A stretch of DNA of 64,000 nucleotides, from positions 117,873 to 181,872 of the forward strand of contig CAYNFQ010000001.1 in the NCBI GenBank assembly GCA_964396715.1, in the 5' to 3' direction. Positions within the stretch are counted from its first letter, which is position 1; each line of letters starts with the position of its first letter. Positions 1 to 64,000 of this stretch are shown one piece after another. Source of the stretch: an uncultured Gammaproteobacteria bacterium (GTDB lineage Bacteria; Patescibacteriota; Microgenomatia; Daviesbacterales; UBA10151). Under the pieces are notes generated by a model, which was not told the origin of the DNA, did no database searches, and was given only the letters and a program-made list of their open reading frames with translations. The position numbers and the translations under genes are program-made.

Positions 1-868
1 TTGGGAATATAATTAGTATGCTTAAAGTAAAGAATAGACCAACGGCAACTAAACTATGAATGAATAAAATGAATCCGTCAATTGTAGCGGGTGCTCCAAA
101 ATGATCAAACCCCCAAGCAGTTTTAGGTAATTGTCCTAGCCAATGAACTACCCCCTCTGAAATATTTGGAAAAGTTATATTAATCGGCCAAGCTAGAATA
201 AAACCTCCAAGAGAGATAAATCCTATCAAAGGGATAACAATAGATGAAATTAAGATATAGATTTTATTTTCTTTAAAGAGAAATATGTTGGAGATTATTT
301 GGCCTATTGAAAAAAGGACTAGAAACGACAAAATTGCATATAAGAAATTATTATATCCGCCTGTAAGAACTCTGGAGGCTCCCAAAAATTCTGCCACACC
401 GATGTGGTAATAAGCAAGGTAATCAGGTTGCCAGGGTGTATGCATAGGGTAATCACCTCTTATGAAAGATGAGGAAAGTGAATAATGCATGGTTGAATCA
501 GCGCTAATTGAACCACCGCTTGTAGCAGTAATAATAATCAAAAAAATAGACCAAAAAGAAATTGAAATAAGCCATAAAAATAGAGAAGAATTTTTTGGAA
601 AATTAATTTTTTCTACTGGAAAATTATACTTAATTAACCAGGCAATGATGATTTCCGCAATCAGGCTGATATAAAATCCTGGAGGGCCTTTAATCAGGTG
701 TACTACAGCATTAATTAGGAAAATATAAAAAGCGATTCCCAATATAATCCCCGAAGGGATAACTATTTGCGCTCTAGTTTCGTTGACAACTCTTTTAAGA
801 ATGGTAATTCCACAGATAATCAGTACGGAAAAAAACAAAATGGTTTTAAAATATACTAAAAATTCCAT
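1..868 (-). CDS. Partial (N-terminal ~289 aa) polytopic membrane protein, family-A paralog of 870..3143 and 5314..7656; start ATG at 868-866, runs off the window start
   Basis: Manual reverse-strand translation gives MEFLVYFKTILFFSVLIICGITILKRVVNETRAQIVIPSG...HTPWQPDYLAYYHIGVAEFLG, collinear with N-termini of the two downstream paralogs (shared ITxTS, RGDxPxHTPWQPDY motifs); not in ORF track because no stop inside window. Confidence 0.6.
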   Translation of the reverse strand, partial: MEFLVYFKTILFFSVLIICGITILKRVVNETRAQIVIPSGIILGIAFYIFLINAVVHLIKGPPGFYISLIAEIIIAWLIKYNFPVEKINFPKNSSLFLWLISISFWSIFLIIITATSGGSISADSTMHYSLSSSFIRGDYPMHTPWQPDYLAYYHIGVAEFLGASRVLTGGYNNFLYAILSFLVLFSIGQIISNIFLFKENKIYILISSIVIPLIGFISLGGFILAWPINITFPNISEGVVHWLGQLPKTAWGFDHFGAPATIDGFILFIHSLVAVGLFFTLSILIIFP

Positions 869-869
869 T

Positions 870-3143
870 TTAATTTGTGCTCCATAATTTTAAACCATTG
901 CCAAAGCCTTCCCATATTACCTCGGGGTCACAATTACAAATACTCTTAGGGTCCTTCCCCTGTCTCAAAATCAGATAGTCATAGTGATCTAAATTACCAA
1001 GTATTGGTATTTTTCCCTCAATTCTACTCCAATAGTTGTGGGCACCATAAATATCTCTTTCTCTTAACGTCATCACCATGGCTCGATAAAATTCAATTGA
1101 GTCTTGGTCAATGTAAATTGATCCATCTGATGGAGCTATTCTTGCTAGTTCCTCTAAAGTGCCGCTTAGGGTTTGAGAATTTTCTATATAAGAGGGTAGT
1201 ACCTTTAGGATTGTTTCCGTTGGATCGGAGTAAACTTTTTGAAAATAATCCGGATTTAACAGATCCTGTTTTCTTAAATTAGGCAGGCTGGAGTAATAAA
1301 AGTTATTGATCATTAAATATTCTACCTTGAGGTTTTTTAGTATTCCAGGATTTAAAGTGTAGTATAAATCCACATATGATGGACCTGCATCAAAATTTTC
1401 ATATGCTCTTAAATCAGGGCCAAAAACAGGGGTAAAAACTCCAATCTGTGTTGCCAAATCCATATTGGTTGAGGGAATAGTATTCCCATCAGTTAAGGCA
1501 ACAATTCTTTTCTCCACAGGTAAATTATTTTTTATCCACTCAAAGCTGGGTCTTTTGATTTCTTGAACAATTTTAAACCAAGATAAATCCGATCTTCTGG
1601 GAAAAAGCCTGGCAAATGGTGGAACCAAAGAAAATATTAATATCCAAAGGATCAAAATTTTTAAAACTATGTATTTTTTGCCTTGATGGCTTAACCACCA
1701 ATTTATGATAAAAAATCCAATGCCTATTCCTGATAATTGATATGAAATTGCCAGGAATCTCCATCCATTTGTATGGAACAGTTTTGGCACCAACCCATGG
1801 TAGGCAATCAATGCTGAAAGGGAAGAAATGAGTATTAATGCTAAAATAGTATTAAATTCATAATCTTTTTTTTTAGTTAAGTAAAATACAACAATAATAA
1901 GAAGGGCAAGGAGTTGCCAAATAATACCTATCTGCAACCATCTAAAAGGTTGGAACCTAGGAAGATCTTCAAATAAAGTGGATGCTTGTGAATGCAATCT
2001 AAGACTTCTGAAATTCTCATAAGGATTATTTGGATTATCAGCGGGGAATATTAATATTCCTGAGCCCGTGTGGTATCTATTCAATATAGCTTCTTTGATT
2101 ATTCCGCCCTGAAAAGAAATGATAAACAAAATAGCTAGAGTAGTTAATATCCATAATTTAATTTTTCTTTCAAAGCAAAAAAAGGATACCAAAAATATGG
2201 CAGGTAATATAGAAATTAAAACTGATTCATCAAGCAAAGCAATCGATGCGATCGAAATTATAAGAACAAGGCTAGTTAATAGATTTTTCCTATTGGGATA
2301 CAAAAGGAGAGGAATTAAGCTTAAAAAAATTGAAGTAGAGACTAACCTATGCAATATATAAATTAAGGGATCTAGAAATCCCGCCGAAGCATTAGAAATC
2401 TCAATACTTGGTAGCTTATTTAGCCAGTTTAAAATTCCATTATCAAGATTAGGAAGTGCAAGTTTGCTTGGCCAGACTATCATAAACGCTCCCAAGGAAA
2501 TAAAGCCTATAAAACCCGACAGTGAAAACAATAAAATATTAGAAGATTTTTTAGAAAATAAAATCCAGGTTATGATTTGGATAGAGCAAAATAAAGAGAT
2601 AAGTGCTAAAACAGCATGTATAAAATGATATGAACCTCCAGTTAGAAACCTAACCGCTGCCAGAAGTTGAGAAATGCCTAAATGGGAATAGCTCACATAA
2701 TCAGGTTGCCAGGGAGTATGTATTGGAAAATCTCCTCTTAAAAAAACAGAAGCCTGAGTAAAATAAAAAGTATTATCAGATCCATTAAAGGGGGATGTAT
2801 TGGTAATAATAAGAAAAAATGCACCCCAAAAAAATAAGGTAACAAACCAAGCAATCCTTTGTTTTCCTTGAGGAAATTCTAGTGGATTGGTTTTAATAAG
2901 CTTTACTATGATAAAGGTCAGAAGTAGTTGGATTATTACAGCCGAATAAAATAGTGGCCAGCCTTTTATAAAATGCGCTGAAAAATTTATTAAAAATAAA
3001 AATAGCGATATTCCAAACAAACAACCGGCTGGTAATATGATTTCTGCTCTTCGGGTAGATAACACTCTTTTTGTGATTGTAATTCCACAGTATAGTAGGA
3101 TGGAAAACAAAATTAGTGTTTTAAAGTAAATATACAAAGTCAT
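870..3143 (-). CDS. Polytopic membrane protein (family A), ~12 N-terminal TM helices plus C-terminal soluble domain; possible GT-C-type glycosyltransferase
   Basis: 757-aa ORF; hydrophobic N-terminal two thirds; motifs ITNTSPFNG, HTPWQPDY, HTNGWRFL, RLFPRRSDLSW, LTDGNTIPSTNMDLATQIG shared with 5314..7656. Confidence 0.7.
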   Translation of the reverse strand: MTLYIYFKTLILFSILLYCGITITKRVLSTRRAEIILPAGCLFGISLFLFLINFSAHFIKGWPLFYSAVIIQLLLTFIIVKLIKTNPLEFPQGKQRIAWFVTLFFWGAFFLIITNTSPFNGSDNTFYFTQASVFLRGDFPIHTPWQPDYVSYSHLGISQLLAAVRFLTGGSYHFIHAVLALISLFCSIQIITWILFSKKSSNILLFSLSGFIGFISLGAFMIVWPSKLALPNLDNGILNWLNKLPSIEISNASAGFLDPLIYILHRLVSTSIFLSLIPLLLYPNRKNLLTSLVLIISIASIALLDESVLISILPAIFLVSFFCFERKIKLWILTTLAILFIISFQGGIIKEAILNRYHTGSGILIFPADNPNNPYENFRSLRLHSQASTLFEDLPRFQPFRWLQIGIIWQLLALLIIVVFYLTKKKDYEFNTILALILISSLSALIAYHGLVPKLFHTNGWRFLAISYQLSGIGIGFFIINWWLSHQGKKYIVLKILILWILIFSLVPPFARLFPRRSDLSWFKIVQEIKRPSFEWIKNNLPVEKRIVALTDGNTIPSTNMDLATQIGVFTPVFGPDLRAYENFDAGPSYVDLYYTLNPGILKNLKVEYLMINNFYYSSLPNLRKQDLLNPDYFQKVYSDPTETILKVLPSYIENSQTLSGTLEELARIAPSDGSIYIDQDSIEFYRAMVMTLRERDIYGAHNYWSRIEGKIPILGNLDHYDYLILRQGKDPKSICNCDPEVIWEGFGNGLKLWSTN

Positions 3144-3203
3144 AACTAGTTTAAATTAACAATAAAAAGATAATCCATACATTATTTAGCTTTGAGCGAT
3201 TCT

Positions 3204-3953
3204 TTATTTTTTGATTACTGCCAATAACGATATGCCAAAAGGATAATTTATAAATTTACTAAATGCTATTTCTGTTTTAAATATTGTGAGCAATATTTTA
3301 TTGATTATTCTGATTTTAGCTAAGTTAAAATTTAACTGGGAATCATGCTCTCCTAATCCCTTGAATAGACTAATCTTGGATAAAAATCTTATTATTACTA
3401 TGGGAAAAGAAAGTAGAAAATTAAAAAAGACCATATTTAGTATTTTTAGGTTAGCATTTTCTGCCAAAGATTCAATTTCATCTCTCCTGTACCTTCTATG
3501 GTGATTTTGCATGCTATCATGTTGAGACCAAATTATAGGGAGCGCAGGGACGGTTATTATTATAAGACCATTTTTTTTTAGTACACGTTTAGCTTCCTTA
3601 ATTGCTAACTCGTCATTTTCAATATGTTCTAAAACATCTAAGAAAACAACTACATCAAACATGCGGTTCCTATAAGGTAATTTACATGCATTTGCCAATT
3701 TTACCTTCTTTGCCCCCTTTTTTTTACAGTAGTCAATTGCTAGTTTCATATTGTCTATTCCGTGAACATTGCCGAAATTGGATAAAAATTTAATATTGCT
3801 ACCTGTACCACAACCTATATCTAAAATAACTACATCTTCTAGTTTTTTTTGTAGAAATTTCTTAAAAATTTTGCTAAGAATTTGTCTTCTTCCCTCAAAC
3901 CACCAATGAAAATCTTCAATCTCGGTAAATTTATCAATTAAATAAGCGTTCAT
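3204..3953 (-). CDS. Class I SAM-dependent methyltransferase
   Basis: Motif I VILDIGCGTGSN, acidic loop, LDVLEHI motif; 249 aa. Confidence 0.8.
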   Translation of the reverse strand: MNAYLIDKFTEIEDFHWWFEGRRQILSKIFKKFLQKKLEDVVILDIGCGTGSNIKFLSNFGNVHGIDNMKLAIDYCKKKGAKKVKLANACKLPYRNRMFDVVVFLDVLEHIENDELAIKEAKRVLKKNGLIIITVPALPIIWSQHDSMQNHHRRYRRDEIESLAENANLKILNMVFFNFLLSFPIVIIRFLSKISLFKGLGEHDSQLNFNLAKIRIINKILLTIFKTEIAFSKFINYPFGISLLAVIKK

Positions 3954-4030
3954 AGGTATTTTAATATCATAAAAAGGTCAAATAAAATTTTAACATAGCT
4001 TTTTTAGATACAAAGCCATCTTAGTAAATT

Positions 4031-5359
4031 CTAGACGATTATTTCTCTAGAGATAATTTCTGCTATGGCCCCCCCCATTTCTATTGCATAGTTTGTTCCT
4101 CTGTCCCAGGGATAAACCATATCCAAATTAGCCAGATAAACATTTTTTAAAGGAGTTTTAAATGTAGGGATTAAATCTTTGTAGTTTGTGGTGACAATGG
4201 GTTGGGCAAAGGGGCCGACAAATTTGTGATAAGTGATAAGTGATAAGTGATAAGTTGGGTTGATTTTTTTAAGATATGGATCAAATTTTTTCAAAATTGA
4301 CTTGGCGGTCATTTTTAAAAACGGATGATCAGATGGTAAGTAATTACCAATATAAATAATGTGCTTCCCCCCATAATGTTTGGGATCCATGAAGTTGGTG
4401 TGTTCTGCAATTATCAAAAATGGGAAGCTGCTGTCAGTGATATTTAACCAGTAAGTTTTTTCCATAAACGGTTTTTTGAGAACCAGAATTAAAACTAAAG
4501 CATGAAGATGGGGGATGGAGCATATTTTTTTAACATATGTTTTTGGAAGATTTGTTGTTATTTTAGCAAAAATGGGGGATGGCAGTGTAATTATTGCTTT
4601 ATCAAAAATGAGTTTTTTAGCACCAGTTTTTATCCTAACATTTTTTCCCGCGGATAACGAGGTAACTGATGTGCCAGTCAAAATTTCTCCTCCCATTTTT
4701 TTAATTTCCTCCCCAAGTCTGTCGGCAAAAGCTTTAAACCCTCCTTCCGGATAAGCAAGCCTTGGAGTTCTTTTTTTAATTCTTGCCCAAAACCAGGATA
4801 ATGCAATATTATCTTTGTAAGAGCCGAACTTTCCGGAAAATAACGGCTCCCACAGCATTTTAGCAGCCCTCTCCCCCATAAAACGCTTAATCCAGGATAA
4901 AGCAAATTTATTTTCAAATTTATCGTAACGGTTGATTAATTTTAGGTACAAAAGGGAAATTCCAACACGCAAACGGTCAATAATTGGGAGCGGAATAAAT
5001 GTTAAAAGAGATTTAGGGCTATCAAAAGGGAATCGCTTACCGTTTACTAAAACATCTGTAGACGGTCTTTTAATTATAACTTTATGTCTCAATTCCCTTG
5101 TTAGATTAAAAGCTGCCTGATCATTAGTAAACCAGTGATGATAGGCTTTCTCCAGTGTCCACCGCCATTTGGGATTTGAAAATCCAATAGCCAGACCGCC
5201 AAGTTCGGATTCTTTTTCAAAAATAGTCACCTTGTAGCCTTTTTTTAGCAAGGTGTATGCGGCTGATAAACCTGTGAAGCCTGCCCCAAGAATTGCAACT
5301 TTATCGGCCCTTTTCATTTTGTTTTCCATAAATTTACTCTTCCGTCCAATCCTGACCAC
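4031..5359 (-). CDS. FAD/NAD(P)-binding oxidoreductase (amine-oxidase/protoporphyrinogen-oxidase/UGM-like superfamily)
   Basis: N-terminal Rossmann dinucleotide motif VAILGAGFTGLSAAYTL...EKESELGGL; 442 aa. Confidence 0.65.
   Translation of the reverse strand: MVRIGRKSKFMENKMKRADKVAILGAGFTGLSAAYTLLKKGYKVTIFEKESELGGLAIGFSNPKWRWTLEKAYHHWFTNDQAAFNLTRELRHKVIIKRPSTDVLVNGKRFPFDSPKSLLTFIPLPIIDRLRVGISLLYLKLINRYDKFENKFALSWIKRFMGERAAKMLWEPLFSGKFGSYKDNIALSWFWARIKKRTPRLAYPEGGFKAFADRLGEEIKKMGGEILTGTSVTSLSAGKNVRIKTGAKKLIFDKAIITLPSPIFAKITTNLPKTYVKKICSIPHLHALVLILVLKKPFMEKTYWLNITDSSFPFLIIAEHTNFMDPKHYGGKHIIYIGNYLPSDHPFLKMTAKSILKKFDPYLKKINPTYHLSLITYHKFVGPFAQPIVTTNYKDLIPTFKTPLKNVYLANLDMVYPWDRGTNYAIEMGGAIAEIISREIIV
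4226..4253. repeat. Perfect heptanucleotide tandem repeat (GTGATAA)x4 inside the oxidoreductase CDS (encodes TYHLSLITYH on minus strand)
   Basis: Read directly: gtgataagtgataagtgataagtgataag. Confidence 0.9.
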
Positions 5360-7656
5360 AGTAATTCAGCCTGGCAATGGCAGATTGATTGAATGTCTAA
5401 ATTATGACCGCCTACAATATAATCATAATGATCTGAACTGATGCCGTAAAAAGGGATATTAATGCTCAATCTGCTATTCCAATAATCTGTTACCCCATAA
5501 AATTTCCTGTCACGTAATATTAAAAGAAGAGGTCTGTACAGGTCGAAAAATTCCTGAGCTGATTTATGATCTATAAAAAAACTTCCCTTTTTCGGTAGTA
5601 TTTTTTCGAGTTCCTCTAAAGTACCCTTCAGATTCTTGCCCTCTTCTAAATATTTAGGCAGTATCTTTACTATTACTTCTCCCGACGGGTCATTTAAGAC
5701 TGGTTGAAAAAACTCACTATTAAATATGTCAGACTTTCTTACTTGGGATAATTGAGATAGATAAAGGTTATCTATTATCAAATAAGAAGGTTTAAGTTTC
5801 TTAAGTGAATTTGGATTTAAAGTATAGTAAAGATCGATATAAGTGGGGCTTATATCAAATCCGTCGTAATTACGGATATCATCGGGCCAAATAGGGGTAT
5901 AAGCTCCAATTTGTTTGACGAGATTCATATTGGAAGAAGGAGTAGGGTTGTCATCGGTTAATGCCAATATTCTTTCGGAAATTGGGATGTTTTGTTTTAC
6001 CCATTCGTAAATTTGTTTTTTCGGTTCAGGTCGTACTGTGATCCATGAGAGATCGGGACGTCTTGGGAAAAGACGCAAGAAGGAGGGAACAAAGGAAAAA
6101 ATCAAAATCCACACAATAAGAAATTTCAAAAAGAAAAATTTTCTTGGAATTTTGCCCCAAAAAAATATTAAAGAGAAACCCACACCAATACCCGCCAGTT
6201 TATATGATAAAAATAAAAACCGCCAGCCATTAGTATGAAAAGGGTTTGGAACTATAATATGGAAAGCAAGAAAGGCGCCTAAAGAGGAAAAAAACATTAT
6301 CAAAATCATAAGTTTTAGTCTTTTTTCTTCCTCATTGTTTTCTTTTTTGGTAAATAATGTAACGTAGGAAGACATAAACAGCAGAAAACCCAGTAGCCAG
6401 ATAATTCCCACTCTAAACCACCTGAATGGTTGCAATGTTGCTAAATCATCATATAGATATGAAGATTGATATGCCAGTCTCCAGCTTCTAAATTTCTCAA
6501 AAGGATTTTCCCTATCCCCAGGCAAAATTAATGTTCCGGAACCCATTTTGTAGCGGTCTAATAGAACCTCTGTGACAGTGCCGCCTTGAATTGCTATTGT
6601 AGCAATTGATAAAAGTACGAAAATGGTTAAGGGGAGCAATCTTCTAAATGTAAATATTGCTATAAAAAAGACCGCTGGCATTGCGGGGATTAATACTGAT
6701 TCATCGGTTAATGCGATTGTTGCAAGAAAGATAACTAAGGTACCTATTGAGATAAGATATTTTTTATTTTCTGATGGAGATAAAAGAACCGGAAGTAAGC
6801 CAATAAAAAAAGACATGGCAGTGACTCTTTGCAGGAAAAGAATGACTGCATCTATTGAAATATAGTCAAGATAGCCAAGGTAAGGAAATTGCGGAGGATT
6901 TGGCATTTCCAAAGCAGGCAGTGATGTTAACCAGTTAACCAAACTGCCATTTATATCAGGTAAAGCTATTTTGGCAGGCCAGGCAAGCATGAAACTGCCT
7001 ACGGAGATAATACCTGCAAAAGGAGGAATAGATAAAATAAGGAAGGACCGGAAACTTTTTGTTTTTTTAAAATCTAAAAGCCAAGTTAGGATTTGACTGC
7101 AAGAAAACAAAGCAAGAAACGCTATGAATGCTTGAATAAAATAATAATTAGCGCCTGTTAAAATCTTAAAAGACCCCAAAAGTTGTGAGGCACCCAAATG
7201 AAGAAAGGCAATATAGTTTGGCTGCCATGGGGCGTGTAGCGGTAAACCCTCTCTAGTAAAGAGGGCTGCAAAGGATTGATATTCAGTATCATGTCCTCCG
7301 TTAAAAGGTGAGGTATTTGTGATAATAAAGAGCAGGACTCCCCAGAAAACAGCTGAAATTATCCAAAATAGCCTTAATGTTTTAGTTGGAAACTCCAGCG
7401 GTTGCACCTTTTGTTTTATATGAATAATTAAAGCTAGGATTATTTCTACTGCTAAACTTATATAAAAAAGGGGTGATCCTTTTATAAAATAGGCAAAGGC
7501 ATTAGTCAAAAAAAGATATAGTGAGAGGCCAAAAATAAGCGCGGTAGGTGCAAGTATTTGTAAACGGTTATCTTTAGTTGCTCTTCTGATAATGGCCATT
7601 CCGCTTAAGAAAATAATTAATGTAAAAATTAAAGTTTTAAGGTATATAAAAAGCAT
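5314..7656 (-). CDS. Polytopic membrane protein (family A paralog); start trimmed to Met98 of the 877-aa ORF by alignment with the 870..3143 paralog
   Basis: MLFIYLKTLIFTLIIF aligns with MTLYIYFKTLILFSIL; trimming also removes the head-to-head overlap with the divergent GT2 gene; motifs ITNTSPFNG, HAPWQPNY, HTNGWRFL, RLFPRRPDLSW, LTDDNPTPSSNMNL. Confidence 0.7.
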   Translation of the reverse strand: MLFIYLKTLIFTLIIFLSGMAIIRRATKDNRLQILAPTALIFGLSLYLFLTNAFAYFIKGSPLFYISLAVEIILALIIHIKQKVQPLEFPTKTLRLFWIISAVFWGVLLFIITNTSPFNGGHDTEYQSFAALFTREGLPLHAPWQPNYIAFLHLGASQLLGSFKILTGANYYFIQAFIAFLALFSCSQILTWLLDFKKTKSFRSFLILSIPPFAGIISVGSFMLAWPAKIALPDINGSLVNWLTSLPALEMPNPPQFPYLGYLDYISIDAVILFLQRVTAMSFFIGLLPVLLSPSENKKYLISIGTLVIFLATIALTDESVLIPAMPAVFFIAIFTFRRLLPLTIFVLLSIATIAIQGGTVTEVLLDRYKMGSGTLILPGDRENPFEKFRSWRLAYQSSYLYDDLATLQPFRWFRVGIIWLLGFLLFMSSYVTLFTKKENNEEEKRLKLMILIMFFSSLGAFLAFHIIVPNPFHTNGWRFLFLSYKLAGIGVGFSLIFFWGKIPRKFFFLKFLIVWILIFSFVPSFLRLFPRRPDLSWITVRPEPKKQIYEWVKQNIPISERILALTDDNPTPSSNMNLVKQIGAYTPIWPDDIRNYDGFDISPTYIDLYYTLNPNSLKKLKPSYLIIDNLYLSQLSQVRKSDIFNSEFFQPVLNDPSGEVIVKILPKYLEEGKNLKGTLEELEKILPKKGSFFIDHKSAQEFFDLYRPLLLILRDRKFYGVTDYWNSRLSINIPFYGISSDHYDYIVGGHNLDIQSICHCQAELLWSGLDGRVNLWKTK

Positions 7657-7738
7657 ACCCTGATACATTATCAAAAAGGTTATGCTTAGTAAAGCTATTG
7701 TTGTAAGCAATTTCACAACTTCAGTTATAATTAGTAAT
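7657..7738. promoter_or_regulatory. Divergent intergenic region between family-A membrane protein gene and GT2 gene; probable bidirectional promoter
   Basis: Only non-coding gap between divergently oriented genes; AT-rich. No consensus elements confirmed. Confidence 0.25.
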
Positions 7739-8455
7739 ATGAAAAATGATTTGAAACAAATGGCTGGGGTGTCTTTAATTATTCCCGTTTTAGATGAAGA
7801 AAAAACTTTAACCGATATAATTTCCAAATGCTCAAAAGAGACAGTAGTGAAACAGCTCGTTATTGTAAATGATGGTTCAACAGATAAGACTAAAAATATC
7901 CTGGATAGATTAAGCAGTGAGAATAAGAATAGTAGGCCTCTTATCACGGTTACTCATCATTCAAAGAATTTAGGGAAAGGTGCAGCTATTAAAACTGGGT
8001 TAACTAGAGTTTTAGGAAAATATGTCATGGTTCAGGATGCGGATTTGGAATATTCTCCTGATGAAATTAAATACCTGTTTAATGAGGCGAAAAAAGAAAA
8101 CAGAATTGTTTTTGGCACAAGATCTCATCATAAAAAAAAGGGTTATCTTCTTGCCCAACTTGGTAACTGGTATTTAAATGTAATGTTTAATTTATTATTT
8201 GGTTACAGTTTAACAGACAGCTATACTTGTTATAAATTGATCCCCCAGACTATTTGGAAAAAAATGAATCTTGTATCAAATGGGTTTGAAATTGATGCCG
8301 AATTAATTTCTAAACTGGGTGTAAATGGTTATAAAATTAAAGAAATTCCTATATCATATTTTCCCAGAAAATATTCAGAGGGTAAAAAAATTAAGTGGTT
8401 GGATCTTTTTAAAGCAACTGCAGTAGCACTAAGGATTCGTTTTAGTCATTTGTAA
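7739..8455 (+). CDS. GT2 glycosyltransferase, polyprenyl-phosphate sugar synthase type (DPM1/ArnC-like)
   Basis: SLIIPVLDEE...VIVNDGSTDKT, DxD motif QDADLEY, C-terminal amphipathic tail; start could be 7682, 7739 or 7760; paralog of 51785..52525. Confidence 0.75.
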   Translation: MKNDLKQMAGVSLIIPVLDEEKTLTDIISKCSKETVVKQLVIVNDGSTDKTKNILDRLSSENKNSRPLITVTHHSKNLGKGAAIKTGLTRVLGKYVMVQDADLEYSPDEIKYLFNEAKKENRIVFGTRSHHKKKGYLLAQLGNWYLNVMFNLLFGYSLTDSYTCYKLIPQTIWKKMNLVSNGFEIDAELISKLGVNGYKIKEIPISYFPRKYSEGKKIKWLDLFKATAVALRIRFSHL

Positions 8456-9393
8456 TGTTTTAAAGCTACCGCTTGGCCATTATTTTCTACAGATTGTTCT
8501 ATTGCAGAGAGCACTTTTACTACTTTAACCCCAAAATTTATATCCGATGTAATTTTTTTGAAACCCTGAATTGCTTTTACAAACTCCGATAATTCTTCGG
8601 TTAATGCTGAATCAGGCTTATATTTTGGATACTCTGGAGGCGTATCCATTTTATGTAATAAGATTTTTTGATCTGTAGTATTTGTAAAATCTAACTCTAA
8701 TTTTTCGCTTCCCCCCTTAACTATTAGTCTTCTAACCTTGTGAGATCCAAACCAACTAATACGAATTGTTGATTTGATACCGTTGATAAAATAGATTAAA
8801 GCTTCAACGCTATCGTATAGGGTGTTTCCGGCTTTTTTTGAACCGGTTGCACTTACTTTTAATATTGGATATTTGACTAAATCAAGTAGTAAAGAAACCG
8901 GATGAGGTCCCCAGTCCCAAATAACGGAAACATCTTTTCTGACAGGGCTGCTCGTACCCTCAAAAAATATTGACTTGACTTTTTTAATCCGTTTAAACTT
9001 TTTTCTAAATACCTGATATGCAGGGTTATATAAATATAGGTGCCCTATTAAAACCTTCGGTTTTTTCATTTGCCAGATTTTTTTAAGCTGTAAAGCCTGA
9101 TCGTAACTTATTGCCAGCGGTTTTTCTATCAATAAATTGCACCCTAAAGATAAAAGTTGATTGGCTATAGCAAAATGTGTACTTGCAGGGCTTGCAATGA
9201 TAAAACCGTCTACCCCTCTTTTTTTAAGCAAATTTTTAACAGATAGTATTTGAATGTATGTATCAGGCAAAAGATCTAATGTTTTCTTACTTCGCGCGCA
9301 AATATATTTGATTTTAACATTGGCTAAAGTGGTAGCGGTATTCAGATAATTTTTACCCCATTTACCTACACCAATAAGCGCTAGAGTAATCAT
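8446..9393 (-). CDS. Gfo/Idh/MocA-family NAD(P)-dependent sugar oxidoreductase
   Basis: N-terminal ALIGVGKWGKNY Rossmann, EKPLA motif; 1-nt TAATG overlap with upstream gene. Confidence 0.75.
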   Translation of the reverse strand: MITLALIGVGKWGKNYLNTATTLANVKIKYICARSKKTLDLLPDTYIQILSVKNLLKKRGVDGFIIASPASTHFAIANQLLSLGCNLLIEKPLAISYDQALQLKKIWQMKKPKVLIGHLYLYNPAYQVFRKKFKRIKKVKSIFFEGTSSPVRKDVSVIWDWGPHPVSLLLDLVKYPILKVSATGSKKAGNTLYDSVEALIYFINGIKSTIRISWFGSHKVRRLIVKGGSEKLELDFTNTTDQKILLHKMDTPPEYPKYKPDSALTEELSEFVKAIQGFKKITSDINFGVKVVKVLSAIEQSVENNGQAVALKHYK

Positions 9394-10451
9394 TACAGTT
9401 GATATGTTTGTTTAAACCAATTGATAGTTTGTTTAAGGCCTGTTCTAAGATCTACTTTTGGTTGGTAATTTAAGTGATTTTTAATCTTTGTTAAATCCGG
9501 GCAGCGTCTTTGCGGTTCTCCGGCAGGATAATTTTCGGGATAATTTTTTCTTCTGGGTTTTACTCCGCTCCCTATCATATCTGCTATTGTTTGGGCCAGT
9601 TCAAACATACCGATTTCCGGATTGTCATTTCCAATATTATAAACCTCACCTTTTTTTCCCGAGATTAATACTTTAAAAATTGCCACAATTGCATCTGTAA
9701 CATAGCAAAAAGTTCGTGTTTGAATTCCTTTGTCATGTACTGGTAAATCTCTCCCGCTTAAGCCACTATAAATAAATGTAGGTATAACTCGGTAGTCAAC
9801 ATGTTTCATACCAGGCCCATAAATATTAAAGGGTCTGACAATTTTAATTGGTATATCATAAAGCTGATGATAAGTAATACATAAAGTTTCGGTGAGCCTT
9901 TTGGATTCATCATAGCAGGCTCTTGGTCCTATGCTGGAAACATGTCCGGCATAAGTTTCCGGAGTTGGGACAAATTTTGGATCCGGATCACCATAAATCT
10001 CGCTTGAGGAAAAAAACAAAAAACTTGCAGGCCTTGAAACCTTTGCCAGTTCCAAAAGATTTTTTGCGCCCAATATTGCACTTTCAATTGTTTCCAATGG
10101 ATATTTTTTATAATAGTATGGAGAAGCAAGCCCTGCGGCGTGGATTATATAATCCACTTTTTCATTAAGGGCAATAGGCTGTCTTATATCTGCATTGAGA
10201 AGTTTAAAATTTTTATCTTTTAAATTTACTAAAAAATTCTCCTTTGATCCTGTTATATAATTATCAATGGAAATAACCCTACATTTATTTTTCAGCACTT
10301 TTTTGTTAAGAAGATACAAAACCGCATTAATATAACTTCCTATAAACCCCGATCCTCCTGAAATAAGTACAATCTTGCCCTCTAAGGCTTTCGCTTCCTT
10401 CTCTATGCTTTTAATGATAGTTTTTAAATCTTTGTCGTTAATTTTTGACAT
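9393..10451 (-). CDS. Extended SDR, UDP-glucuronate decarboxylase (UXS/ArnA-C-terminal)-like NDP-sugar epimerase/dehydratase
   Basis: GGSGFIGS; SEIYGDP...GHVSSIGPRACYDESKRLTETLC closely matches UXS signature SEVYGDP...GPRACYDEGKRVAETMC. Confidence 0.8.
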   Translation of the reverse strand: MSKINDKDLKTIIKSIEKEAKALEGKIVLISGGSGFIGSYINAVLYLLNKKVLKNKCRVISIDNYITGSKENFLVNLKDKNFKLLNADIRQPIALNEKVDYIIHAAGLASPYYYKKYPLETIESAILGAKNLLELAKVSRPASFLFFSSSEIYGDPDPKFVPTPETYAGHVSSIGPRACYDESKRLTETLCITYHQLYDIPIKIVRPFNIYGPGMKHVDYRVIPTFIYSGLSGRDLPVHDKGIQTRTFCYVTDAIVAIFKVLISGKKGEVYNIGNDNPEIGMFELAQTIADMIGSGVKPRRKNYPENYPAGEPQRRCPDLTKIKNHLNYQPKVDLRTGLKQTINWFKQTYQL

Positions 10452-10454
10452 TTA

Positions 10455-11708
10455 TTAAATTATTGTAGGATCTGGAACGGGTATTATAAAGCTACCCCCG
10501 CGCCTTTTATAATCTTTTAATCTTTCCATTATTGAATCTGCAAAATTCCAGGCCAAAATTAATATGTAATCAGGGTTTGTTTCATCTATTTTGTCAGAGG
10601 GGACAACTAAAATATGGGTGCCCGGTGTATATAAGCCTTGTTTATATTTACTGTCATCCACTATATAATCTAAAATTTTTGGTTCTATTTTAAAATAATT
10701 TAAAAGTGTATTTCCTTTGGCAGGAGCGCCGTATCCTACGATAGTTTTATTTTTTGATTTAAGCTTTTTTAAAATATGCATTAACTTCTTTTTATTTTTC
10801 TCAATTTTTTTAGCAAACCTTAAATAAATTCCTGTTTTATTGAGCCCAAGTCTTTTTTCGTTATTAATATAATCAGCGACAGATTTTTGTATTTTGTATT
10901 TTGCTCCAAGTTTTTTAACATAAACTCTTAAAGATCCTCCGTGTGAATTTACCTTTTTGACATCAAAAATTTCCATGCCAAGCCTTTTAAAAATAGCAGA
11001 TAGAGGTCGGATTGAAAGATAAGATAAATGTTCATGATAAATTGTATCGAATAAGTTTTTTTCTATGAAATCAACTAAATATGGGAATTCAATTACAAAA
11101 ACGCCATTCTCGCCTGTTAAAATTTTTACCGATTCTATTATTTCGTCTAAGTTATGAATATGGGCAAATGCGTTGTTTGCAGTTACTACTTTTGCATGCC
11201 CGAATTTTTTAACAATATCCTTAGCAAGCTTTATGTTTAGAAAATTTGGTAAAGTTTTAATACCAGAGAGCGTTGCCTTTTTTGCTATGGCAACAGCCGG
11301 ATCTACACCCAACACTTTCACCAGAGCCTTTTTAAGAGGCTTAAGCAGGATGCCGTCATTTGAGCCAATATCAATTACCATAGATTTCTTATCCAATTCA
11401 AACCTCTTAATTAAATCCCGAGCATACTCTTCAAAGTGTGCTATAAACACAGGCGAAGTAGATGAAACGTAAACGTAGTTTCTAAAAAGCAAGTCGGGGG
11501 AAACAACGTGGGTAAGTTGTAGCTGATTGCAGTCTAAACAGAAATTAACCTCAAGAGGGAAAAAATGCTCTTTTTTTCTTAAATCAGTTTTCTTTAAAAA
11601 AGCATTGGCAGGAGGGGTCGCAGACAAGGAGATCACGCTTTTTAAATTCTTGCCTTTACACATTCTGCAAAAGTTTAGTTTAAATACCAGGAGATTATTC
11701 TTTTTCAT
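10455..11708 (-). CDS. NDP-hexose C-methyltransferase-like (Zn-ribbon N-terminus + class I MTase + C-methyltransferase C-terminal domain; TylCIII-like)
   Basis: N-terminal CRMC...CLDC zinc-binding pattern typical of sugar C3-methyltransferases; MTase core VIDIGSNDG. Confidence 0.65.
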   Translation of the reverse strand: MKKNNLLVFKLNFCRMCKGKNLKSVISLSATPPANAFLKKTDLRKKEHFFPLEVNFCLDCNQLQLTHVVSPDLLFRNYVYVSSTSPVFIAHFEEYARDLIKRFELDKKSMVIDIGSNDGILLKPLKKALVKVLGVDPAVAIAKKATLSGIKTLPNFLNIKLAKDIVKKFGHAKVVTANNAFAHIHNLDEIIESVKILTGENGVFVIEFPYLVDFIEKNLFDTIYHEHLSYLSIRPLSAIFKRLGMEIFDVKKVNSHGGSLRVYVKKLGAKYKIQKSVADYINNEKRLGLNKTGIYLRFAKKIEKNKKKLMHILKKLKSKNKTIVGYGAPAKGNTLLNYFKIEPKILDYIVDDSKYKQGLYTPGTHILVVPSDKIDETNPDYILILAWNFADSIMERLKDYKRRGGSFIIPVPDPTII

Positions 11709-12144
11709 CTGAAGTAATTTTAACTCTTACCGTATCCCCTTCATATTTACTTTGTTCTCTGGGTTCGGTTGTAACAGCCAAAAAAACACTATCCTCCAAA
11801 AACTCCATAGAATGTGCGATCATTGGTTTAGAAAGTACAAGGTCCCCCGGATTTAAAATTACCGATTCTATTTTAGAATTTGGGTCAGCCATATTTTTTT
11901 CCGAATACTTAAACTTTCCGCTTACGCAATATACAAAATGATAGTCTTTTTTATGATAATGATTGCCTCTTTCGGTTCCTGCTTTGCTTGTTATATATAG
12001 AACAGCCATAAATTGCGTTTTACCACCGTCAATCAATCGGGTTATATAACCTCTCTCATCTTCAAACTCGGGTTTTGTATGGGTAACTTTTATCGCCATA
12101 TTTAATTTAGGCTTAAGTGTATAGAGGATTTTATTCCTTGTCAA
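11695..12144 (-). CDS. Cupin-fold sugar isomerase/epimerase (WxcM/FdtA-like dTDP-4-keto-6-deoxyhexose isomerase family)
   Basis: GNHYHKKDYHFVYCVSGKF cupin metal/His motif; 149 aa; paralog of 28160..28552. Confidence 0.6.
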   Translation of the reverse strand: MTRNKILYTLKPKLNMAIKVTHTKPEFEDERGYITRLIDGGKTQFMAVLYITSKAGTERGNHYHKKDYHFVYCVSGKFKYSEKNMADPNSKIESVILNPGDLVLSKPMIAHSMEFLEDSVFLAVTTEPREQSKYEGDTVRVKITSDEKE

Positions 12145-12185
12145 ATATTTCTTTAATTGAAGATAAGCTAATTGGATATTATGAT

Positions 12186-13037
12186 ATGATTTGTTTTATG
12201 TTATTGGTCTCCATTATTATAACCACCAAAAACGAGCAGAAGAATATTGGCAGACTGCTTGATTCAATAAACGCCCAGAGCTATAAAAATATTGAAACTA
12301 TTTTGGTTGATAATAACTCTTCTGATCAGACTAAAGATGTTGCGAAAAAACTGGGAGCTAAAGTTTACAATTTTGGTCCGGAAAGATCTGCCCAGAGAAA
12401 TTTTGGCGCTAAAGTAGCCAGGGGAAAATACTTATTATTTGTTGATGCGGATATGGAACTTTCAAAAGATGTAGTTTTACAATGTGTCAAATTAATGGAG
12501 AAAAATGAGGAAACAGTAGCTTTAGCCATACCGGAAAATCCAATCGCCAGCACTTTTTGGGATAAAGTGAAAGCACATGAAAGATTAATCTATAACAGGG
12601 AAGGCGATCCGGTAACCGATGCCGCAAGATTTTTTAGAAAAGAAATTTTTATGAGGGTCGGCGGATATGATGAAACAATAACCGGTCCTGAAGATTGGGA
12701 TTTACCGGAAACAATAAAAGAGGCGGGTTTTAAAATAGGCAGGATTTCAGGGTATATCAATCATAGGGAGAGGGTACTTTCCCCTCTAACTCTGGCAAGG
12801 AAGAAATTCTACTACGGCTTGGGCGCTCACAGATATTTGGAAAAGCACAAAATTCCTATAGTTGGCCCTAAAACCGTCTATTTTTTAAGGCCGATATTCT
12901 ATAAAAACTGGCTTAAGCTTATCAAAAATCCTTTTTTAACTTTGGCTATGATATTCATGATGACGGCAGAGCTTTTAGGCGGAGGATTGGGCTATTTAAT
13001 TGGGCTATATAATAGTAGAAGGATTAAAAGATTATGA
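12186..13037 (+). CDS. GT2 glycosyltransferase
   Basis: VSIIITTKNEQKNI...VDNNSSDQT, DAD motif; start moved to Met24 to avoid overlap with convergent cupin gene. Confidence 0.75.
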   Translation: MICFMLLVSIIITTKNEQKNIGRLLDSINAQSYKNIETILVDNNSSDQTKDVAKKLGAKVYNFGPERSAQRNFGAKVARGKYLLFVDADMELSKDVVLQCVKLMEKNEETVALAIPENPIASTFWDKVKAHERLIYNREGDPVTDAARFFRKEIFMRVGGYDETITGPEDWDLPETIKEAGFKIGRISGYINHRERVLSPLTLARKKFYYGLGAHRYLEKHKIPIVGPKTVYFLRPIFYKNWLKLIKNPFLTLAMIFMMTAELLGGGLGYLIGLYNSRRIKRL

Positions 13038-14158
13038 AGGTGTTACAAATTTCAACCCATTTCCTGCCAAATCTGGGGGGTATCGAGACCCATCTTGGGG
13101 ATTTAACAAAGGCTTTGGTAAAAAGACATTGGCAGGTTTTTGTATTGGCATACAGGCCGCTTACCACAAAAACCGACTGGAAAATATATGAGATGGAGGG
13201 AAATTTAAAAGTTTTAAGAATTCCCTGGATACCGGGTTTTTTCTATAAACTTGTTCAAAGTCCTGTTTTGGAATTTTTATACCTTGTTCCGGGTCTTTTC
13301 CTTGCCACCCCAATACTGCTGCTGCTATACAATCCCGAAGTGATAAACGGACACGGATTGGTCGCCGGATTTGTTTCAGTTTTTTGGGGAAGGCTGTTTG
13401 GTAAAAAAGTTGTTGTTTCCACCCACAGTATTTACCATTTTCCAAAAAGAGGTTTATACAAACAATTTGTCCGTTGGATTTTCTCTAAATCAGATTTTGT
13501 TTTGGGACTTTCCAAGCAGGCTGTTTCGGAGATTAAATCATTGAATCCTGAGAATTCCAGGGTTGACAACTTTACTTATTGGGTAGATTTAAATAAGTTT
13601 AAAGTGCAAAGTGCAAAGTTCAAAGTGAAAAAACAGTTGGGGTGGGATGATAAATTTGTGATTTTGTTTGTGGGAAGACTGGTTTTAGAAAAAGGCATAA
13701 AGGAGCTTTTGCAGGCAGCAGGTATTTGGAATAAAAATATCCGGCTGGCAATTATCGGAAGCGGGCCTCTTGAAGGATACCTAAGGAGTCGATTTTCTCG
13801 CGCAAACATTCACTTTGCAGGAAAAATTGAGCAGGATAAATTGCCTGACTTTTATAACGCGGCGGATTTGTTAGTCGTACCTTCAATTCATGAAGAAGGA
13901 TTTGGCAGAGTGATTTTGGAATCGCTGTCTTGCGGATTGCCGGTTGTAGGAGCAAACCGCGGCGCTATTCCCGAAGCCATGGATGAAACCGTAGGAAAAC
14001 TTATTGACATTACTGTGCAAAACATTAAAAATGCCGTAGAGTATTTTTATTTGCATCAAGATGAATTAAGGAAATTAGCCAAAAACTGCCGCAACTTTGC
14101 AGAAAGGAGATATTCGGAAAAAAATGTTGAAAAAATCATCAAAGCCTACCTTGGATAA
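13034..14158 (+). CDS. GT4 (GT-B) glycosyltransferase
   Basis: C-terminal EEGFGRVILESLSCGLPVV signature; ATGA overlap with upstream gene. Confidence 0.8.
   Translation: MKVLQISTHFLPNLGGIETHLGDLTKALVKRHWQVFVLAYRPLTTKTDWKIYEMEGNLKVLRIPWIPGFFYKLVQSPVLEFLYLVPGLFLATPILLLLYNPEVINGHGLVAGFVSVFWGRLFGKKVVVSTHSIYHFPKRGLYKQFVRWIFSKSDFVLGLSKQAVSEIKSLNPENSRVDNFTYWVDLNKFKVQSAKFKVKKQLGWDDKFVILFVGRLVLEKGIKELLQAAGIWNKNIRLAIIGSGPLEGYLRSRFSRANIHFAGKIEQDKLPDFYNAADLLVVPSIHEEGFGRVILESLSCGLPVVGANRGAIPEAMDETVGKLIDITVQNIKNAVEYFYLHQDELRKLAKNCRNFAERRYSEKNVEKIIKAYLG
13593..13627. repeat. Imperfect heptanucleotide tandem repeat (CAAAGTK)x5 inside GT4 CDS, encoding NKFKVQSAKFKVK
   Basis: Read directly: taagttt aaagtg caaagtg caaagtt caaagtg; same unit as the tract at 48356-48390. 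Confidence 0.85.
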
Positions 14159-14189
14159 GCTGAAGAATCTTTTGGCAAATGTTGGGGAT

Positions 14190-14966
14190 ATGGCTCTTAA
14201 AGCAAGGGCTGTAAATATTGTTTTGGGCTTGGGTCTAGAAGATCAAGACAAAATATTAGATATAGGCTGCGGAAATGGTTATTATTTATATCTTTTAAAT
14301 AATTTAGAGGTTAAAGTTGCATTAACAGGTGTAGATAGTGATGATAATGCCTTGAAATCAGCACGAGAGATTGTAGATAACAAAAATATAAAACTGCTTA
14401 AAGCAGATGCTACAAAGCTACCATTTAAAGACTTAAGTTTTGATAAAGTTTTAATGTCCGAGGTGATTGAGCATATAGATGCGGAGGAAAAGGCTTTGTC
14501 TGAGATCAAAAGAGTACTTAAGCCTGGTGGGTTGCTTGTTTTGACTACCTGCAATATTGACTATCCTTTTTTTTGGGATCCAATAAATTGGATACTCCAG
14601 GGTTTGTTTAATACTCACATAAGGTCTGGTTTTTGGGCAGGAATTTGGAACCACCATATAAGATTATACAAGATGGACAGGTTAAAAAAATTAATAGTAA
14701 AAGAAGGATTTATGGTGGAGGAAATTAAACCGTTGACATTCTGGTGTATTCCATTTAACCACTATCTTGTTAATTTTATGGCCAGGTTATTTTATTCAGA
14801 TAAGCTGCCAAAGAATATTTCCCGGGGCATAAATAAATTTGATACAGGCAGACAAATTCCTATGGTAAAGTTTATATTCTGGTTAGTCAATAAAATAGAT
14901 TATTTGAATGAATTATTTCCACAAAAGAGCGGTGTGTCAATTTTTGTTAAAGCTGTTAGAAAATGA
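14190..14966 (+). CDS. Class I SAM-dependent methyltransferase
   Basis: ILDIGCGNGYY motif I, SEVIEHI; ORF opens at 14097 but Met at 14190 avoids overlap with GT4 gene. Confidence 0.7.
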   Translation: MALKARAVNIVLGLGLEDQDKILDIGCGNGYYLYLLNNLEVKVALTGVDSDDNALKSAREIVDNKNIKLLKADATKLPFKDLSFDKVLMSEVIEHIDAEEKALSEIKRVLKPGGLLVLTTCNIDYPFFWDPINWILQGLFNTHIRSGFWAGIWNHHIRLYKMDRLKKLIVKEGFMVEEIKPLTFWCIPFNHYLVNFMARLFYSDKLPKNISRGINKFDTGRQIPMVKFIFWLVNKIDYLNELFPQKSGVSIFVKAVRK

Positions 14967-15007
14967 TTTATGTTGACGATTAGTAAACTTTAGGCTAAAC
15001 TCAGCTC

Positions 15008-16018
15008 ATGTTAAATTGCGCATTGATAGGATATGGATACTGGGGACCCAATATTGCCAGATCTTTAGCAAGGATTAAAAATGTTAATCTTTCAATAATT
15101 TGTGATAAAGATAAAGAAAAACTTGAAAGTGCAAAACTTTTATATCCTCAGGTTTTGATTACGGATGATTTAGATAAAGTTTTAGAAAATTCCAAAGTTG
15201 ACGCAGTGATCATTGCAACCCCTGCCAGCAGCCATTTTACTTTGGCCTCAAAAGCGCTCAAAAAGGATAAGCACATCTTGATTGAGAAGCCAATTACCAT
15301 AAATACCATTGAGGCTCAAATTTTAATAGAGCTTAATAAAAAGCTAAAAAAGATCGTCATGGCCGGGCATACTTTTGAATATAATCCCACAGTTTTAAAA
15401 ATGAAGGAAATAATAGAGAATGATAGTTTTGGAAAAGTTTACTATATTTATTCAACGAGGGTAAATTTGGGACAAATCAGGGGAGATGTGAATGCCCTTT
15501 GGAATCTGGCACCGCACGATGTCTCGATTTTAAATTTCCTTCTAGGAATTTATCCTGATGAAGTTATGGCATCCGGCGCCAGCTTTTTACAAAAGGGGAT
15601 AGATGATGTAGTTTTTGTAATCCTCCGGTATTCAAACAATGTGTTGGCTAAGATTCATGTCAGTTGGCTTGATCCTGCCAAGGAAAGAAAAATGATAGTG
15701 GTGGGTTCAAAAAAAATGCTTGTTTTTGATGATTTAGACAACGAGATGCCCCTAAAAATTTATGATAAAAGAGCGGATACCGGTGAGATTGCCAAGGGTT
15801 TGTCTACGGAATATAAAATTAAGCTTCACTCCGGGGATATTTATGCTCCTCAAATTGAGAATAAAGAACCACTTCTTGAAGAATTAAAACATTTTTTTGA
15901 TTGCATTGAAAAAAATAAACAGCCTGCCACAGGTTTGAATAACGGTTTAAATGTGGTACGTGTTCTGCAAGCTGCACAGGAATCTTTAAGAGATAATAGT
16001 AAATGGATAAAAATTTAA
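15008..16018 (+). CDS. Gfo/Idh/MocA oxidoreductase, UDP-GlcNAc(A) 3-dehydrogenase (WbpB/WlbA)-like
   Basis: ALIGYGYWGPN Rossmann, EKPI motif; operon context with LbH acetyltransferase and DegT aminotransferase. Confidence 0.7.
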   Translation: MLNCALIGYGYWGPNIARSLARIKNVNLSIICDKDKEKLESAKLLYPQVLITDDLDKVLENSKVDAVIIATPASSHFTLASKALKKDKHILIEKPITINTIEAQILIELNKKLKKIVMAGHTFEYNPTVLKMKEIIENDSFGKVYYIYSTRVNLGQIRGDVNALWNLAPHDVSILNFLLGIYPDEVMASGASFLQKGIDDVVFVILRYSNNVLAKIHVSWLDPAKERKMIVVGSKKMLVFDDLDNEMPLKIYDKRADTGEIAKGLSTEYKIKLHSGDIYAPQIENKEPLLEELKHFFDCIEKNKQPATGLNNGLNVVRVLQAAQESLRDNSKWIKI

Positions 16019-16587
16019 GCCCGGTTTCTATTGATTCAATAATTGGTGCCGATTCCCAAATAGAAGAGTTTGTGGTTATCAAAGGAAATACAACAATCGG
16101 AAAAAACAGTTTAATCCGCTCACATACGGTAATTTATCCGGGGAATAAAATCGGGGATAACTTTAAAACAGGCCATGGAGTTTTAATCAGGGAGAACAAC
16201 ATTATTGGTAAAAACGTAAGTATTGGAAGCCACACAGTTTTAGAACATGACGTGATAATTGGCAGCAGTTGCAGAATTCATTCGGGAGCCTTTATTCCGG
16301 AGTTCACAGCTATAGAAGAAGGAGCGTGGATTGGTCCTGCTGTTGTGATTACAAATGCGAAATATCCAAACTCCCCTACGGCCAAGAATAAATTAAAAGG
16401 GGTCACAATTAAAAAGAATGCAAAGATCGGGGCGGGAGCGGTGATCTTACCAGGTGTTATAATAGGCCAAAATGCTTTGGTTGGGGCGGGAGCTGTTGTG
16501 ATTAAAGATGTTTTGGATGGAGAAGTGGTTGTCGGCAATCCCGCAAGAGTTATCAAAAGAATTTCGGAGATTAAAGATTATGAGTAA
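16003..16587 (+). CDS. Left-handed beta-helix (hexapeptide) N-acetyltransferase, WbpD/WlbB-like
   Basis: Repeated [LIV]G-x4 hexapeptides throughout (IGKNVSIGSHTVLEHDVIIGSSCRI...). Confidence 0.8.
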   Translation: MDKNLSPVSIDSIIGADSQIEEFVVIKGNTTIGKNSLIRSHTVIYPGNKIGDNFKTGHGVLIRENNIIGKNVSIGSHTVLEHDVIIGSSCRIHSGAFIPEFTAIEEGAWIGPAVVITNAKYPNSPTAKNKLKGVTIKKNAKIGAGAVILPGVIIGQNALVGAGAVVIKDVLDGEVVVGNPARVIKRISEIKDYE

Positions 16588-17695
16588 TATAAAAAACGTT
16601 TCACTGATGGATTTACCGGGACAATACCGGCTGGTTGAAAAACAGGTTTTACCCAAGATAAAAGAAGTCTTAAAATCCGGCCGTTATATCATGGGGCCGG
16701 AAGTTACCAAATTTGAGGAAAATTTCGCCAAATATTGTCATGTAAAGCATTGTATTGGTACGAGTTCAGGAACGGAATCATTATATCTTTCGCTGCTCGC
16801 GCTTGGTATAGGAGCAGGGGATGAGGTTATCACGGTCCCTAATACCTTTACAGCTACGGCAGAGGTGATAGTTTTGGTGGGTGCAACTCCTGTTTTTGTT
16901 GATGTTGACCCAAAGACTATGAATTTGGATCCCAAGGCGCTAAAATCTAAAATCACCGGTAAAACCAAAGCGGTAATTCCCGTTCATTTGCACGGTAACC
17001 CGGTTGATCTGGATGAAATTTATAAAATTACCTTTCCCAAAAAGATTGCGGTGATTGAAGATGCGGCCCAGGCCCATGGCGCAAAATATAAAGGCAAAAT
17101 TATCGGATCATCAAAATCTGAATTTATCTGTTTTAGTTTTCATCCTGTCAAAAATTTGGGAGCATTTGGTGATGCGGGAGCAATTGTGACAAACGATTCC
17201 AAATTGGCTGAAATTGTCAGAAAACTTTCCAACCACGGAAGGGAAGATCACTATTTTCATAGCTTGATTGGTACAACCGGCAGGTTGGATGCGCTACAAG
17301 GGGCGATTTTGGATATTAAGCTCAAAAAACTTAACAAATGGACAAGGGCAAAAACAAAATGGGCAGGTTATTATAAAAAGAAGTTGTCTGGTATCTGTAA
17401 ATTTATTGAAACAACAACAGGGGGAGAGAGTGCGCACCATGTAGTAGCGTTATTAACTGACCGCAGAGATGAGTTGTCGACATACCTTAAAAGTTTCGGT
17501 ATTGAAACAGGGGTACATTATCCGACGCCGTTGCATATTCAGCCGGCATACAAATTTTTAGGTCATAAAAAGGGTGATTTCCCGGTTGCCGAAAAATACG
17601 CAGAAGAAACTCTTTCCCTACCTCTTTATCCGCATATGAAAAAAGAGGAAATAGATTTTGTTATCCAAAAAATTCATCAATTTTATGACCAGTAA
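16580..17695 (+). CDS. DegT/DnrJ/EryC1/StrS-family PLP-dependent sugar aminotransferase (WbpE/ArnB-like)
   Basis: Start ATG 16580 preceded by ggaga, 8-nt overlap with upstream stop; family-typical GTESL, DAAQAHG, FSFHPVKNLGAFGDAGA motifs. Confidence 0.85.
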   Translation: MSNIKNVSLMDLPGQYRLVEKQVLPKIKEVLKSGRYIMGPEVTKFEENFAKYCHVKHCIGTSSGTESLYLSLLALGIGAGDEVITVPNTFTATAEVIVLVGATPVFVDVDPKTMNLDPKALKSKITGKTKAVIPVHLHGNPVDLDEIYKITFPKKIAVIEDAAQAHGAKYKGKIIGSSKSEFICFSFHPVKNLGAFGDAGAIVTNDSKLAEIVRKLSNHGREDHYFHSLIGTTGRLDALQGAILDIKLKKLNKWTRAKTKWAGYYKKKLSGICKFIETTTGGESAHHVVALLTDRRDELSTYLKSFGIETGVHYPTPLHIQPAYKFLGHKKGDFPVAEKYAEETLSLPLYPHMKKEEIDFVIQKIHQFYDQ

Positions 17696-18659
17696 AAAAA
17701 TATTAATCACCGGAGGCGGAGGTTTTATCGGCAGTTTTCTGACGGAAAAATTTTACAAAGATAATCAAGTTACTTTATTTGATAATGGCCGCAGAAATTC
17801 TTTCCATTTTCTTGACCAAACAATCCGTAAGCAGGTTAATTTTGTAAGCGGCGATATCAGGGACGACGAGAAAGTTTCAAAGATTGTTAAGGGTCAGGAT
17901 ATCGTTATTCATATGGCGGCAATTGCAGGAGCATCTTTTTATGAAACCGATCCGCTTTTGACTTTGGACGTAAATCTCTTTGGGACTGCCAATCTGCTCA
18001 AAGCTCTTATAAAATCAAAAGCGGAAAAAATAATTACTTTTTCCACCTCGGAAGTTTACGGATCTTTGGCAGCTGATGTTTCAGAAGATGATCCAACCTG
18101 CATTGGTCCCGTATCGGAAGGACGGTGGTCGTATGCTGTTTCTAAAATAGCTTCCGATCATCTGGCCAGGGCGTATTTTAAAAAATATAGCCTGCCGGTT
18201 AATATGATAAGACCTTTTAATATTTACGGGCCAAGGCAGGTAGGGGAAGGGGCTGTCAGTAATATGTTAACTCAAGCAATAAAGACGGGAAAGATTTATG
18301 TTTCAGGAGACGGCGCACAAAAAAGGGCATGGTGTTATATATCAGATATGGTTGAAGCTGTAAAGTTGGCTTTGGAAGAAGATGTCTTGGGAGAGTGTTT
18401 TAATGTGGGTAATTCTGATGCTTATGTTACTATTCTGGAGCTTGCAAAAAAAATCCAAAGTCTTGTTAAAGGCTCGGAGATAATTTTTACCGAAGAGAGA
18501 AAGGTGGAAGTTTTGGATAGAAAACCAAATGTAGACAAGGCCAAAAGAGTGCTCGGCTACTCACCTAAAGTTACACTTGAGCAGGGACTTGGATTGACTT
18601 ATAGATGGTGGACTGACAATATTTTAAATTTTAAAAACTTGGGTAGTTGCGGTTTCTAA
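17685..18659 (+). CDS. NAD-dependent NDP-sugar epimerase/dehydratase (extended SDR)
   Basis: ITGGGGFIGS, YAVSK catalytic YxxxK; start at Met10 overlapping upstream stop. Confidence 0.8.
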   Translation: MTSKKILITGGGGFIGSFLTEKFYKDNQVTLFDNGRRNSFHFLDQTIRKQVNFVSGDIRDDEKVSKIVKGQDIVIHMAAIAGASFYETDPLLTLDVNLFGTANLLKALIKSKAEKIITFSTSEVYGSLAADVSEDDPTCIGPVSEGRWSYAVSKIASDHLARAYFKKYSLPVNMIRPFNIYGPRQVGEGAVSNMLTQAIKTGKIYVSGDGAQKRAWCYISDMVEAVKLALEEDVLGECFNVGNSDAYVTILELAKKIQSLVKGSEIIFTEERKVEVLDRKPNVDKAKRVLGYSPKVTLEQGLGLTYRWWTDNILNFKNLGSCGF

Positions 18660-20138
18660 AAGCAAAGATTTGGAGTTTAAATTTAGCTCCTTGCTATTTG
18701 CATAATCTTTTTTAAGGACCAAAATATTTAAATTATATTTTTTAGCAAGTTCACGGATTGGCTTTTTTATTATTGGAAATATATCATTGATTCTCCCCAG
18801 GTGTCCTGCCTGAATTTCCACCATTACCTTGGCACGGGTATTATATAAGACCATAGTAGTTATTTGATGGGGAATGCAAAGGATCCTGGGTTGGGGTTTT
18901 AATTTATTTAATAATTTAAAAACCTGATTCATATCTTTAGTCATAGTCCTGTTTTTATCGGCAATAATTCCCTTTATTTGTAAAAATATTGTTAAAGCAA
19001 TATTTGTGATAAATATTACAATATAGCCGGGAATAGCAATATTTTTATAAGGGCTCCCACTCAGGGCAAAAAAGGCGATTGCAGAAATTATGGCTGTTGG
19101 GGCAATTGACATTTCCATATATCTTTGCCCCTCCCCTATCGGGGTAAGCGGTTTAATAGTTAGAACTAAAATTGAAAAGAGATAGAAGAAGATTACCCAG
19201 ACACTCATTTTTATCATCAATGGGTCATTTAGTGAATAAAGACTGGTTGAGGCAATAGGAATATGGAAATAATTGGCAATAAGAAGGGCAATTGGGATTA
19301 TTATCCAAAGATTGGTTCCGATTAATGTGACAGGACTAAAAGTGCCCAGCAGTTTGTAAATTTTACCTACCAGATCTATTTTTTTAGGGGGAACCAGTCC
19401 CCTAACCTGATGGGCAAATCGGTAGTGATAATTTTTTACCCAGAAGAGAATATTATCAATGTGACCCCTCAAGATTCTCAGATAGTATCCTTTGGAGATT
19501 GCTATAGCAAGCCCCATTCCGGTAAAAAATAAAAGTAAGTAAAAAGGATTTTTCTCGATGATGGAGAAAAAAATGCTTATAAAAAAAAGCGATTGGAGCG
19601 CAAATTTGTGAGTAAAAAAAAGGATTATCAAAAAAATTAAGCCAATGGTTAAATATAGAAGATTTGGGGCCAGCGTATATAAAATTATCGGATAGAAAGC
19701 CAAAGTAAAGTTTAAATAGCCCATCGACCTTGGGGTTAGGTAGCTATTTTCCAAAATCGTTAGGGGAATTGATGCATATATAGCTTGTGAAAGCAGAGCT
19801 GCTTCCAACCTGTTTGTTAACTGCAGAGTTATTAGAAAGACCAGGTAGTTTTGGATGATATCAAAAAGAGGGGCAATAAACCCCTGTATCTTAAAAACTA
19901 CACCTTTAGGAATAAAGGAGAGCATCCAGGGAAGAGCCGGAGGGTAATTTAAATATCCATCAAGAATGAAACCGCCGGAAATTTTTTCCAAAGGGAGCTT
20001 GTGATTATTTTTCCTGAAGTATTCAGCCTCAATCATCCGGGTCCAAACATCCACCCCAAAATATTTATTAAAAAGCCGAGGGTATGTTTGTAATAAGTAG
20101 CTAAGCAAAGGTATAATCAGTCCCAAGAGAAAAAACAT
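18624..20138 (-). CDS. Polytopic integral membrane protein, possible polysaccharide polymerase or GT-C-like transferase
   Basis: 504 aa, ~12 hydrophobic segments; no recognisable soluble enzyme motif. Confidence 0.5.
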   Translation of the reverse strand: MFFLLGLIIPLLSYLLQTYPRLFNKYFGVDVWTRMIEAEYFRKNNHKLPLEKISGGFILDGYLNYPPALPWMLSFIPKGVVFKIQGFIAPLFDIIQNYLVFLITLQLTNRLEAALLSQAIYASIPLTILENSYLTPRSMGYLNFTLAFYPIILYTLAPNLLYLTIGLIFLIILFFTHKFALQSLFFISIFFSIIEKNPFYLLLFFTGMGLAIAISKGYYLRILRGHIDNILFWVKNYHYRFAHQVRGLVPPKKIDLVGKIYKLLGTFSPVTLIGTNLWIIIPIALLIANYFHIPIASTSLYSLNDPLMIKMSVWVIFFYLFSILVLTIKPLTPIGEGQRYMEMSIAPTAIISAIAFFALSGSPYKNIAIPGYIVIFITNIALTIFLQIKGIIADKNRTMTKDMNQVFKLLNKLKPQPRILCIPHQITTMVLYNTRAKVMVEIQAGHLGRINDIFPIIKKPIRELAKKYNLNILVLKKDYANSKELNLNSKSLLLETATTQVFKI

Positions 20139-20188
20139 AAGTTTTGATTATATTATATAATCAAAAGGATTTTAAGTAATTTTTAAAT
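20139..20188. promoter_or_regulatory. Divergent promoter region between minus-strand block and the long plus-strand gene array
   Basis: 50-nt AT-rich gap between divergent genes containing tattatataat (-10-like). Confidence 0.3.
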
Positions 20189-21106
20189 ATGACAAAAATA
20201 CTTTTTATAGGCGGTCGGGAAAAAGGCTTAAAAACACTTGAAGAATTAATAAAACAAGGAGGGAAGGTCTCATACTCATATATCCTTGAAGAAGATGAAC
20301 ATGAAGTAGAAAAATTTTCAGCCGAGATAGCGGATTTTTGTAAAAAAAGAAATATTGGTTTTACTATAACCAAAAGCATTAAAGGCAAAGAGGAAGAGAT
20401 TAAGAAATTAAATCCGGATTTGATTGTGGTTTCCGGCTGGAGAACCCTGATTCCCCCGTCGGTTATCTATATTCCTAAATTAGGAACTGTTGCCCTGCAT
20501 GAATCTTTGCTTCCAAAATACAGAGGATTTGCCCCAATTAATTGGGCGCTAATAAATGGTGAGAAATATACAGGAGTAAGCCTGTTTTATATAACTGAGG
20601 GTATAGATGATGGGGATATAATTGCCCAGGAGAAAATTGAGATTGGCCCAAACGAAACTGCTTTCGAGATTTATAAAAAATCCATTAATACTTGTGTTGT
20701 TCTGATAAGAAAATACTATCCGCTGATAATTTCCAAAAGGGCTTCCCGGACAAAACAAAATGAAAAGGAAGCGACCTATCTTTGCGTAAGGACTCCGGAT
20801 GATGGAAGAATAAACTGGATGAATTCAGCTGTCAATATACATAACTTGATCCGGGGGCTTTCACATCCTTATCCGGGGGCTTTTTGCTTTCATAAAGGAA
20901 TAAAGATTACTATACAGAAATCGGAAATCCCAAAACAATTAAACTGGGTTGGTAGAATTCCCGGCAGGATTGTTTCTATAAAGAGAGATTTTGGGATGGA
21001 GGTTTTAACCGGAGATGGATCTATTCTAATAACCTCCATAGAGGTCGACAAAAAAATATATAATCCAGCGGATTATTTTAAATCGATCAAAGATATTTTA
21101 GTATGA
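20189..21106 (+). CDS. Formyltransferase (Fmt/ArnA-N-terminal-like), probable sugar N-formyltransferase with C-terminal Fmt-like subdomain
   Basis: Catalytic signature HESLLPKYRGFAPINWALING; 305 aa; polysaccharide context. Confidence 0.8.
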   Translation: MTKILFIGGREKGLKTLEELIKQGGKVSYSYILEEDEHEVEKFSAEIADFCKKRNIGFTITKSIKGKEEEIKKLNPDLIVVSGWRTLIPPSVIYIPKLGTVALHESLLPKYRGFAPINWALINGEKYTGVSLFYITEGIDDGDIIAQEKIEIGPNETAFEIYKKSINTCVVLIRKYYPLIISKRASRTKQNEKEATYLCVRTPDDGRINWMNSAVNIHNLIRGLSHPYPGAFCFHKGIKITIQKSEIPKQLNWVGRIPGRIVSIKRDFGMEVLTGDGSILITSIEVDKKIYNPADYFKSIKDILV

Positions 21107-21654
21107 AGCAAAATATTAAAAAAATAATTTCGGAGATTGACTTAATTTTATCAACTATTTCGGATAAAGAAGTCGAAAGGCTGGTAGATGAAATTATTAA
21201 GGCAAGAAAAATTATCACAATTGGGGCTGGAAGGGTTGGCATGATGGCAAGAGCCTTTGCCATGAGACTGGGGCATTTAGGGCTTCAGTCTTTTACCACA
21301 GCTGATGCGACAATTCCTGCCATAGGGAAAGAGGATTTATTGATAGTCTGTTCGGGTTCAGGTGAAACACAGGCAATATATGATTTAGTTTTAATCGGGA
21401 AAACACACGGTGTTAAAGTTTGCGCAATAACGGCAAGAGTAAATTCTAAAATTGGCAAAGCAGCAGACTTTATTGTCAGTTTGAAAGCTCCGACCAAAGT
21501 GGATAAAGATCCAAAAATAAAATCTATTCAGCCAATGACAACCTTAAATGAACAATGCCTGATGATTTTTTTCGATGCTGTTGTGTTAGAATTAATGCGT
21601 GAACTGAATGAGACAGAGGACAGTATGTGGAGCAGGCATTCCAATTTAGAATGA
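21103..21654 (+). CDS. hxlB: SIS-domain 6-phospho-3-hexuloisomerase (HxlB/PHI)-like sugar-phosphate isomerase
   Basis: GAGRVGMMARAFAMRLGHLG, CSGSGET, C-terminal IQPMTTLNEQ...HSNLE closely match PHI signatures. Confidence 0.75.
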   Translation: MKQNIKKIISEIDLILSTISDKEVERLVDEIIKARKIITIGAGRVGMMARAFAMRLGHLGLQSFTTADATIPAIGKEDLLIVCSGSGETQAIYDLVLIGKTHGVKVCAITARVNSKIGKAADFIVSLKAPTKVDKDPKIKSIQPMTTLNEQCLMIFFDAVVLELMRELNETEDSMWSRHSNLE

Positions 21655-22313
21655 AATATCAACTGGCAGCATCTATCATTTGCGCAAAATTAATCGCTTT
21701 GAAAACACAGTTAAAGCTTCTGGAAAAAGGTAGAATTGACCGCATTCATTTTGACGTAATGGACGGAGTATTTGTGCCAAGATACGGCTTGCCTCCTGAA
21801 ATATTAAAAGAAGTACACCAAGTTACCAATATCCCAGTTACAGTTCATCTGATGGTTTCTGACCCCGAGCCATATATTGAAGTTTTTGCCAAAGCAGGGG
21901 CAGATGCTTTTGTTTTTCATATTGAGCCGGTATTTCATGTAAACAGAGTAATAAAAAAAATTAAAGAGGTCGGTATGAAAGCAGGGGTTGCCTTAAATCC
22001 GGCTACTCCCCTTTCCGTTTTGGATTATGTTTTGCAGGATTTGGATGTAGTAATGCTGATGGTAATAAACCCTGGAATTTTAGGCCATAAATTGATTCCC
22101 GAAATGCTTTTTAAAATTGCCGATTTAAAAAATAAATTAAAAAATTATCCCGATATCAAAATAGAAATTGACGGTGGAGTAACGTCTGAAAGCGCTCCCA
22201 AAATGATTGCAAACGGCGCTGATATCCTGGTCTGCGGAAATTCCAGCATTTTCAAAAACGACTCATCCGTTGATAAGACAATAAAAGAATTTAGAAGGGT
22301 AATAGAAAAATGA
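21651..22313 (+). CDS. rpe: Ribulose-phosphate 3-epimerase family (RPE/allulose-6-P epimerase-like)
   Basis: HFDVMDGVFVP, VHLMV, LNPATPL, DGGV motifs collinear with RPE; ATGA overlap with upstream. Confidence 0.8.
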   Translation: MKYQLAASIICAKLIALKTQLKLLEKGRIDRIHFDVMDGVFVPRYGLPPEILKEVHQVTNIPVTVHLMVSDPEPYIEVFAKAGADAFVFHIEPVFHVNRVIKKIKEVGMKAGVALNPATPLSVLDYVLQDLDVVMLMVINPGILGHKLIPEMLFKIADLKNKLKNYPDIKIEIDGGVTSESAPKMIANGADILVCGNSSIFKNDSSVDKTIKEFRRVIEK

Positions 22314-23902
22314 AAAGCAATTATAAAGTTTTAATTACCACTTCCGGGTTAGGACAAAGGTTGGGGGAGCTGACTAAATATACCAATAAATCTTTAATCA
22401 GGATTGGCAAAAAACCGGCAATCTCCTATATTATAGAAGCTTACCCAAAGGAAACCGAGTTTGTAATCACCGTCGGCCATTTTGGCAACCAGATAAAGGA
22501 TTTTATAAAAATTGCCTACCCAAATTTAAAAGTGACTTTTGCGGAGGTTGATAAATACCAGGGTTCGGGTTCAAGTTTGGGATATTCCATGCTGGCGGCA
22601 AAAAAATATTTGCAGTGTCCTTTCATCTTTCATGCATCAGATACTATAGTAACTGAACCGATTCCGACTCCTGATAAAAATTGGAACGGAGGGTTTAAAG
22701 GAGTTAGTTCTGCCAACTATTCTACTTTTACTGTTTCAAAAAATATGGTGGGTAGCATAAATGATAAAGGAGCCCTGGAGTATGATTTTATCCATATTGG
22801 ACTGGTGGGAATTAAAGATTTTAAGTCTTTTTGGTATAACCTTGAATCGCTATATTTGGGATCTATTTATAAAGATCCCAATGATACTTCATTAAATGAC
22901 TGCAAAGTTTTAAACGTGATGCTTAATGAGGGTAAAATATTCGAGGCAGTAGAGTTTAAAAGCTGGCATGACATAGGTAATGTTGACGTCTTAAATCAGA
23001 TCAGAAAAGAAATAGTGGAGAAGTTTGAAAACCTTGATAAGCCGGGGGAGGCAATTTTTATCTTTCCTAAATTCGTCATTAAATTTTATTTTGATAAAGA
23101 ACTTGTCGAAAAAAAGATTAAAAGGGCAGAAACCCTAAAAGGGCTCGTTCCTGATATTGAGAGATCAATTGGTAATTTTTTCAGATATAAATATGAAGAG
23201 GGGGATCTTTATTCAGAAAGTATTACGGTTTCTGATTTTGAAAGATTTCTGAATTGGTGTAAAGAAAATCTTTGGATTAAGAAAAATATTCTGGTTGATA
23301 AAAAATTCAAAGATCTGTGCGGCAATTTTTATATAGATAAAACAAAACAAAGAGTCCACGATTTTTTGGAGATAACTAAAATAGGAGATACAGAGGAAAT
23401 TATTAACGGAGATAGGGTACCTTCTGTCTCAGAACTTTTGAAACAGATTGATTTTGCTTGGCTATCAGATGGTATCCAGGCTCTTATGCACGGCGATTTA
23501 ATACTGGAGAATATTATCAAGACGAAAGAGGGATATAAGCTTTTGGACTGGAGGCAGGATTTTGGGGGGAATATGGAGATTGGGGATATGTATTATGATC
23601 TTGCCAATTTAAATAAGAACTTTACCTTAAATCATGAATTAGTGAATAAAGGACATTTTTTTATTGAAAAAAAAGGTAAGAATATGAGATGCGACATTCT
23701 GGAAAGCCATAATCTGGTTGAGTGCCAGTTGACTTTGTGGGATTTTATTCAGAAAGAAGGACTTGATCTTAAAAAAGTAAAAGTTTTAACATCTCTTAAA
23801 TGGCTTTCTATGTCCCCCCTGCACCCAACTCCTGTAAACTTTAATTTGTTTTTATATTATTTTGGCAGATTAAATTTGTACAGGTCATTGAAAGGCATAT
23901 AA
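22310..23902 (+). CDS. Bifunctional fusion: N-terminal sugar-phosphate nucleotidyltransferase (LicC/MobA-like) + C-terminal APH/choline-kinase-like phosphotransferase
   Basis: N-terminal LITTSGLGQRLG nucleotidyltransferase motif; C-terminal HGDLILENII...LLDWRQDFG kinase catalytic/Mg-binding motifs. Confidence 0.7.
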   Translation: MKSNYKVLITTSGLGQRLGELTKYTNKSLIRIGKKPAISYIIEAYPKETEFVITVGHFGNQIKDFIKIAYPNLKVTFAEVDKYQGSGSSLGYSMLAAKKYLQCPFIFHASDTIVTEPIPTPDKNWNGGFKGVSSANYSTFTVSKNMVGSINDKGALEYDFIHIGLVGIKDFKSFWYNLESLYLGSIYKDPNDTSLNDCKVLNVMLNEGKIFEAVEFKSWHDIGNVDVLNQIRKEIVEKFENLDKPGEAIFIFPKFVIKFYFDKELVEKKIKRAETLKGLVPDIERSIGNFFRYKYEEGDLYSESITVSDFERFLNWCKENLWIKKNILVDKKFKDLCGNFYIDKTKQRVHDFLEITKIGDTEEIINGDRVPSVSELLKQIDFAWLSDGIQALMHGDLILENIIKTKEGYKLLDWRQDFGGNMEIGDMYYDLANLNKNFTLNHELVNKGHFFIEKKGKNMRCDILESHNLVECQLTLWDFIQKEGLDLKKVKVLTSLKWLSMSPLHPTPVNFNLFLYYFGRLNLYRSLKGI

Positions 23903-24409
23903 ATGAAAAATTTTATTATTGATGTGGATGGTTGTTTAACAACCGGACAGTTTCTATATTCTATCAAGGGTAAGGTGATGAAAGTGTTTGGGCCTGATGA
24001 TGCGGATGCCCTGTCAATACTAAAAAATAAAATCAATATCAGAATGATCTCAGGAGACAAGAGAGGATTTGCTATTACAAAAAAAAGAATAGATGATATG
24101 GGATTTCCTCTTGATCCGGTAAGCACTTTTGAGAGGATTAAGTGGTTTGAGGAAAAATTTCACCTGAATGAGACAATCTATATGGGGGATGGAATATATG
24201 ATAGCCTGGTTTTTGAAAAAGTTGCCTACAGTATTGCTCCGGCAAATGCTTTTTATCTAACCAAAAAGAAAGCTAAATTTGTGACACAAAGCAAAGGTGG
24301 TGAAGGAGCTGTTGCTGAAGCTTGTATACACATAATGGAAAAGTTTTTTGAGCCATTTGATCTTGCATCGCTTGATTTTTCATCAGGATCGGGCACATGG
24401 CAAAAATGA
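23903..24409 (+). CDS. HAD-superfamily phosphatase, KdsC (Kdo-8-P phosphatase)/GmhB-like
   Basis: IIDVDGCLTTG (DxDG), GDGIYD motif IV, ~168 aa typical of KdsC family. Confidence 0.7.
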   Translation: MKNFIIDVDGCLTTGQFLYSIKGKVMKVFGPDDADALSILKNKINIRMISGDKRGFAITKKRIDDMGFPLDPVSTFERIKWFEEKFHLNETIYMGDGIYDSLVFEKVAYSIAPANAFYLTKKKAKFVTQSKGGEGAVAEACIHIMEKFFEPFDLASLDFSSGSGTWQK

Positions 24410-25458
24410 ATTTTCCCCTGGTTTCCGTACTAATACTGACATATAACCGTGCTGATTTACTAAAGACGGCCTTGTCTTCGGCCTTAAAATCAGACTATCC
24501 CAATCTTGAATTTATTGTTGTTGATAATGAATCATCAGAGGACATTTCCGGATTTGTTAAGAAAACATTTCCAAAAGACAAAGTAAAAGTCGTCAGATTA
24601 AAAAAGAATAAAGGTTTAACAGGAGGCTTTAATTTTGGTTTTAAATACTGTCAAGGTAAATATACCATGTTGCTTTGTAATGATACTAAAATAGATAAAA
24701 AAGCCGTAACTTTAATGGTGAAGATAATGGAAAAAGATTCTCAGCTTGGGATGGTAGTGCCAAAAGTTATCCAAATGAGAAAGCCGACGGAGCTTCATAG
24801 CGCGGGAGGTTTTGTGACAATCTATGGCATGCTTTACCACTACGGAGTTTACCAGAATAAGCACGATAAGAAATATCAAAAAATTTATTATGTATTTACG
24901 GGAACAGGAGCCGGTTATTTAATCAAAACATTTGTGGGTAAAACAGTTGGTTTATATGATGATGATTTCTATATAGCATATGACGATATTGACCTTTGCC
25001 ATAAAATATGGCTTTCCGGTTATAAAATAGTTTATTGCCCAAAGGCAGAATTATTGCATTATTGGAGTGCCACCCTGAATGCTTCGGCACCCAAACTTTG
25101 GTACTGGGCGCACAGAAACGGCATTTCATCATATATTCAAAACCTTTCCCTGCCGTATCTTTTTATAATCTTACCTATGCTCTTTCTCTGTTACGGAGTG
25201 CTTTTTGCCGAAAGAATTATCAAAAGAAAGTTTGGTGTGGCATTATCGATCCCAAGCGCTTATATTTGGCACATTTTCAACATAAGAAAGACTCTCAAAA
25301 AAAGAAATATAATACAGCGGGAAATTCGTAAGGTTTCTGATGGGGAAATTTTTAAATATACAATGGTTAACCCCGGTTGGAGGTATTACTTGATTTCTTG
25401 GAATAGGCGCTTTGATGATGTGGAGCTACCGGAGAGAGTTTTGTACTTTGATAAATAA
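24397..25458 (+). CDS. GT2 glycosyltransferase
   Basis: VSVLILTYNRADLL...FIVVDNESSED, DD motif. Confidence 0.75.
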   Translation: MAKMNFPLVSVLILTYNRADLLKTALSSALKSDYPNLEFIVVDNESSEDISGFVKKTFPKDKVKVVRLKKNKGLTGGFNFGFKYCQGKYTMLLCNDTKIDKKAVTLMVKIMEKDSQLGMVVPKVIQMRKPTELHSAGGFVTIYGMLYHYGVYQNKHDKKYQKIYYVFTGTGAGYLIKTFVGKTVGLYDDDFYIAYDDIDLCHKIWLSGYKIVYCPKAELLHYWSATLNASAPKLWYWAHRNGISSYIQNLSLPYLFIILPMLFLCYGVLFAERIIKRKFGVALSIPSAYIWHIFNIRKTLKKRNIIQREIRKVSDGEIFKYTMVNPGWRYYLISWNRRFDDVELPERVLYFDK

Positions 25459-26158
25459 TATTTGTGTCATTCGCGTAGACTTTTTTATAACCCACTTTTG
25501 ATAAAAATCGCCTAATTTCCATCCGTTCTTTACTTTTAGAACGATCTCTTTTAAATGTAAATGATTCCACACATACAAGCTTAGGATTAAAATTTTCCCA
25601 GTTATTGGATTTTAGGACTTCCATCTCAAATCCTTCCGTATCTATTGACAGAAAATCAATTTTTTTAATTCGGAATTTGTGAAGAATTTTATCCAACCTT
25701 TCAACTTTTACCTTAGATTTGTCAATAATTTCAAATCCAATTTTTTGATATTTTATGGCATCAATTTTTGAAAATGTTGAAAGAGTATCAGGAAATAAAT
25801 TATAAAAATCAAGATTTGCCCTTTTTGCGCAGATGCCGATATTAAGATTATAGTCTCTAGGGCGGGCTGTAACAAATTTTTTGTAATTGTGCACATTAGG
25901 TTCAATATTTATTCCCTTCCATCCTCTTTTATAAAATCTGTAGGTATTGCTGAAGCGATAAGGGTCATAGGATCCAATGTCTACATAAAAGCCCGTTTTC
26001 TTATAATTTAGCAGTTTATCGATAATTAAATCTTCACCGTTTTGGCTGAAGGAACCATTAATAATTTGCGTATAAAAAATACTTTTCAGCTCTGAATAGG
26101 CAAAGGAGATAAATTGCCGGAGTCCATATAATTTAATTTTTTTGAAGGCATTAATCAT
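25367..26158 (-). CDS. FkbM-family methyltransferase
   Basis: YVDIGSYDP and IDTEGFEMEVL motifs characteristic of FkbM domain; convergent 92-nt overlap with GT2 3' end. Confidence 0.55.
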   Translation of the reverse strand: MINAFKKIKLYGLRQFISFAYSELKSIFYTQIINGSFSQNGEDLIIDKLLNYKKTGFYVDIGSYDPYRFSNTYRFYKRGWKGINIEPNVHNYKKFVTARPRDYNLNIGICAKRANLDFYNLFPDTLSTFSKIDAIKYQKIGFEIIDKSKVKVERLDKILHKFRIKKIDFLSIDTEGFEMEVLKSNNWENFNPKLVCVESFTFKRDRSKSKERMEIRRFLSKVGYKKVYANDTNIIYQSTKLSPVAPHHQSAYSKKSSNTSNRG

Positions 26159-26172
26159 TCCGATATTATATA

Positions 26173-27354
26173 ATGAATGGCGTGATGTTTAGAGACTATA
26201 CTTTTATTATAGCCTTTCATGAAGCCATTCCCATTGGACCCTCCTTTGATTTGAAAAAGTTTCTCTTTATTACTCCCCCAAAAAAGCTTTTTTTTATATC
26301 ACACCCGCTTCTTTATAACAAATTAGCATACAAAAACAGTTCGTGGTATGAATATCATGAGAATGGCAGATTGATTTTCAAAAGAAAAGCCTTTCACTGG
26401 ATTTTACCCGAACCGGTCCACTATATCAAAGATGTTTTGTATACATTCTTTTGGTGCAGTCGGATAAGTGGCAAATTTGATGTTTTTGTAGGTTTAAACC
26501 CCCTTAATGCGCTGGTGGGGATATTATTAAAAAGATTTGGTAAAGTTAAAAAAGTTGTTTATTATTCAATCGATTATTTTCCTCAAAGATTTGAAAATTC
26601 TCTGATGAATAATATTTATCACTCTACAGACAAACTGGCCGTAAAATTTTCAGATGAAACCTGGAATGTTTCTCCCAACATGGCTATTTCAAGGAATGAG
26701 TATCATCATGATCCAAATTTGTTTAAAAAGCAGTTTACAGTTCCGATAGTAGCCTGGGTAAGGGGTACTAAAAGAGTAAAATTTAACGAGATTGATAAAA
26801 AAAAATTAGTTTTTATAGGACTGCTAGATAAATCTTCGGGGTTGGAGCTTATTATTAAAGCGCTTCCTAAAATAATAAACAAAATTAAAAATGTTAAATT
26901 AGAAGTTATTGGGGGAGGACCGAATTTAGACTATTTGAAACAGCTGGCAAAAAAATTTAAAGTGGATTCTAATATTATTTTTCATGACTGGATAATAAAC
27001 AGAGAGAAAGTTGAAGAAATAATTTCACACTCGGCTGTGGGGTTAGTTTTATTTAATACAAGAGAATTCGGTACAGAAATAAAAAATGCCGACCCGATGA
27101 AGATAAAAGATTATATGTCATTAGGTCTCACTATAATTTCAACGGATGCCATTTTGACTGCAGATGAAATAATAAAAGCAAAATCAGGGATTATCATACA
27201 CTTTGATGTGAATGAATTGGCAGATGCGGTAATTAAATTACTGGGGGATGAGAAGTTACTCAAAGCTTATAGAAAAAATGCGCTAGATTATATTAAGAAA
27301 TTTGATGCGGAGAAGGTATTTGGAGATAATCTGACAAGATTATTATCAGTATGA
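26173..27354 (+). CDS. GT4 (GT-B) glycosyltransferase
   Basis: 393 aa, two Rossmann-like halves, KxxE-rich C-domain. Confidence 0.7.
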   Translation: MNGVMFRDYTFIIAFHEAIPIGPSFDLKKFLFITPPKKLFFISHPLLYNKLAYKNSSWYEYHENGRLIFKRKAFHWILPEPVHYIKDVLYTFFWCSRISGKFDVFVGLNPLNALVGILLKRFGKVKKVVYYSIDYFPQRFENSLMNNIYHSTDKLAVKFSDETWNVSPNMAISRNEYHHDPNLFKKQFTVPIVAWVRGTKRVKFNEIDKKKLVFIGLLDKSSGLELIIKALPKIINKIKNVKLEVIGGGPNLDYLKQLAKKFKVDSNIIFHDWIINREKVEEIISHSAVGLVLFNTREFGTEIKNADPMKIKDYMSLGLTIISTDAILTADEIIKAKSGIIIHFDVNELADAVIKLLGDEKLLKAYRKNALDYIKKFDAEKVFGDNLTRLLSV

Positions 27355-28163
27355 ATAGAGTGATAATTACTGGCGCAACAGGTTTTATTGGTAAAAATTT
27401 AGTTGAAAACCTTAATTCTAAAAACTTTATAGTTTCAATTTTTGATCGAAAGAAACATGACTTATTCCAAATCAATTCACTTAAGGATTTATTAAAAGGG
27501 CAAGATGTAATAGTTCATCTGGCGGGTGTTAATAAAGACGGTTCACTAAAAGATATCTTAAGGGTAAACATTTTGGGAACTAAAAAATTACTAGATGCTG
27601 CTTTAAAATATTGCCCGAACGCAAAATTTATTTTCGCCTCATCCTCTCAAGTTTACGATGAAGATGATGTTTCCGGGCTTTCAAAATTAATAGCAGAGGA
27701 GTTGATAAAAGATTATGTAAAAAACAAACTCTTAAAAGGTGCAATAATTCTTAGATTTTCCAATATCTTTGGAAAAGGCTCAAAACCATTTACAAATTCT
27801 GCTCTGTCAACTTTTGCCTATTTAATAAAGGAGGGTAGAGAAATTACCATTAACGGAATAGGGGAACAAACCAGAGATTTTCTCTATATTGACGATGCCA
27901 TAAACGCTATAATAAGGGCAATTGACTTTGATCCTAAAGGGATAGAAACCTTTGATATATGTACAGGTAAATTGACTTCAATAAATCAACTTATACAAAA
28001 ATTGATGCAAATCTTAAAAATTAAGGTTCCAATAAGGTATAATAGGGGGAACCAATCAATAAAAAAGGTGCTGAAAAATTATCAAAAAGCAAAAAAAATA
28101 TTGGGTTGGCAGCCAGTAATACTATTGGAAGAAGGATTAAGACAATTTATAGAAAAAATATGA
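27351..28163 (+). CDS. Short-chain dehydrogenase/reductase, CapF/WbjC N-terminal (4-reductase) domain-like
   Basis: ITGATGFIGKNLV Rossmann; 270 aa; directly followed by cupin ORF and CapE/CapG homologs. Confidence 0.6.
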   Translation: MNRVIITGATGFIGKNLVENLNSKNFIVSIFDRKKHDLFQINSLKDLLKGQDVIVHLAGVNKDGSLKDILRVNILGTKKLLDAALKYCPNAKFIFASSSQVYDEDDVSGLSKLIAEELIKDYVKNKLLKGAIILRFSNIFGKGSKPFTNSALSTFAYLIKEGREITINGIGEQTRDFLYIDDAINAIIRAIDFDPKGIETFDICTGKLTSINQLIQKLMQILKIKVPIRYNRGNQSIKKVLKNYQKAKKILGWQPVILLEEGLRQFIEKI

Positions 28164-28552
28164 AAATTGACATAAGGAAGCTTGATGTAAAAAAAGACGA
28201 AAGAGGTTGGCTGACAGAAGCCATAAAACCTGGTGATGTCGTGGAAGCTTCCTTTGGGTTGATTCACATAACCTGTGCAAAGCCGGGATACGAAAGAGGT
28301 GGCCACTATCATAAAAGAAAAACAGAATGGTTTTGCGTGATAAAAGGAGAGGGAAAATTTTTTCTAAAAGATCTCAAGTCAGGCGATAAAAAAACTTTAA
28401 AAGTAGGAAGGGAAAACATGTCACTTATAAAAATTCCGCCTTACATTTTTCATTCAATTAAAAACACAGGAAAAGATGATATGTATATTTTAGCTTACGT
28501 TAATGAGGGATTTGATCCCAAAGATACGGATACTTACAGGGAGCTTAGTTAA
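28160..28552 (+). CDS. Cupin domain protein, CapF/WbjC C-terminal (3-epimerase) domain-like
   Basis: GGHYHKRKTEWFCVIKGEGKF; ATGA overlap with SDR gene; CapF is known as an SDR+cupin fusion. Confidence 0.6.
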   Translation: MKIDIRKLDVKKDERGWLTEAIKPGDVVEASFGLIHITCAKPGYERGGHYHKRKTEWFCVIKGEGKFFLKDLKSGDKKTLKVGRENMSLIKIPPYIFHSIKNTGKDDMYILAYVNEGFDPKDTDTYRELS

Positions 28553-28554
28553 TT

Positions 28555-29628
28555 ATGGATAAGGATTTTTCCAAAAAAATTAAAGATAAGCAAAGTTTGT
28601 TACTTCATAATAAAGTGATTTTAATAACCGGGGGGACGGGTTCATTTGGTACAGCAGTTGTTGCTAAGTTGCTAAGCTTCACTCCCAAAAGAATAATTAT
28701 ATTCTCAAGAGACGAAAAAAAACAGTTTGACATGCGAAATTTCTATGACAGCCCGCTTTTAAAATTTGTCATAGGTGATGTTCGTGATAAAGAAAGTCTA
28801 GATAAAGTTATGAGTGGAGTGGATTATGTTTTCCATGCGGCAGCTTTAAAACAAGTACCATCCTGCGAGTTTTTTCCGATTGAAGCTGTTAAAACTAATG
28901 TACTGGGCGCAAATAATGTTATAGAACTTGCCGAACATCACAATGTGGAACGTCTGGTTATTTTATCAACAGATAAAGCTGTTTATCCGATTAATGCCAT
29001 GGGTATGACCAAGGCCTTGATGGAAAAAGTGATGATAGCGGCTGCCAGAAAAATCAGCGAGGCAAATAACAAAAGTACAACCTTATGTGGTGTGAGGTAT
29101 GGAAATGTGATGTATTCCAGGGGATCTGTAATTCCTTATTTTGTAGATTTAATAAAACAGGGAAAACCTTTGGCGGTTACAGATCTCAATATGACGAGAT
29201 TTCTATTGCCTTTGCCGGATTCTGTTGATTTGGTTCTTTTTGCTTTGACTTTTGGTGAGAATGGGAATATGTACGTCAGGAAATCTTCTGCGTCAACAAT
29301 TGAGATTTTAGCCAAAGCTTTGTGTAAGATATTTGACCACAAGACTGGCATTCAAGAGGTAGGGGTGAGGGCAGGAGAAAAAATACATGAAACATTAGTA
29401 TCTGAAGAGGAATTTTTAAGAGCAAAGGATTTGGGTGATTATTACAAAATTCCGTCTGAAACTCAAGGGTTGGATTATAATAAATATTTTATCAGAGGCA
29501 GAGAAATTGAAGATGGTCGTCTAGAGCCGTTTACTTCCGAAAATACCAGACGACTGAGTTTAAAAGAAACAATAGAGTTACTTATGACTCTTCCCGAAAT
29601 TCAACAGGAATTGAAAAATTTATCATGA
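28555..29628 (+). CDS. UDP-GlcNAc 4,6-dehydratase/5-epimerase, CapE/WbjB/FnlA-like (CapD family)
   Basis: KVILITGGTGSFGTAVVAKLL; catalytic region MGMTKALMEK with Met replacing Tyr, as in CapE. Confidence 0.85.
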   Translation: MDKDFSKKIKDKQSLLLHNKVILITGGTGSFGTAVVAKLLSFTPKRIIIFSRDEKKQFDMRNFYDSPLLKFVIGDVRDKESLDKVMSGVDYVFHAAALKQVPSCEFFPIEAVKTNVLGANNVIELAEHHNVERLVILSTDKAVYPINAMGMTKALMEKVMIAAARKISEANNKSTTLCGVRYGNVMYSRGSVIPYFVDLIKQGKPLAVTDLNMTRFLLPLPDSVDLVLFALTFGENGNMYVRKSSASTIEILAKALCKIFDHKTGIQEVGVRAGEKIHETLVSEEEFLRAKDLGDYYKIPSETQGLDYNKYFIRGREIEDGRLEPFTSENTRRLSLKETIELLMTLPEIQQELKNLS

Positions 29629-30761
29629 CTCAAAAACTTAAAATCTTAACTATACTGGGAACGAGACCGGAAATCATCAGGCTTTCCCGCATATTACCCA
29701 AAATGGATGAATATTTCAATCATGTAATTGTTCATACCCGACAAAGTTACGACTTCGAGTTAAGTAAAATCTTTTTTGAAGAACTTGAGCTTAGGAAGCC
29801 TGATTATTTGCTCGAAGTAAAATCAGATACACTGGGCGGACAAATAGGAAATATTTTAAAACAGACTGAAGAGGTTATGAAAAAAGAAAAACCGGATGCA
29901 ATTTTGATTCTTGGTGATACGAACAGTTCTTTGTCGGCAATTATGGCAAAACGGCTGGGTATTTTGATATTTCATATGGAGGCCGGCAGCAGGTGTTTTG
30001 ATTTTGAGGTGGCAGAGGAAACAAACAGGGCTTTGGTTGATGTGATCAGTGATTATAATGTACCATACACACAAAGAAGTAAAGAATACTTAATTCATAG
30101 CGGAATACATCCGAGGACCATTTTAGTGACCGGTTCTCCACTGGCTGAAGTATACGATTTCTTTAAAGAAAAGATCGACTCTTCTTCGATCATTGAGGAT
30201 TTAGATCTCAAGCCAAACCAGTATTTCGTAGTCAGTGCTCACAGGGAAGAAAATGTAGATAATCCAGCTAATCTTAAAGAATTATTTGAATCTTTAAATT
30301 TTTTAACGGATTTATATAAATTACCAATTATTATCACGCTGCATCCAAGAACCAAAAAAAGGCTAAGTGACAATAAGATTAAAATTAATCCAAAGATATT
30401 GTTGCATAAACCGTTTGGGATTTTGGAATATATCAAATTGGAACAGAATTCACTTTGTACAATTTCCGACAGCGGTACTATCCAGGAAGAATCCTCCATA
30501 TTAGGTTTTAATGCCATTCAAATAAGGGCCAATTTGGAAAGGCCGGAGGCTTTTGACAAAGGAGCAATAATCCTAGCAGGTTTGAATAAAAACACTATTG
30601 TTAATGCAATAGAGATGACTATAAAAGAAAAAGAATTAGGACAAAAAATAGTAACACCAGATGATTATAAGGACATTAATGTTTCTTCCAAAGTAGTGAG
30701 GTTAATAATGGGGCTTTCAGCTGCTAAAAAATATCACAATAAAGCACCTCACGGATTTTGA
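29625..30761 (+). CDS. UDP-N-acetylglucosamine 2-epimerase, non-hydrolysing (WecB/CapG/WbjD-like)
   Basis: ILTILGTRPEIIRL, VSAHREENVDN, signature collinear with WecB. Confidence 0.85.
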   Translation: MTQKLKILTILGTRPEIIRLSRILPKMDEYFNHVIVHTRQSYDFELSKIFFEELELRKPDYLLEVKSDTLGGQIGNILKQTEEVMKKEKPDAILILGDTNSSLSAIMAKRLGILIFHMEAGSRCFDFEVAEETNRALVDVISDYNVPYTQRSKEYLIHSGIHPRTILVTGSPLAEVYDFFKEKIDSSSIIEDLDLKPNQYFVVSAHREENVDNPANLKELFESLNFLTDLYKLPIIITLHPRTKKRLSDNKIKINPKILLHKPFGILEYIKLEQNSLCTISDSGTIQEESSILGFNAIQIRANLERPEAFDKGAIILAGLNKNTIVNAIEMTIKEKELGQKIVTPDDYKDINVSSKVVRLIMGLSAAKKYHNKAPHGF

Positions 30762-31491
30762 TCTTTTTCAATGTGGGCATCAGTAAAAAAGATTTTTTTA
30801 CCATCTTTACAAACTATATACGCATTAGGATAGGGATTAGCAAGGCTTCTTATAAAATTATAAAGCTCATCAGATGTTTTTGTTTGAAAATCCTTAACAG
30901 TTAATTCACTCTGTTCAGGTTTTCTTCTTTTGAATGTAGTAACTATTGAAGGATCTTGCGGTACAGGTTGAAGAGTTCCATTGCTAATCCCTCTCAGAAT
31001 TCTAAGGGTTGTTGAAGTTCCTTCATTAATTATTCGTTTGAATATTTGATCTAGAGATCCCTTAAGAGAAAACGGAGATTGGCCATAGATTGGTCCGGAA
31101 TCCAGTCCAGCATCTGCTTTAAAAATGGTCACAGCAGACGTTTTTTCCCCTGCTATAATCTGATGTTGTAAGGGAGATCCACCTCGATATTTAGGCAGGG
31201 GAGAGATATGCAGTGTTAAAGTCAGATATTTTTCAAAAATTTCTTTTGGTATAAACCATAACCATCCAAAAATGAGTAAAATATCTGCCTTTTGTTTCTT
31301 TATTATTTCAACCAGGCCTTTTTTATCAAGAGGATCAAGTTTATAACAAGGAACAGATAAATTTTCAAACTTGCCTCTGGATTTGGTGTTGTAACTGTCG
31401 CACGAATTTTCCAATTAGTGTTTTTTTGTTGTAAGAGTTTTCTTAAAATCTGATAAGCCCATTTTCTATACCCGAAGTAGATAACGTTCAT
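30749..31491 (-). pseudogene. Frameshifted formyltransferase (PurN/Fmt-like); N-terminal 62-aa ORF (31303..31491) and 221-aa catalytic ORF (30749..31414) in different frames
   Basis: MNVIYFGYRKWAYQILRKLL... matches Fmt N-terminal Rossmann; second frame carries HISPLPKYRGGSPLQHQII; frames must join near 31381-31395. Confidence 0.55.
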
Positions 31492-32166
31492 AATGATGCT
31501 TTAAGGAGATTATAGCCTTCCGCATATTTCACGCCTATTTCAGTCCCCCTTATTCCTGCCATCCTTTCTAAATTTTGAGGGCTTCTGGGAAAAGGGTCTT
31601 CCCGTAGCTGAGTTTCGTGGCATTTTAAAAGTTCTATTTTTTCTTTAAAAATTTCAGAAATATCAAAATAAAAATTAGGTTTGAATCCATCCCGGTTAGT
31701 CCAGCTATATGGCTCTTCAGCTTCCAGTATGATTTTTGGCTGATGGCGCAAATTTTTAGGAATTGGTCTAAGAGCCGTGATAGATGCGGAAAAAAGCGCT
31801 CTATGGTCCTGATCAAAGCTGTCCCTAAATGGTATGCAAATTATATCAGGTTCAAACGCTTCAATTTTATCTTCTATATTTTCAATAAGTCTCTTTTGCG
31901 GCACACTGTCAAGTTTCATAAATTCCTCACCTTGAAACATTATTGAGTATTCAAAACCACCATACTTTGAAGCTTTTTTTGCCTCATCAAGACGACTTGC
32001 AGAATTTGTTTTTCCGGTAACCAACTGCCTTGATGAGCCAATAGATCCATACATCACGAATACTCTTGCACCAGTTTTTTTTTGCAAGCATGATCAACCC
32101 ACCACAGCAAATGGCTTCATCATCGGGATGAGGTGCAATAATCAAAATTTTTTTACCCTTAAGCAT
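31488..32166 (-). CDS. PIG-L/LmbE-family N-acetylglucosaminyl deacetylase, interrupted by a frameshift in an A9 homopolymer (plus-strand T9 at 32075-32083)
   Basis: Upstream frame encodes MLKGKKILIIAPHPDDEAICCGGLIMLAKK (PIG-L motif), downstream frame continues TGARVFVMYGS...; removing one A restores one ORF. Confidence 0.6.
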
Positions 32167-32226
32167 ATAAGTTCCAAAATTGCATTATGTAAGCAGAACA
32201 ACTGTATTATACAATATATAGATCTT

Positions 32227-34377
32227 ATGATGGATATTAAAAAAAATTTGAGTCCACTAATTATTTTAATAGTTTGTTTGATCCTTATTTTTGTATGGTT
32301 TAACAAGGGTTTGCTTTTTGCAGGTGGAGAGGGGGGAATCCCTTTTTATAACCTTTCAAAAACTGCAGAGCGCATTTCTTATCTTTGGATAGATGAAGAG
32401 GCTGGTTATCCGGGTGTAGGCAATCTAACAGAAGTCCCTTACTATGCATTGCTTAAGATCCCTTTGCAGTTTGGTGTGCCTTCAAATCTGGTTCAGGCTT
32501 TTCATTTTTTCTTGGTTATGTTTACCGGCGTGGTTTCTGTATATTTTCTGATAAAAATAACCATAGAGGAAGAACTTAAAAAAAATCTTAATTTTTGGGG
32601 CGCAAAATATATATCTTTGATTGGCGCTATCTTCTATTTATTAAATCCTTTTTCCATGTCGCAGGTTTTTGGCAGGAGTTTAAATATTCAATATCTTTCT
32701 TTTGTATTGCTGCCTTTATTTCTCCTGCTGTATATCAGGGGACTTAAAACAAGAAATCTAATATATGGCTTTTTAAGCTTGATACCTTCTTTTATCTTCT
32801 CAGGAGCGTATGGCAGTTTTGGATATATACCAGCACTTTGGTTTCTGGTATTTCTTTATACTGTATTTTACCTTTGGAAAAATAGAAGTAAAAGAGAAAT
32901 TATTTTTGGTATTTTTTTCTTATCTTTTGTTTTTCTCAGCTGGATCATGGTAAATCTTTTTTGGATTATTCCGGTTTTTAAATTAGGGGGACAACAACTG
33001 GCAGCTTCCCTTAATGCGACAGAGGAAAATCTTGGGTCTTTAAGAGGGGTGAGTAAGCATTTTTCTCTGCCTATTCTTATCAGGCTTCTTCATACAGGAT
33101 ATTTCTATGAGGATTTATACGGGATTGTTTATTCAAGTTTATTCTTTGTGATTATAAGTTGGATAATTCCTGTAGTGTCATTTTTTTCATTAACCCTTTT
33201 TAAGAAAGTAACCAGTTTTAAATTCTACCTGACTTTATTTGTAATTTCCCTTTTTATATCTTTAGGTTCTAATTTCCCAACAGGCTGGTTATTTGAATTC
33301 ATATTTGAAGCTGTACCTGCATTTCAAATGTACAGGAATCCTTATGAAAAATTTGGGCTGATTTTTCTTTTAGCCTATACCCCATTTTTTGCATTGGGGA
33401 CTCTGGTTTTGTCAGAAAAATTAGCTGCCTTTTTTAAACATCAACGTTTAAAGTATTTTTGGGTGGTGCTCATTCTTTTTCTGGTGAGTGGCATTTTTGT
33501 TTGGCCAATGTGGAAGGGAATTTTTGCAGGAGGTTACAGGATCAATACCTGGATAAACGTACCTGATTATTATAAAAATGCTAACGATTGGTTAAATCAG
33601 CAGGATGGAGATTTTAGATTGTTGCATCTTCCTTTAATTCCAGGAGATGGCATAAGGTATAAGTGGGATCATCCATATCAAGGCATTGAACCGTCTGAAT
33701 TTTTATTTGATAGAGCATCAATAGCTCAAAATATTCCTTTTAACAAACAATATTACAATGTTTTACTTCAGCGCATTGGGATTTTCCAGCCAAATATTTT
33801 TGGTTCTGATCCTGATTTGACAAATTCGGAATTTAAATCCGAAAAATTAGGGGAAGAGTTAGCGAAATTAAATATTCGATATATAGTTTTACATAATGAT
33901 ATTGATGTTAGTTTCGGTGGTTTCAAAACACCACAAGAAACTGCAGTCTATTTGGCCAAAGATAAAAAAATAATCAAAGTTAAAAGTTTCGGTCAGCTGG
34001 ATATATATGAGGTGGAAATTCCCCAAAATATTCAAATTATTTATTCTCCATCAACTACTTTAATCTATGAAAAAATTAACCCCGCTTTTTATAAAGTAAA
34101 AGTTACTGATGAAGTTAAACCTTTTAATTTGAATTTTCTTATGTCTTACAATTCAAATTGGCACGCTGTTATTGATGGTGAAGTAATACAGGATCATGTA
34201 AAATTATTTTCGTATGGAAATTCCTGGGAAGTTAACAAAACCGGCAGTTTTGAAATAGATTTAGTTTATAAACCGCAGGAACTGGTTAAACAGGGACAAA
34301 TAATTTCAACGTTTTCGTTTATAGTAATATCTCTGCTGATGGTCTGTTACCAAATTATATGGAAAAAAAGAATTTAA
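32227..34377 (+). CDS. Large polytopic membrane protein, family B (N-terminal multi-TM GT-C-like domain + C-terminal extracytoplasmic beta-rich domain)
   Basis: Shares WFxxGLxFxGGxxGxxFxN, RNPYEKFG, LLHLPLIPGDGIRYKWDHPYQGIEPSEF, IRYIVLHND motifs with the giants at 38636, 42468 and 46347. Confidence 0.65.
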   Translation: MMDIKKNLSPLIILIVCLILIFVWFNKGLLFAGGEGGIPFYNLSKTAERISYLWIDEEAGYPGVGNLTEVPYYALLKIPLQFGVPSNLVQAFHFFLVMFTGVVSVYFLIKITIEEELKKNLNFWGAKYISLIGAIFYLLNPFSMSQVFGRSLNIQYLSFVLLPLFLLLYIRGLKTRNLIYGFLSLIPSFIFSGAYGSFGYIPALWFLVFLYTVFYLWKNRSKREIIFGIFFLSFVFLSWIMVNLFWIIPVFKLGGQQLAASLNATEENLGSLRGVSKHFSLPILIRLLHTGYFYEDLYGIVYSSLFFVIISWIIPVVSFFSLTLFKKVTSFKFYLTLFVISLFISLGSNFPTGWLFEFIFEAVPAFQMYRNPYEKFGLIFLLAYTPFFALGTLVLSEKLAAFFKHQRLKYFWVVLILFLVSGIFVWPMWKGIFAGGYRINTWINVPDYYKNANDWLNQQDGDFRLLHLPLIPGDGIRYKWDHPYQGIEPSEFLFDRASIAQNIPFNKQYYNVLLQRIGIFQPNIFGSDPDLTNSEFKSEKLGEELAKLNIRYIVLHNDIDVSFGGFKTPQETAVYLAKDKKIIKVKSFGQLDIYEVEIPQNIQIIYSPSTTLIYEKINPAFYKVKVTDEVKPFNLNFLMSYNSNWHAVIDGEVIQDHVKLFSYGNSWEVNKTGSFEIDLVYKPQELVKQGQIISTFSFIVISLLMVCYQIIWKKRI

Positions 34378-35528
34378 AAATTTATATTTTTGCCCTAGCT
34401 GCAACAGGTTCGGGAATTTCTGGTTCTGACAGGATTTTTATTGAATTTACTAGAAAGTGGAGTAAAGAAGTTCCAGTGATAGTCTATCTATGGAGGGAGG
34501 GTTATGAGATGTGCCAAAGGCAAAATCTGGGAATATCAAATATTGAATATCGAATATCGAATATGAAATCATGGAGACCTTTTAGATTTCTAATAAATTA
34601 CATAGTTAGAATTATAGAGGGGATAAAACTAGGGACTATCTTAAAATTAAAAAATACTCCCCAAATCATTATTTATTCAGCTTCGGAATTTTGGATGGAT
34701 TCATTGCTGGCATTTTTATTAAAATTGCGCTTTCCCAAGGTTAAATGGGCTGCAGCATGGTATCAAACTGCACCTAGTCCGCTAAAAGGATTTTCCGGGT
34801 CTTTAATTTATTGGTTAGTTCAACTTCCAATAAAACCTCTGATTGATAGATTTGCTAACTTTGTTTTAGTAAATAATGATATGGAGAAGAAGGTTTTCAA
34901 GAGACTGAACAGAAAAAATAAAGCAATAGTTGTTTTGGGAGCAATAGATCTAGAGGGAATAAAAAAGTGGCAAAAGATTATCGGTAAAAAGAAGAAAATT
35001 TATGACGGAGTATTTCAAGGCAGGTTTCATCCGCAAAAAGGAGTTTTGGAGCTTATTGGTATATGGAAGAAGGTGGTTGATAAGAAACCGGATGCAAAAT
35101 TGGTAATGATAGGGGATGGGCCACTGATGGAAAATGTCAAATTACAAATTACAAATTACAAATTAAACAAAAACATCATTCTCAAAGGGTATATGTTTGA
35201 TGGGGAAGAGAAATATAAGATATTTGCCCAAAGCAAAATTGTGGTGCATCCTGCCATCTTTGATTCCGGCGGTATGGCATCGGCCGAGGCAATGGCTTTT
35301 GGATTGCCTTGCGTGGGTTTTAATTTAAAATCATACATTTACTATTACCCTTCAGGAATGGAAAAGGTTGATGAAGGAAATACCGAAGCTTTTGCCAAAA
35401 AAATACTTGAGCTTCTAAGTAATAAAACTTTATATGAAAAAGTATCCAAAGAAACATTGTATCTAATTAATTATAAATGGTCATGGGAATATAGGGCTCG
35501 TCAAATACTACAAGCAGTGTTAGAATAA
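34359..35528 (+). CDS. GT4 (GT-B) glycosyltransferase
   Basis: C-terminal GGMASAEAMAFGLPCVGF GT4 signature. Confidence 0.75.
   Translation: MEKKNLKIYIFALAATGSGISGSDRIFIEFTRKWSKEVPVIVYLWREGYEMCQRQNLGISNIEYRISNMKSWRPFRFLINYIVRIIEGIKLGTILKLKNTPQIIIYSASEFWMDSLLAFLLKLRFPKVKWAAAWYQTAPSPLKGFSGSLIYWLVQLPIKPLIDRFANFVLVNNDMEKKVFKRLNRKNKAIVVLGAIDLEGIKKWQKIIGKKKKIYDGVFQGRFHPQKGVLELIGIWKKVVDKKPDAKLVMIGDGPLMENVKLQITNYKLNKNIILKGYMFDGEEKYKIFAQSKIVVHPAIFDSGGMASAEAMAFGLPCVGFNLKSYIYYYPSGMEKVDEGNTEAFAKKILELLSNKTLYEKVSKETLYLINYKWSWEYRARQILQAVLE
34531..34572. repeat. Imperfect heptanucleotide tandem repeat (GAATATC)x6 within GT4 CDS (encodes GISNIEYRISNMKS)
   Basis: gaatatc aaatatt gaatatc gaatatc gaatatg aaatcat. 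Confidence 0.85.
35138..35165. repeat. Perfect heptanucleotide tandem repeat (CAAATTA)x4 within the same GT4 CDS (encodes KLQITNYKL)
   Basis: caaattacaaattacaaattacaaatta. Confidence 0.9.
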
Positions 35529-35535
35529 TTTCTTA

Positions 35536-36447
35536 ATGAAAAATTATCCCGGCGTTTCGGCAGTAATCCCGAGTTTTAATGATAAGAAAAAAGTTTTCCG
35601 GCTTTTGGATTCTTTAAAAAAATCAAAATATAAAAAATTGGAAATTATTGTTGTTATAAACGGGTTGATAGATACCCTTTTGGAGGGAAAGATTAAATAC
35701 AAATGGGTCCGCTGGATTGATGCGGGAAGGGAAAATATTGGCCAGACCGGATGCTACAATTTAGGTTTTGCGCATGCTAATAGAAAAAATCACATACTTT
35801 ATGTTGATTCCGATGTGGTTGTAGATAAGGAGATGGTTTCTAAATTGGTAGAAAGAGCCCAGTCAGATAAAAAAATTGGTATAGTTACCCCCATGATTTT
35901 ATATTTATCCGATAAAGATTGGGTTAATCAGGCAGGGGCAAGTGTGAATTTGATAACAGGAAAAGTAACAGTGGGCTGGGGTCCAAAAAAGGATTTTTTA
36001 ATAGCAAAAGAAGTGCAAAATTCTGGTACCCTGATGCTTTTTAAAAGACAGGTGGTTGATAAAATCGGAGGAGTTGATGATTGGTTCCTTTGTTATTTTG
36101 ACCCGGACTATTGTCTGAGAGCCAAAAAGGCAGGGTTTATAACCTGGTATGAGCCGAAAGCAATCTGTTACCATGATCAGTCTAAAAACCCAAATGTCTG
36201 GAGACCAAGAGTATTAACAAGGGCATATCTTTTGGGAAGAAACAGGGTTTTATTTATGAGAAGGCATGGAAATATAGTTACTTTCTCCTTTTTTTTGCCC
36301 TTAATTTTAGGTTTTTATCTTTTTGAATGCATTAAATTTGGACAAATTATTAAATTCTTTAAACTTTTGTGGGGGAGTATTGTAGGGTATTTTTATCCAT
36401 TAAGATCAGGTAATTTTATCCCGCTGCCAAAAGTAAACCGCACATGA
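35536..36447 (+). CDS. GT2 glycosyltransferase
   Basis: VSAVIPSFNDKKKV...EIIVVING, DSD motif. Confidence 0.7.
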   Translation: MKNYPGVSAVIPSFNDKKKVFRLLDSLKKSKYKKLEIIVVINGLIDTLLEGKIKYKWVRWIDAGRENIGQTGCYNLGFAHANRKNHILYVDSDVVVDKEMVSKLVERAQSDKKIGIVTPMILYLSDKDWVNQAGASVNLITGKVTVGWGPKKDFLIAKEVQNSGTLMLFKRQVVDKIGGVDDWFLCYFDPDYCLRAKKAGFITWYEPKAICYHDQSKNPNVWRPRVLTRAYLLGRNRVLFMRRHGNIVTFSFFLPLILGFYLFECIKFGQIIKFFKLLWGSIVGYFYPLRSGNFIPLPKVNRT

Positions 36448-38000
36448 AAAACAAATTAGCTTCGGTTGTAATAGTCACACATAATAGGAAGAAAGACTTG
36501 CTGGAATGTATAGATTCTTATTTTAAGTCAAGTTATCACCCGATTGAAGTAATTGTTGTAGATAATGCCTCAAATCCTGCCGTAAAAACATATCTTCCAA
36601 AAAAATATCCTAAGGTAAGAGTAATAACCAATAATAGAAACCTGGGGGCAGCGGAAGGAAGAAATATAGGTTTGGATACCTCAGTGGGGGAGTATATCCT
36701 GTTTTCGGATGATGATGCTTTTTGCGATAAAGATATGGTTAAGTATTTGGTTGAGGCATTCAAAAAAAAGCGTAAGGCAGGGATAATCCAGCCTTTGGTT
36801 TATGACAAACAAAAGAAAAATTATTTACAGGGGGCAGGTCATGATATTGATCTAACAACTGGAAGAATTAAGGCCTGGGGAGTCAGAGAAGAAGATAAGG
36901 GCCAATATGAAGGTTTAAGAAAAGTGCCAATGGTAGGATGTGTCTGGATGGTTAGAAAAGAAGTGTTTGAACAGGTGGGTAAATTTGATGCGGAATACTT
37001 TATTCCCTATGAAGACAGCGATTTTTGTTTGAGAGCATCAAATGCCGGTTTTGAAATTTATTGTTACTCAATGGCTAAATCTTGGCATTTGGGTCTTAAA
37101 ACAACTCATGTACATCCCCTGGTAGAGTGGTTAGGAATAACAACTCCGGAAAGATCGTATAGAGTTGCCAGAAACAAAATAATTTTTATGGCAAAAAACT
37201 CAAAATTTCCCAACAATTTGTTATTTTTCGGGCTATTTATGCCTGCATATTTGATTTTGCACTCATTAGTAATAATGTTGAGCGGTAGGTGGGATTTGTT
37301 AACAAGATACTGGCAGGGTGTTATCTCCGGGATATGGTATGGAATAAGGAGATTATTTAATAAAGCGACCATCATTATACTTTCCTTCACTGATCCGCTC
37401 CCATGGGTTTTGGATAAAAAGACAACAAGCATTTTAGACGTAGGGTGTGGAGAGGGTTTACCTATGAAGTTAATTAAAATAAGACTTAAGATAGAAAATT
37501 CAACCGGAGTAGATTTATTCAAGCCCTATATAGAAAAGGGAAGACAGTTTCAAATACATGATAATTACAAAATTCAGGATATAAGAAAGATAAATTTTAA
37601 AAATAGGTCTTATGATACGGTTATAGCGTCTCATGTTTTGGAACATCTTCCCAAAGATGATGCATTGAACCTTTTGCAAAAAATAGAGAAAATTGCCTCA
37701 AGACAAATAATTATAGCTTGCCCGATTGGACAGATGTATCACCCTGAAACAGACGGAAATAAACTGCAATTACACCTTTCGGCTTTTGAACCGGAAGAAT
37801 TTGAAAAAAGGGGTTATAAAATTATTAGGTATGGGTTCAGATGGTTGTTGGGAGAAGGAGGGATAATGGAATCATTTTCTAATATTTTCATCACGGAGAT
37901 TTGTTTTACTATTCACTTGCTATTTACGCCTATTTTTTATATATTTCCCAATATTGGAAGCTACACATTTGTGGCCTACAAAAAATGTAATGAAGCATAA
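36444..38000 (+). CDS. Fusion protein: N-terminal GT2 glycosyltransferase + hydrophobic linker + C-terminal class I SAM methyltransferase
   Basis: ASVVIVTHNRKKDLL...VIVVDNAS, DDD; then ILDVGCGEGLP...SHVLEHLPK MTase motifs; 518 aa. Confidence 0.7.
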   Translation: MKNKLASVVIVTHNRKKDLLECIDSYFKSSYHPIEVIVVDNASNPAVKTYLPKKYPKVRVITNNRNLGAAEGRNIGLDTSVGEYILFSDDDAFCDKDMVKYLVEAFKKKRKAGIIQPLVYDKQKKNYLQGAGHDIDLTTGRIKAWGVREEDKGQYEGLRKVPMVGCVWMVRKEVFEQVGKFDAEYFIPYEDSDFCLRASNAGFEIYCYSMAKSWHLGLKTTHVHPLVEWLGITTPERSYRVARNKIIFMAKNSKFPNNLLFFGLFMPAYLILHSLVIMLSGRWDLLTRYWQGVISGIWYGIRRLFNKATIIILSFTDPLPWVLDKKTTSILDVGCGEGLPMKLIKIRLKIENSTGVDLFKPYIEKGRQFQIHDNYKIQDIRKINFKNRSYDTVIASHVLEHLPKDDALNLLQKIEKIASRQIIIACPIGQMYHPETDGNKLQLHLSAFEPEEFEKRGYKIIRYGFRWLLGEGGIMESFSNIFITEICFTIHLLFTPIFYIFPNIGSYTFVAYKKCNEA

Positions 38001-38682
38001 TCACCGGCATGAATTTGAAAAAGATTCACAGAGCAAGTTTAAATTATTTTTAATGGCTATATCCGATCCATTGTCTTGGGTTGTTGATAAATCGGTAAGG
38101 TCAATATTGGATTTGGGGTGCGGTCAGGGCAAGCCAATGGCTATGATCAAACTTTGGCACAAAATAGATACTGCGGTGGGAGTTGAGCTATATAAGCCGT
38201 ATATTAAACTTGCAAGAAAGCAGAAGTTACACGATAAATATATTATTGGAGATGTAAGAGAGGTTAATTTTAAACCAAAATCTTACGATTTAGTTTTAGC
38301 CTCCCATGTTCTAGAGCATCTTCCTAAAAAGGATGCATGGAAACTTTTGAGCAAGATGGAAAAAATTGCCAAGATGCAAATTATTGTGGCAACGCCGATC
38401 GGAGCAATTTATCAACCTGCTTTTGATGATAATAAACTCCAGCAACACAAATCACATTTTCTGCCGGAAGAATTTGAAAAAAGAGGTTACAAGGTGATCA
38501 AATACGGTTTAAGATTTCTTTTGGATGAACATTCCGGGGGATTAGTTTACAAATTTAGCAATCCTACTGTTAAAAAAATTATCTATATTGTTAATTTTTT
38601 AATGACTCCTCTTTACTATCTATTCCCTCAAATTTGTGATTATTCGTTTGTGGCCTACAGGAGTATTAATAGTGAAAATTAA
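37990..38682 (+). CDS. Class I SAM methyltransferase, tandem paralog of the C-terminal domain of 36444..38000
   Basis: ILDLGCGQGKP...ASHVLEHLPKKDAWKLL...FLPEEFEKRGYKVIKYGLRFLL collinear with fused domain; start at Met13 of ORF. Confidence 0.7.
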   Translation: MKHNHRHEFEKDSQSKFKLFLMAISDPLSWVVDKSVRSILDLGCGQGKPMAMIKLWHKIDTAVGVELYKPYIKLARKQKLHDKYIIGDVREVNFKPKSYDLVLASHVLEHLPKKDAWKLLSKMEKIAKMQIIVATPIGAIYQPAFDDNKLQQHKSHFLPEEFEKRGYKVIKYGLRFLLDEHSGGLVYKFSNPTVKKIIYIVNFLMTPLYYLFPQICDYSFVAYRSINSEN

Positions 38683-41600
38683 AGATTACCTCTCAGTTGC
38701 CTTTTTATTTATTTTGTCAACTATACTTATTTTGATTTGGTTTAAGCAAGGACTGGCATTTGGCGGAGGAGACGTAGGTTTGCCCACTTTTAACCCCCAA
38801 AGGATTTTTCAATTTATCAGTCATATCTGGTGGGAAGCATCAGCCCCGGGTTTTCCAAGACCCCAGGGAATAACGGGTACCCCCTTTTATTTTTTGTTGT
38901 CCTTATTACAAAAAATAATTCCCTCATATGTATTAATGCAGGCTTTAATCTTCTGGTTGGTACTTTTTTTTATGGGGCTGGGTATGTACCTGGTTTCAAA
39001 AAGCGTTTTCGGAAAAGAAAAAGTGCTAATACCTCTTGTCTCCAGCATACTGTATCTCGTTAATCCTTATATGCAAATTTCAGTTTGGCATAGGTTTGTG
39101 CACACCACTTTTTTTCTGGCATCGACACTGCCTTTTTTGTTTATTTTTTGGCGCAGGTGGATTACATCAGGAAAACGATTAGATCTTCTTATTTTTTCTT
39201 TAATTAATGTTTTAGGTGCAATAATTTTCAGCACTTTGGGGTTTGTGATCAGTTTGTGGGTTTTTTTATTTTTTACCTCTTTTTTTATTATTTTTATACC
39301 GCGAAAAAGTTTATTCGAGGCAAAAACAATTATAGTAAGATCTACTGCGGGATTTATTGTTTGGGTATTTATATCTTTGTGGTGGATTTTGCCCCTTTTT
39401 GCTACTTCGCAGGCGATTTTTTCCAGACAGCACTCTTCAGCTGAGAGTGTAACAAACTTAATTGTTTTAAGCAACCAAACGGCAATTCCCAATACCTTGC
39501 AGGGAATTAACCCTTTTTATTTGTTTGAAGAAAAAGAATGGGGGGAAATTTACAATCAGTGGTATTTTCTACTGATGCCATTCATCCTAGTTACCCTGGC
39601 AGTTTTGGGGTTTGTAAGGGGTTTGGGTGATCGCAAATTTATTTTTTGGAGCCTGCTTTTTTTAGTAAGCATAATTTTTGCCAAAGGGGCGGCAGCCCCT
39701 TTTGGAGGCGGTTTTGTATATTTGTTTAGTAAATTTTTTGTATTGGGAGTTTTGAGAAATCCGTTTGAGAAAATAGGTATTTTTATACCCTTTACTTACG
39801 CCATCCTTATCCCGATAGGCTTGATCACTTTTTTTAAATTTGCCAAAAAAGCGAAACTTCAATATATAGTTATGCCATTTGTATCTATATTGCTGATTTT
39901 GATTTTAGTCATTTGGCATTGGCCATTTTGGCAGGGAAAATTATTCGGAAGCCAATATAGTCCGCCCGAAGTTCAGGTACCGGATTATTATTTAAAGGCA
40001 GATAATTGGATAAAGGAACAAGGAAAGGATGGAAGAATTCTTCACCTGCCGCTGGTTGTCGGTGAAGCAACTGCGTATAAGTGGGAGTATGGCTACAGAG
40101 GTGTTGAGCCGAGCCAGGTTTTTTTCACTTCAAATCCTTCTCTGTCCCAGGGGTTTAATTTAAGCTTTTTGGATGATGCGCTAGCAACGCTGCAGATATT
40201 TTTAAACAGGAGTGATTTTGTTGATGAAGATCAAATCAGGCAACTTCTTAAAATTTTTGGGATCCGATACATTGTTTTACATCTTGATATGGATCCAACA
40301 TATATGGACGTATACAACCCAATAAGGCTTAAAAAACAATTGGGTCAGCTTAAGTTTCTAAAAAAACAGAATGAATTCGGCAAACTTATTATATATGAGG
40401 TTCTGGAAGAAAACCCTATCATTTTTACAGCTTCATCTTTTGATTATTTACTAATGGGAGAGAAAAATCAATTTTGGCCCTGGTTAATTAAGAATAAAAA
40501 CAATCAACTTATCTCAGGGATAGACTTGGATGAAGATTCGATTCATACGGATCATTCGATAGTAGTTGCTTCTTTCTCATTTGATACACCGCCCTCAAAT
40601 CCCGTGGAAGAAAAAATAGAATTGGATCAGCTTCCATCTGTCCGGATACTACCAGGATCCCCCTTTTATTTTTTAATAAGGCTGAAAGAGTACTTTGAAA
40701 CATATTCTGTTTTTGGGAAAGAACGTATTTCAAAACAAATCCTCTTTGCCAGTAAAAGGCTTGTGGAAGCGGTTAAGATAAAGGAACTTGATAAAAACAA
40801 CCAAATCTCGGCAATTTTAACAGATTATTCAGACCTTTTGGACAAGCTGAAACTATCATTAAAAGGGGCATTTCCCTATGAAAAATCTGCAGTTGATGCA
40901 ATATTTGCAAGACATAGTGTTATTTTAGATTCACTTACAGATTCCGCTGTTACAGGTAGTGAGAAGGAAATTGTAGTAAAAGCTAAAGAAAAATTGGCCG
41001 AAGATTTGAGTTTATGGGGTTTGCGGCCTCTTATCGCTTTTAATAAAGAAACATCATTGTATAACAGAAGAGTATTTACATTTCAGGTTTCGAAAACAGG
41101 GGATTATGAGGTTTTATTCGGCCTGGATAAAGGAAATAGCTTTGATGAAATTTTTGATATAGCTTTGGATGGAAAACCGATCTTAAAAAATAATCCGACT
41201 GATCTGGAACAACCGGTCAAAATAATAAGTTTCGGCAAAATATATTTAGAGCCAGGTTATCATGAATTAAGTTACCGTTCCAAAAAAATTCCCGTAAATA
41301 TTTTATCGCTTGATAAGTGGTTTAAGTCGGAAAAAGGCGAGTTTAGCGGAAACTCAGATGAGATGAGTATAAGCAGTGAGATAAATGAAACAGCGAGCAT
41401 GCAATTGCCTATGAAAGATTTTATTGCCGGGAATACTTATATACTTCGATTTGAATACTGGGTTCAAAAAGGCAAGGGGCCGATAGTGCAAGTACTTTCG
41501 GATAACGACCCAATAATAAAAGGTAAAAGAGAGATGAAAGCAGATAAGCAGTTTGCCGCCGAAACCTATAACCGTTATTGGCAAAATGCGTTTGTGAGTT

Positions 41601-42139
41601 TTGAACCCCGTTTGTCAGCCGATGATACTTTAATTGAGATATCGGTTGAACCCTGGAATGATTGTGAGATAATCAGCCCGATTCGTTCGACTTGCAAGAT
41701 TAAGAAATTTAGAAAACAATTTGACAGAAAAAGCACATTGATTGTCAAAAATGTTGTCCTTGAAAGAATTTCCAGGTCTGAGATTTTTCTTAAAACCTCA
41801 AATAGCAAAATTAAAGAGTCTACAAATTCAGGCAGGGTTGAATATGCTAGGGAAAACCCTTCTTTTGTCAGGGGGAAATTAAAAATCGATAAACCCCAAG
41901 TTTTGGTATTCGCTGAAACTTTCGATAAGGGTTGGAAGTTAGATTTATTTAAAGAGGGTAGAAAAATTAATCCTCAGGAGCATTTATTGGTAAACGGTTA
42001 TGCTAATGGTTGGTTGGTAAAGGAAGCTGGAGAATATGAATTCTCTATCAATTTTGACGCCCAGAAACTAGTCAACATAGGCGGTATAATATCTATGATA
42101 ACTTTGGGGGGATTACTATTATGGCTTATCAGAAAATAA
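38636..42139 (+). CDS. Giant (1167 aa) polytopic membrane protein, family B; N-terminal ~570-aa multi-TM GT-C-like module and ~600-aa C-terminal extracytoplasmic domain
   Basis: WFKQGLAFGGGDVGLPTFNPQRI...WWEASAPGFPRPQG, VLRNPFEKIG, ILHLPLVVGEATAYKWEYGYRGVEPS, IRYIVLHLDMD, C-terminal NGYANGW; alternative GTG start at 38672. Confidence 0.7.
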   Translation: MIIRLWPTGVLIVKIKDYLSVAFLFILSTILILIWFKQGLAFGGGDVGLPTFNPQRIFQFISHIWWEASAPGFPRPQGITGTPFYFLLSLLQKIIPSYVLMQALIFWLVLFFMGLGMYLVSKSVFGKEKVLIPLVSSILYLVNPYMQISVWHRFVHTTFFLASTLPFLFIFWRRWITSGKRLDLLIFSLINVLGAIIFSTLGFVISLWVFLFFTSFFIIFIPRKSLFEAKTIIVRSTAGFIVWVFISLWWILPLFATSQAIFSRQHSSAESVTNLIVLSNQTAIPNTLQGINPFYLFEEKEWGEIYNQWYFLLMPFILVTLAVLGFVRGLGDRKFIFWSLLFLVSIIFAKGAAAPFGGGFVYLFSKFFVLGVLRNPFEKIGIFIPFTYAILIPIGLITFFKFAKKAKLQYIVMPFVSILLILILVIWHWPFWQGKLFGSQYSPPEVQVPDYYLKADNWIKEQGKDGRILHLPLVVGEATAYKWEYGYRGVEPSQVFFTSNPSLSQGFNLSFLDDALATLQIFLNRSDFVDEDQIRQLLKIFGIRYIVLHLDMDPTYMDVYNPIRLKKQLGQLKFLKKQNEFGKLIIYEVLEENPIIFTASSFDYLLMGEKNQFWPWLIKNKNNQLISGIDLDEDSIHTDHSIVVASFSFDTPPSNPVEEKIELDQLPSVRILPGSPFYFLIRLKEYFETYSVFGKERISKQILFASKRLVEAVKIKELDKNNQISAILTDYSDLLDKLKLSLKGAFPYEKSAVDAIFARHSVILDSLTDSAVTGSEKEIVVKAKEKLAEDLSLWGLRPLIAFNKETSLYNRRVFTFQVSKTGDYEVLFGLDKGNSFDEIFDIALDGKPILKNNPTDLEQPVKIISFGKIYLEPGYHELSYRSKKIPVNILSLDKWFKSEKGEFSGNSDEMSISSEINETASMQLPMKDFIAGNTYILRFEYWVQKGKGPIVQVLSDNDPIIKGKREMKADKQFAAETYNRYWQNAFVSFEPRLSADDTLIEISVEPWNDCEIISPIRSTCKIKKFRKQFDRKSTLIVKNVVLERISRSEIFLKTSNSKIKESTNSGRVEYARENPSFVRGKLKIDKPQVLVFAETFDKGWKLDLFKEGRKINPQEHLLVNGYANGWLVKEAGEYEFSINFDAQKLVNIGGIISMITLGGLLLWLIRK

Positions 42140-42483
42140 AATCAGTATCCATAAGGTTGTTTATTTTGTTTCTTTCAATAGTATTGATTTATTATACTAA
42201 TGGTAATGCCGGCAGTGAATCTTTTGGAAATATTCAATCTGCAATTTTGTCAGCAGGTTTGATTGTTGCAGTGTATTTACCTGCTAAGAGGCCTTTCATA
42301 CTTCTCTTTGCCATTTTAATGTGGTCTGTTATGATAGGATTTTACCTGGTAGAAGCTCGGGATTATGCTTACTTTTTCGGCAGTATAGGTTTTGGGATAA
42401 TATTTCTGGTAATCTTAACTTATGTTCCGGAACTTTTAAAAACAGGTTATATAGCCGATTTTCAAAAATGGTTCAAAGATTAA
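42121..42483 (+). CDS. Small (120 aa) 3-4 TM membrane protein following giant B1
   Basis: Hydrophobic; C-terminal GSIGFGIIFLVILTYVPELLKTGY resembles GSLGIGILAILIFSYFGDFVKRGF of 45935..46264. Confidence 0.5.
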   Translation: MAYQKIKSVSIRLFILFLSIVLIYYTNGNAGSESFGNIQSAILSAGLIVAVYLPAKRPFILLFAILMWSVMIGFYLVEARDYAYFFGSIGFGIIFLVILTYVPELLKTGYIADFQKWFKD

Positions 42484-45400
42484 CAAAATTTTTTTTCAAT
42501 AATAATTTGAACAGTCATTTTTTTGCGTTATTTACGTTTTTTTTACTCAGTGTATTTCTTGTTTTCAGCTGGTTTAGACAAGGCTTAATTTACGGGGGAG
42601 GAGATGTTGGTTTGCAGACCTTTAATCCCCAAAGGATACTGGAAATCTCCCAATTTATCTGGTGGGAAGCAACCGCCCCCGGTATTCCGGTTCCCCAGGG
42701 TTTAACCGCCATACCATTCAATTTTGCCTTTTCTATTTTACAATCCATAGGTTTTAGCCCGTTTTTACTTCAGGCAAGCTTGTTTTTTCTTATACTTTTC
42801 TTCTGTGGTCTGGGAATGTATTTTCTTATTTTATTTTTGTTTGGGGACAGGTATAAAATTTATGCAATTTTGGCGGGATTATTCTATATGGTTAATCCAT
42901 ACATGATGATTTCGGTTTGGCACAGGTTTGTCCACTCAACGTTCTTCTTTATTTCGGCTCTGCCTTTTTTAACTATTTTCTGGCTGAAGTGGATCAGGAA
43001 CAAAAATCCGATATCACTCCTGATTTTTTTATTAATTAACCTTATTTCCTTGTATGCTTTCGGGACGATTGCCTATATTCTTACCCTCTGGCTTTTCCTT
43101 TTTCTAATCACTATTCCTGAAATAATTTTTTCCTGGCAAGGCCTAAAAAATTTTAAGAAAATATTGACGGTTTTTTTAGTAGGTTTCTTTTTTTGGGTTT
43201 TGACAAATGCCTGGTGGTTGGTGCCTATATTTAAAATCTCTCCGACTGCTTTGTCGGAGCAACACAGTAATGAAGAAACTTTATCTACACTAATAAATAT
43301 AAGCAGACAAACTATACTTCCCTACTCATTACAAATGATCAATCCTTTCTATTTATTTTACCAGCTGGATTTGGGGAAAAGTTACCAGAATGTTTTTATC
43401 CGTGTCCTCCCTTGGATTTTTGTTTCAGTTATTTTTATCGGATTAATAAGGGCTTTGTTCAATAAAGACATGGCAAGATGGACTCTGGTTTATCTTGCCG
43501 TAATATTTTTTGCCAAAGGCGCGGCTTCCCCCTGGGGTTTTATATATATCTTTGCCTTAAAATATTTTTTCCCCCTCGGGGTGCTGCGGAACCCGTTTGA
43601 AAAAATTGGTATTCTGTTACCTCTGGTAAGCACAATTTTATTTATCATTGGATTAAAATTTGTTTATGAAAGCCTAAGACATAAATTCAGCGTGAGGGTT
43701 GCAGCAGTTAGCCTGGTAGTTGTTTTTGGATCTGTTTTTATTTTTTGTTTGCCCTTATTCGGAGGGAGAATATTTGGTAGGTTTGATAAACCGGAATTTG
43801 TAAGTGTACCGCAATCTTATAAGGATGCGGATAATTGGATTAAATCCGACTATGAAAAGAATAAAAATCAAAATCCAGGCAAGATTTTACATTTGCCCCT
43901 GACAAGAGGTGAAAGCATTAATTATAATTGGGAATATGGCTACAGCGGACTGGAATCCAGTGCATTATTCTTTACAGCCGCCCCTTCTATTTCTCACGGG
44001 TTCAATCTCAGGAGAACTGATGATTCTTTGACAACGCTTTATTATTCGCTTCGAAATAGTCATTTATTTGATCAGAATATTACAAAAAGACTCTTGAGTG
44101 ATTTTAATATTGCCTACATTGTGTTGCATAAAGATGTGAAATGGCAGGGTTCTGATTTGTACAATCCCGCAGAGACAGAGGAGGTTTTAAATAAATTAAA
44201 TTTTATTAAACTTGAAAAAACCTTTGGAGATTTAATGATTTATAAAGTATTGGAAGAGAATTTTAATCCGAAGATTTTCATAAGCGGAAACTATCACATA
44301 ATTTATCCTCCCAATACTTTTAGCGTACAGCCCTGGATAGAAGCGTCAGGTAGTTCCATCATAACTTCCGTAGATATTGAAGATAATCGAAAATTGGAGG
44401 AATTTTCCCGAAGCACTACAATTTTTTCTAAAAGCTCCTTTGTTTATACAGAGGCATCATCTTCTTCAATTGTGTCAACTATAAATGCATTGGTTTCCAA
44501 TCCGGCAAGTAAAGACTTATGGTTAGATTCATTAATTAAAATCAGGCCGATTTTGAAACAAAATGGTGAGATCCAGGCAGAAGAATTTAGCAGTCAAATA
44601 ATTTATGCCAGTGAAAAAATTTTAAAAATAATGAGAGGATTTGCTTTAGAGAAAAATGATCCTTCCCCAAAAGAGGTAGACGATTATGGTCAAATAGTTA
44701 AAAACCTCTTTTCTGCCAATACCTACAGTCCCAGACTACAACTTTACGCTAACAGTACACAGCTCAGTCAGATATTCCAGATTCATTTATACATTCTCAA
44801 AATAATTTCTGAAATAACCCAATCAGAAACCAGAAACAATTTGATAAGGGTTTTAGATCTGTTAAAAGAAAATTTATCCAGAAATAATCTTATTCCCGAT
44901 TCTTCGGAGATGCAGGCTATCTCATCAAGAAGAGATGTTTATAAATTTGAAGTGCCTTATGATTCGGATTACAAAATTATCCTTGCATTTTCCAAGGACA
45001 AATCTATTTATCAAAATAAATTAGATAAGCTATTTTTTATCCTTGACGGTAAACCACTTAATTTTAAGGGAGAGGTAGAAAATGACCTAATTTCATTTGG
45101 TCCTGTATCCATTGCAAAGGGGTCACACATGATTAGTTTTCCGGTCCTTTTATCGGATAATTTATCAGTTATCGCTAATTTTATTAAGGGGGGGGAGGTT
45201 AATTTATCAGATGATGGTAATTTTTATCTTAAGGGGGCTGACACTAATTTAAGCTTTCTAGAAAGTAGAATAAACAATACTTTTGGACAAGACATATTTA
45301 AAGTAAACTTCGATGTAAAAGTAGAAAAAGGAAACGGTTTTAATTTTCAACTTTTGCAGGATACGGACACCATTGATCAAACCGGCCAGCCGAATTTGGC

Positions 45401-45938
45401 AATAAATCAGAAGATTTTCCAACCGGAGGGAACAGATTGGCTAGAGTATGATTTTTTTCTGCCGCCTCTCAGGTTTAATACGGATACTGTTGCCATAAGA
45501 TTTGTAGCTAATTCTCCCATAAAAGTAAGAAATTTAAAAATTGAGAGAGTATTTAACGGAGACGTTTTTTTAAGGGATATTAAATCTTTTAATAAGATAA
45601 ATGATAAAGGAGCGGGTAAGGTAGATTTCTATCAAAAAAACCCTGCCCTTTACAGAGGTAAGATTTATTTGGATAAACCATCCTTTATAATATTTTCAGA
45701 ATCTTTTCATCCCGGTTGGAAATTAGTTTTATCTAAACAGGGCAAAGATTATATTCCTACCATTCATACAATGGCAAACCTTTATGCAAATGCCTGGTAT
45801 ATTGATAAAGACGGCGAATATGATTTTAAGCTGGAATTTGAACCTGAAAGAATAGTGAAAATTGGCTCTCTATTGGCATTAGCAGGTTATTTGAGTCTTA
45901 TAATCTATATTATCTTAAAAAATAGAAAAAATAGATGA
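42468..45938 (+). CDS. Giant (~1156 aa) polytopic membrane protein, family B paralog
   Basis: WFRQGLIYGGGDVGLQTFNPQRI...WWEATAPGIPVPQG, VLRNPFEKIG, ILHLPLTRGESINYNWEYGYSGLESS, IAYIVLHKDVKW, LYANAW; start at Met50 of ORF (overlaps 3' end of small protein gene). Confidence 0.7.
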   Translation: MVQRLTKFFFNNNLNSHFFALFTFFLLSVFLVFSWFRQGLIYGGGDVGLQTFNPQRILEISQFIWWEATAPGIPVPQGLTAIPFNFAFSILQSIGFSPFLLQASLFFLILFFCGLGMYFLILFLFGDRYKIYAILAGLFYMVNPYMMISVWHRFVHSTFFFISALPFLTIFWLKWIRNKNPISLLIFLLINLISLYAFGTIAYILTLWLFLFLITIPEIIFSWQGLKNFKKILTVFLVGFFFWVLTNAWWLVPIFKISPTALSEQHSNEETLSTLINISRQTILPYSLQMINPFYLFYQLDLGKSYQNVFIRVLPWIFVSVIFIGLIRALFNKDMARWTLVYLAVIFFAKGAASPWGFIYIFALKYFFPLGVLRNPFEKIGILLPLVSTILFIIGLKFVYESLRHKFSVRVAAVSLVVVFGSVFIFCLPLFGGRIFGRFDKPEFVSVPQSYKDADNWIKSDYEKNKNQNPGKILHLPLTRGESINYNWEYGYSGLESSALFFTAAPSISHGFNLRRTDDSLTTLYYSLRNSHLFDQNITKRLLSDFNIAYIVLHKDVKWQGSDLYNPAETEEVLNKLNFIKLEKTFGDLMIYKVLEENFNPKIFISGNYHIIYPPNTFSVQPWIEASGSSIITSVDIEDNRKLEEFSRSTTIFSKSSFVYTEASSSSIVSTINALVSNPASKDLWLDSLIKIRPILKQNGEIQAEEFSSQIIYASEKILKIMRGFALEKNDPSPKEVDDYGQIVKNLFSANTYSPRLQLYANSTQLSQIFQIHLYILKIISEITQSETRNNLIRVLDLLKENLSRNNLIPDSSEMQAISSRRDVYKFEVPYDSDYKIILAFSKDKSIYQNKLDKLFFILDGKPLNFKGEVENDLISFGPVSIAKGSHMISFPVLLSDNLSVIANFIKGGEVNLSDDGNFYLKGADTNLSFLESRINNTFGQDIFKVNFDVKVEKGNGFNFQLLQDTDTIDQTGQPNLAINQKIFQPEGTDWLEYDFFLPPLRFNTDTVAIRFVANSPIKVRNLKIERVFNGDVFLRDIKSFNKINDKGAGKVDFYQKNPALYRGKIYLDKPSFIIFSESFHPGWKLVLSKQGKDYIPTIHTMANLYANAWYIDKDGEYDFKLEFEPERIVKIGSLLALAGYLSLIIYIILKNRKNR

Positions 45939-46264
45939 AAAAAATGTTGCTTAAAACTTTTTTTGTAATAATGTCTTTTTTTATCTTTTGGTGGCTGGAA
46001 TCCGGCTTGAAAATAGAAGAAATTAGCGCAATTATTAAGCCTTTAATATTTGCCCTCTCAGTTTCAATGACTTTTTCAATTAAACTTCGAAGGTATTTAT
46101 TATACATAAGTTTCTTGTTTTATTGTCTGATGATTTTTCTATATTTAATTTGGCAAATAAGCTTAGCAAACCTTGCAGGAAGTTTAGGAATTGGGATACT
46201 GGCTATCTTGATATTTAGCTATTTTGGTGATTTTGTAAAAAGGGGTTTTGTTGAGAAGCTATGA
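45935..46264 (+). CDS. Small (109 aa) membrane protein following giant B2
   Basis: ATGA overlap with giant stop; 3 hydrophobic segments; C-terminal motif shared with 42121..42483. Confidence 0.5.
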   Translation: MKKMLLKTFFVIMSFFIFWWLESGLKIEEISAIIKPLIFALSVSMTFSIKLRRYLLYISFLFYCLMIFLYLIWQISLANLAGSLGIGILAILIFSYFGDFVKRGFVEKL

Positions 46265-46350
46265 AATACCTATTCTCACTTATTTTATTTTTTCTGATAG
46301 TAGCATCGGTATTTTTTTATATTTTGGGGGTTAGATTTAAGAAAAAATGA
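46261..46350 (+). CDS. Micro-ORF, 29-aa single-TM peptide MKYLFSLILFFLIVASVFFYILGVRFKKK
   Basis: ATG overlaps upstream TGA (46261-46264), its TGA overlaps ATG of giant B3 (46347-46350); below ORF-track length cutoff. Confidence 0.35.
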   Translation: MKYLFSLILFFLIVASVFFYILGVRFKKK

Positions 46351-49031
46351 AGAAAAGAATTGCCTTAATGTTTTTTCTGATCTTACCCTTTTTTTGGATT
46401 TTTTGGTTACCTGGCCCTAGGGTGGCAACAGATTATCACCTGACCACAAAGGAAACCCAGCTGGATAACCTGTTTCCCTGGATCTGGAGAGAAACCAGTG
46501 TGGCAGATGGTTTGGGGGAATATACTGCTATTACTCTTTGGTCACAGCCGCTTCATTCATTTTTCGCCAGTCTATATCAGATTAATTTACCTTTTTCATT
46601 TTTGACAAAGCTGCTTGTCGGATTAATTATCCTGCTTAGTATTATTTCCATGCTCAAGCTTTTAGATTATTTGAAAATTAAAAGTCCGTATCAAGAAGTT
46701 GGTGTAATTTTTTACATATTAAATACATTTTTTTTACTTCTCCTTGACGGTGGACAGTTGGCCTTGACACTTGCTTACGCAGTTTTTCCTCTCTCGGTTT
46801 ATTGTTTTCTGCTACTCATGCAAACAGCAAATTTGAAAAGAAGACTTTTATTTGCTTTCAGCGTCCTGGCAATTTCCATATTTGATATCAGGATTGTTTA
46901 TTTGCTGTTTATGGTCTGTGCCATTTTTGTCCTGTTTAAATTTTTTTTATCACCTTCAAAAAAAGAAGTTGTTTTAGTTTTTAAAGAGGTTTTACTATCA
47001 GCAATATTTACCATACTGATAATTTTTCCCTTTCATGCTTACTGGATACTACCTGCTTTAGTTGTTAAGACACCACAGTTGCCGCAGACTTATGAGAGAG
47101 TTTCCCAGATAGATTTTTTAAGCTTTTCCACACTGCTTCATTCCCTAATTTTGAATCAGCCCCACTGGTATAAAAATATCTTTGGTAAAATATCAGAGGT
47201 AAGTTTTGAGTTTTTGCTGATTCCCGCAACAGCTTTTATCTCTTTAGCCCTAGTTAGGAGAAATACCCAGGTTGCTTTCTGGTCACTTATTGCAATCTTG
47301 GGAATTTTTCTCTCCAAGGGTTCAAATCCACCCCTGCCTCAAATTTATTCTTATCTTTTTGCCAGCATTCCCGGATTTTCAATTTTCCGTGATCCTGCCA
47401 AATTTTATTTTCTAATTTGTATCGCGTACACAATATTAATAGGATTTTCTCTTCAGGCGATGGGTAAGTTAGCAAAAATTATCCCATTTGTTTTTCTTTT
47501 GTATATAGTCTGGCTTGCCAGGCCGGTATATCTTGGACAAATGAGCGGACTATTTTCCTTCCCATCTTTTGAAAAAGAATTTAATTTACTATCAGAGGTA
47601 ATAAAAGAAGACAAACAATTCTCCCGGGTTTTCTGGATTCCCAATTCAGCACCTTTAGGTTATGTTGGTCCCAATCACCCGCAAGTTGAAGCTTCCAGGT
47701 TATCTAAAAAAAGGCCTTTTGCCGCAGCAACAGTAGGAACTTATGAGACATTTAATTTCTTAAGAGAGGCACCTTTCATGGGAGAAATTTTTGATGTGTC
47801 GGGGATTGGATATATTGCATATCCCTATATAGACAAACAAAGGGAGGAGGCGGATTTTGATAAAGAAAAATATTACTACACATTTTTAAATCAACTGTCC
47901 AAACTTCCCTGGGTTTCCAAAGTTGAATATTCGGGTATGCCGCTGCTTAAAGTCAAAAATCACCAGGATAAATTTTTTGTTACGGGAAATACCTGGTGGA
48001 TAATAGGGGATGATAGTTTATATAAAGAGTCAACCAAAAGTGCTACGCTTAAATTATCCAAAAACAGTTTGATTTTTACCGAAGAGCATGCGGGTTTGGG
48101 GAAAAGACTGGATGAGGTTTCGGATGCCAAAATTATACTGAATAAAAAAAGCAACATAGACCTTGCAGCAAGTTTTATTGATGCCTCAAAACTTTTTTTT
48201 CCGGCAAAAAGCCTTAATTTCAGTCCCGATGAATCAGGTTGGTGGAAAAGGGAGGCGGTGGATTTGGTTTGGTGGAGAGATTTTTTACAAAACAAATACG
48301 GGATAGATAATAAGGATTTTGATTTAGGAGGAGGATGGGCGGTGGGGGAAGGGTATTCAAAGTTCAAAGTTCAAAGTTCAAAGTTCAAAAAGGACAATAT
48401 TTTGCTGGCAAGAGTAATGGAAAGTTCCAGAAGTGGGAATTTGAAATTTTATCAAGACAATCAACTAATCGGGGAAGTGGGAACTAAAATTAACGGAGAT
48501 GCCAATGTTAGATGGTTTGAAGTAGGGGAGTTAAGTGGAAATGGTAGCGGGATTGCTATAGAGTCCACAGGAGATATTAATGTGGTTAATACATTGGCAG
48601 TTTTGGACAAAAACGACTGGGATAGTTTAAAGGATAAAGCCGATAAGCTGCAGGGGAGAGTGGTAAGTTTTGATGACAAGAGTATACAAAATGTAACCGG
48701 CTCCATGGTTTCTTACCGGAGGATAAACCCCACTAAATATATTGTAAATATAGACGGTTTAACAAAGCCGTCATTGTTAGTATTTTCCCAAAATTATGAT
48801 AGTTTATGGAAGATGAGTGGTCAGACTCCCCTGCCACGTTCAGCTAACATGAACGTGGCTCTGCCGGTGTATAGTTTGCTGAATGGATTTAGAGTGGAAC
48901 AGGACGGAGAGTATATTGTTGAATTTGAGGCGCAAAAGTATGTTTATTTAGGGTTAGCAATCTCCATAATGACTTTGCTTACAATAACTTTTCTACTCAT
49001 CTTAGGCACCAGGAGATCATCTAGGCTATAA
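46347..49031 (+). CDS. Giant (894 aa) polytopic membrane protein, divergent family B paralog
   Basis: N-terminal multi-TM, FRDPAKFYFL (aligns to RNPFEKIG), C-terminal LLNGF...DGEYIVEFEAQKYV like DGEYEFSINFDAQK of B1. Confidence 0.65.
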   Translation: MKKRIALMFFLILPFFWIFWLPGPRVATDYHLTTKETQLDNLFPWIWRETSVADGLGEYTAITLWSQPLHSFFASLYQINLPFSFLTKLLVGLIILLSIISMLKLLDYLKIKSPYQEVGVIFYILNTFFLLLLDGGQLALTLAYAVFPLSVYCFLLLMQTANLKRRLLFAFSVLAISIFDIRIVYLLFMVCAIFVLFKFFLSPSKKEVVLVFKEVLLSAIFTILIIFPFHAYWILPALVVKTPQLPQTYERVSQIDFLSFSTLLHSLILNQPHWYKNIFGKISEVSFEFLLIPATAFISLALVRRNTQVAFWSLIAILGIFLSKGSNPPLPQIYSYLFASIPGFSIFRDPAKFYFLICIAYTILIGFSLQAMGKLAKIIPFVFLLYIVWLARPVYLGQMSGLFSFPSFEKEFNLLSEVIKEDKQFSRVFWIPNSAPLGYVGPNHPQVEASRLSKKRPFAAATVGTYETFNFLREAPFMGEIFDVSGIGYIAYPYIDKQREEADFDKEKYYYTFLNQLSKLPWVSKVEYSGMPLLKVKNHQDKFFVTGNTWWIIGDDSLYKESTKSATLKLSKNSLIFTEEHAGLGKRLDEVSDAKIILNKKSNIDLAASFIDASKLFFPAKSLNFSPDESGWWKREAVDLVWWRDFLQNKYGIDNKDFDLGGGWAVGEGYSKFKVQSSKFKKDNILLARVMESSRSGNLKFYQDNQLIGEVGTKINGDANVRWFEVGELSGNGSGIAIESTGDINVVNTLAVLDKNDWDSLKDKADKLQGRVVSFDDKSIQNVTGSMVSYRRINPTKYIVNIDGLTKPSLLVFSQNYDSLWKMSGQTPLPRSANMNVALPVYSLLNGFRVEQDGEYIVEFEAQKYVYLGLAISIMTLLTITFLLILGTRRSSRL
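48356..48390. repeat. Heptanucleotide tandem repeat (TTCAAAG)x4 + 1 imperfect inside giant B3 CDS (encodes SKFKVQSSKFKK)
   Basis: ttcaaagttcaaagttcaaagttcaaagttcaaaa; same CAAAGTT unit as 13593-13627. Confidence 0.9.
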
Positions 49032-49040
49032 TAAGTTAAT

Positions 49041-50303
49041 ATGCTCAGGACGATCTTAAAAACAGCTACTTTGAGACAATCGAGTATTACTTTTGTAGGG
49101 ACAGTTTTAAATGGGTTTTTGGGAGCACTGTTCTACATAGTTATCGCCAGAATTTTGGGGCCCGCGGAATTTGGCTTACTCACTATCTCCATTACCACCT
49201 TAACACTGATTGCCGACATTTCTGATATAGGTACCAATACCGGCTTAATCAGATTTGTTTCTGCCAATTTAGTATCCAGTAAAGATAAGGCATTAAGGTT
49301 TTTAAGACTCAGTTTAGAGGTAAAATTTTTAGTTTGGGCAGCAGTCTCGGTAATAATTTATTTTGCCTCACCATTTTTAGCAGAAATGGTATTTCATAAA
49401 GAAGAACTGGTTACTCCTCTTCGTCTAGCGGTCATCGGTGTAGGGGGAGCCCTTCTTTTTACATTTGCTACCTCTTCACTTCAGGCTTATCAAAGATATT
49501 TTCTGTGGAGTACAATTAATATTTTGACCAATGCCTTAAGACTTATTTTAATAATTATCTTAGGTACTTTTATACATCTTAATATTGAAAATAGTTTGCT
49601 TATTTATATTACTTTACCTTTTTTTGGTTTTTTTGTTGCCCTATTTTTTCTACCAGCTAGAGAAATTTTAAGAAGTAAAAATGAATTCAGTTTAGCAAAG
49701 GAGCTTTTTCAATATAATATCCCGGTGGCGATTTTTACAGTGATCGCAGCTTTCTCAGCCAGATTAGATATCTACTTAAACGCTGCTCTACTGAGCGCCC
49801 ATAAGGTAGGTATTTATGGAGCAGCCACTCAACTGGTTCAGGTGATGCCGCAACTGGTATCGGCTATTGGATTGGTTGCTGCGCCCAAATTTGCCAGCTT
49901 TCAAAACGATGAACAGATGTTAGTGTATTTAAAAAAACTACAGCTTTTAGTGACAGGGTTATGCTTAGCAGGAATTCTATTCATCCCTTTTGTTATTTAC
50001 CTGATACCGCTGCTTTTCGGAACCCAATATCAGGAGGCAATATTACCCTTTATATTTTTATTTTTTGCTATGTTAGTATTTCTTTTCTCAGTACCCGTTC
50101 ATAACAGTGTGATTTTTTATTTTGGCAGACCGGATGTTTTCATCTGGGTTTCCATAGGACATTTATTAATAATCGGGGGGTTAGGGTATTTGATGATTTC
50201 CAACTTGGGAATGGTGGGAGCATCGATTACAGTACTGATAGGAACAACTTTTAACTTTTTATATCCATTAGCGTGGATGCTTTTGAAGTTAAGGAAAAAA
50301 TAA
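49041..50303 (+). CDS. Wzx-like oligosaccharide flippase (MOP/polysaccharide biosynthesis protein family)
   Basis: 420 aa, ~12 TM segments, N-terminal pattern typical of PF01943-type flippases. Confidence 0.7.
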   Translation: MLRTILKTATLRQSSITFVGTVLNGFLGALFYIVIARILGPAEFGLLTISITTLTLIADISDIGTNTGLIRFVSANLVSSKDKALRFLRLSLEVKFLVWAAVSVIIYFASPFLAEMVFHKEELVTPLRLAVIGVGGALLFTFATSSLQAYQRYFLWSTINILTNALRLILIIILGTFIHLNIENSLLIYITLPFFGFFVALFFLPAREILRSKNEFSLAKELFQYNIPVAIFTVIAAFSARLDIYLNAALLSAHKVGIYGAATQLVQVMPQLVSAIGLVAAPKFASFQNDEQMLVYLKKLQLLVTGLCLAGILFIPFVIYLIPLLFGTQYQEAILPFIFLFFAMLVFLFSVPVHNSVIFYFGRPDVFIWVSIGHLLIIGGLGYLMISNLGMVGASITVLIGTTFNFLYPLAWMLLKLRKK

Positions 50304-50304
50304 A

Positions 50305-51096
50305 ATGAAAATATTTGCCAACACCATAGTTAATAATGAGGAAAATTTTATCTGGTTTGCAATCATGAGTGTAGTGGACTTTGTTGATAAAGTTCTGGTT
50401 TGGGATACTGGCTCAACAGATAAAACTGTGGAGATTATCCAGGAAATAAGAAAGCTTAAAGGGGATAAGGTAGATTTTAGGGAAGTGGGTTCGGTAGATA
50501 AATACCAGTTTACAAAGATGAGACAAGCCATGCTTGATGAGTCCAATTGCGACTGGCTGCTGATTTTAGACGGTGATGAAATCTGGTGGGAAGATTCAAT
50601 AAGGAAAGTAGTGAATGAGATTAAGGAAAATGGTTTAAGGATAGAGGGAATAGTTGTGCCGTTTGTAGTCCCGATTGGTGATATTTATCATTTTCAAAAA
50701 GAGTCGGCCGGGCAATATCAGCTGTTGGGACGCAAGGGGCACCTAAGTTTGCGGGCAATTAACAAAAAAATCCCAGGATTGCATGTAGATTGGCCTTATG
50801 GAAAGGAAAGTTATCTGGATATGAATAATAAACCTATCCAGCAGAGAAAAGGAATGATCTTCCTGGATGCTCAATACTTACATGTGACTCATTTAAAAAG
50901 GTCAAGTTCAAAAAGATTTCCTGACAAATTCAAATTTGAATTAGGAAGCAGTAAAAAAGATTTTAAATACCCGGAGGTTTTTTATAATGATACCCCCCTT
51001 TTTGTATCTTCACCCTGGATAAAGATATCCGGACAGGATCTTATTAAATCTCAGATATTGACACCTTTAAGGAAGATAAAAAGAAAATTTATATGA
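50305..51096 (+). CDS. GT-A fold glycosyltransferase (GT2-like)
   Basis: VWDTGSTDKT and LILDGDE (DxD) motifs. Confidence 0.65.
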   Translation: MKIFANTIVNNEENFIWFAIMSVVDFVDKVLVWDTGSTDKTVEIIQEIRKLKGDKVDFREVGSVDKYQFTKMRQAMLDESNCDWLLILDGDEIWWEDSIRKVVNEIKENGLRIEGIVVPFVVPIGDIYHFQKESAGQYQLLGRKGHLSLRAINKKIPGLHVDWPYGKESYLDMNNKPIQQRKGMIFLDAQYLHVTHLKRSSSKRFPDKFKFELGSSKKDFKYPEVFYNDTPLFVSSPWIKISGQDLIKSQILTPLRKIKRKFI

Positions 51097-51788
51097 GTGA
51101 TCCTTCTTCTTTTCAAACATTGGAATCAATGAGTCAGGCTGTCTGGTATAACCAGTGGACTTTAAAACTCTTTGCCAAATATTTAAAAGGAGATATCCTG
51201 GAGGTTGGTTGCGGAATAGGAAATTTTACCAAATCTTTACTAAAATACGGTAAAGTTTGGGCCGTAGATATTAATAGAATATATATAAGCAATATTAAAA
51301 AAGAACAGGGGGATAAAGTGCGGGTTGGGTTTGGTGATATTGCAAAAGGAAAATATTTTTTTGGTAAGCGGAATTTTGATAGCATCGTTTGCCTAAATGT
51401 TCTGGAACATATTGAGAAAGACGATACGGCATTAAAAAATTTATTTGATCTTTTACAAAACAACGGAACTTTAATTCTACTAGTGCCGGCCCACCCTTTT
51501 CTTTATGGCGAAATTGACAGATCAATAGGTCACTTCAGAAGGTATTCTAAAAAAGAATTATTAAACATAATGGAAAGTATAGGCTTTAATATTATTGAAT
51601 CCTGGAGAATAAACTTTTTGGGGGCAATAGGTTGGTTTATTGCGGGAAGGATTTTGAACGAAAATAAAGTTGAAAATGAAAAAATAAAAATATTTAATTT
51701 ATTGGCACCCTTTTTTTTGGCGATTGAAAATATCATTGAACCGCCAATCGGGACTTCTATACTGGTAGTTGCGCAGAAAAAAATATGA
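51093..51788 (+). CDS. Class I SAM-dependent methyltransferase
   Basis: ILEVGCGIGNFTKSL motif I, LNVLEHIEKDD. Confidence 0.75.
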   Translation: MSDPSSFQTLESMSQAVWYNQWTLKLFAKYLKGDILEVGCGIGNFTKSLLKYGKVWAVDINRIYISNIKKEQGDKVRVGFGDIAKGKYFFGKRNFDSIVCLNVLEHIEKDDTALKNLFDLLQNNGTLILLVPAHPFLYGEIDRSIGHFRRYSKKELLNIMESIGFNIIESWRINFLGAIGWFIAGRILNENKVENEKIKIFNLLAPFFLAIENIIEPPIGTSILVVAQKKI

Positions 51789-52525
51789 AAACGCTTTCCA
51801 TTATTATTCCTGTATATAACGAGGAAAAAACTGTTGGAGTATTATTAGGAAAGGTAGTAGATGCGAAATTACCCGCAGGTTTCAAAAAAGAAATAATTAT
51901 TATTGATGATGGATCAACCGATAAAACTGAATCAGTTTTATCGAAATGTCAAATGTCAAACCTGTCTGCCGTCAGGCAAGATGTCAAATGTCAAATTTTT
52001 AGACATAATACAAATCAGGGTAAAGGTGCTGCCATAAGAACAGGTTTAAAGCATGTGACAGGAGACTATATTATTATCCAGGATGCGGACTTGGAATATA
52101 ATCCTGCTGATTATAAAGAGTTGCTTAAGCCGATTTTGGAAAAAAAGGCTAAGGTAGTATACGGCACCAGGTTAAAAAACTATCCATTAAGGTTGTGGGG
52201 GGAAAATAAGACAATACTGCCCTTGCATTTAATAGCAAATAAGTTTTTAACTTTTATGACAAATATGCTTTATGGAAGTAAACTCTCTGATATGGAAACC
52301 TGTTATAAATTATTGACAAAAAATGTCCTAACTGGTTTTGATTTGCAATCAAACAGATTTGAAATTGAACCGGAGATAACCGCCAAAATATTAAAAAGAG
52401 GATTTTCAATTTTAGAAATCCCGATCAAAGTTACTCCCAGAACACACAAAGAAGGTAAAAAAATCAGCTGGAAAGATGGATTTAGGGCTGTATTTAGCTT
52501 AGTTAAATATCGATTTTATGACTAG
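51785..52525 (+). CDS. GT2 polyprenyl-phosphate sugar synthase (DPM1/ArnC-like), paralog of 7739..8455, carrying an in-frame repeat insertion
   Basis: LSIIIPVYNEEKTV...IIIDDGSTDKT, QDADLEYNP; insertion CQMSNLSAVRQDVKCQI absent from paralog. Confidence 0.75.
   Translation: MKTLSIIIPVYNEEKTVGVLLGKVVDAKLPAGFKKEIIIIDDGSTDKTESVLSKCQMSNLSAVRQDVKCQIFRHNTNQGKGAAIRTGLKHVTGDYIIIQDADLEYNPADYKELLKPILEKKAKVVYGTRLKNYPLRLWGENKTILPLHLIANKFLTFMTNMLYGSKLSDMETCYKLLTKNVLTGFDLQSNRFEIEPEITAKILKRGFSILEIPIKVTPRTHKEGKKISWKDGFRAVFSLVKYRFYD
51944..51994. repeat. Composite element inside GT2 CDS: (AAATGTC)x2 - 20-nt core cctgtctgccgtcaggcaag - (ATGTCAA)x2; the core is the reverse complement (1 mismatch) of the 28-nt repeat unit at 61240-61312
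   Basis: Read directly; reverse complement of cttgcctgtcggcagacagg (61255-61274) is cctgtctgccgacaggcaag. Confidence 0.8.
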
Positions 52526-53984
52526 AAAAATTATATTTTTTTTAGGGTTAATAGTATTATTATCAGCTTTCTTAAGATTTTATCATCTGGGAAACAATTA
52601 TATTTTTGGGTTTGATGAAGAGTATCAGGCCACATATGCTATGACTTTGGTTAAGGATATTCATCCTATTTGGATTGGTGTAAGCGCCTCATTTTTGGAT
52701 TATTATTTAGGCCCTTACTTTACTTATTTTAGTGCTTTCTGGCTGATGCTTTCCCAGGGCGATCCTCTGATGACAGCCTATGTTGCCGCTACTGCGGGTG
52801 TTATTACGACAATCGTGATATTTTTTGTGGGGTGGAAATTTTTCAATTTAACTGCCGGAGTGGTCAGCTCGCTTCTCTACGGTGGATTGTCATTGATTGT
52901 TTTTTATGACCAAAAATATTGGAATCCGATGTTTGTCCCCCTCATTGTGCTTTTGATGTTTACTTCCCTTTTGCTGATAAAAAGATCGCCCTGGTGGTGG
53001 TTGCTTTACTCTGCAACGGTAGGGGCAATCTTTGAAACCGACCTTGCTCCCCTGCCGCTGGTGTTAATTGGAGTTTGGTATTTTATAAAAGGAAAATATT
53101 TTCTCAACAAGAGGCTTACTTTAGGCTGTCTTGCGGTATTCCTTTTGTTTTATTGGCCGCTTTTAGTTTTTGACTATCACCATAACTTTAGCAATCTGAC
53201 GGTTTTAGCAAGATACAGTCAGCAGGCAAAACAATCCGGAGCTAAATTTGACCCCAAGAGTAAATTAATGTCAGTTGCAGATACCATGGGCAGGTTTTGG
53301 TATTTAAAACCGGGAGCTCCTAATGCTGATGAATTAAATATTTTTTGCAACTCTCAAAGAACATATCCCTCTCCCTGGGTTTCCGGCATATCTGCTATCT
53401 TACTTTTATATTTTATTAGTACAAGTATTAAAACAGGGAAGAGAGCACATAAGATGCTGGTATATTTTTTGGTAGTATCACTGGGATTTTATTTAATTTA
53501 TACAGGCGGTTCTTTTGAATATTATCTTCATGGTTTCATCACTTTGTTTACTTTAACTGTGGGGATTTTAGTCAGCCAACTTAATAAAAAACTTCAGCCG
53601 GCAGCTTTAATTTTAGTAGCAGTGATTTTAGTATTAGGATTTAACACGGTTTTAAATTCATCAGACAAATATAGCTTGGCACCAAAGAAAAAATTAATAG
53701 CTGAAGTAATGTCGGTGGTTGGCCCCAACAGTTTTTCCATAGATCAGATGGGTACTTGCCACATTTATGAAGGGTGGAGGTATTTATTTAAAATTTACGG
53801 AAAAACACCCTCCATGAGTTTTACAGATCAAAACTTTGCCTGGTTATATCCCCAAGAGGTTAATGATGGCTCCCTCAACTATCATGTAATTTTATCGGAA
53901 TATGGAGTAACTCCGGATCGAGATTTAAGCGGATACGTTAATATTAATGAAGGAGGTTTTTCCGCCTATATTAAAAAAAATTGA
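52518..53984 (+). CDS. GT-C fold membrane glycosyltransferase, ArnT/PMT-like (GT39/GT83)
   Basis: N-terminal LRFYHLGNNYIFGFDEEYQATYAMTL (DE motif in first loop), 488 aa, ~11 TM; follows a polyprenyl-P-sugar synthase GT2. Confidence 0.7.
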   Translation: MTRKIIFFLGLIVLLSAFLRFYHLGNNYIFGFDEEYQATYAMTLVKDIHPIWIGVSASFLDYYLGPYFTYFSAFWLMLSQGDPLMTAYVAATAGVITTIVIFFVGWKFFNLTAGVVSSLLYGGLSLIVFYDQKYWNPMFVPLIVLLMFTSLLLIKRSPWWWLLYSATVGAIFETDLAPLPLVLIGVWYFIKGKYFLNKRLTLGCLAVFLLFYWPLLVFDYHHNFSNLTVLARYSQQAKQSGAKFDPKSKLMSVADTMGRFWYLKPGAPNADELNIFCNSQRTYPSPWVSGISAILLLYFISTSIKTGKRAHKMLVYFLVVSLGFYLIYTGGSFEYYLHGFITLFTLTVGILVSQLNKKLQPAALILVAVILVLGFNTVLNSSDKYSLAPKKKLIAEVMSVVGPNSFSIDQMGTCHIYEGWRYLFKIYGKTPSMSFTDQNFAWLYPQEVNDGSLNYHVILSEYGVTPDRDLSGYVNINEGGFSAYIKKN

Positions 53985-53985
53985 T

Positions 53986-54927
53986 ATGAAAATTGCATTT
54001 TTAAGCAGGTATCAGGGTCAAATTCATCGGGGGGCAGAGAATTTTGTCAGTGAAATTATTCTCCGGTTATCTAAAAAATATGAGGTAGAAATACTGGCGG
54101 GTAAAGAGGCGGATGCTTTGACTAAAATATTAGCAGGACACTACGATATTGTAATTCCCGTCAATGGCAGGTTGCAAAGTCTGATGGCTTCATTGGGAAG
54201 ATTGACAGGGGGATATAAACTGCTGATCACTGGTCACAGCGGCATTGGCCGGGATGACATTTGGAATATCGCAGTTGCAAAGCCTGATGTATTTGTGGCA
54301 CTAACGGATTACATGGCAAACTGGGCCAAAAAATGGGCTTGGGGTACAAAGGTTGTAAAAATCCCAAACGGTATAGACATAAACAAATTTACCCCCAATG
54401 GAGAAAAAATCATAATTGACTTACCCAGACCGATCATTTTATCTGTCGGAGCTTTGGTTTGGTACAAACATCATGAAAGGGTAATCAGGGCAATTAGGGA
54501 TATTGGATATGGGTCGGTTTTAATTGTCGGCGGGGGGCCGGAAAAAGAAAACTTGGAAAAATTAGGCAGAAATCTTTTGGGTAAAAGATTTAAGTTGGCA
54601 AGTTTTAAATATGAGGATATGCCGAAAGTATACAGGTCTTGTAACCTGTTTAGTCTGCCTTCCTGGGATCGGGAAGCCTTTGGTTTGGTTTATCTTGAGG
54701 CGCTCTCTTCTGGTTTAGGAATTGTTGCGCTTGATGATTTATCCAGACGTGAGATAATAGGGGAGGTGGGGATATTAACCGATGTGTCTGATGTCAAAAA
54801 ATATGCCCAGGCTATAAAAGCAGCTTTGGCGGTTAATTGGGAAAGCAGGGCAGTTGAGCAGGCCAAAAAATTTTCCTGGGATAAAGTGGCTAAAAAATAT
54901 GAGGAGGTAATTGAGGAAATTTTATGA
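53986..54927 (+). CDS. GT4 (GT-B) glycosyltransferase
   Basis: REAFGLVYLEALSSGLGIVALDD signature; start at Met14 of ORF, just after upstream stop. Confidence 0.7.
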   Translation: MKIAFLSRYQGQIHRGAENFVSEIILRLSKKYEVEILAGKEADALTKILAGHYDIVIPVNGRLQSLMASLGRLTGGYKLLITGHSGIGRDDIWNIAVAKPDVFVALTDYMANWAKKWAWGTKVVKIPNGIDINKFTPNGEKIIIDLPRPIILSVGALVWYKHHERVIRAIRDIGYGSVLIVGGGPEKENLEKLGRNLLGKRFKLASFKYEDMPKVYRSCNLFSLPSWDREAFGLVYLEALSSGLGIVALDDLSRREIIGEVGILTDVSDVKKYAQAIKAALAVNWESRAVEQAKKFSWDKVAKKYEEVIEEIL

Positions 54928-55682
54928 TTTCAACAGTGGTAGTGACTTTCAATGAAGCGGGACTTTTGAAAGATTGTTTGGCATCTGTCGTTCAAGAGAG
55001 TGATGAAATTGTTATCCTAGATTTAGGATCAGAGGATGACACTTTAAAAATTGCCAAAAGCTTGCAAGCTAAAATTTTTACCCATGCAAGGGTTGAGTAT
55101 GTAGAAGGGGTCCGTGATTTTGCTGTTGCAAAAGCAAAAGGGGATTGGATACTGGTTTTGGATCCCGATGAGAGAATGACTCCTAATTTATGGAAGAAAC
55201 TGAAGGAGATAATCTCAGATGATAAATATGTGGCGGTAAAGATCCCCAGAAAAAATATTTTCTTTGGTCATTGGATTGCCCATACTAATTGGTGGCCTGA
55301 TCAGCATGTCAGGTTTTTCAAAAAAGGAAAAGTCAGTTGGTTACCTAAAATCCACCTTTATCCTAAGGTAGATGGTCAAGTTTTAGAATTGAGTGCCACA
55401 GAAGATTTAGCCATGGTGCATTATGGTTATCAAAGTGTAAACCAGTTTATTAACAGACAAAGCAGGTACGCCACAATCAAGGCACAAAATTTATATGATG
55501 AGGGTATGAGATTTTCCTGGGTTTCCTTTTTTGGGAACCCGGTCAGGGAATTTCTGGTCAGATACATCAGGCATTTAGGCTTTTTGGACCACTTTTATGG
55601 TTTTGCCCTGACATATCTGATGATGGTTTATCAGATTGAGGTGCAGATTAAACTGTGGGAGCTTAAGAAAAACCAAACATGA
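54924..55682 (+). CDS. GT2 glycosyltransferase
   Basis: ISTVVVTFNEAGLLKDCLASV, LDLGSEDDT, DPDE motif. Confidence 0.7.
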   Translation: MISTVVVTFNEAGLLKDCLASVVQESDEIVILDLGSEDDTLKIAKSLQAKIFTHARVEYVEGVRDFAVAKAKGDWILVLDPDERMTPNLWKKLKEIISDDKYVAVKIPRKNIFFGHWIAHTNWWPDQHVRFFKKGKVSWLPKIHLYPKVDGQVLELSATEDLAMVHYGYQSVNQFINRQSRYATIKAQNLYDEGMRFSWVSFFGNPVREFLVRYIRHLGFLDHFYGFALTYLMMVYQIEVQIKLWELKKNQT

Positions 55683-57082
55683 TATGGGCAATTCTTTTAT
55701 TGGGGTTAATATTAAGGCTGATCAGCTTAGATCAAAGCCTTTGGCTGGATGAGGCAATTAATGTTTTGGCAACCCAAAAGTATTCTTTTGCAGGCATGAT
55801 AACAGAATATGCCAAGGCTGATTTTCACCCACCCGGCTTTTTTATCATCTTGTGGTTTTGGACCAAACTTTTCGGATACTCTGAAATTGCTGTCAGGATT
55901 CCTTCGGTGATTTTTGGGGTGGTAACAATTGGGAGCATCTATTTAATCGGCAAAAAGCTGCATTCCCGAAAAGCAGGACTTATTGCCGCTTTGCTTTTAA
56001 GTATTAACCCCTTGCACATTTATTACAGCCAGGAAGCCAGGATGTATGCACTGGCTACTTTGGCAGTCTCGATAAATATGTTTTTAGTGATAAAATTTGT
56101 CAGAGAAGAAAAATTCAACTTAATTTTTTTGGCTATCAGTAATTTGGCAGTTTTGGCATCTGATTATGTTGCCTACTTTATTTTTCCCGCCCAAGCTTTT
56201 TTTCTGCTGATGATTGGGAAAAAGGAGATAATCAGGAAATGGACTATAGCGTTAGTTAGCGCCTTGGCTTTAGGTTTATGGTGGCTGCCGGTATTTTTGA
56301 ACCAGCTAAATGTCGGATCTATTGCATCTGCCAATTTACCGACCTGGAAATTTGTGGCGGGAGCTTTTGATTTTAAAACTTTGCCTCTCACCTTTGTAAA
56401 ATTTATCATCGGCAGAATAAATCTTTCTGATAAGCTTACTTATGCAGCAGTTTTATTGCCACTTTGCACTCTTTGGGGGTATCTCTTATTAAGAGGCGTT
56501 AAATCATGGAGTAATTCCTTGAGGAAATTACTTATTGTCTGGATTGTTATTCCCCTTGCATTAGCAACTCTTATTTCATTTGTAGTGCCTGTATACAATT
56601 ATTTTAGAGTTTTATATGTTTTACCTGCATTTATTATTTTGCTATCTTTGGGGATTTTGTCTTTTGAAAGCAAAAAAAAGTATATTTTTTTGAGCGCGGT
56701 GGTGTTAATAGAACTATTTTGCGCGCTGGTTTATTTATTAAATCCCGCATATCAGAGGGAAGACTGGAAGGGACTAGTTAATTATTTTGAAAACTTGGAT
56801 TCAATTATTTTATTTGAAAGTTCCGGGACGCTGCCCCCTTTTGATTATTATGCAAAGGGTAGATTGAAAGCAAAAGGAGCCTTAAAAGATTTTCCTATCA
56901 GAGATGAGAGGGGTGTTGTTGATTTGGAAGATGGTGAAAAAGATGTTTATCTTGTTGATTATTTGGTGCAAATAAGCGACCCCGACAGGTTGGTTGCCAA
57001 AAAACTCACAGGTTTAGGATACAATGTTTCTGATACAAAAGATTTCAGGGGAGTGGGATTTGTTTATCATTATACCAAGTAA
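55679..57082 (+). CDS. GT-C fold membrane glycosyltransferase, GT39 (ArnT/PMT-like, polyprenyl-phosphate-sugar dependent)
   Basis: LISLDQSLWLDEAI, DFHPPGFF, RIPSVIFG, YYSQEARMYA - canonical GT39/83 N-terminal motifs. Confidence 0.8.
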   Translation: MIWAILLLGLILRLISLDQSLWLDEAINVLATQKYSFAGMITEYAKADFHPPGFFIILWFWTKLFGYSEIAVRIPSVIFGVVTIGSIYLIGKKLHSRKAGLIAALLLSINPLHIYYSQEARMYALATLAVSINMFLVIKFVREEKFNLIFLAISNLAVLASDYVAYFIFPAQAFFLLMIGKKEIIRKWTIALVSALALGLWWLPVFLNQLNVGSIASANLPTWKFVAGAFDFKTLPLTFVKFIIGRINLSDKLTYAAVLLPLCTLWGYLLLRGVKSWSNSLRKLLIVWIVIPLALATLISFVVPVYNYFRVLYVLPAFIILLSLGILSFESKKKYIFLSAVVLIELFCALVYLLNPAYQREDWKGLVNYFENLDSIILFESSGTLPPFDYYAKGRLKAKGALKDFPIRDERGVVDLEDGEKDVYLVDYLVQISDPDRLVAKKLTGLGYNVSDTKDFRGVGFVYHYTK

Positions 57083-57085
57083 TCT

Positions 57086-58423
57086 ATGAGCAAATTAATG
57101 CTTATTTTGATAATCGCGGCACACTTGTCTGTTTTGTCCAAACTGATTTTTTTTCCTTACCCGGAATTTTTTGTTTATCCCTATTTAACCAATGCAGGCT
57201 TAAAACCATACAGCCAGATACTGGATCAACATTTTCCGGGGCTGATGTTTTTGCCCTTCAATTTTGATAATTTGGGGATGAATGATGAGATTGTTGCCAG
57301 AATGTGGTTGATGGCCCTTGTTATTATAACCCAGCTGTTAATTTTTTTTGTAAGCAGGGAAATATTCAAAAGCGAAAAAAAGGCTCTAGTTGTTAATTTG
57401 CTTTATTTAATTTGGCAGCCTTTTTTTGAAGGTTGGGTTCTTTGGATCGATACTTTTTTGCCATTAATTTTATTGCCAGCTTTTTATGCTTTGTATAAAG
57501 ATAAGATTTTTTTAACAGGACTTTTACTGGGAATGGGTATAGTTTTTAAACAGGTACTGATCCCGCTCTCGGGGTTGGTTTTAATTTATTTGATCTGGGA
57601 GATCAGGAAGATGAGGGTGATTGGGAGATATCTATTTGGCTTAAGTTTGCCTGTTATTTTAATGGTTACCTACTTTTTTTCAATAGGGGTCATAAAAGAT
57701 TTTTGGTATTGGACAATTGTTTTTAATCTGACAACTTTTGCACAGTATGGCAGAAAAGGGCCATTTTTTACAGGAGTTGCCAGAGTAGGTTTTGCCATTG
57801 CCGCCTCATGTGGGGTCTTTTTCTCAAAAGATAAAAGGATGGTTAAAACTCTGATTATTTTTGTTCTTGGATCACTGGCGGCGCTTTATGCCCGTTTTGA
57901 TTTTGTTCATTTTCAACCGGCATTGCCTTTTGTGTTGATTGCCACAGTTTTAGGATTTAGTGCAATATGGAAACAAAAATGGGCCCGATTGATACTAACA
58001 GGTTATCTTGTGGTGATTGTTTGGTGGTTATCAGTTTTTTACAGCGGGCATTTATCAAACAAGGTCATGTTTTTTGATGAGCACACCAAAGCAATTGCTC
58101 AAAAGATCAGACAATATACAAAAGAGGGAGATAAAATTTTTATTTTTGGGGCAGTGCCGCATCTTTACCAGATGACAAAAACAAAACCTGCTGGAGATGT
58201 ATTTGTTTTTCAATTCCCCTGGTTTGTCATGGTAACAGAGGAAAGACTACTTGAGGGTTTAAAAAAAGATCATCCGGAAATTGTGGTTTCGGACAGGACT
58301 GTTGCAATAGAAGGGCAAAAGATCACTGAATTTGGGAAAGGATTGGATGAATATATTCAGCAAAATTACCAAGCGGTTGACCAAGTAGGATCTACCCAAA
58401 TTTTGCGTAAATTTACCCACTAA
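57086..58423 (+). CDS. Polytopic membrane protein with C-terminal soluble domain; possible GT-C (GT87/DUF2029-like) transferase
   Basis: 445 aa, ~9-10 hydrophobic segments then hydrophilic ~110-aa tail; no firm motif. Confidence 0.45.
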   Translation: MSKLMLILIIAAHLSVLSKLIFFPYPEFFVYPYLTNAGLKPYSQILDQHFPGLMFLPFNFDNLGMNDEIVARMWLMALVIITQLLIFFVSREIFKSEKKALVVNLLYLIWQPFFEGWVLWIDTFLPLILLPAFYALYKDKIFLTGLLLGMGIVFKQVLIPLSGLVLIYLIWEIRKMRVIGRYLFGLSLPVILMVTYFFSIGVIKDFWYWTIVFNLTTFAQYGRKGPFFTGVARVGFAIAASCGVFFSKDKRMVKTLIIFVLGSLAALYARFDFVHFQPALPFVLIATVLGFSAIWKQKWARLILTGYLVVIVWWLSVFYSGHLSNKVMFFDEHTKAIAQKIRQYTKEGDKIFIFGAVPHLYQMTKTKPAGDVFVFQFPWFVMVTEERLLEGLKKDHPEIVVSDRTVAIEGQKITEFGKGLDEYIQQNYQAVDQVGSTQILRKFTH

Positions 58424-58441
58424 TCTGCTAGAATGTAGATT

Positions 58442-59464
58442 ATGAGAAAAATTAGAGTGGGAATGGATATCTCCCAGCTTGCCCACAAAGGCGGAGTGGC
58501 AATATATACGCAAAATTTAGCTTCAGAACTTGCTAAGATGAAAGATTTGGAAATGGTTTATTTCTATTCATCATTAAGGAAACCCTATAGGGGTAAGCTT
58601 AAAAATGTTAAGTCATACAGGCTTCCCCCGACCCTTTTTGAGATGTTGTTTAATAGGTGGAGAAATGTTTCCATTGAGAAATTTTTGGGACCTTTGGATG
58701 TATTGCACTCATCCGATTGGACCCAACCACCATCCAAGGCAAAAAAGGTGACAACTTATCATGATGTAATACCCATAAAATATCCCCAGTGGTCACATCC
58801 CAAGATAGTTTCGGTACACAAAAGAAGATTAAAAATTGTGGAGACTGAGATAGATTGTGTGATTGCAGTATCCGAGGCCACAAAAAAAGATTTGTTGACA
58901 GTTTCCAAAATACCGGAGGAAAAAATAATGGTGATTTATGAAGGCCCGACTGCAGATTTTAAACCGCAGTCTGAAGAAAAGACCGCACTGTTTAAAAAGA
59001 AATATCATCTGCCCCAAAATTTTGTCCTGGCAATTGGAGGGATAGGAGAGAGGAGAAATTTGGGAAGGATTAAACAGGCTGCTAAAGATTATCACCTGGT
59101 TATTGCAGGTCAAACTGTTCCCTGGCTTGATCTTGAAGAGCTGGAACTTTTGTATGCATCTGCGGATGTCTTACTTTATGTTTCTTTATATGAGGGATTC
59201 GGATTGCCAATCTTAGATTCATTTTCAGTTGGTGTGCCGGTTATCACCTCCAATGTTTCATCAATGCCGGAGGTTGGAGGAGCAGGGGCTTTATATGTTG
59301 ATCCCACTGATATTGAGGATATCAAAAAGACATTAAAAAATGTTTTAGAAGATCGTGCGTTGCGTGAGGATATGATTAAAAAAGGCTTTGAACAAATGAA
59401 AAAATTTTCCCGGGAAAAAGCTGCCAAGGAAACTGCCGGAGTTTATCGGAGGCTGATAGAGTGA
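58442..59464 (+). CDS. GT4 (GT-B) glycosyltransferase
   Basis: YEGFGLPILDSFSVGVPVITSNVSSMPEVGG. Confidence 0.8.
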   Translation: MRKIRVGMDISQLAHKGGVAIYTQNLASELAKMKDLEMVYFYSSLRKPYRGKLKNVKSYRLPPTLFEMLFNRWRNVSIEKFLGPLDVLHSSDWTQPPSKAKKVTTYHDVIPIKYPQWSHPKIVSVHKRRLKIVETEIDCVIAVSEATKKDLLTVSKIPEEKIMVIYEGPTADFKPQSEEKTALFKKKYHLPQNFVLAIGGIGERRNLGRIKQAAKDYHLVIAGQTVPWLDLEELELLYASADVLLYVSLYEGFGLPILDSFSVGVPVITSNVSSMPEVGGAGALYVDPTDIEDIKKTLKNVLEDRALREDMIKKGFEQMKKFSREKAAKETAGVYRRLIE

Positions 59465-60579
59465 AAATTTGGATAGATGGATATGAGGCAAATGTTTTAC
59501 AAAGATTGGGTTCTTCCCAGGTGGCTTTTGAACTATTGAAACAATTTGAGGATTTGGATCACGAAAATGACTATACAATTTTATTGCCCAGTCCCCCGCT
59601 GGGCGACCTGCCAAAAGAAAGAGTTGGGTGGAAATATAAAATACTTCGGCCCAAAAAGCTTTGGACCAGAATTGCTCTGCCACTAGCTCTTTATTTATCC
59701 AAAAACAAACCGGACGTGTTTTTCTCACCTACACATTATATTCCGCGGTTTTCTCCGGTGAAACGAGTTTGTACTATTTTTGATCTGTCATTTCTTCATT
59801 TTCCGGAAACTTTTACCAAAAAAGATCTCTGGCAGCTAAAAAACTGGACTCAATTTTCAGTCGAGAACGTGGAACATATTATTACCATATCTGACTCCTC
59901 AAAAAAGGATATAGTAGCGACCTATGGAGTGGATAACAATAAAGTGACTGTTGCCTACCCCGGGTTTAATGAAGAAATATTTCACTTAGTAGATGATCAG
60001 GCAAAGACTGACAAAGTCTTTAAAAAATATAAAATGAAGGATCCCTACATTATATATATAGGAACTGTCCAACCAAGGAAGAATATTGTTAGGTTAGTAG
60101 AAACAGTCTCAAGAGTTGAGGATTTAAAATTGGTAATTGTAGGTAAGATGGAGGGTGAGGGTAGAGGGGGGTGGATGTATACAGAGAGCTTGAATGCTCC
60201 TAAAAAATTTGAGATAGAGGGTAGAGTAAAGTTTTTGGGATTTGTCCCGACAGAGGATTTACCCTTTCTTTTATCTGGTGCAAAAGCTTTTATCCTGCCT
60301 TCTCTTTGGGAAGGCTTTGGGATCCCGGTTTTAGAGGCCATGGCTTGCGGAGTACCGGTTCTGGTTTCCAATGTTTCATCTTTGCCCGAAGTAGTTGGTG
60401 AGGTGGGATTAACTTTTGATCCATATTCAATTGATCAGATAGAACAGGCAATCAGGATAGTTTTGACAGACAGAAAGTTAAGACAAAAATTATCCAAAGC
60501 TGGACTGATACAAGCCCAAAAATTTTCCTGGGATAAAATGGCAAAAACCGTCTTAAAAGTTTTTGAAAACTTTGCTTGA
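59461..60579 (+). CDS. GT4 (GT-B) glycosyltransferase
   Basis: WEGFGIPVLEAMACGVPVLVSNVSSLPEVVG. Confidence 0.8.
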   Translation: MKIWIDGYEANVLQRLGSSQVAFELLKQFEDLDHENDYTILLPSPPLGDLPKERVGWKYKILRPKKLWTRIALPLALYLSKNKPDVFFSPTHYIPRFSPVKRVCTIFDLSFLHFPETFTKKDLWQLKNWTQFSVENVEHIITISDSSKKDIVATYGVDNNKVTVAYPGFNEEIFHLVDDQAKTDKVFKKYKMKDPYIIYIGTVQPRKNIVRLVETVSRVEDLKLVIVGKMEGEGRGGWMYTESLNAPKKFEIEGRVKFLGFVPTEDLPFLLSGAKAFILPSLWEGFGIPVLEAMACGVPVLVSNVSSLPEVVGEVGLTFDPYSIDQIEQAIRIVLTDRKLRQKLSKAGLIQAQKFSWDKMAKTVLKVFENFA

Positions 60580-60591
60580 AAGATTGAGCTC

Positions 60592-61209
60592 ATGTATAAT
60601 CTTTACATGAGTATTTTTACAGACAGGATGGGAAGGGGTTTAACGGCCGCGCAGGCTTTGGGGAAAATCCTGGGAAGGATTTATAATTGGGTTTTGGATA
60701 TTGAACTGCTTGTGGTGACCTGGGCAGGTTTGGTTCCCCTGCATTCATTTCGCCTTTTTATTTACTTTTTGGCTGGTATGAAGATAGGCAAAGATTCAAG
60801 GATTCATATTGGCGCCCGCTTTTTTTATCCGGCAAATATTACGATTGGAAATGGGACTATTATTGGAGATAACGCATTTTTGGATGGGAGGGATAAACTT
60901 ACTATTGGTGATCATGTGGATATTGCCTCGCAAGTTTTGATCTATAACAGTGAGCATGATATCAATTCAGATGACTTTCACGCGGTAAATGGGATTGTGG
61001 AGATTGGCGATTATGTTTTTATCGGTCCCAGGGTAATCATACTGCCGGGAGTAAAGATAGGCAGGGGAGCAGTTGTTGCGGCAGGAGCTGTGGTGACAAA
61101 AGATGTAGAAAATTTCGCCATAGTCGGAGGAGTGCCGGCAGAAGTGATAGGCGAACGAAAGATTCACAACTTACATTATCAGCTTGGGAGGGCACGCTTA
61201 TTCCAATGA
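60592..61209 (+). CDS. Hexapeptide-repeat (LbH) O-acetyltransferase, WcaF/WbbJ-like
   Basis: [59 protein letters not shown] hexapeptide repeats. Confidence 0.8.
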
Positions 61210-61847
61210 AGAAATTTCCAATCTCTCGACTTCGCTCGAGACAGGTTTTCAATCTTGCCTGTCGGCAGACAGGTTTTCAATCTTGCCTGTCGGCAGACAG
61301 GTTTTCAATTTTTTTACTGTTCTCTTTTTTACTGTTTATTTATATGGTTTGGCCTTCACCTTCTGCCATAGCGGATTTTAAGTCTCTGCCAAATTCTCAA
61401 AAATCGCGCCTGGAGGGTGACACAATACAAATCCCCAATGTTGCCGCTTATTTTTCCAATCACTACCGTGAATTTGTGGTGCCTTTTTATGCAAAAAATT
61501 ACCGGTTAAAGGTGAATTTGCCAATTCCCCCGCTCAGATTAAATCACCCGCCCGAATTTTCCTGGATTACAATAAAAAAACATACGGATTCCACCTATCT
61601 TGAGGAGTTGGTTTATCCTTTAAGAGATTCGTTGTTTGTAAACGGATATGAGCCATTTTATCCTGATGGGTCACCTAAATTTTGGGGGTCAACAAAATTT
61701 GAGGTTGACGGAAATCTTTGGGAGACCAAAACTACCTTGAGGTTTTACCACTCGAGTATTTGGATCAGACTGCTTGTTTGGTTTGGAATAACTTTATCCA
61801 TTTTTCTGCTATATAAAATGACTAAAAAAATTATATTTAATAAATGA
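61206..61847 (+). CDS. Hypothetical bitopic membrane protein (N- and C-terminal TM segments, central extracytoplasmic domain); 5' coding region contains the 28-nt tandem repeat
   Basis: ATGA overlap with acetyltransferase stop; residues 12-36 encoded by the repeats in shifting frames; no family recognised. Confidence 0.45.
61240..61312. repeat. Tandem direct repeat, 28-nt unit gacaggttttcaatcttgcctgtcggca x2.6; adjacent units form hairpin CCTGTC-ggca-GACAGG
   Basis: Read directly; two perfect copies (61240-61267, 61268-61295) plus 17-nt partial third. Confidence 0.9.
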
Positions 61848-63256
61848 AAATATTTTTTTTTGAAAAACTACTTTTTTATTCGGTTGTATTTCTTTTTGTC
61901 TTTATCCCCTTATATCCGAAATTTCCGCTGTTTAATATTGCCGCTACATTTGTTGCTGTCAGGATAGAAGATTTAATTATTGCCGGCTTTTTATCCTTGT
62001 GGGTTATTTATATTGTCTTATCCGGTCGGATAAAAGAAGTATTATTAACCAAGCTGACTCTTGTCATGCTTCTATTTTTTGCAATTGGAGCACTATCTAC
62101 TTTTTCTGCAATTTTTTTAACACAAACTGTTATTTGGCATTTGTCTATACTGCATTTTTTAAGAAGGGTGGAGTTTATGTTACTGATGGTTGTTGTTGCC
62201 ACAATTGTTAAAAATAGCAAACAACTGGTTACAATTTTAATTAGTTTGGCATTTGTGTTACTTTTGGTTAATCTATATGCTTTGGGCCAGCAATTTTTGG
62301 ACTGGCCAGTTATTTCCACAACCAACTCCGAATTTTCCAAAGGCTTAATTTTGAGGCTTACTCCAGGTGCAAGAGTAAATTCAACCTTTGCCGGACATTA
62401 TGATCTGGCTGTATTTTTGGCCATGGCAATCACCATACTTACTACAATGTTTTTTGCCGTCAGAAAAACTTTGAAGATTGGGGTTTTCGGACTGGGAGCT
62501 TTATCAGGACTGGTTTTAATAATGACTGCCGCCAGGCTTTCTTTTGTCGCCGCATTTGTGGGAATAATTACTGCATTGCTTTTAACACGTCAGAAAAAGT
62601 ATATACTTTTTATCATTATTGCCGTCGGGCTAATTTTAATATACCCGTCGCAACTGAGAGATAGACTTTTCTCCACCATTACGGTTAATCTATTCCAGCA
62701 GGGGCAAAGATACGAGGGGAGAAGTGAAGATCAGCAGATCAGAAGCAAATTAAACATCCCCACTTTGGCAATAAAAACATCCTCTCAATCAGCAGAAACT
62801 TCCACATTTGCAAGCGACTCAGCTGCATTTGCAACAGATATTGCCCCCGGAGAGCCGGTTGATACCACTCAGCTGGGGGTTTACAGATCTTTTCAAATTA
62901 GGCTGCAGATCGAATGGCCCAGGGCAGTCAATGCTTTTTTGAAAAACCCCTTTTTGGGAACCGGTTATTCCTCGCAAGGATTGGCAACGGATAATGATTT
63001 TTTAAGGTCTCTGGCTGAGGTTGGACTTTTGGGTACGATTGCGTTTGGGTTAATTTTAGTGGAAGTTGGAAAAAGGATCTATTGTTGTTTTAGCAATGTA
63101 AGTAAAATAATACGCTATTTTTCTGCCGGGGTTTTTGCCATGATTATCACCTTTTTGGTCAACGGCTTATTTATTGATGTTTTTGAGGCTTCCAAGGTGG
63201 CGTCACTTTTTTGGATGACAGTAGGTTTAAGTTTGGCGGCATTGAAATTTAAATGA
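61844..63256 (+). CDS. O-antigen ligase/polymerase-like (Wzy_C-type) polytopic membrane protein
   Basis: 470 aa, ~12 TM with large Ser/Thr/Ala-rich extracytoplasmic loop (residues ~290-350), conserved His in loop before TM9. Confidence 0.5.
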   Translation: MKIFFFEKLLFYSVVFLFVFIPLYPKFPLFNIAATFVAVRIEDLIIAGFLSLWVIYIVLSGRIKEVLLTKLTLVMLLFFAIGALSTFSAIFLTQTVIWHLSILHFLRRVEFMLLMVVVATIVKNSKQLVTILISLAFVLLLVNLYALGQQFLDWPVISTTNSEFSKGLILRLTPGARVNSTFAGHYDLAVFLAMAITILTTMFFAVRKTLKIGVFGLGALSGLVLIMTAARLSFVAAFVGIITALLLTRQKKYILFIIIAVGLILIYPSQLRDRLFSTITVNLFQQGQRYEGRSEDQQIRSKLNIPTLAIKTSSQSAETSTFASDSAAFATDIAPGEPVDTTQLGVYRSFQIRLQIEWPRAVNAFLKNPFLGTGYSSQGLATDNDFLRSLAEVGLLGTIAFGLILVEVGKRIYCCFSNVSKIIRYFSAGVFAMIITFLVNGLFIDVFEASKVASLFWMTVGLSLAALKFK

Positions 63257-64000
63257 AATTTTTTAAAATTTTTAAAAACCCATATGTATATTTGGTTCTG
63301 ATTATACTGGCAGGATTTTTTGTCAGGCTTTATAGAATTGATGCGCCGATTGCTGACTGGCATTCCTGGAGGCAGGCTGATACAGCTGCTGTCACCAGAA
63401 ATTTTATTAAAGAGGGGTTTAACCCATTATTACCCAGATATGATGATATGTCGGCTAATGCTGAAACGCCTATTTCCAATCCAAACAGGTTTAGATTTGT
63501 GGAGTTTCCGTTTTACAATATTTTTGTTTATCCCTTTTATTTAATATTCGGAATTAGCGAGATGTACCATAGGTTGGTTTCCATTATTTTTTCTCTGGGG
63601 AGTGTTTTATTTCTTTATTTGATTGTGAAAAAGTATGCAGATCAGATAACAGCCTTAGTGTCTGCCTTTTTCTTTGCCTTACTTCCTTTTAATGTATTTT
63701 TCTCCAGAACTACTCTGCCCGAGCCGACATTTGTTTTCTTTGCCTTGGGGATGATCTATTTTGTGGACAGGTGGATTTGGGAAGGTAGGGGTATTTTGAG
63801 ACTTTGGGGATTTGTATTTGCTGCAACTTCATTTTTGATTAAGCCCTGGGCAATATTTTTTTATTTGCCGCTTTTTTACTCAGTTTTAAAAAAGAGCATC
63901 ACCCGTAAATTATTTCTACAATTTATGCTTTTTTCTGTCATTGTTTTGCTCCCTTTTATGTTATGGAGACTTTGGATTTTGCAGCAGCCGGAAGGGATAC
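63253..64000 (+). CDS. Partial (N-terminal ~249 aa) GT-C fold GT39 family glycosyltransferase, runs off window end
   Basis: Manual translation from ATG 63253 (ATGA overlap): RLYRIDAPIADWHSWRQADTAAVTRNF - hallmark of GT39 phospholipid-carrier-dependent glycosyltransferases; no stop before 64000. Confidence 0.7.
   Translation, partial: MKFFKIFKNPYVYLVLIILAGFFVRLYRIDAPIADWHSWRQADTAAVTRNFIKEGFNPLLPRYDDMSANAETPISNPNRFRFVEFPFYNIFVYPFYLIFGISEMYHRLVSIIFSLGSVLFLYLIVKKYADQITALVSAFFFALLPFNVFFSRTTLPEPTFVFFALGMIYFVDRWIWEGRGILRLWGFVFAATSFLIKPWAIFFYLPLFYSVLKKSITRKLFLQFMLFSVIVLLPFMLWRLWILQQPEGI

Follow-up and report, generated by a model that had tools for sequence, protein, structure and literature searches.

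The DNA analysed here, a window of 64 kb with 56 genes from the groundwater CPR bacterium Candidatus Daviesbacteria, encodes at least nine GT-C glycosyltransferases and two DPM1-type GT2s, raising the question of which glycosylation system these enzymes form. An earlier note had read a GT2-GT-C gene pair, together with amino-sugar genes elsewhere in the window, as a near-complete analogue of the Arn pathway. The window is a very large surface-glycan gene island; all of the open reading frames that the note had named exist at the positions it gave, and the features discussed below are named by their start positions (Table 1). Pfam scans covered 57 ORFs tiling the window, including the partial gene at 63253 and every ORF of at least 100 aa outside those genes.

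Table 1. Glycosyltransferase, flippase, polymerase, and sugar genes in the 64-kb window.
Feature	Position	Strand	Evidence
Second DPM1-like GT2	7739..8455	+	Paralogue of 51785, 38.5% identity, full length
Conserved amino-sugar module	15008..21106	.	GFO 3-dehydrogenase-like, hexapeptide N-acetyltransferase, DegT, UXS-like SDR, GT-C (minus strand), ArnA-N-like formyltransferase
DegT	16508		
UXS-like SDRs	17658 and 9393		
Additional GT-C, within amino-sugar module	18624..20138	-	No Pfam match
Formyltransferases	20189 and 30749		
PIG-L	31488		28.8 bits vs cut-off 28.2, borderline
Four AftD-like GT-Cs (32128, 38636, ~42471, 46347) with GT4, GT2, and methyltransferase genes	32128..49031	+	PF11847
Wzx-type (MOP) flippase	49041..50303	+	PF01943 1e-20, PF13440; position conserved in relatives
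GT2dpm, 246 aa, putative polyprenyl-phosphate sugar synthase	51785..52525	+	PF00535 3e-34
GT-C fold glycosyltransferase, divergent PMT_2-like family	52518..53984	+	~11 hydrophobic segments
GT4 (GT-B), cytoplasmic glycosyltransferase	53947..54927	+	PF00534 2e-22; kept in operon of relatives
GT2b, soluble GT2	54924..55682	+	PF00535 1e-22; PDB GmaR 65 bits, SunS 42
GT-C, PMT_2 family ("GT39" in NCBI naming)	55679..57082	+	PF13231 4.9e-17, 63.0 bits
Probable GT-C	57086..58423	+	~9-11 hydrophobic segments and C-terminal soluble domain
Wzy_C-family polymerase or ligase	61844..63256	+	PF04932 1.2e-10
GT-C, PMT_2/PMT type, incomplete at window end	63253..64000	+	PF13231 1.3e-13, 51.9 bits

By homology, GT2dpm is a GT2 of the DPM1/AglJ/GtrB/ArnC superfamily. 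Its best NCBIfam matches were AglJ (112 bits, the highest), ArnC (62), and PpgS (48), all under cut-off, along with PgfS. When the family profile was compared with PDB sequences, Pyrococcus DPMS ranked first (5mlz; 88.6 bits, E 4e-24, positions 3-233), followed by GtrB (77.7 bits) and ArnC (71.6), above all generic GT2s; each of these three, the best solved relatives of GT2dpm, is a polyprenyl-phosphate glycosyltransferase. Alignment to DPMS extends through the entire catalytic domain and takes in the C-terminal R..GxSK-like segment; the family conserves the motifs DDGSTD, QDADLEY, and PRxxxEGKK, whose core residues are invariant. A GT-A domain, a DxD (DAD) motif, and full catalytic-domain homology thus place it, by prediction, among the GT2s that glycosylate polyprenyl phosphate (Pren-P). 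No hydrophobic segment of the protein exceeded the threshold for a TM helix, and the pair of C-terminal TM helices typical of ArnC (in a protein of ~320 aa) is absent; aligned as a single sequence, GT2dpm matched ArnC over residues 2-115 only. The product of GT2dpm is probably a sugar linked to polyprenyl phosphate, formed on the cytoplasmic side of the membrane. This enzyme and the GT2 at 7739 (AglJ 95 bits, PpgS 56, and, scored as ORF 7682-8455, ArnC 60.1) probably both load sugars onto a lipid carrier; in principle, a TM-less DPM1-like GT2 could act on a non-lipid acceptor. The previous description of 51785 as a DPM1/ArnC-like GT2, and of 7739 as a second GT2 of this sort, is retained. ArnC itself was rejected as an identity for either protein, the scores being 62.4 (51785) and 60.1 bits (ORF 7682-8455) where the equivalog cut-off of NF007986 is 529 bits.

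GT2dpm belongs to an operon of 15 co-directional genes (49041 to 64000) separated by overlaps or gaps of at most 18 nt and encoding Wzx, GT2s, GT4s, GT-Cs, and Wzy. The order Wzx-GT2a-MT-GT2dpm-...-GT-C-GT-C-...-Wzy-GT-C is kept in ~17 loci from Daviesbacteria/Patescibacteria MAGs at 50-75% identity, and the operon is conserved across Daviesbacteria/Microgenomates MAGs; every version keeps exactly one GT2dpm-type GT2 and three to four GT-Cs. The operon also contains an O-acetyltransferase and several GT4s, and the Wzx at 49041 is its only candidate flippase. GT2b resembles GmaR/SunS protein or peptide glycosyltransferases and, by homology, is not of the DPM1 type; its gene lies ahead of those of the following two GT-Cs in all related loci covering that stretch. 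No phosphoglycosyl transferase (PF02397 or PF00953) was found in the 64 kb by Pfam scans, which fits priming on Pren-P. A small GtrA-family flippase (PF04138) had no Pfam match anywhere in the window, which encodes a Wzx-type flippase instead, and membership in a three-component Gtr-type system was rejected on this basis. Two small membrane proteins (42121 and 45935) had no Pfam match.

The start of the GT-C gene at 52518, the second member of the pair that had been noted, overlaps the stop codon of GT2dpm by 8 nt. About half of the related loci do not keep this adjacency, the orthologous GT-C sitting five genes downstream there. In five loci (L005, L011, L017, L018, and L027), GT2dpm is followed by the GT4, and the closest 52518 orthologues (61-76% identity) come after GT4_58442. 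The 52518 protein had no Pfam or NCBIfam match and no PDB sequence match, alone or as a profile, though many of its homologues carry PF13231; its family shows an invariant acidic DEE motif following TM1. Both 55679 (LDEA motif after TM1) and 63253 exceeded the Pfam gathering score of PMT_2 (PF13231, 26.1 bits), consistent with their earlier designation as GT39-type enzymes. Both also matched the Agl23-like TIGR03663 (60.8 bits, under cut-off, for 55679), and hhalign linked 63253 to the 55679 family with 95.7% probability; the partial 63253 protein was the only one to reach the cut-off of PF02366 (PMT; 23.8 vs 22.7 bits). For 55679, no PDB sequence match was found, and its score against the MT1671 mannosyltransferase model was 43.7 of 900 bits. 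The protein at 57086, proposed as a possible GT-C, scored below the PMT_2 cut-off (2e-4, 22.0 bits) and was not linked to other GT-C families by hhalign; 10 of its 16 orthologues matched PMT_2 (best 2.5e-11), which upholds the proposal. The earlier note missed the GT-C at 18624-20138, which contains no WWDxG oligosaccharyltransferase motif, and the four AftD-like GT-Cs, which match one another in BLAST (hhalign probability of 99.6% for 46347 against the AftD-like set) in a stretch co-directional with the operon. An STT3/AglB/PglB oligosaccharyltransferase was rejected for want of a C-terminal soluble domain with the WWDxG motif. Pfam covers two of the GT-C families only in part (52518) or not at all (18624), and an orphan 13-TM family (870, 5314) may also be GT-C.

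Given the observed enzyme families, folds, operon membership, and conservation, we consider it fairly probable that this region belongs to an envelope-glycan operon, conserved in Daviesbacteria/Microgenomates, that works as a multicomponent transmembrane glycosylation system; the lipid acceptor of GT2dpm, the topology, the pairing of GT-Cs with donors, the sugar, and the final acceptor are inferred. GT2dpm, probably held at the membrane by an amphipathic C-terminus or a partner protein, would transfer a sugar from a nucleotide sugar to polyprenyl monophosphate at the cytoplasmic face. The lipid-linked sugar would then be either flipped unchanged or first extended by the GT4/GT2 enzymes of the operon, a route modelled on Lactococcus WpsA and Haloferax AglJ; in Lactococcus, cytoplasmic glycosyltransferases extend the Pren-P-sugar first (PMC10821137). 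The Wzx-type flippase would carry it across the membrane, and the GT-Cs at 52518, 55679, 57086, and 63253, with the Wzy-like protein, would attach it to, or polymerise it on, a polymer or protein of the cell surface; a single Pren-P synthase probably supplies several GT-Cs. Several points count against this mechanism: none of the proteins reached an equivalog cut-off, the GT2-GT-C adjacency is not conserved, and no GtrA-type flippase or GacJ/WpsB-like partner was recognised in the window. A Wzx found alongside a Wzy is a further such point, as it usually signals repeat units linked to Und-PP, whose priming enzyme may be encoded beyond the window; the possible non-lipid acceptor of GT2dpm is another. 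The general logic put forward earlier (i.e., a Pren-P sugar synthase inside and a GT-C with a lipid-linked donor outside) is supported by homology and fold. Because systems combining a GT2, a flippase, and a GT-C are widespread in Gram-positive bacteria, and also in mycobacteria and archaea, such a system is not surprising in a monoderm, contrary to the earlier note; this type of machinery is already well known from all three groups, and nothing ties it specifically to Arn. For Gram-positive bacteria, its wide occurrence is described in three sources (PMC10821137, PMC5836110, and PMC12041528), and the combination of a TM-less GacI/WpsA-type GT2, a Wzx-type flippase, and a GT-C has a precedent there (PMC10821137).

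The operon might instead serve protein O-glycosylation of a PMT-like or Agl-like kind, in which the GT2 would make a Pren-P-hexose and PMT_2-type GT-Cs would modify secreted, S-layer, or pilin proteins at Ser/Thr (or Asn), on the model of actinobacterial Pmt, streptococcal PgfS/PgfM, or Haloferax AglJ/AglS. AglJ as the top NCBIfam hit of the two DPM1-like GT2s, the Agl23-like matches of 55679 and 63253, the PF02366 match of 63253, the resemblance of GT2b to GmaR and SunS, the small Ig-like/Glucodextran_B proteins encoded after distant 52518 paralogues (L022 and L023), and a streptococcal precedent (PMC12041528) all point this way. We judge this alternative unlikely, however, since the GT-Cs showed no PMT equivalog-level match and no PMT_4TMC or MIR domains, 18624 lacks WWDxG, the window holds no candidate gene for a Ser/Thr-rich substrate, and the gene content of the operon (Wzx, Wzy-like, several GT4s, an O-acetyltransferase) is that usually seen where polysaccharide repeat units are assembled. 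The results do not amount to a simple O-mannosylation system of PMT and DPM1, which the earlier note had itself set against its reading.

An Arn-like pathway in the window is improbable. In such a pathway, a UXS/ArnA-like SDR would decarboxylate UDP-GlcA, with transamination by DegT and N-formylation to follow; an ArnC-like GT2 would place the aminopentose on Pren-P, PIG-L would replace ArnD in deformylation, and, after flipping, an ArnT-like GT-C would attach the aminopentose to a surface molecule. The DegT, UXS-like SDR, formyltransferase, and PIG-L genes invoked for these steps are all present, and the amino-sugar module recurs in the same order in L034, with related GFO-Hex-DegT-SDR-DegT-FT arrays in L035 (Microgenomates) and L036 (Gemmataceae). 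SDR 17658 carries the motif TSEVYG, as against TDEVYG, which we take to be the dehydratase type, and has human UXS1 as its second-best PDB match (150 bits; ArnA-C ~100). The closest PDB match of formyltransferase 20189 is the ArnA N-domain (130 bits vs 119 for Fmt), and homologues of this protein in three other genomes lie in sugar-gene arrays, including SDR-DegT-FT runs, a context that supports 20189 as a sugar N-formyltransferase. The module has its own embedded GT-C (18624), and GT2dpm has ArnC as one of its three best solved relatives. However, NCBIfam scores were far below the equivalog cut-offs (ArnC 62/529 for GT2dpm, ArnB 228/631 for DegT, and ArnA 194/777 for 20189 and 123/777 for 17658), and ArnA/ArnB identity was rejected for 17658, DegT, and 20189; other models gave 126/294 (UDP-4-keto-pentose synthase, 17658) and 209/316 (PRK06988, 20189). 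DegT scored higher on PseC (265 bits) and directly follows a UDP-GlcNAc 3-dehydrogenase-like GFO and an N-acetyltransferase, with which, judging from sequence, it is a WbpB/E/D-type 3-amino-sugar trio. The ArnD-like deformylase proposed as a check was not found, there being no CE4 protein (PF01522), Ugd (UDP-glucose dehydrogenase), ArnE/F, or EamA/SMR protein among the 57 ORFs tiling the window; PIG-L is borderline, and its fold differs from that of ArnD. GT2dpm lacks the ArnC helices and aligns better to DPMS. The GT-Cs have the GT-C fold of ArnT (GT83), but in fold they are no nearer to ArnT than to ALG12, ALG9, PMT, or STT3, and ArnT membership was rejected: no ArnT model (NCBIfam; 52518, 55679, 57086, and 63253) and no ArnT chain (PDB; 52518 and 55679) was matched. 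The neighbours of the 18624 family vary among genomes (e.g., carbamoyltransferase, 2-epimerase, and rhamnose genes). The sugar genes thus survive as a conserved SDR/DegT/formyltransferase module, which probably makes a formamido sugar, but not as an Arn set belonging to the pair, from which the module lies ~30 kb away; in relatives, the 49-64 kb operon is not accompanied by it.

Slightly less credible still is a coincidental GT2-GT-C adjacency, with 51785 an ordinary cytoplasmic repeat-unit GT2 of a Wzx/Wzy pathway and the GT-Cs using lipid-linked donors produced elsewhere; with so many GT-Cs among the 56 genes, a GT2 could well lie beside a GT-C by chance (about 1 in 6), the pair is separated in about half of the related loci, and most of the distant 52518 paralogues are solitary, but the GT2dpm profile places the three structures of Pren-P glycosyltransferases ahead of every generic GT2 and covers the full domain, and exactly one such GT2 accompanies the GT-Cs in every operon version.

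Among the known systems compared with the favoured multicomponent system, the closest are the Gram-positive GacI/GacJ/GacK/GacL (S. pyogenes), WpsA/WpsB/WpsG/WpsH/WpsJ (Lactococcus), and CsbB/GtcA/YfhO (Bacillus, Listeria). These share a DPMS-like GT2 making C55-P-sugar (TM-less in GacI and WpsA), a Wzx-type flippase, and GT-Cs that transfer or polymerise outside the membrane, and the prior extension of the Pren-P-sugar by cytoplasmic glycosyltransferases in Lactococcus (PMC10821137) matches the present operon, which is rich in GT4/GT2 genes and has no phosphoglycosyl transferase. Unlike them, the operon described here has no recognised GacJ/WpsB (DUF2304) or GtrA homologue and combines three to four GT-Cs with a Wzy_C protein; the sequences are only distantly related, and the CPR host has no known rhamnan or teichoic-acid acceptor. 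The Haloferax volcanii Agl system (AglJ, AglD, AglR, AglS, AglB) is similar in its AglJ, in polyprenyl-monophosphate priming, in a Wzx-like flippase, and in GT-C transferases, but the AglJ scores (112 and 95 bits) fall well short of the equivalog cut-off (325), a WWDxG domain of the STT3/AglB type is lacking, and the host is a bacterium, not an archaeon. The Arn system for lipid A aminoarabinose (PmrF/ArnC - ArnT) shares the Pren-P glycosyltransferase superfamily of ArnC and the three kinds of sugar gene; it differs in the TM helices of its GT2, in ArnD, Ugd, and ArnE/F, in the linkage of its sugar genes, and in acting on lipid A, which a monoderm lacks. The mycobacterial envelope set (Ppm1/PpgS; PimE, Aft, Emb, AftD) resembles the window in its many GT-Cs, Pren-P-sugar donors, and wall glycans built outside the membrane, with four AftD-like proteins encoded directly upstream of the operon and PpgS-type TM-less GT2s among the NCBIfam matches; unlike that set, the window shows no DPA (DprE/UbiA) genes, contains Wzx and Wzy, and has very low identities.

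The CPR operon would add a multicomponent transmembrane glycosylation system to an already known type. [quoted passage not shown] Were this so, the donors might include formamido and C-methyl-branched pentoses or hexoses, and the strategy would be mycobacterium- or archaeon-like, of a kind not previously described for CPR, with a possible tie to host-cell attachment.

The window derives from a MAG of Candidatus Daviesbacteria (Microgenomates group of the CPR/Patescibacteria): the protein encoded at 52518 is 100% identical to NCBI HYZ05_02730, and several more window proteins have exact matches on the same 236,765-bp contig. The G+C content is ~35% along the whole window, coding sequence makes up ~99% of the 64 kb, and nearly all genes with a recognisable family are involved in sugar or glycan metabolism. 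All un-nested genes of at least 100 aa from 32128 to the window end are located on the plus strand; because 15 successive genes from 49041 on either overlap by 4–38 nt or have gaps of ≤18 nt, this stretch represents one operon. A promoter and terminator scan showed no difference from shuffled sequence. The 64 kb contains Wzx, a Wzy-like protein, and at least 17 glycosyltransferases, yet no phosphoglycosyl transferase (PF02397 or PF00953) that would initiate synthesis was found.

Table. Glycosyltransferase, sugar-metabolism, and membrane-protein genes of the window.
Feature	Coordinates	Strand	Match or property
Orphan membrane proteins (three paralogues)	870-3143; 5314-~7665; N-terminal fragment ~860->1	-	
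Second DPM1-like GT2	7739-8455		full-length paralogue of 51785, 38.5% identity
Cupin (FdtA-like), sugar C-methyltransferase, SDR, GFO oxidoreductase	8446-12144	-	PF08421/PF08484 (C-methyltransferase)
Formyltransferase	20189-21106	+	NCBI name 'methionyl-tRNA formyltransferase'
HxlB, ribulose-phosphate 3-epimerase, 530-aa protein, KdsC/YrbI-like phosphatase	21103-24409	+	
CapF-like split pair (SDR + Polysacc_synt_C cupin), CapE/FnlA-like dehydratase, UDP-GlcNAc 2-epimerase	27351-30761	+	
Four AftD-like GT-Cs	32128; 38636; ~42471; 46347		
Two small membrane proteins	42121-42483; 45935-46264	+	109-120 aa, 3-4 TM
DPM1-like GT2	51785-52525		246 aa; PF00535 3e-34; no predicted TM helix
GT-C	52518-53984		
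Soluble GT2	54924-55682	+	nearest solved relatives: Listeria flagellin glycosyltransferase GmaR, peptide S-glycosyltransferases SunS, ThuS
GT-C	55679-57082		PMT_2 4.9e-17
Probable GT-C	57086-58423		sub-threshold itself; PMT_2 in 10/16 orthologues, best 2.5e-11
GT-C	63253->		PMT_2 1.3e-13; PMT 23.8 bits

The GT2 and GT-C genes pointed out in the earlier note were confirmed and extended to two DPM1-like GT2s and nine GT-Cs in 64 kb, eight of the latter identified by Pfam, fold, or profile comparison and one (57086) probable. The Arn side of the labels "DPM1/ArnC-like" for 51785 and "ArnT/PMT-like" for 52518 was not supported. The best NCBIfam matches of 51785 were AglJ (112 bits), ArnC (62), PgfS (58), and PpgS (48), with no model's equivalog cut-off approached. 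As a single sequence, 51785 matched Pyrococcus DPMS over residues 4–230, while its ArnC match was limited to the N-terminal 115 residues; a family profile derived from 14 sequences (orthologues and paralogues) ranked DPMS at the top (88.6 bits, E = 4e-24, profile positions 3–233), followed by GtrB (77.7) and ArnC (71.6), with all generic GT2s lower. DDGSTD, QDADLEY, DMETCYK, and PRxxxEGKK are conserved in the family, and core residues are invariant. These matches, the DPMS alignment, the profile ranking, and the motifs place 51785, at the sequence level, in the polyprenyl-phosphate glycosyltransferase superfamily, nearest the DPMS/AglJ type; identity as an ArnC orthologue was rejected on the sub-cut-off score, the partial alignment, and the first rank of DPMS. 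GT2 54924 resembles GmaR and SunS, not DPMS, and is located directly 5′ of GT-Cs 55679 and 57086 in every related locus covering that stretch.

The 52518 protein has ~11 hydrophobic segments and no sequence match in Pfam, NCBIfam, or PDB, profile search included. Its homologues (n = 220) belong to Daviesbacteria/Patescibacteria where a source is named, and many carry a precomputed PMT_2 match. An AlphaFold model based on a 26-sequence alignment was confident (pLDDT 85.6, pTM 0.87); D33-E34-E35 is invariant in the family immediately after TM1, the position where GT-C catalytic acids are located; and hhalign aligned the family with that of 55679 (80% probability, E = 1.4e-5, 317 columns). The 52518 protein is a GT-C, without special affinity for ArnT. 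The 57086 and 18624 families could not be linked to other GT-C families by hhalign.

A genome scan placed the 52518 family at 25 loci; where the taxon label is informative, the MAG is assigned to Daviesbacteria, Microgenomates, Woesebacteria, or Patescibacteria, and the rest are labelled generically. Approximately 17 loci have the operon in common (50–75% identity), in the order Wzx-GT2a-MT-GT2dpm-[GT-C]-GT4-GT2b-GT-C-GT-C-GT4-[GT-C]-GT4-acetyltransferase-u61206-Wzy-GT-C. In these otherwise collinear operons the 52518-type gene is found at either of two positions, immediately 3′ of the DPM1-like GT2 (position A; the window and loci L001–L003, L008–L010, L012, L014, L016, and L024) or five genes on, after GT4_58442 (position B; L004–L007, L011, L017, L018, and L027); some genomes (L006, L013, L014, and L016) have two copies. 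Operon membership of 52518 is therefore conserved, and the GT2/GT-C "pair" is not. The nearest orthologues of the window protein (61–76% identity) are in position-B loci, indicating rearrangement inside the operon. Distant paralogues of 52518 (34–42% identity) are mostly solitary; at L022 8475-9185 and L023 8512-9243, genes for small Ig-like/Glucodextran_B-domain proteins lie immediately 3′ of such a paralogue, and these proteins may be candidate glycoprotein substrates. Several operon-bearing public MAGs (L005, L010, L012–L015, L017, L018, L020, L022, L024, and L027) are titled "uncultured Gammaproteobacteria bacterium ... binchicken"; this taxon name is probably wrong or no more than a placeholder, as the operon was otherwise found here in Patescibacteria MAGs only.

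Each operon has one DPM1-like GT2 to three or four GT-Cs, and a generic mechanism, in which lipid-linked sugars would serve GT-Cs, is supported with moderate confidence. AglJ/AglS of Haloferax works along the same lines, as do the Ppm1/PpgS-plus-GT-C networks of mycobacteria. A WpsA/AglJ-type route, with the glycan primed on polyprenyl phosphate, is plausible because no phosphoglycosyl transferase is encoded in the 64 kb whereas Wzx, GT4s, and GT2s are. In Gram-positive GacI/WpsA-type systems, such polymers can even be built on C55-monophosphate (PMC10821137), and CsbB/GtcA/YfhO do the same job for teichoic acids (PMC10821137; PMC5836110, PMC12041528). Since CPR bacteria are regarded as monoderm-like (PMC6744442), such a system, previously called surprising in a monoderm, is rather to be expected.

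An Arn-specific reading, in which the locus would be a near-complete analogue of the lipid-linked aminopentose pathway, is unsupported and improbable. The UXS-like SDR, DegT, and formyltransferase on which it was built are present: for SDR 17658, which has a TSEVYG motif, human UXS1 is second among PDB matches (150 bits; ArnA-C, ~100 bits) after entry 8VR2, for which a literature search found no relevant paper; DegT 16508 scores 228 bits against ArnB; and formyltransferase 20189 resembles the ArnA N-domain slightly more than it does Fmt. However, Arn-model scores were all far under the cut-off, and no Ugd, CE4 deformylase, or ArnE/F was found in the window. PseC scores above ArnB for DegT 16508, which lies directly 3′ of a UDP-GlcNAc 3-dehydrogenase-like GFO gene and an N-acetyltransferase gene, and the PIG-L protein is a borderline match whose fold differs from that of ArnD. 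Moreover, this amino-sugar module is 30 kb away from 51785 and 52518 and has a GT-C of its own (18624), a family whose neighbour genes vary from genome to genome.

The 20189 protein is probably a misnamed sugar N-formyltransferase, because its orthologues (46–58% identity; one from a planctomycete) are located within sugar-gene arrays, GFO-acetyltransferase-DegT-SDR-(GT-C)-FT in another Daviesbacteria genome (L034) and GFO-Hex-DegT-...-SDR-DegT-FT in L035 (Microgenomates) and L036 (Gemmataceae). A housekeeping Fmt, suggested by the NCBI name and the HxlB-type isomerase and rpe genes 3′ of it, was rejected given these arrays and the lack of conservation of the hxlB/rpe adjacency.

Three further sugar-gene sets were noted. 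The 8446-12144 set, convergent with the second DPM1-like GT2 (7739), as a whole suggests a C-methyl-branched sugar, possibly with UDP-GlcA as its source; the signature of its SDR (SSEIYGDP...GPRACYDESKR) is strongly UXS-like. The 21103-24409 genes, located within the glycan island and including the 6-phospho-3-hexuloisomerase HxlB (188.6 bits, above the cut-off of 160) and the 530-aa protein with a nucleotidyltransferase-like N-terminus, may represent a sugar-phosphate activation route. The 27351-30761 genes, with a CapE/FnlA-like dehydratase (PF02719, 326 bits), are classic UDP-L-FucNAc-type genes.

The second DPM1-like GT2 is flanked by genes of the 870/5314 family (~757 aa, ~13 TM), which has the conserved motif GGD..Y..A.SFARGNYP...PWQPD and comprises only 122 representative clusters among 1.84 billion proteins. 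None of 37 diverse members had a Pfam match, no PDB profile match was obtained, and hhalign was not significant; a further type of GT-C is one possible identity for this family. Proteins 42121 and 45935, the two small membrane proteins, are each encoded 3′ of a giant AftD-like GT-C gene, a layout also present at L035 937-1287 (Microgenomates), and may be GT-C partner subunits. A GacJ/WpsB- or GtrA-like partner was looked for and not recognised; neither of these two has a Pfam match, and both follow AftD-like genes, not the GT2.

To our knowledge, CPR bacteria cannot be grown alone. CPR surfaces are thought to mediate host-cell attachment; literature searches combining CPR with GT-C or glycosyltransferases found nothing specific. 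The mechanism class is already well established, and the interest, which is modest, is in organism and family discovery rather than new biology: the CPR context, the GT-C density, two newly recognised GT-C families, an unclassified membrane-protein family, and corrected annotations (two "hypothetical" proteins are GT-Cs and a "methionyl-tRNA formyltransferase" probably N-formylates a sugar). The locus provides as candidates one putative polyprenyl-phosphate-sugar synthase, several GT-Cs, and one formamido-sugar module. In this Daviesbacteria lineage, a stretch of at least 64 kb that is conserved in relatives is given over to glycan assembly, in which GT-C enzymes predicted to act outside the membrane predominate.

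Follow-up and report, generated by a model that had tools for sequence, protein, structure and literature searches.

The 20-nt GC-rich palindromic core at positions 51961-51980 of the window, i.e. of the whole 64-kb stretch of DNA analyzed here, is probably a decaying copy of a GC-rich, imperfectly palindromic repeat element of about 21 nt, which is non-coding, non-autonomous and tolerated in coding loops. This reading is based on the presence or absence of the segment at orthologous sites, on palindromes that differ from lineage to lineage and on the occurrence of the same core at a second site. As an in-frame hairpin insert whose 20-mer recurs in some 15 phyla, essential genes included, the core looks like unusually small and widespread selfish DNA.

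The core lies on the plus strand of a glycosyltransferase gene (ORF 51785..52525, plus strand, 246 aa), whose product is annotated in the source record as glycosyltransferase family 2 (GT2) of Candidatus Daviesbacteria and matches the Pfam family PF00535 (Glycos_transf_2) with E = 3e-34. The gene hosts a heptanucleotide array in addition to the insert. As described in the initial annotation, heptamer repeats are present in frame on both sides of the core. TRF detected the left half of the array, (AAATGTC)x2.4, at 51944..51960 and the right half, (ATGTCAA)x2.3, at 51981..51996, both on the plus strand; the right half is also supported by the DNA alignment with orthologs, and the two flanks share the exact 15-mer ATGTCAAATGTCAAA at a spacing of 35 nt (5x7). 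The core itself has the sequence CCTGTCTGCCGTCAGGCAAG and, together with one adjoining A, forms a 21-nt in-frame insertion encoding the peptide LSAVRQD (7 aa). Its minus-strand matches at 61254-61273 and 61282-61301 contain one mismatch each, in agreement with the reverse-complement relationship noted before. Three core copies were counted within the 64-kb window, while none is expected by chance according to 100 dinucleotide shuffles. The GT2 copy is degenerate, with a T-to-A exchange that breaks the 6-bp stem, and shuffled sequence folds equally well as RNA (z = -0.65 for the local fold), so that the 'deliberate hairpin' previously considered finds no support for this copy.

In the AF2 model of the GT2 protein (mean pLDDT 86), the insert is positioned at a helix end and loop with a local pLDDT of 73-79, and 51981..51996 encodes VKCQI at the start of strand beta3 (secondary structure E67-73). 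The array codes for a structurally permissive segment that runs from the end of a surface helix through a loop to the start of strand beta3. Since the length of the insert is a multiple of three and all six frames of the core are free of stop codons, the GT2 insert in this permissive segment is probably simply translated and tolerated.

An empty site in an orthologous GT2 gene, a check set out beforehand, was found in L122 (P0002, 80% identity). Here, TCG is followed by AAATGTC twice, AAAAGTC, AAATGTC and a final AAAT, i.e. by an uninterrupted (AAATGTC)x4.6, and DNA alignment shows that the window allele corresponds to this array sequence plus exactly 21 nt (7 aa). The heptamers of the left half are also found in L123 and L124. 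The array at the GT2 site is conserved in orthologs of 62-80% identity, some orthologs being without it. This conservation, together with the full array in the empty L122, indicates that the array is older than the insert, and the insert thus landed in the heptamers instead of generating them by duplication. The initial interpretation as target-site duplications therefore does not hold: the empty ortholog already carries the full array, and the insertion duplicated no base or a single one at most. In other orthologs, the centre of the array contains different GC-rich palindromic fillers of 24 nt (TCCCTCGACCTCGCTCGGGACAAG, L123), of 30 nt (L124) or of the CTGCCTTCGGCAGG type (L125), and the lengths of the variable segment among GT2 orthologs fall into classes of 14, 21 and 28-32 aa, i.e. 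into 21-nt steps. A metagenome scan with TTATCGAAATGTCAAATGTC for further GT2-site alleles returned only one unrelated high-GC contig. Deletion instead of insertion could in principle also produce this presence/absence pattern.

The peptide that the initial annotation regarded as added, CQMSNLSAVRQDVKCQI, is indeed in frame, but it is the product of array and insert together and not of the insert alone; the extra residues amount to 7 aa compared to the nearest ortholog and to 14 aa compared to orthologs without the array. The paralog 7739..8455, to which a different and shorter segment had been ascribed, has a segment of nearly equal length (25 vs 28 aa between T and N) and is therefore unsuitable as an empty site.

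A second insertion site is located in the N-terminal region of a membrane-anchored hypothetical protein encoded by ORF 61206..61847 (plus strand). The protein has no match in Pfam and comprises 213 aa compared to 180-184 aa in its orthologs. At the 5' end of the gene, four TTTYCAA heptamers (TTTCCAA / TTTTCAA x3) with three palindromic inserts of 24, 21 and 21 nt in between make up an 87-nt (29 aa) composite at 61218..61304 on the plus strand, and the inserts are absent from close orthologs. The first unit is a distinct palindromic insert, CTCTCGACTTCGCTCGAGACAGG (61223..61245, plus strand), whose loop motif reads GAGCGAAGTCGA on the opposite strand. Related inserts are present at the array centres of L123 and L135, and the motif GAGCGNAGYCGA occurs nine times in the cross-phylum loci compared to about 0.4 expected occurrences. 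This first unit is followed by two core copies on the plus strand, CTTGCCTGTCGGCAGACAGG at 61254..61273 (hairpin of -5.8 kcal/mol, z = -3.3) and the same sequence at 61282..61301. TRF describes the region as a 28-nt x2.5 array at 61239-61309, and the RNA fold of this array has a z of -4.4. P0122 and L127 (P0124) are empty and do not contain the composite at 61218-61304, while L126 (P0123) carries a different insert of the L125 type. The same insert type is thus found at both sites in related Daviesbacteria, although L125 and L126, on which its joint occurrence in a single lineage is based, are contigs from different samples and not parts of one genome.

The search for further copies suggested in the initial annotation led, beyond this second locus, to more than 120 unrelated loci in many phyla, often inside genes. 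A genome-collection scan yielded at least 120 loci with the exact 20-mer, compared to about four that we estimate to be expected by chance. Among the matches listed, the exact 20-mer is present in about 15 phyla with unrelated, locus-specific flanks, and its carriers include five cultured isolates; isolates of Bacteroidota with the core are Terrimonas sp. R1, T. pollutisoli, Aureibaculum sp., Kriegella aquimaris DSM 19886 and Maribacter arcticus DSM 23546. Six of these loci are from Terrimonas sp. R1 and five from one Ignavibacteriaceae MAG. In these matches from other genomes, the core is mostly present in one copy per locus, with occasional inverted doublets (L009). Open frames of at least 150 aa contain 62 of the 121 listed copies, in all six phases and with 27 copies on one strand and 35 on the other. 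Relative to solved homologs, the core insertions comprise 7-8 aa in HisRS, about 11-14 aa in Pth and about 6-7 aa in Cu-ATPase, and the core is also found in intergenic DNA of other phyla. These copies, the empty ortholog L122/P0002 and the other fillers support the earlier proposal that the core acts as an inserted element and that coding sequence tolerates it.

The extended consensus is AAT-core-TT(T), with the tail CTTG and AAT upstream. The stem position N is occupied by T in 87, C in 17, A in nine and G in eight of the 121 listed copies. In E. coli, 5S rRNA has at its 5' end the sequence TGCCTGGCGGC, which is shared by the N=G variant. An origin from 5S rRNA was rejected, as G is present in only 8/121 copies and other 5S sequences differ, so that the similarity is regarded as a coincidence. 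Direct repeats of 8 nt across the core with at least 6/8 matches were found in 13 of 118 copies compared to 1.8 expected, and are perfect in only one, so that the copies share no consistent target duplication. A heptamer or direct-repeat context applies to 13% of the copies and an inverted-repeat apex context to 10%, each about tenfold above the control. As flank symmetry is absent in 77% of the copies, the landing-site rule is valid only for a minority of them.

When the 1,294 open frames (80 aa or longer) located up to 2.5 kb from the cores were clustered all against all, no recurrent neighbouring gene or transposase emerged, which argues for a non-autonomous element. Furthermore, the exact 20-mer had no match in 72,556 plasmids and only two in IMG/VR viral contigs, and 21-nt phage matches remained at chance level; the data thus give no indication that phages or plasmids carry the core. 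Full-text literature searches with DNA strings, guessed peptides and related topics returned primers and unrelated papers, but no published description of the core. Neutral selfish DNA would hardly be expected to keep an identical 20-mer in about 15 phyla, which hints at a constraint.

Further heptanucleotide arrays are present in the window. (GTGATAA)x4.3 is found, uninterrupted and in frame, in an amine-oxidase-like ORF (4226..4255, minus strand). On the plus strand, (AAAGTGC)x4.4 is in frame in the GT4 gene 13034..14158 (13601..13631), (GAATATC)x4.9 in the GT4 gene 34359..35528 (34531..34569), (CAAATTA)x4 after the GDGP motif of the same gene (35138..35165) and (TTCAAAG)x4.9 in ORF 46347..49031 (48356..48389). 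The array at 34531..34569 (GT4 array 1) represents a third insert site, as some orthologs have central palindromic inserts there (PFDSAQG, TRPERSRG and others); in L135 the corresponding DNA is TCCCGAGCGAAGTCGAGGGA within TATCAAG heptamers. Five arrays of period 7 but none of any other period from 4 to 15 were counted in the window, and 25 in other loci compared to 0-4 for periods 5, 6 and 8-15. The unit sequence varies among orthologs (GAATATC vs AAGTATC, CAAATTA vs AAAATTA), while the array length is kept. The enrichment is specific to period 7, and arrays of this period show concerted evolution; they are dynamic simple-sequence repeats whose units are homogenised within each lineage, and this homogenisation at constant length points to ongoing slippage or conversion. 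A reading of the heptamers as sigma-70 -35 elements, suggested by TTGACA in the reverse complement of the GT2 unit, was dismissed because other heptamer units do not contain TTGACA.

Since seven is not a multiple of three, the heptamer arrays could serve as frameshift switches for surface-glycan genes, and in each of the seven in-frame arrays of the window cluster a change by one unit leads to an early stop. The GT2 site might accordingly be a phase-variation device, in which the arrays switch glycosyltransferases by slippage and the insert is under selection for locking the ON frame, as it splits the array into 2.4 and 2.3 units. Glycosyltransferases whose phase variation is driven by simple repeats are well known from Haemophilus and further bacteria. 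The location of all seven arrays in one glycan-biosynthesis cluster, the lineage-homogenised units at constant length and array length classes that differ by exactly three units would fit such a device. However, slippage is rare in arrays of only 4-5 units, and the orthologs examined included neither a copy-number polymorphism nor a frameshifted allele. Three orthologs of ORF 61206 with a short N-terminus might have represented OFF alleles, but their shortness is due to the choice of start codon; their frame is intact and they showed no heptamer copy-number variant, protein-based searches being blind to frameshifted alleles. Moreover, phase variation leaves the origin of the insert unexplained, as well as the copies in HisRS, Pth, ATPase and the intergenic DNA of other phyla. 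We thus consider it an unlikely explanation for the insert.

Somewhat less likely still is that the hairpin is a functional cis-element, for instance a transcriptional attenuator or terminator or a site of RNA processing or protein binding, which is conserved by function and was recruited for regulation. The wide distribution of the exact 20-mer would be in line with such a role. In the CTTG...CAGG orientation the core is usually followed by a T-rich stretch resembling an intrinsic terminator (T at +1 in 73 and at +2 in 58 of the 121 listed copies), and the array at 61254-61309 has this orientation on the sense strand at a gene 5' end, where the strong fold mentioned above was obtained. In Chitinophagaceae, the core is part of a repeat unit about 100 nt long that closely precedes start codons. 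On the other hand, copies in coding regions are found on either strand and in six phases, the genes beside the copies are unrelated and any base is accepted at stem position N. Neither the window nor nine of the loci matched an Rfam 15 family at the gathering threshold, and only noise was obtained on the array at E <= 10. The GT2 copy has a hairpin of only -3.4 compared to -5.8 kcal/mol as DNA, without a fold signal, and orthologs contain unrelated palindromes at the same site or, in many cases, none at all.

Two other explanations are highly improbable. Inverted copies of the 20-mer in two genes of one cluster, 9.3 kb apart (51961 and 61254/61282), could suggest site-specific inversion of glycan genes, but no recombinase is encoded among the genes called between or beside the sites, both genes would be fused to antisense sequence, gene order is unchanged at orthologous loci and the core is mostly single-copy elsewhere. 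Equally doubtful is protein-level selection for a peptide module that alters enzyme function: although the GT2 insert is in frame and the frame LSA(D/V)RQD is the commonest among in-ORF copies (18/62), all six frames are used, the array copies of the window being read in two further frames as LACRQTG and CLSADR, orthologs do without the insert or have unrelated fillers in its place, and the frame bias is as expected from purifying selection against Cys-rich or hydrophobic frames.

For the small repeat element that we favor, the core would have been inserted at the centre of the older (AAATGTC)~4.6 array in the GT2 gene. We infer that it is copied in trans, without an element-encoded protein, possibly into AT-rich AAT|TT junctions or the single-stranded tips of hairpins. 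One candidate agent is a hairpin-recognising enzyme of the HUH/Y1 type, as for REP/RAYT and IS200/IS605, systems that leave no target duplication; a second candidate is replication template switching at stable hairpins. More tentatively, the core may possibly belong to a pan-bacterial pool of GC-rich hairpin elements of about 20-30 nt, maybe the smallest mobile DNA described, with the heptamer arrays of CPR bacteria as parallel surface switches. This pool would include the 20-mer as well as the GAGCGNAGYCGA-loop and CTGCCTTCGGCAGG types. Such elements would encode nothing and duplicate no target. Their copying within genomes and their spread from phylum to phylum would be due to a universal host process, for which a hairpin-specific HUH-type enzyme or topoisomerase, or again template switching during replication, may be envisaged. 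Centres of heptanucleotide arrays and tips of existing palindromes would be their preferred entry points, and time and again their insertion would extend a surface loop by 7-10 residues, also in essential proteins. In parallel, the heptamer arrays of CPR glycosyltransferase genes, which are conserved and evolve in concert, would act as frameshift switches of the cell surface.

If these proposals are correct, the lower size limit of mobile-like DNA would fall to about 21 nt, and loop insertions in conserved proteins, aminoacyl-tRNA synthetases included, may stem from a common source at the DNA level and not from selection at the protein level. Genes of conserved proteins may then contain short element-derived stretches, which could have a bearing on how CPR and Bacteroidota proteins are annotated, aligned and used in phylogenetics, and heptanucleotide arrays in CPR cell-envelope genes would become candidate contingency loci in organisms not yet grown.

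When compared to known systems, the reverse-strand 28-nt unit at 61239-61309 is reminiscent of a CRISPR repeat, as it consists of a hairpin followed by ...ATTGAAAA and Cas6-type repeats have the tail ATTGAAA(C/G). A CRISPR array was nevertheless rejected: only 8 nt separate the cores, there are no spacers, the neighbours are glycan-synthesis genes without cas, copies elsewhere are single, and the CRISPR-DR match is at noise level (12 bits vs a gathering score of 38). MITEs comprise terminal inverted repeats and an interior, about 50-500 bp in total, and have a parent IS, whereas the core is an imperfect palindrome of just 20-21 nt without a fixed-length target-site duplication, the repeats at the GT2 site being present already in the empty ortholog. 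The arrays resemble contingency loci in being intragenic tandem repeats in surface-structure genes with a unit that is not a multiple of three, but they are short (4-5 units) and showed no length variant among the orthologs examined. They share the heptanucleotide unit with the cyanobacterial STRR, which are found mainly between genes in heterocystous cyanobacteria, while the window arrays are intragenic.

Short GC-rich hairpins scattered in AT-rich DNA without an encoded protein are also found among organellar elements, namely the GC clusters of yeast mitochondria (e.g. GC42), sponge RHE and Volvox palindromes. GC clusters were reportedly described by Weiller et al. in 1989 as single elements and as tandem arrays. 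These organellar elements are lineage-specific, and GC42 targets an AG dinucleotide, in contrast to the bacterial core, which occurs in many phyla and at an AAT|TT junction. The stem of GC42 in yeast mitochondria is constrained, and cut-and-paste alone was excluded as its mechanism (PMC4478555). Rickettsia palindromic elements (RPEs) are inserted in frame in unrelated genes and also between genes, and are translated and tolerated; the paper on them reports RPEs only from Rickettsia species, with a conserved frame, a conserved peptide and a length of about 150 bp (PMC10969869). More generally, RPEs measure about 100-150 bp. The core resembles them in its in-frame insertion in GT2, ORF 61206, HisRS, Pth and Cu-ATPase, but is only about 21 nt long, uses all six frames and extends over about 15 phyla. 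REPs are extragenic, species- or genus-specific, start with 5' GTAG/GGAG and are accompanied by a RAYT (Y1 transposase) gene, whereas the core is often intragenic, identical across phyla, starts with CTTG and has no linked gene within 2.5 kb. Nevertheless, REPs are also imperfect palindromes of 20-35 nt, or up to 40 nt, that are non-coding, have a short conserved non-palindromic tail and cause no target duplication, and the core matches REP/REPIN sequences in its imperfect palindrome with a CTTG tail by the stem, in the lack of a duplication and in its occasional inverted doublets.

The GC content of the window is low (35.7%), and positions 51944-51996 read AAATGTC AAATGTC AAA CCTGTCTGCCGTCAGGCAAG ATGTC AAATGTC AAAT. 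This heptanucleotide array and the 20-nt GC-rich core interrupting it lie in frame within the 246-aa Glycos_transf_2 (GT2) gene 51785..52525. The 20-mer has two minus-strand matches, with one mismatch each, in the array of 2.5 28-nt units at 61239-61309 and none in dinucleotide shuffles (n=100), and an exact 15-mer, ATGTCAAATGTCAAA, is common to both flanks of the GT2 core at a spacing of 35 nt. Sequence, shuffles and ORF and domain calls thus confirm the inverted one-mismatch 20-mer, the flanking heptamer repeats and the in-frame location described in the initial annotation.

The further proposal that the heptamers are target-site duplications did not hold. GT2 orthologs were collected by protein search and aligned, and their DNA was compared. 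The site is empty in the closest of the orthologs listed (P0002, encoded on the related locus L122, 80% identity), where the array is already complete and uninterrupted over 4.6 units (TCG AAATGTC AAATGTC AAAAGTC AAATGTC AAAT); relative to it, the window carries exactly 21 nt extra, the core plus one A, adding the seven amino acids LSAVRQD. Other fillers occupy this point in three further related loci: L123 has the heptamers of the window but a different 24-nt GC-rich palindrome, TCCCTCGACCTCGCTCGGGACAAG, L124 a 30-nt palindrome, and L125 AAATTTC heptamers with ...CAAACTGCCTTCGGCAGGACAA. Parsing of the variable segment (DDGSTD.T to N.GKG) succeeded for 73 of the 120 orthologs listed. Among these the segment measures 14 aa (about 1.6 heptamers) in 8 proteins, 21 aa (4.6 heptamers) in 14 proteins and, in the third main length class, 28-32 aa (array plus filler). 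The main classes differ by 21-nt steps, and every insert retained at this site, among the in-frame alleles that protein searches can detect, is a multiple of three. Together with the empty array in L122 and the different fillers at one point, these steps argue that the array is older than its insert.

The window has five uninterrupted arrays of period 7 that reach 3.5 units or more; no other period between 4 and 15 is represented. These arrays of 4-5 units (4226-4255, 13601-13631, 34531-34569, 35138-35165 and 48356-48389) are in frame and are hosted by GT4 genes (three), an amine-oxidase-like gene and an 894-aa ORF without a Pfam match. All seven arrays of the window, the two interrupted ones included, lie in frame within ORFs, and a change of one unit leads to an early stop in each; length and position are kept between orthologs. 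That the insert serves as a phase-variation lock is an unlikely reading, albeit the least unlikely of the four rivals weighed here. The unit differs between orthologs by 1-2 bases while being identical in every copy, for example GAATATC versus AAGTATC and CAAATTA versus AAAATTA in the GT4 arrays of the window (34531-34569, 35138-35165) and of the related locus L135 (283-384, 883-960), with protein patterns such as KLQITNYKL / KFKISNLKL / KCKVQSAKL. This homogenisation of the unit across copies is concerted evolution of the coding arrays. Core-bearing loci of other phyla, 833 kb in all, likewise show an excess of period 7 (25 arrays versus 0-4 for periods 5, 6 and 8-15). Long arrays in such genomes, at L010:7555 (TACCCCC x16.7), L033:2572 (GAGACAA x12.1) and L006:422 and 3528, are reminiscent of cyanobacterial STRR repeats.

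ORF 61206..61847 encodes 213 aa, its orthologs 180-184 aa. Compared with the empty related locus L127 (ATGAAGAAATTTTCAATTTTTTTA...), the window has 87 nt extra, TTTCCAA T(CTCTCGACTTCGCTCGAGACAGG) TTTTCAA T(core) TTTTCAA T(core) TTTTCAA; three additional heptamers (21 nt) and inserts of 24, 21 and 21 nt make up the difference. At this site L126 carries an insert of the L125 type; the two are contigs from different samples, not one genome. In the first array of the GT4 gene 34359..35528 (QISNxKFQISN in the protein), some orthologs have central insertions such as PFDSAQG, TRPERSRG and GSQKRILQAKT, and the DNA of L135 shows TCCCGAGCGAAGTCGAGGGA within TATCAAG heptamers. A second insert family, with a variable stem around the conserved 12-nt loop GAGCG-NAG-YCGA (window 61223-61245; L123:1397-1528; L135:283-384), sits at array centres of several Daviesbacteria genes, encodes peptides such as SLDFARDK, SLDLARDK, PFDSAQG and TRPERSRG, and is overrepresented among the cross-phylum loci (9 versus about 0.4). 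GC-rich near-palindromes (TTTGCCAAAGGGGCGGCAGCCCCTTTTGG, with a stem of 9 bp) lie at 39677-39712 and 43510-43541, equivalent places in two very large neighbouring ORFs, 38636..42139 and 42321..45938, which are probably paralogs since they have further GC-rich segments in common. ATGA start/stop overlaps join consecutive genes at 51785 and 61206 (51093-52525, 60592-61847), so these insert hosts belong to tightly packed, probably co-translated operons of a large glycan-biosynthesis cluster (GT2, GT4, PMT_2, Wzy_C, Polysacc_synt, GT-C AftD-like).

As DNA, a canonical core copy forms a hairpin whose stem has 6 bp and whose loop is GGCA (-5.8 kcal/mol, z = -3.3). In the GT2 copy one of these pairs is gone (-3.4 kcal/mol), and folding of the surrounding 81 nt does not exceed that of shuffled sequence (z = -0.65), so that this copy lends no support to the deliberate hairpin considered in the initial annotation. 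Rfam contains no matching family. A functional RNA or DNA site is improbable, slightly more so than the lock. An AlphaFold2 model of the GT2 protein, with a mean pLDDT of 86, places residues 54-71 across the last part of helix 48-54, a further short helix (58-63), a loop and the first part of strand 67-73; pLDDT here (73-79) is the lowest of the N-terminal half, consistent with a permissive, peripheral segment.

An exact scan with CTTGCCTGNCGGCAGACAGG (one genome per species) returned at least 120 loci, compared with an estimate of about 4 by chance (19 specified bases, both strands of 596 Gb). The matches listed include Bacteroidota, Ignavibacteriota, Gammaproteobacteria, Planctomycetota, Omnitrophota, many Patescibacteria, Spirochaetota, Bacillota, Chloroflexota, Nitrospirota, Desulfobacterota, Bdellovibrionota and others, with cultured isolates of Terrimonas (two species), Maribacter arcticus DSM 23546, Kriegella aquimaris DSM 19886 and Aureibaculum. 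Their flanks are specific to each locus, and a single contaminant is therefore ruled out. The 121 copies listed give the extended consensus AAT-core-TT(T), with T 87, C 17, A 9 and G 8 at the free position N; 62 fall within frames that stay open for at least 150 aa. Both strands and all six phases are represented among these, and some of the frames are simply open sequence ahead of real start codons. No frame of the core contains a stop codon. Compared with solved homologs, core-bearing proteins are longer by 7-8 aa in HisRS (GGRYDNL..GNKT[NLPAGRQ]VPAVGF), about 11-14 aa in Pth and about 6-7 aa in a Cu-ATPase N-domain. That the insert is a selected peptide, or that the copies form an inversion site, is in either case very improbable.

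A fixed target duplication was rejected, since an 8-nt direct repeat with at least 6/8 matches accompanies only 13 of 118 copies (1.8 expected), namely those embedded in heptamer arrays. By stringent criteria, 13% of the copies have a heptamer or direct-repeat context and 10% occupy the tip of a longer inverted repeat, either figure being about ten times the control; 77% have neither. No recurrent gene family was found within 2.5 kb of the cores, and the plasmid collection held no copy, viral contigs two. Motifs enriched in core-bearing loci are GAGCGNAGYCGA (9 versus about 0.4), GTCATTSCGA (19 versus about 1) and GGCAGGCAGG (24 versus about 0.4). In Chitinophagaceae (L009, L028, L055, L059, L099, L109, L114, Terrimonas isolates included) the core belongs to a roughly 100-nt repeat unit, ...TTTTTTGGCCATATGGAAT-core-TTCGCCAAATAATCATC...ATGGCTCATTTCAT, located directly upstream of start codons of unrelated genes, several per genome, which may be a larger lineage-specific repeat or leader; L009:4238-4310 has two inverted copies 17 nt apart, a REPIN-like doublet. 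Elsewhere the palindromes are nested, with the core inside longer lineage-specific ones in Ignavibacteriota (L018, L041, L071, L073, L084, L098), L007, L067 and Flavobacteriaceae (L044, L052, L091). It lies at the tip of GTCATTGCGA..TCCCGAT-core-..ATCGGGA..GCAATCTC and of GTAGAGACGT..-core-..ACGTCTCTAC, and in the Flavobacteriaceae in the loop of GGTAACTGAGCG..GTCGAAGTT units, neighbouring units being without core.

Overall, the best-supported reading is that the core is a non-autonomous mini-palindrome inserted into a pre-existing repeat array, tolerated in GT2 since it keeps the frame, brings no stop codon and lies in a loop; all four rivals are less well supported. Copying might proceed through an enzyme that acts in trans and is specific for single-strand hairpins, or through replication template switching, two routes suggested by the lack of duplications, the conserved tail beside the stem and a bias towards the tips of hairpins and towards AT-rich AAT|TT junctions. 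We found no description of the core in the literature, which was covered incompletely, and an earlier one is possible. Compared with MITE, RPE, REP and CRISPR, the core lacks defining features of each class. Like the Rickettsia palindromic elements it is in frame and translated (PMC10969869). It is also similar to REP elements and to the GC clusters of yeast mitochondria, whose mechanism is unresolved (PMC4478555), in being a short GC-rich hairpin in AT-rich DNA with no encoded protein.

Follow-up and report, generated by a model that had tools for sequence, protein, structure and literature searches.

An in-frame array of small hairpin repeats in a Candidatus Daviesbacteria membrane protein gene, probably a tolerated passenger insertion

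The tandem array near the start of a membrane protein gene of Candidatus Daviesbacteria is an in-frame insertion and not native coding sequence. The gene lies in the window, the whole stretch of 64,000 nucleotides (64 kb) that was analysed. The 28-nt unit of the array is not the element itself; the module is a core of ~20-21 nt, CTTGCCTGTCGGCAGACAGG, together with a local repeat of 7-8 nt, TTTTCAAT. Probably, very small dispersed repeats that form hairpins, similar to the small dispersed repeats (SDRs) of cyanobacteria, were inserted here as passengers and then duplicated locally; the protein would tolerate them in its cytoplasmic N-terminal tail, and the array would not be a dedicated switch. 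For the host gene itself this is a mundane outcome, an intact ORF whose unusual N-terminus comes from an insertion. The identical 20-mer, found in many phyla, has the behaviour of the very small mobile repeats, of which descriptions have so far been confined to Nostoc-type cyanobacteria.

The 28-nt repeat with CCTGTC-GGCA-GACAGG hairpins, placed at the 5′ end of the gene in a preliminary description of this DNA, was recovered by Tandem Repeats Finder at 61239-61309 (period 28, 2.5 copies, 100% matches, no indels) and was the strongest of all tandem repeats in the window. When the 28-mer was searched for in the window with up to three mismatches, it was found at 61240 and 61268 only, and no match was obtained in 100 shuffles. 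Identical units abut head to tail with no spacers, in keeping with the earlier statement that the array is not a CRISPR. The array occupies codons 12-36 of the ORF. The fold of the 73-nt array as DNA is -13.9 kcal/mol (z = -4.5), and a single unit forms a stem of 6-7 bp (-5.8 kcal/mol as DNA). The core contains zero stop codons in all six frames.

The limits of the insertion were obtained by DNA alignment with the two closest orthologues (L122 and L125), which carry an empty site, ATGAAGAAATTTT|CAATTTTTTTA, with nothing between the two halves. Compared with these, the window has 87 additional bases, equal to 29 codons, in frame; the placement is ambiguous by 8 nt, 61223-61309 being equivalent to the position given in the table. 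The insertion reads TTTCCAAT-[23-nt hairpin word]-TTTTCAAT-[20-nt core]-TTTTCAAT-[core]-TTTTCAAT. Upstream of the two perfect units lies a diverged third module with another hairpin word (61215-61245), and this module brings the whole insertion to 87 nt and keeps it in frame. The other word, here called word 2, is a member of a second small-repeat family and reads LDFARD in another frame. It adjoins a core in a Patescibacteria MAG (L117) and, as TCCCTCGACCTCGCTCGGGACAAG, fills the heptamer array of an orthologue (P0129) of the GT2 gene described below. The T-to-C variant in TTTCCAAT is common to the P0003 lineage (L123, L124), in which a different insertion of 45 nt, made of heptamers and a CTGCC-TTT-GGCAG hairpin, occupies the same spot; the protein with this insertion is identical on 9 contigs.

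Table 1. Features of the insertion at site A, of site B and of the host genes (positions in the window)
Feature	Position	Strand	Basis or remark
In-frame insertion, 87 nt / 29 codons	61215..61301	+	DNA alignment with L122, L125
TTTCCAAT, first local-repeat copy, slightly diverged	61215..61222	+	derives from native codons AAA TTT TCA ATT
Hairpin word 2, CTCTCGACTTCGCTCGAGACAGG, stem TCTCGA/TCGAGA	61223..61245	+	fold
TTTTCAAT, local repeat copy 2	61246..61253	+	
Core copy 1, CTTGCCTGTCGGCAGACAGG, hairpin CCTGTC-GGCA-GACAGG	61254..61273	+	reads LACRQTG
TTTTCAAT, local repeat copy 3	61274..61281	+	
Core copy 2, same sequence as copy 1, different frame	61282..61301	+	reads SCLSADR
TTTTCAAT, last copy, runs into native coding sequence (FSIFLLF...)	61302..61309	+	
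ATGTCAA heptamer array interrupted by core	51944..51996	+	in GT2 gene 51785-52525
21-nt insertion with reverse-oriented core, one mismatch (CTTGCCTGACGGCAGACAGG)	51960..51980	-	inverted-repeat match; encodes NLSAVRQ
Host gene, conserved membrane protein	61206..61847	+	ORF list; Microgenomates/Daviesbacteria; function not assigned
WcaF-like hexapeptide acetyltransferase, upstream	60592..61209	+	ORF list, family match

The host protein has 213 amino acids here as against ~180 in its homologues, with hydrophobic segments at the N- and C-terminal ends. There are 649 homologues, and among the matches listed nearly all have 179-185 amino acids; they begin MK(K)(F)SIFLLF(S), without the extra segment. 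Conservation of the N-terminal peptide, which had been named earlier as a refuting outcome, was not seen, the peptide encoded by the array being absent from homologues. The protein gave zero matches in Pfam, NCBIfam or PDB. Its gene lies between those of the WcaF-like acetyltransferase and a Wzy_C protein, and the ATGA coupling to the former that had been noted is present: the ATG at 61206 overlaps the TGA at 61207-61209, a 4-nt overlap that is also found in orthologous loci. With the insert, the N-terminal tail before the first hydrophobic segment comprises 33 residues, of which 7 are K/R and 1 is D/E. A lipoprotein signal from 'NLAC' was considered and dropped, as the motif precedes the hydrophobic segment and makes a poor lipobox.

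A second core is present in the window, within a GT2 gene (site B), so that the window holds 3 copies at 2 loci, both intragenic. The core itself occupies 51961-51980, and the insertion adds 7 codons; a 25-mer matches here with 1 mismatch, where 0 such matches were expected. In one orthologue (P0122, L133) the heptamer array is present without the core, and in another (P0124, L136) neither is present. Other GT2 orthologues have the array with different hairpin words at the same spot (LDLARDK, QTAFGRT), and in a further glycosyltransferase family these words are again found where heptamers encode the protein. The window has several heptamer arrays inside ORFs, the core sitting in one of them.

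The genomes of 185,579 species were scanned for exact matches to the core. At least 120 loci were found, as against about 2 expected by chance; with the second site in the window, these show that the core is not unique to site A, uniqueness being the other refuting outcome named earlier. The core was found letter for letter in more than 10 bacterial phyla, its carriers including Patescibacteria, Bacteroidota, Ignavibacteriota, Planctomycetota, Omnitrophota, Proteobacteria and others, and it lies on contigs of 158 kb to 1.77 Mb in Patescibacteria, Omnitrophota and others. Among the matches listed, several genomes have 4-7 copies, and 33 of 121 cores fall within long ORFs, which are unbroken. 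At locus L115 the core plus T adds exactly 21 nt in frame (LACRQTG), placed after ...RVASY and before FQKK, a site which, read by eye, we take to be the conserved N-terminal motif of UvrC.

The flanks of the core have the consensus (A)AT / TT(T/C). Among the matches listed, 7-mers common to both flanks were more frequent than in controls, both inverted (19.5% vs 2.8%) and direct (13.6% vs 4.8%), and 3.4% of all cores were associated with heptamer arrays as against 0.8% of control positions; this association is strong in Daviesbacteria and modest over all cores. Cores also occur inside CCTGCCxxCCGG...CAGGCAGG palindromes and tcccgat...atcggga hairpins, and tandem X-core-X-core arrays are seen elsewhere, four 27-nt units being present in one locus (L130). 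All-against-all BLAST of 1,002 ORFs within ~8 kb of 120 cores revealed no recurrent transposase or protein family. Judged by eye, the largest clusters of neighbours resemble an oxidoreductase, a response regulator, a peptidase of the M23 type and a secreted protein whose C-terminal tail is of the T9SS type. In PLSDB plasmids zero matches to the core were obtained, and in GenBank phages only two chance matches (E = 7), in a portal gene; in IMG/VR the core is on 2 contigs, and one of the two is identical with a contig of a Bacillota MAG. These searches thus give no indication that known plasmids or phages carry the core.

The closest description of such a repeat is that of Elhai's SDRs embedded in heptamer arrays. 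SDR1-8 of the Nostocaceae are reportedly hairpins of ~21-27 nt dispersed in many contexts; they are said to lie often within tandem heptamer repeats, to be nested in other repeats and to be present or absent at orthologous sites. The repeats described here agree in length, with 21-nt insertions at site B and in the putative uvrC and a word 2 of 23-24 nt, and in their dispersal over the window and other genomes. Empty counterparts exist for both site A (L122, L125) and site B (L133, L136). The core is embedded in heptamer arrays or other repeats at site B and in L094, L116, L128 and L130, as is reportedly frequent among the SDRs. The host range differs: the window is from Candidatus Daviesbacteria and the core is in many phyla, and to our knowledge the identity of a single 20-mer across phyla is not part of the SDR description. 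In papers that cite the SDR work, size, mobility and site-specific insertion are given for SDR5, and SDRs are reported from Nostocaceae only. Searches of the literature with core sequence strings gave unrelated primer matches only, and nothing was found on heptamer or hairpin repeats in Bacteroidetes or Patescibacteria.

Two other systems share single features with the array. The STRR heptamers of heterocystous cyanobacteria are 7-bp tandem repeats which can form hairpins and may lie within genes; the window likewise has heptamer arrays inside ORFs, with a core in one. However, the taxon and the heptamers are other ones, and STRR would correspond to the landing context and not to the hairpin word. 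Rickettsia palindromic elements are found in frame in unrelated protein genes, where they add a peptide and leave the protein intact (PMC10969869). These elements are of ~100-150 bp and genus-specific, whereas the unit here has 21-24 nt (7-8 codons) and is common to several phyla.

If the array is a passenger insertion, its history may have been as follows. The native gene would have started ATG AAG AAA TTT TCA ATT TTT, and this A/T-rich start would have expanded into a short tandem repeat of 7-8 nt, TTTTCAA(T). GC-rich hairpin words of 21-24 nt would then have come to sit at AAT|TTT boundaries between the repeat units, at site A one 'CTCGACTTCGCTCGAG' word and two identical cores CTTGCCTGTCGGCAGACAGG. 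The two perfect 28-nt units may stem from slippage between the TTTTCAAT copies on either side, or from unequal exchange between them; alternatively, a second insertion into the neighbouring repeat unit could have produced them. As the words account for 24 + 21 + 21 nt and three extra heptamers for 21 nt, the sum of 87 nt leaves the conserved ATG in frame. The insert would be translated into 29 extra residues before the first hydrophobic segment and tolerated there. We infer the order of these events, and likewise duplication as against re-insertion and neutrality; the insert would be neutral as judged solely from its permissive position. A fixed copy number of the array was assumed.

Tentatively, the analysis allows a wider proposal. 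The ~21-nt hairpin CTTGCCTGTCGGCAGACAGG(T) could be a micro-mobile element that is active now or was so until recently. It would be among the smallest known, would spread without a linked transposase in more than 10 phyla, would prefer AAT|TTT sites and heptamer arrays and would add exactly seven codons in genes. The Daviesbacteria array would then record repeated insertion or duplication and, with the sister words CTCGACTTCGCTCGRGACA, CTGCCTTYGGCAG and others, the core might form a cross-phylum system of small repeats that remodels proteins and intergenic hairpins. The core is polymorphic at orthologous sites and inserts whole codons into genes including the putative uvrC, with no linked enzyme. 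If it is mobile, how DNA so short moves and crosses phylum boundaries becomes a testable question, and such repeats would generally give rise to insertions of 7-8 residues in the proteins of bacteria, as well as to spurious database peptides such as LSADRQ, LACRQTG and LDFARDK.

Movement in trans by a dedicated transposase encoded elsewhere (RAYT, an IS200-IS605-like HUH enzyme or an IS), which would make the core a REP/REPIN- or MITE-type element, appears unlikely. The preliminary description had likened the array to a small REP/MITE-like palindromic element, and it is indeed small, palindromic and dispersed. Like REP/BIME and REPIN-RAYT repeats, which are hairpins of 20-40 nt in multiple copies and sometimes intragenic, it is a short GC-rich hairpin present in many copies, often within larger inverted repeats, and REPs inside genes and in several phyla have been documented (PMC3733652). 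The rest of the comparison fails. The core is without GTAG, CTAC, CGTC and GACG; at the locus there is no inverted doublet and no RAYT nearby, and cores are found within genes as well as between them. Terminal inverted repeats are absent, and at 20-24 nt (20-21 nt for the core) the unit is far below the ~50-500 bp of MITEs, which are also marked by target-site duplication. The direct TTTTCAAT copies do look like target-site duplications but are better explained as a pre-existing short tandem repeat, and at site B and in the putative uvrC the insertion measures exactly 21 nt and shows no clear duplication of its target. Within ~8 kb of the 120 cores there is no recurrent family of transposase type, and identity over more than 10 phyla is unlike the species-specific REPs.

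According to another interpretation the array is a phase-variation tract, in which gain or loss of 28-nt units by slippage would turn the membrane protein on and off in the population and, through polarity, the Wzy/PMT genes downstream of it as well. The arithmetic of frame switching in the preliminary description was right in principle. The unit is not divisible by 3 and lies just past the start codon, in the 5′ coding part of a gene that is related to the cell surface and belongs to a locus for cell-envelope glycans, and when the number of units was simulated only 2 or 5 full units kept the ATG at 61206 in frame. One unit put a TTG at 61184 in frame, and with 0 or 3 units there was no upstream start, except that with 3 units the array itself contains a TTG. 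That the units are perfectly identical also implies recent duplication and hence a tract able to change. On the other hand, the 'alternative ORF' 61184-61381 of that description is merely an out-of-frame reading of the present array, and in annotation pipelines neither this ORF nor the repeat is to be called a CRISPR or a switch. In known contingency tracts the units are short and numerous; here there are only 2.5 copies of a long one, built from a dispersed element, and its in-frame total is already accounted for by words of 21/24 nt and three heptamers. No variant-copy contig was found in a metagenome scan for core-spacer-core arrangements, in which 4 loci were obtained, none of them the window locus. 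The different insertion of the P0003 lineage is stable, as its protein is the same on all 9 contigs, and switching is impossible at site B and the at least 120 other places with a single unrepeated core. Phase variation is possible by the arithmetic, and is otherwise neither supported nor excluded; overall we regard it as quite improbable.

The hairpins could instead be a selected cis-regulatory RNA or DNA structure, chiefly the last one before UUUUCAAUUUUUUU, which would serve as an intrinsic attenuator/terminator, or slow translation, at the passage from the acetyltransferase to the genes that follow it. As RNA, 61190-61330 folds with -37.8 kcal/mol (z = -2.9), and there is a terminator-like consensus match at 61285-61302 with a T-rich tail, formed by core copy 2 and the T-rich native sequence after it; the match falls within an ORF, 80 nt from its start, in what looks like an operon. 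Elsewhere many cores precede TT(T/C), between genes or near gene starts. The structure of the array, with its strong RNA fold and its last hairpin and T-tract, may thus affect expression. We give selection for such a role little credence, however. The stem has just 6-7 bp; the T-tract is native coding sequence, kept in orthologues without hairpins; and the structure is absent from close orthologues with the same operon layout. The core moreover occurs in both orientations and within ORFs. No Rfam family reached the gathering score in 18 core-bearing loci, and around the array Rfam gave nothing credible at E up to 10. The hairpin words show few variants across loci, with a single T-A to T·G change, and give no support either way for compensatory changes.

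The array at 61239-61309 was confirmed as genuine. Runs SRR12113422-31 yielded, in their Logan assemblies, contigs that match the window at 100% and break inside the array, a left contig stopping at 61268 and the right contigs beginning at 61280-61284. Such breaks are those of a de Bruijn loop, expected only when the reads contain at least two full units, and the array is therefore not an artefact of a single assembly; as all of these short-k contigs break at the array, they carry no copy-number information. That the array comes from the collapse or expansion of a repeat, from a chimera or from an adapter, which a perfect repeat in a short-read MAG and the breaks of short-k assemblies might suggest, is extremely improbable, since both junctions are matched at 100% in assemblies of several separate sequencing runs, a read is longer than the 71-nt array, the reading frame is kept through the insertion, and the core occurs in many independent projects and in genomes of cultured isolates. 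The cultured carriers include Terrimonas sp. R1, Maribacter arcticus DSM 23546 and Aureibaculum, of which the first two open the way to experiments.

A perfect 28-nt tandem repeat lies at the 5' end of the host gene (site A) and is the top-scoring one within the 64-kb window (35.7% G+C) by Tandem Repeats Finder; its 2.5 copies, at a period of 28, are 100% identical and free of indels. The preliminary description, which had reported this repeat, was also correct in placing the hairpin CCTGTC-GGCA-GACAGG at each junction, the array in codons 12-36, and the host ATG over the TGA of the upstream acetyltransferase gene. Every 28-nt unit holds GACAGG...CCTGTC. With up to 3 mismatches, the 28-mer was found within the window at 61240 and 61268 only, and not in shuffled sequences. 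Logan contigs of runs SRR12113422-31, retrieved by exact-protein look-ups with the flanking genes, match the window at 100% identity and end or start inside the array, the left contig end being at 61268 and the right contig starts at 61280-61284. Breaks of short-k contigs at these positions are expected only with two or more copies of the 28-nt unit, which then forms a graph loop; the tandem duplication is therefore present in the reads of several runs. Owing to the same loop, these assemblies tell nothing on copy-number variation. Short-k Logan assemblies of at least six runs (L139-L143, L145) break inside the array, where gene callers give a truncated product of 187-188 aa.

Positions of the array, its host gene and related features in the window
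Feature	Position	Remarks
Tandem array (site A)	61239-61309	
Host ORF	61206-61847	213 aa
Upstream hexapeptide acetyltransferase ORF	60592-61209	WcaF-like
Core-bearing heptamer array (site B)	51944-51996	ATGTCAA, core in reverse orientation
GT2 glycosyltransferase gene holding site B	51785-52525	
Reverse complement of ATCTTGCCTGTCGGCAGACAGGTTT	51958-51982	one mismatch
GT4 gene of the third family	34359-35528	
Heptamer array	4226-4255	GTGATAA
Heptamer array	13601-13631	AAAGTGC
Heptamer array	34531-34569	GAATATC
Heptamer array	35138-35165	CAAATTA
Heptamer array	48356-48389	TTCAAAG
Large ORF	32128-34377	749 aa
Large ORF	38636-42139	1167 aa
Large ORF	42321-45938	1205 aa

The host protein has 649 database homologues, almost all those listed having lengths of 179-185 aa and covering only ~83% of the query. 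In the protein alignment (A1) they start with MK(K)(F) and continue with the native N-terminus; the window protein has 29 additional residues between MKKF and SIFLLF. The N-terminal peptide is thus not conserved in the homologues, nor is the core of the unit unique to this site. At the DNA level the two closest orthologues (L122 and L125, Logan assembly loci with matching acetyltransferase-gene-Wzy context) read ATGAAGAAATTTT joined directly to CAATTTTTTTA, and the window has 87 more bases at this junction. Relative to its orthologues, the array is an insertion. The inserted sequence reads TTTCCAAT; the 23-nt CTCTCGACTTCGCTCGAGACAGG, which forms a separate hairpin (TCTCGA/TCGAGA); TTTTCAAT and the core CTTGCCTGTCGGCAGACAGG (20 nt); TTTTCAAT and a second core copy CTTGCCTGTCGGCAGACAGG; and TTTTCAAT, continuous with native sequence. 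It consists of three modules, not 2.5, the first with a different hairpin word, measuring 7+24, 7+21 and 7+21 as heptamer plus word. The conserved ATG is kept in frame because the module sizes sum to 87 nt, or 29 codons. In the lineage of the homologue P0003 (identical protein on 9 contigs) a different insertion of 45 nt is seen at the same place, with heptamer-like repeats (TTTCCAA TTTTCAG TTTCCAA) followed by a CTGCC-TTT-GGCAG hairpin. Site A is therefore a recurrent target. The host family (the window protein and homologues P0002-P0120; ~180 aa, a hydrophobic segment at each end, invariant motifs) is conserved in Microgenomates in its position between the WcaF-like acetyltransferase and a Wzy_C protein; it has no relative in Pfam, NCBIfam or PDB.

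A repeat search of the window (0 matches expected) located another core copy in a GT2 gene (site B), as an insertion of 21 nt or 7 codons. Orthologues of this gene form a complete series in protein (A3) and DNA (A4) alignments: no array (P0124, L136); the array alone, AAATGTC x4, in a protein 80% identical (P0122, L133); the array with the 21-nt ACCTGTCTGCCGTCAGGCAAG in this window; the array with TCCCTCGACCTCGCTCGGGACAAG, of the same word family as module 1 at site A (P0129, L134); and the array with AAACTGCCTTCGGCAGGACA, the word of the P0003 insertion in the other gene (P0130, L135). Peptides of other hairpin words filling this array in orthologues are LDLARDK, QTAFGRT and ALLREAGRA. A spot coded by heptamers in a third family (GT4) is read in homologues as PFDSAQGK, PSTSLGTR or PSTVAQGD. 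Taken together, the two sites and the GT4 family indicate that heptamer arrays within Daviesbacteria genes are filled time and again, always in whole codons, by several different GC-rich hairpin words 21-24 nt in length. Five further heptamer arrays, of 4-5 copies each, all lie within long ORFs (an amine-oxidase-like gene, two GT4 glycosyltransferases and an 894-aa ORF with no Pfam match). The first array of the GT4 gene mentioned encodes ISNIEYRISNM, conserved in the family; at its CAAATTA array the sequence is replaced with length unchanged.

An exact scan for CTTGCCTG[T/A]CGGCAGACAGG over one genome per species (596 Gb) found the core in at least 120 loci, with ~2 expected by chance from our own arithmetic for a 20-mer with one two-fold position. 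Hosts among the loci listed belong to more than 10 phyla: Bacteroidota (including cultured Terrimonas pollutisoli, Terrimonas sp. R1, Maribacter arcticus DSM 23546 and Aureibaculum), Ignavibacteriota, Chlorobiota, Patescibacteria (Portnoy-, Andersen-, Shapiro-, Woese-, Davies-, Peri- and Saccharibacteria, Paceibacter), Planctomycetota (including Scalindua), Omnitrophota, Thermodesulfovibrionia, Gammaproteobacteria, Bdellovibrionales, Treponema, Bacillota/Clostridia, Anaerolineae and Stahlbacteria. The contigs of several matches measure 158 kb to 1.77 Mb. Terrimonas sp. R1, Ignavibacteriaceae CAZEWJ01 and Flavobacteriaceae TAG_MAG_00011 each have at least 6 of the loci listed. Tandem X-core-X-core arrays are rare, with none among the 120 genome loci listed; a metagenome scan yielded four 27-nt units of GAGAAAG (GAKAAAG) plus the core CYTGCCTGTCGGCAGACAGG on contig L130 (~1230-1340), and core variants (CTGCCTGGCCGGCAGACAGG and CTTGCCTGACGGCAGGCAGG) that alternate with CCGACAA heptamers at L128:4940-5010 and L129:7310-7380. 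No recurrent protein family or gene was found near the core among the 120 loci listed, no core match in PLSDB plasmids, no genuine one in GenBank phages and no matching family in Rfam; IMG/VR gave 2 matches. Judged from these searches, the core is one 20-mer identical across more than 10 phyla, inserted as 7 codons, with no linked enzyme and nearly absent from known plasmids and phages. In the portion of the searchable literature covered, no prior description of this cross-phylum identity and 7-codon insertion was found.

The short flank consensus is (A)AT 5' of the core and TT(T/C) 3' of it. An inverted 7-mer common to both flanks was seen at 19.5% of cores versus 2.8% of control positions, an enrichment which places the core in the loop of a larger hairpin. 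A direct common 7-mer was seen at 13.6% versus 4.8%, and flank heptamer periodicity at 3.4% versus 0.8%. The core is rarer in coding sequence (open stretches of 150 codons or more hold 45% of cores versus 81% of random positions). None of its frames contains a stop codon. Of 121 cores, 33 fall within long ORFs, which they leave unbroken, and are most commonly read as xLSADRQx. In a Planctomycetia MAG (L115:1180-1200), core plus T adds exactly 21 nt in frame, coding for LACRQTG, between ...KRVASY and FQKK, at a site which, reading our own translation by eye, we take to be the conserved N-terminal GIY-YIG motif of a putative UvrC. In Terrimonas spp. (L020, L043, L047, L086, L091, L097) the core occupies the loop of TTGGCCATATGGAAT...TTCGCCAA, part of a conserved module of ~100 nt or more, ~45 nt upstream of opposite-strand MKK... 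genes; here it has been multiplied together with a larger 5' region that contains it. In Flavobacteriaceae TAG_MAG_00011 (L032, L040, L073, L121) and Ignavibacteria (L058, L069, L079, L112) it is nested in short words that are themselves widespread, among them ACTGAGCGTAGTCGAAGT repeats and GTCATTGCGAG-TCCCGAT...ATCGGGA-CGAAGCAATC hairpins, several of them at L040 apparently within a coding region. The sequences suggest a larger repertoire of nested micro-repeats.

The array is probably a passenger insertion, in which very small dispersed repeats would have entered a short heptamer/octamer repeat at the 5' end of the gene. Slippage between TTTTCAAT copies would then have doubled the core module on the spot; alternatively, a second core would have been inserted. 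For the host gene the finding is an ordinary one, with repeats inserted in frame into an N-terminal tail that presumably tolerates them. No start other than ATG 61206 keeps the first hydrophobic segment, and orthologues also have the ATGA overlap; the insert is therefore translated. It gives a 33-residue tail (7 K/R, 1 D/E) before the hydrophobic segment, a position that appears permissive. One of the two readings offered in the preliminary description is a phase-variation array, in which a change of unit number shifts the reading frame. The arithmetic allows this: in simulation, ATG 61206 stays in frame only with 2 or 5 full units, 1 unit brings TTG 61184 into frame, and 0 or 3 units leave no upstream start, except a TTG within the array at 3 units. 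Nothing beyond the arithmetic supports a frameshift switch. The long unit has 2.5 copies, other sites hold the core as a single copy, and the module sizes already account for the in-frame total.

The small dispersed repeats (SDRs) of Elhai et al. (2008) reportedly form hairpins, occur within heptamer repeats, are nested and show polymorphism between orthologous sites, and the elements in the window resemble them in all these respects and in size. As given in secondary citations, SDRs are 21-27 nt long, are claimed to be mobile, include the site-specific SDR5 and are restricted to Nostocaceae, whereas the core occurs outside this family. The core is therefore described as working like an SDR but, given the different host range, not as a member of SDR1-8. 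The STRR heptamer repeats of cyanobacteria are analogous to the heptamer landing context, and RPEs are the classical example of palindromic repeats placed in frame within genes, but are ~150 bp long and genus-specific. Of the REP/MITE-like palindromic element proposed earlier, the dispersed hairpin stands but the defining features are absent, as the window copies are intragenic and the core has no GTAG/CGTC tag (REP/REPIN), nor has the element, too small for a MITE, terminal inverted repeats.

As RNA, the array region is predicted to be strongly structured (-37.8 kcal/mol, z = -2.9), and the last hairpin with the native T-rich codons has a terminator-like score. Some effect of the predicted hairpins on downstream gene expression is possible, though not needed to explain the data. 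Elsewhere in the window, the three large ORFs, of which those of 1167 and 1205 aa are adjacent and both very large, have diverged repeated segments in common (60-75% DNA identity, constant 3832-nt spacing) and are apparently tandem paralogues encoding a large membrane or surface protein.
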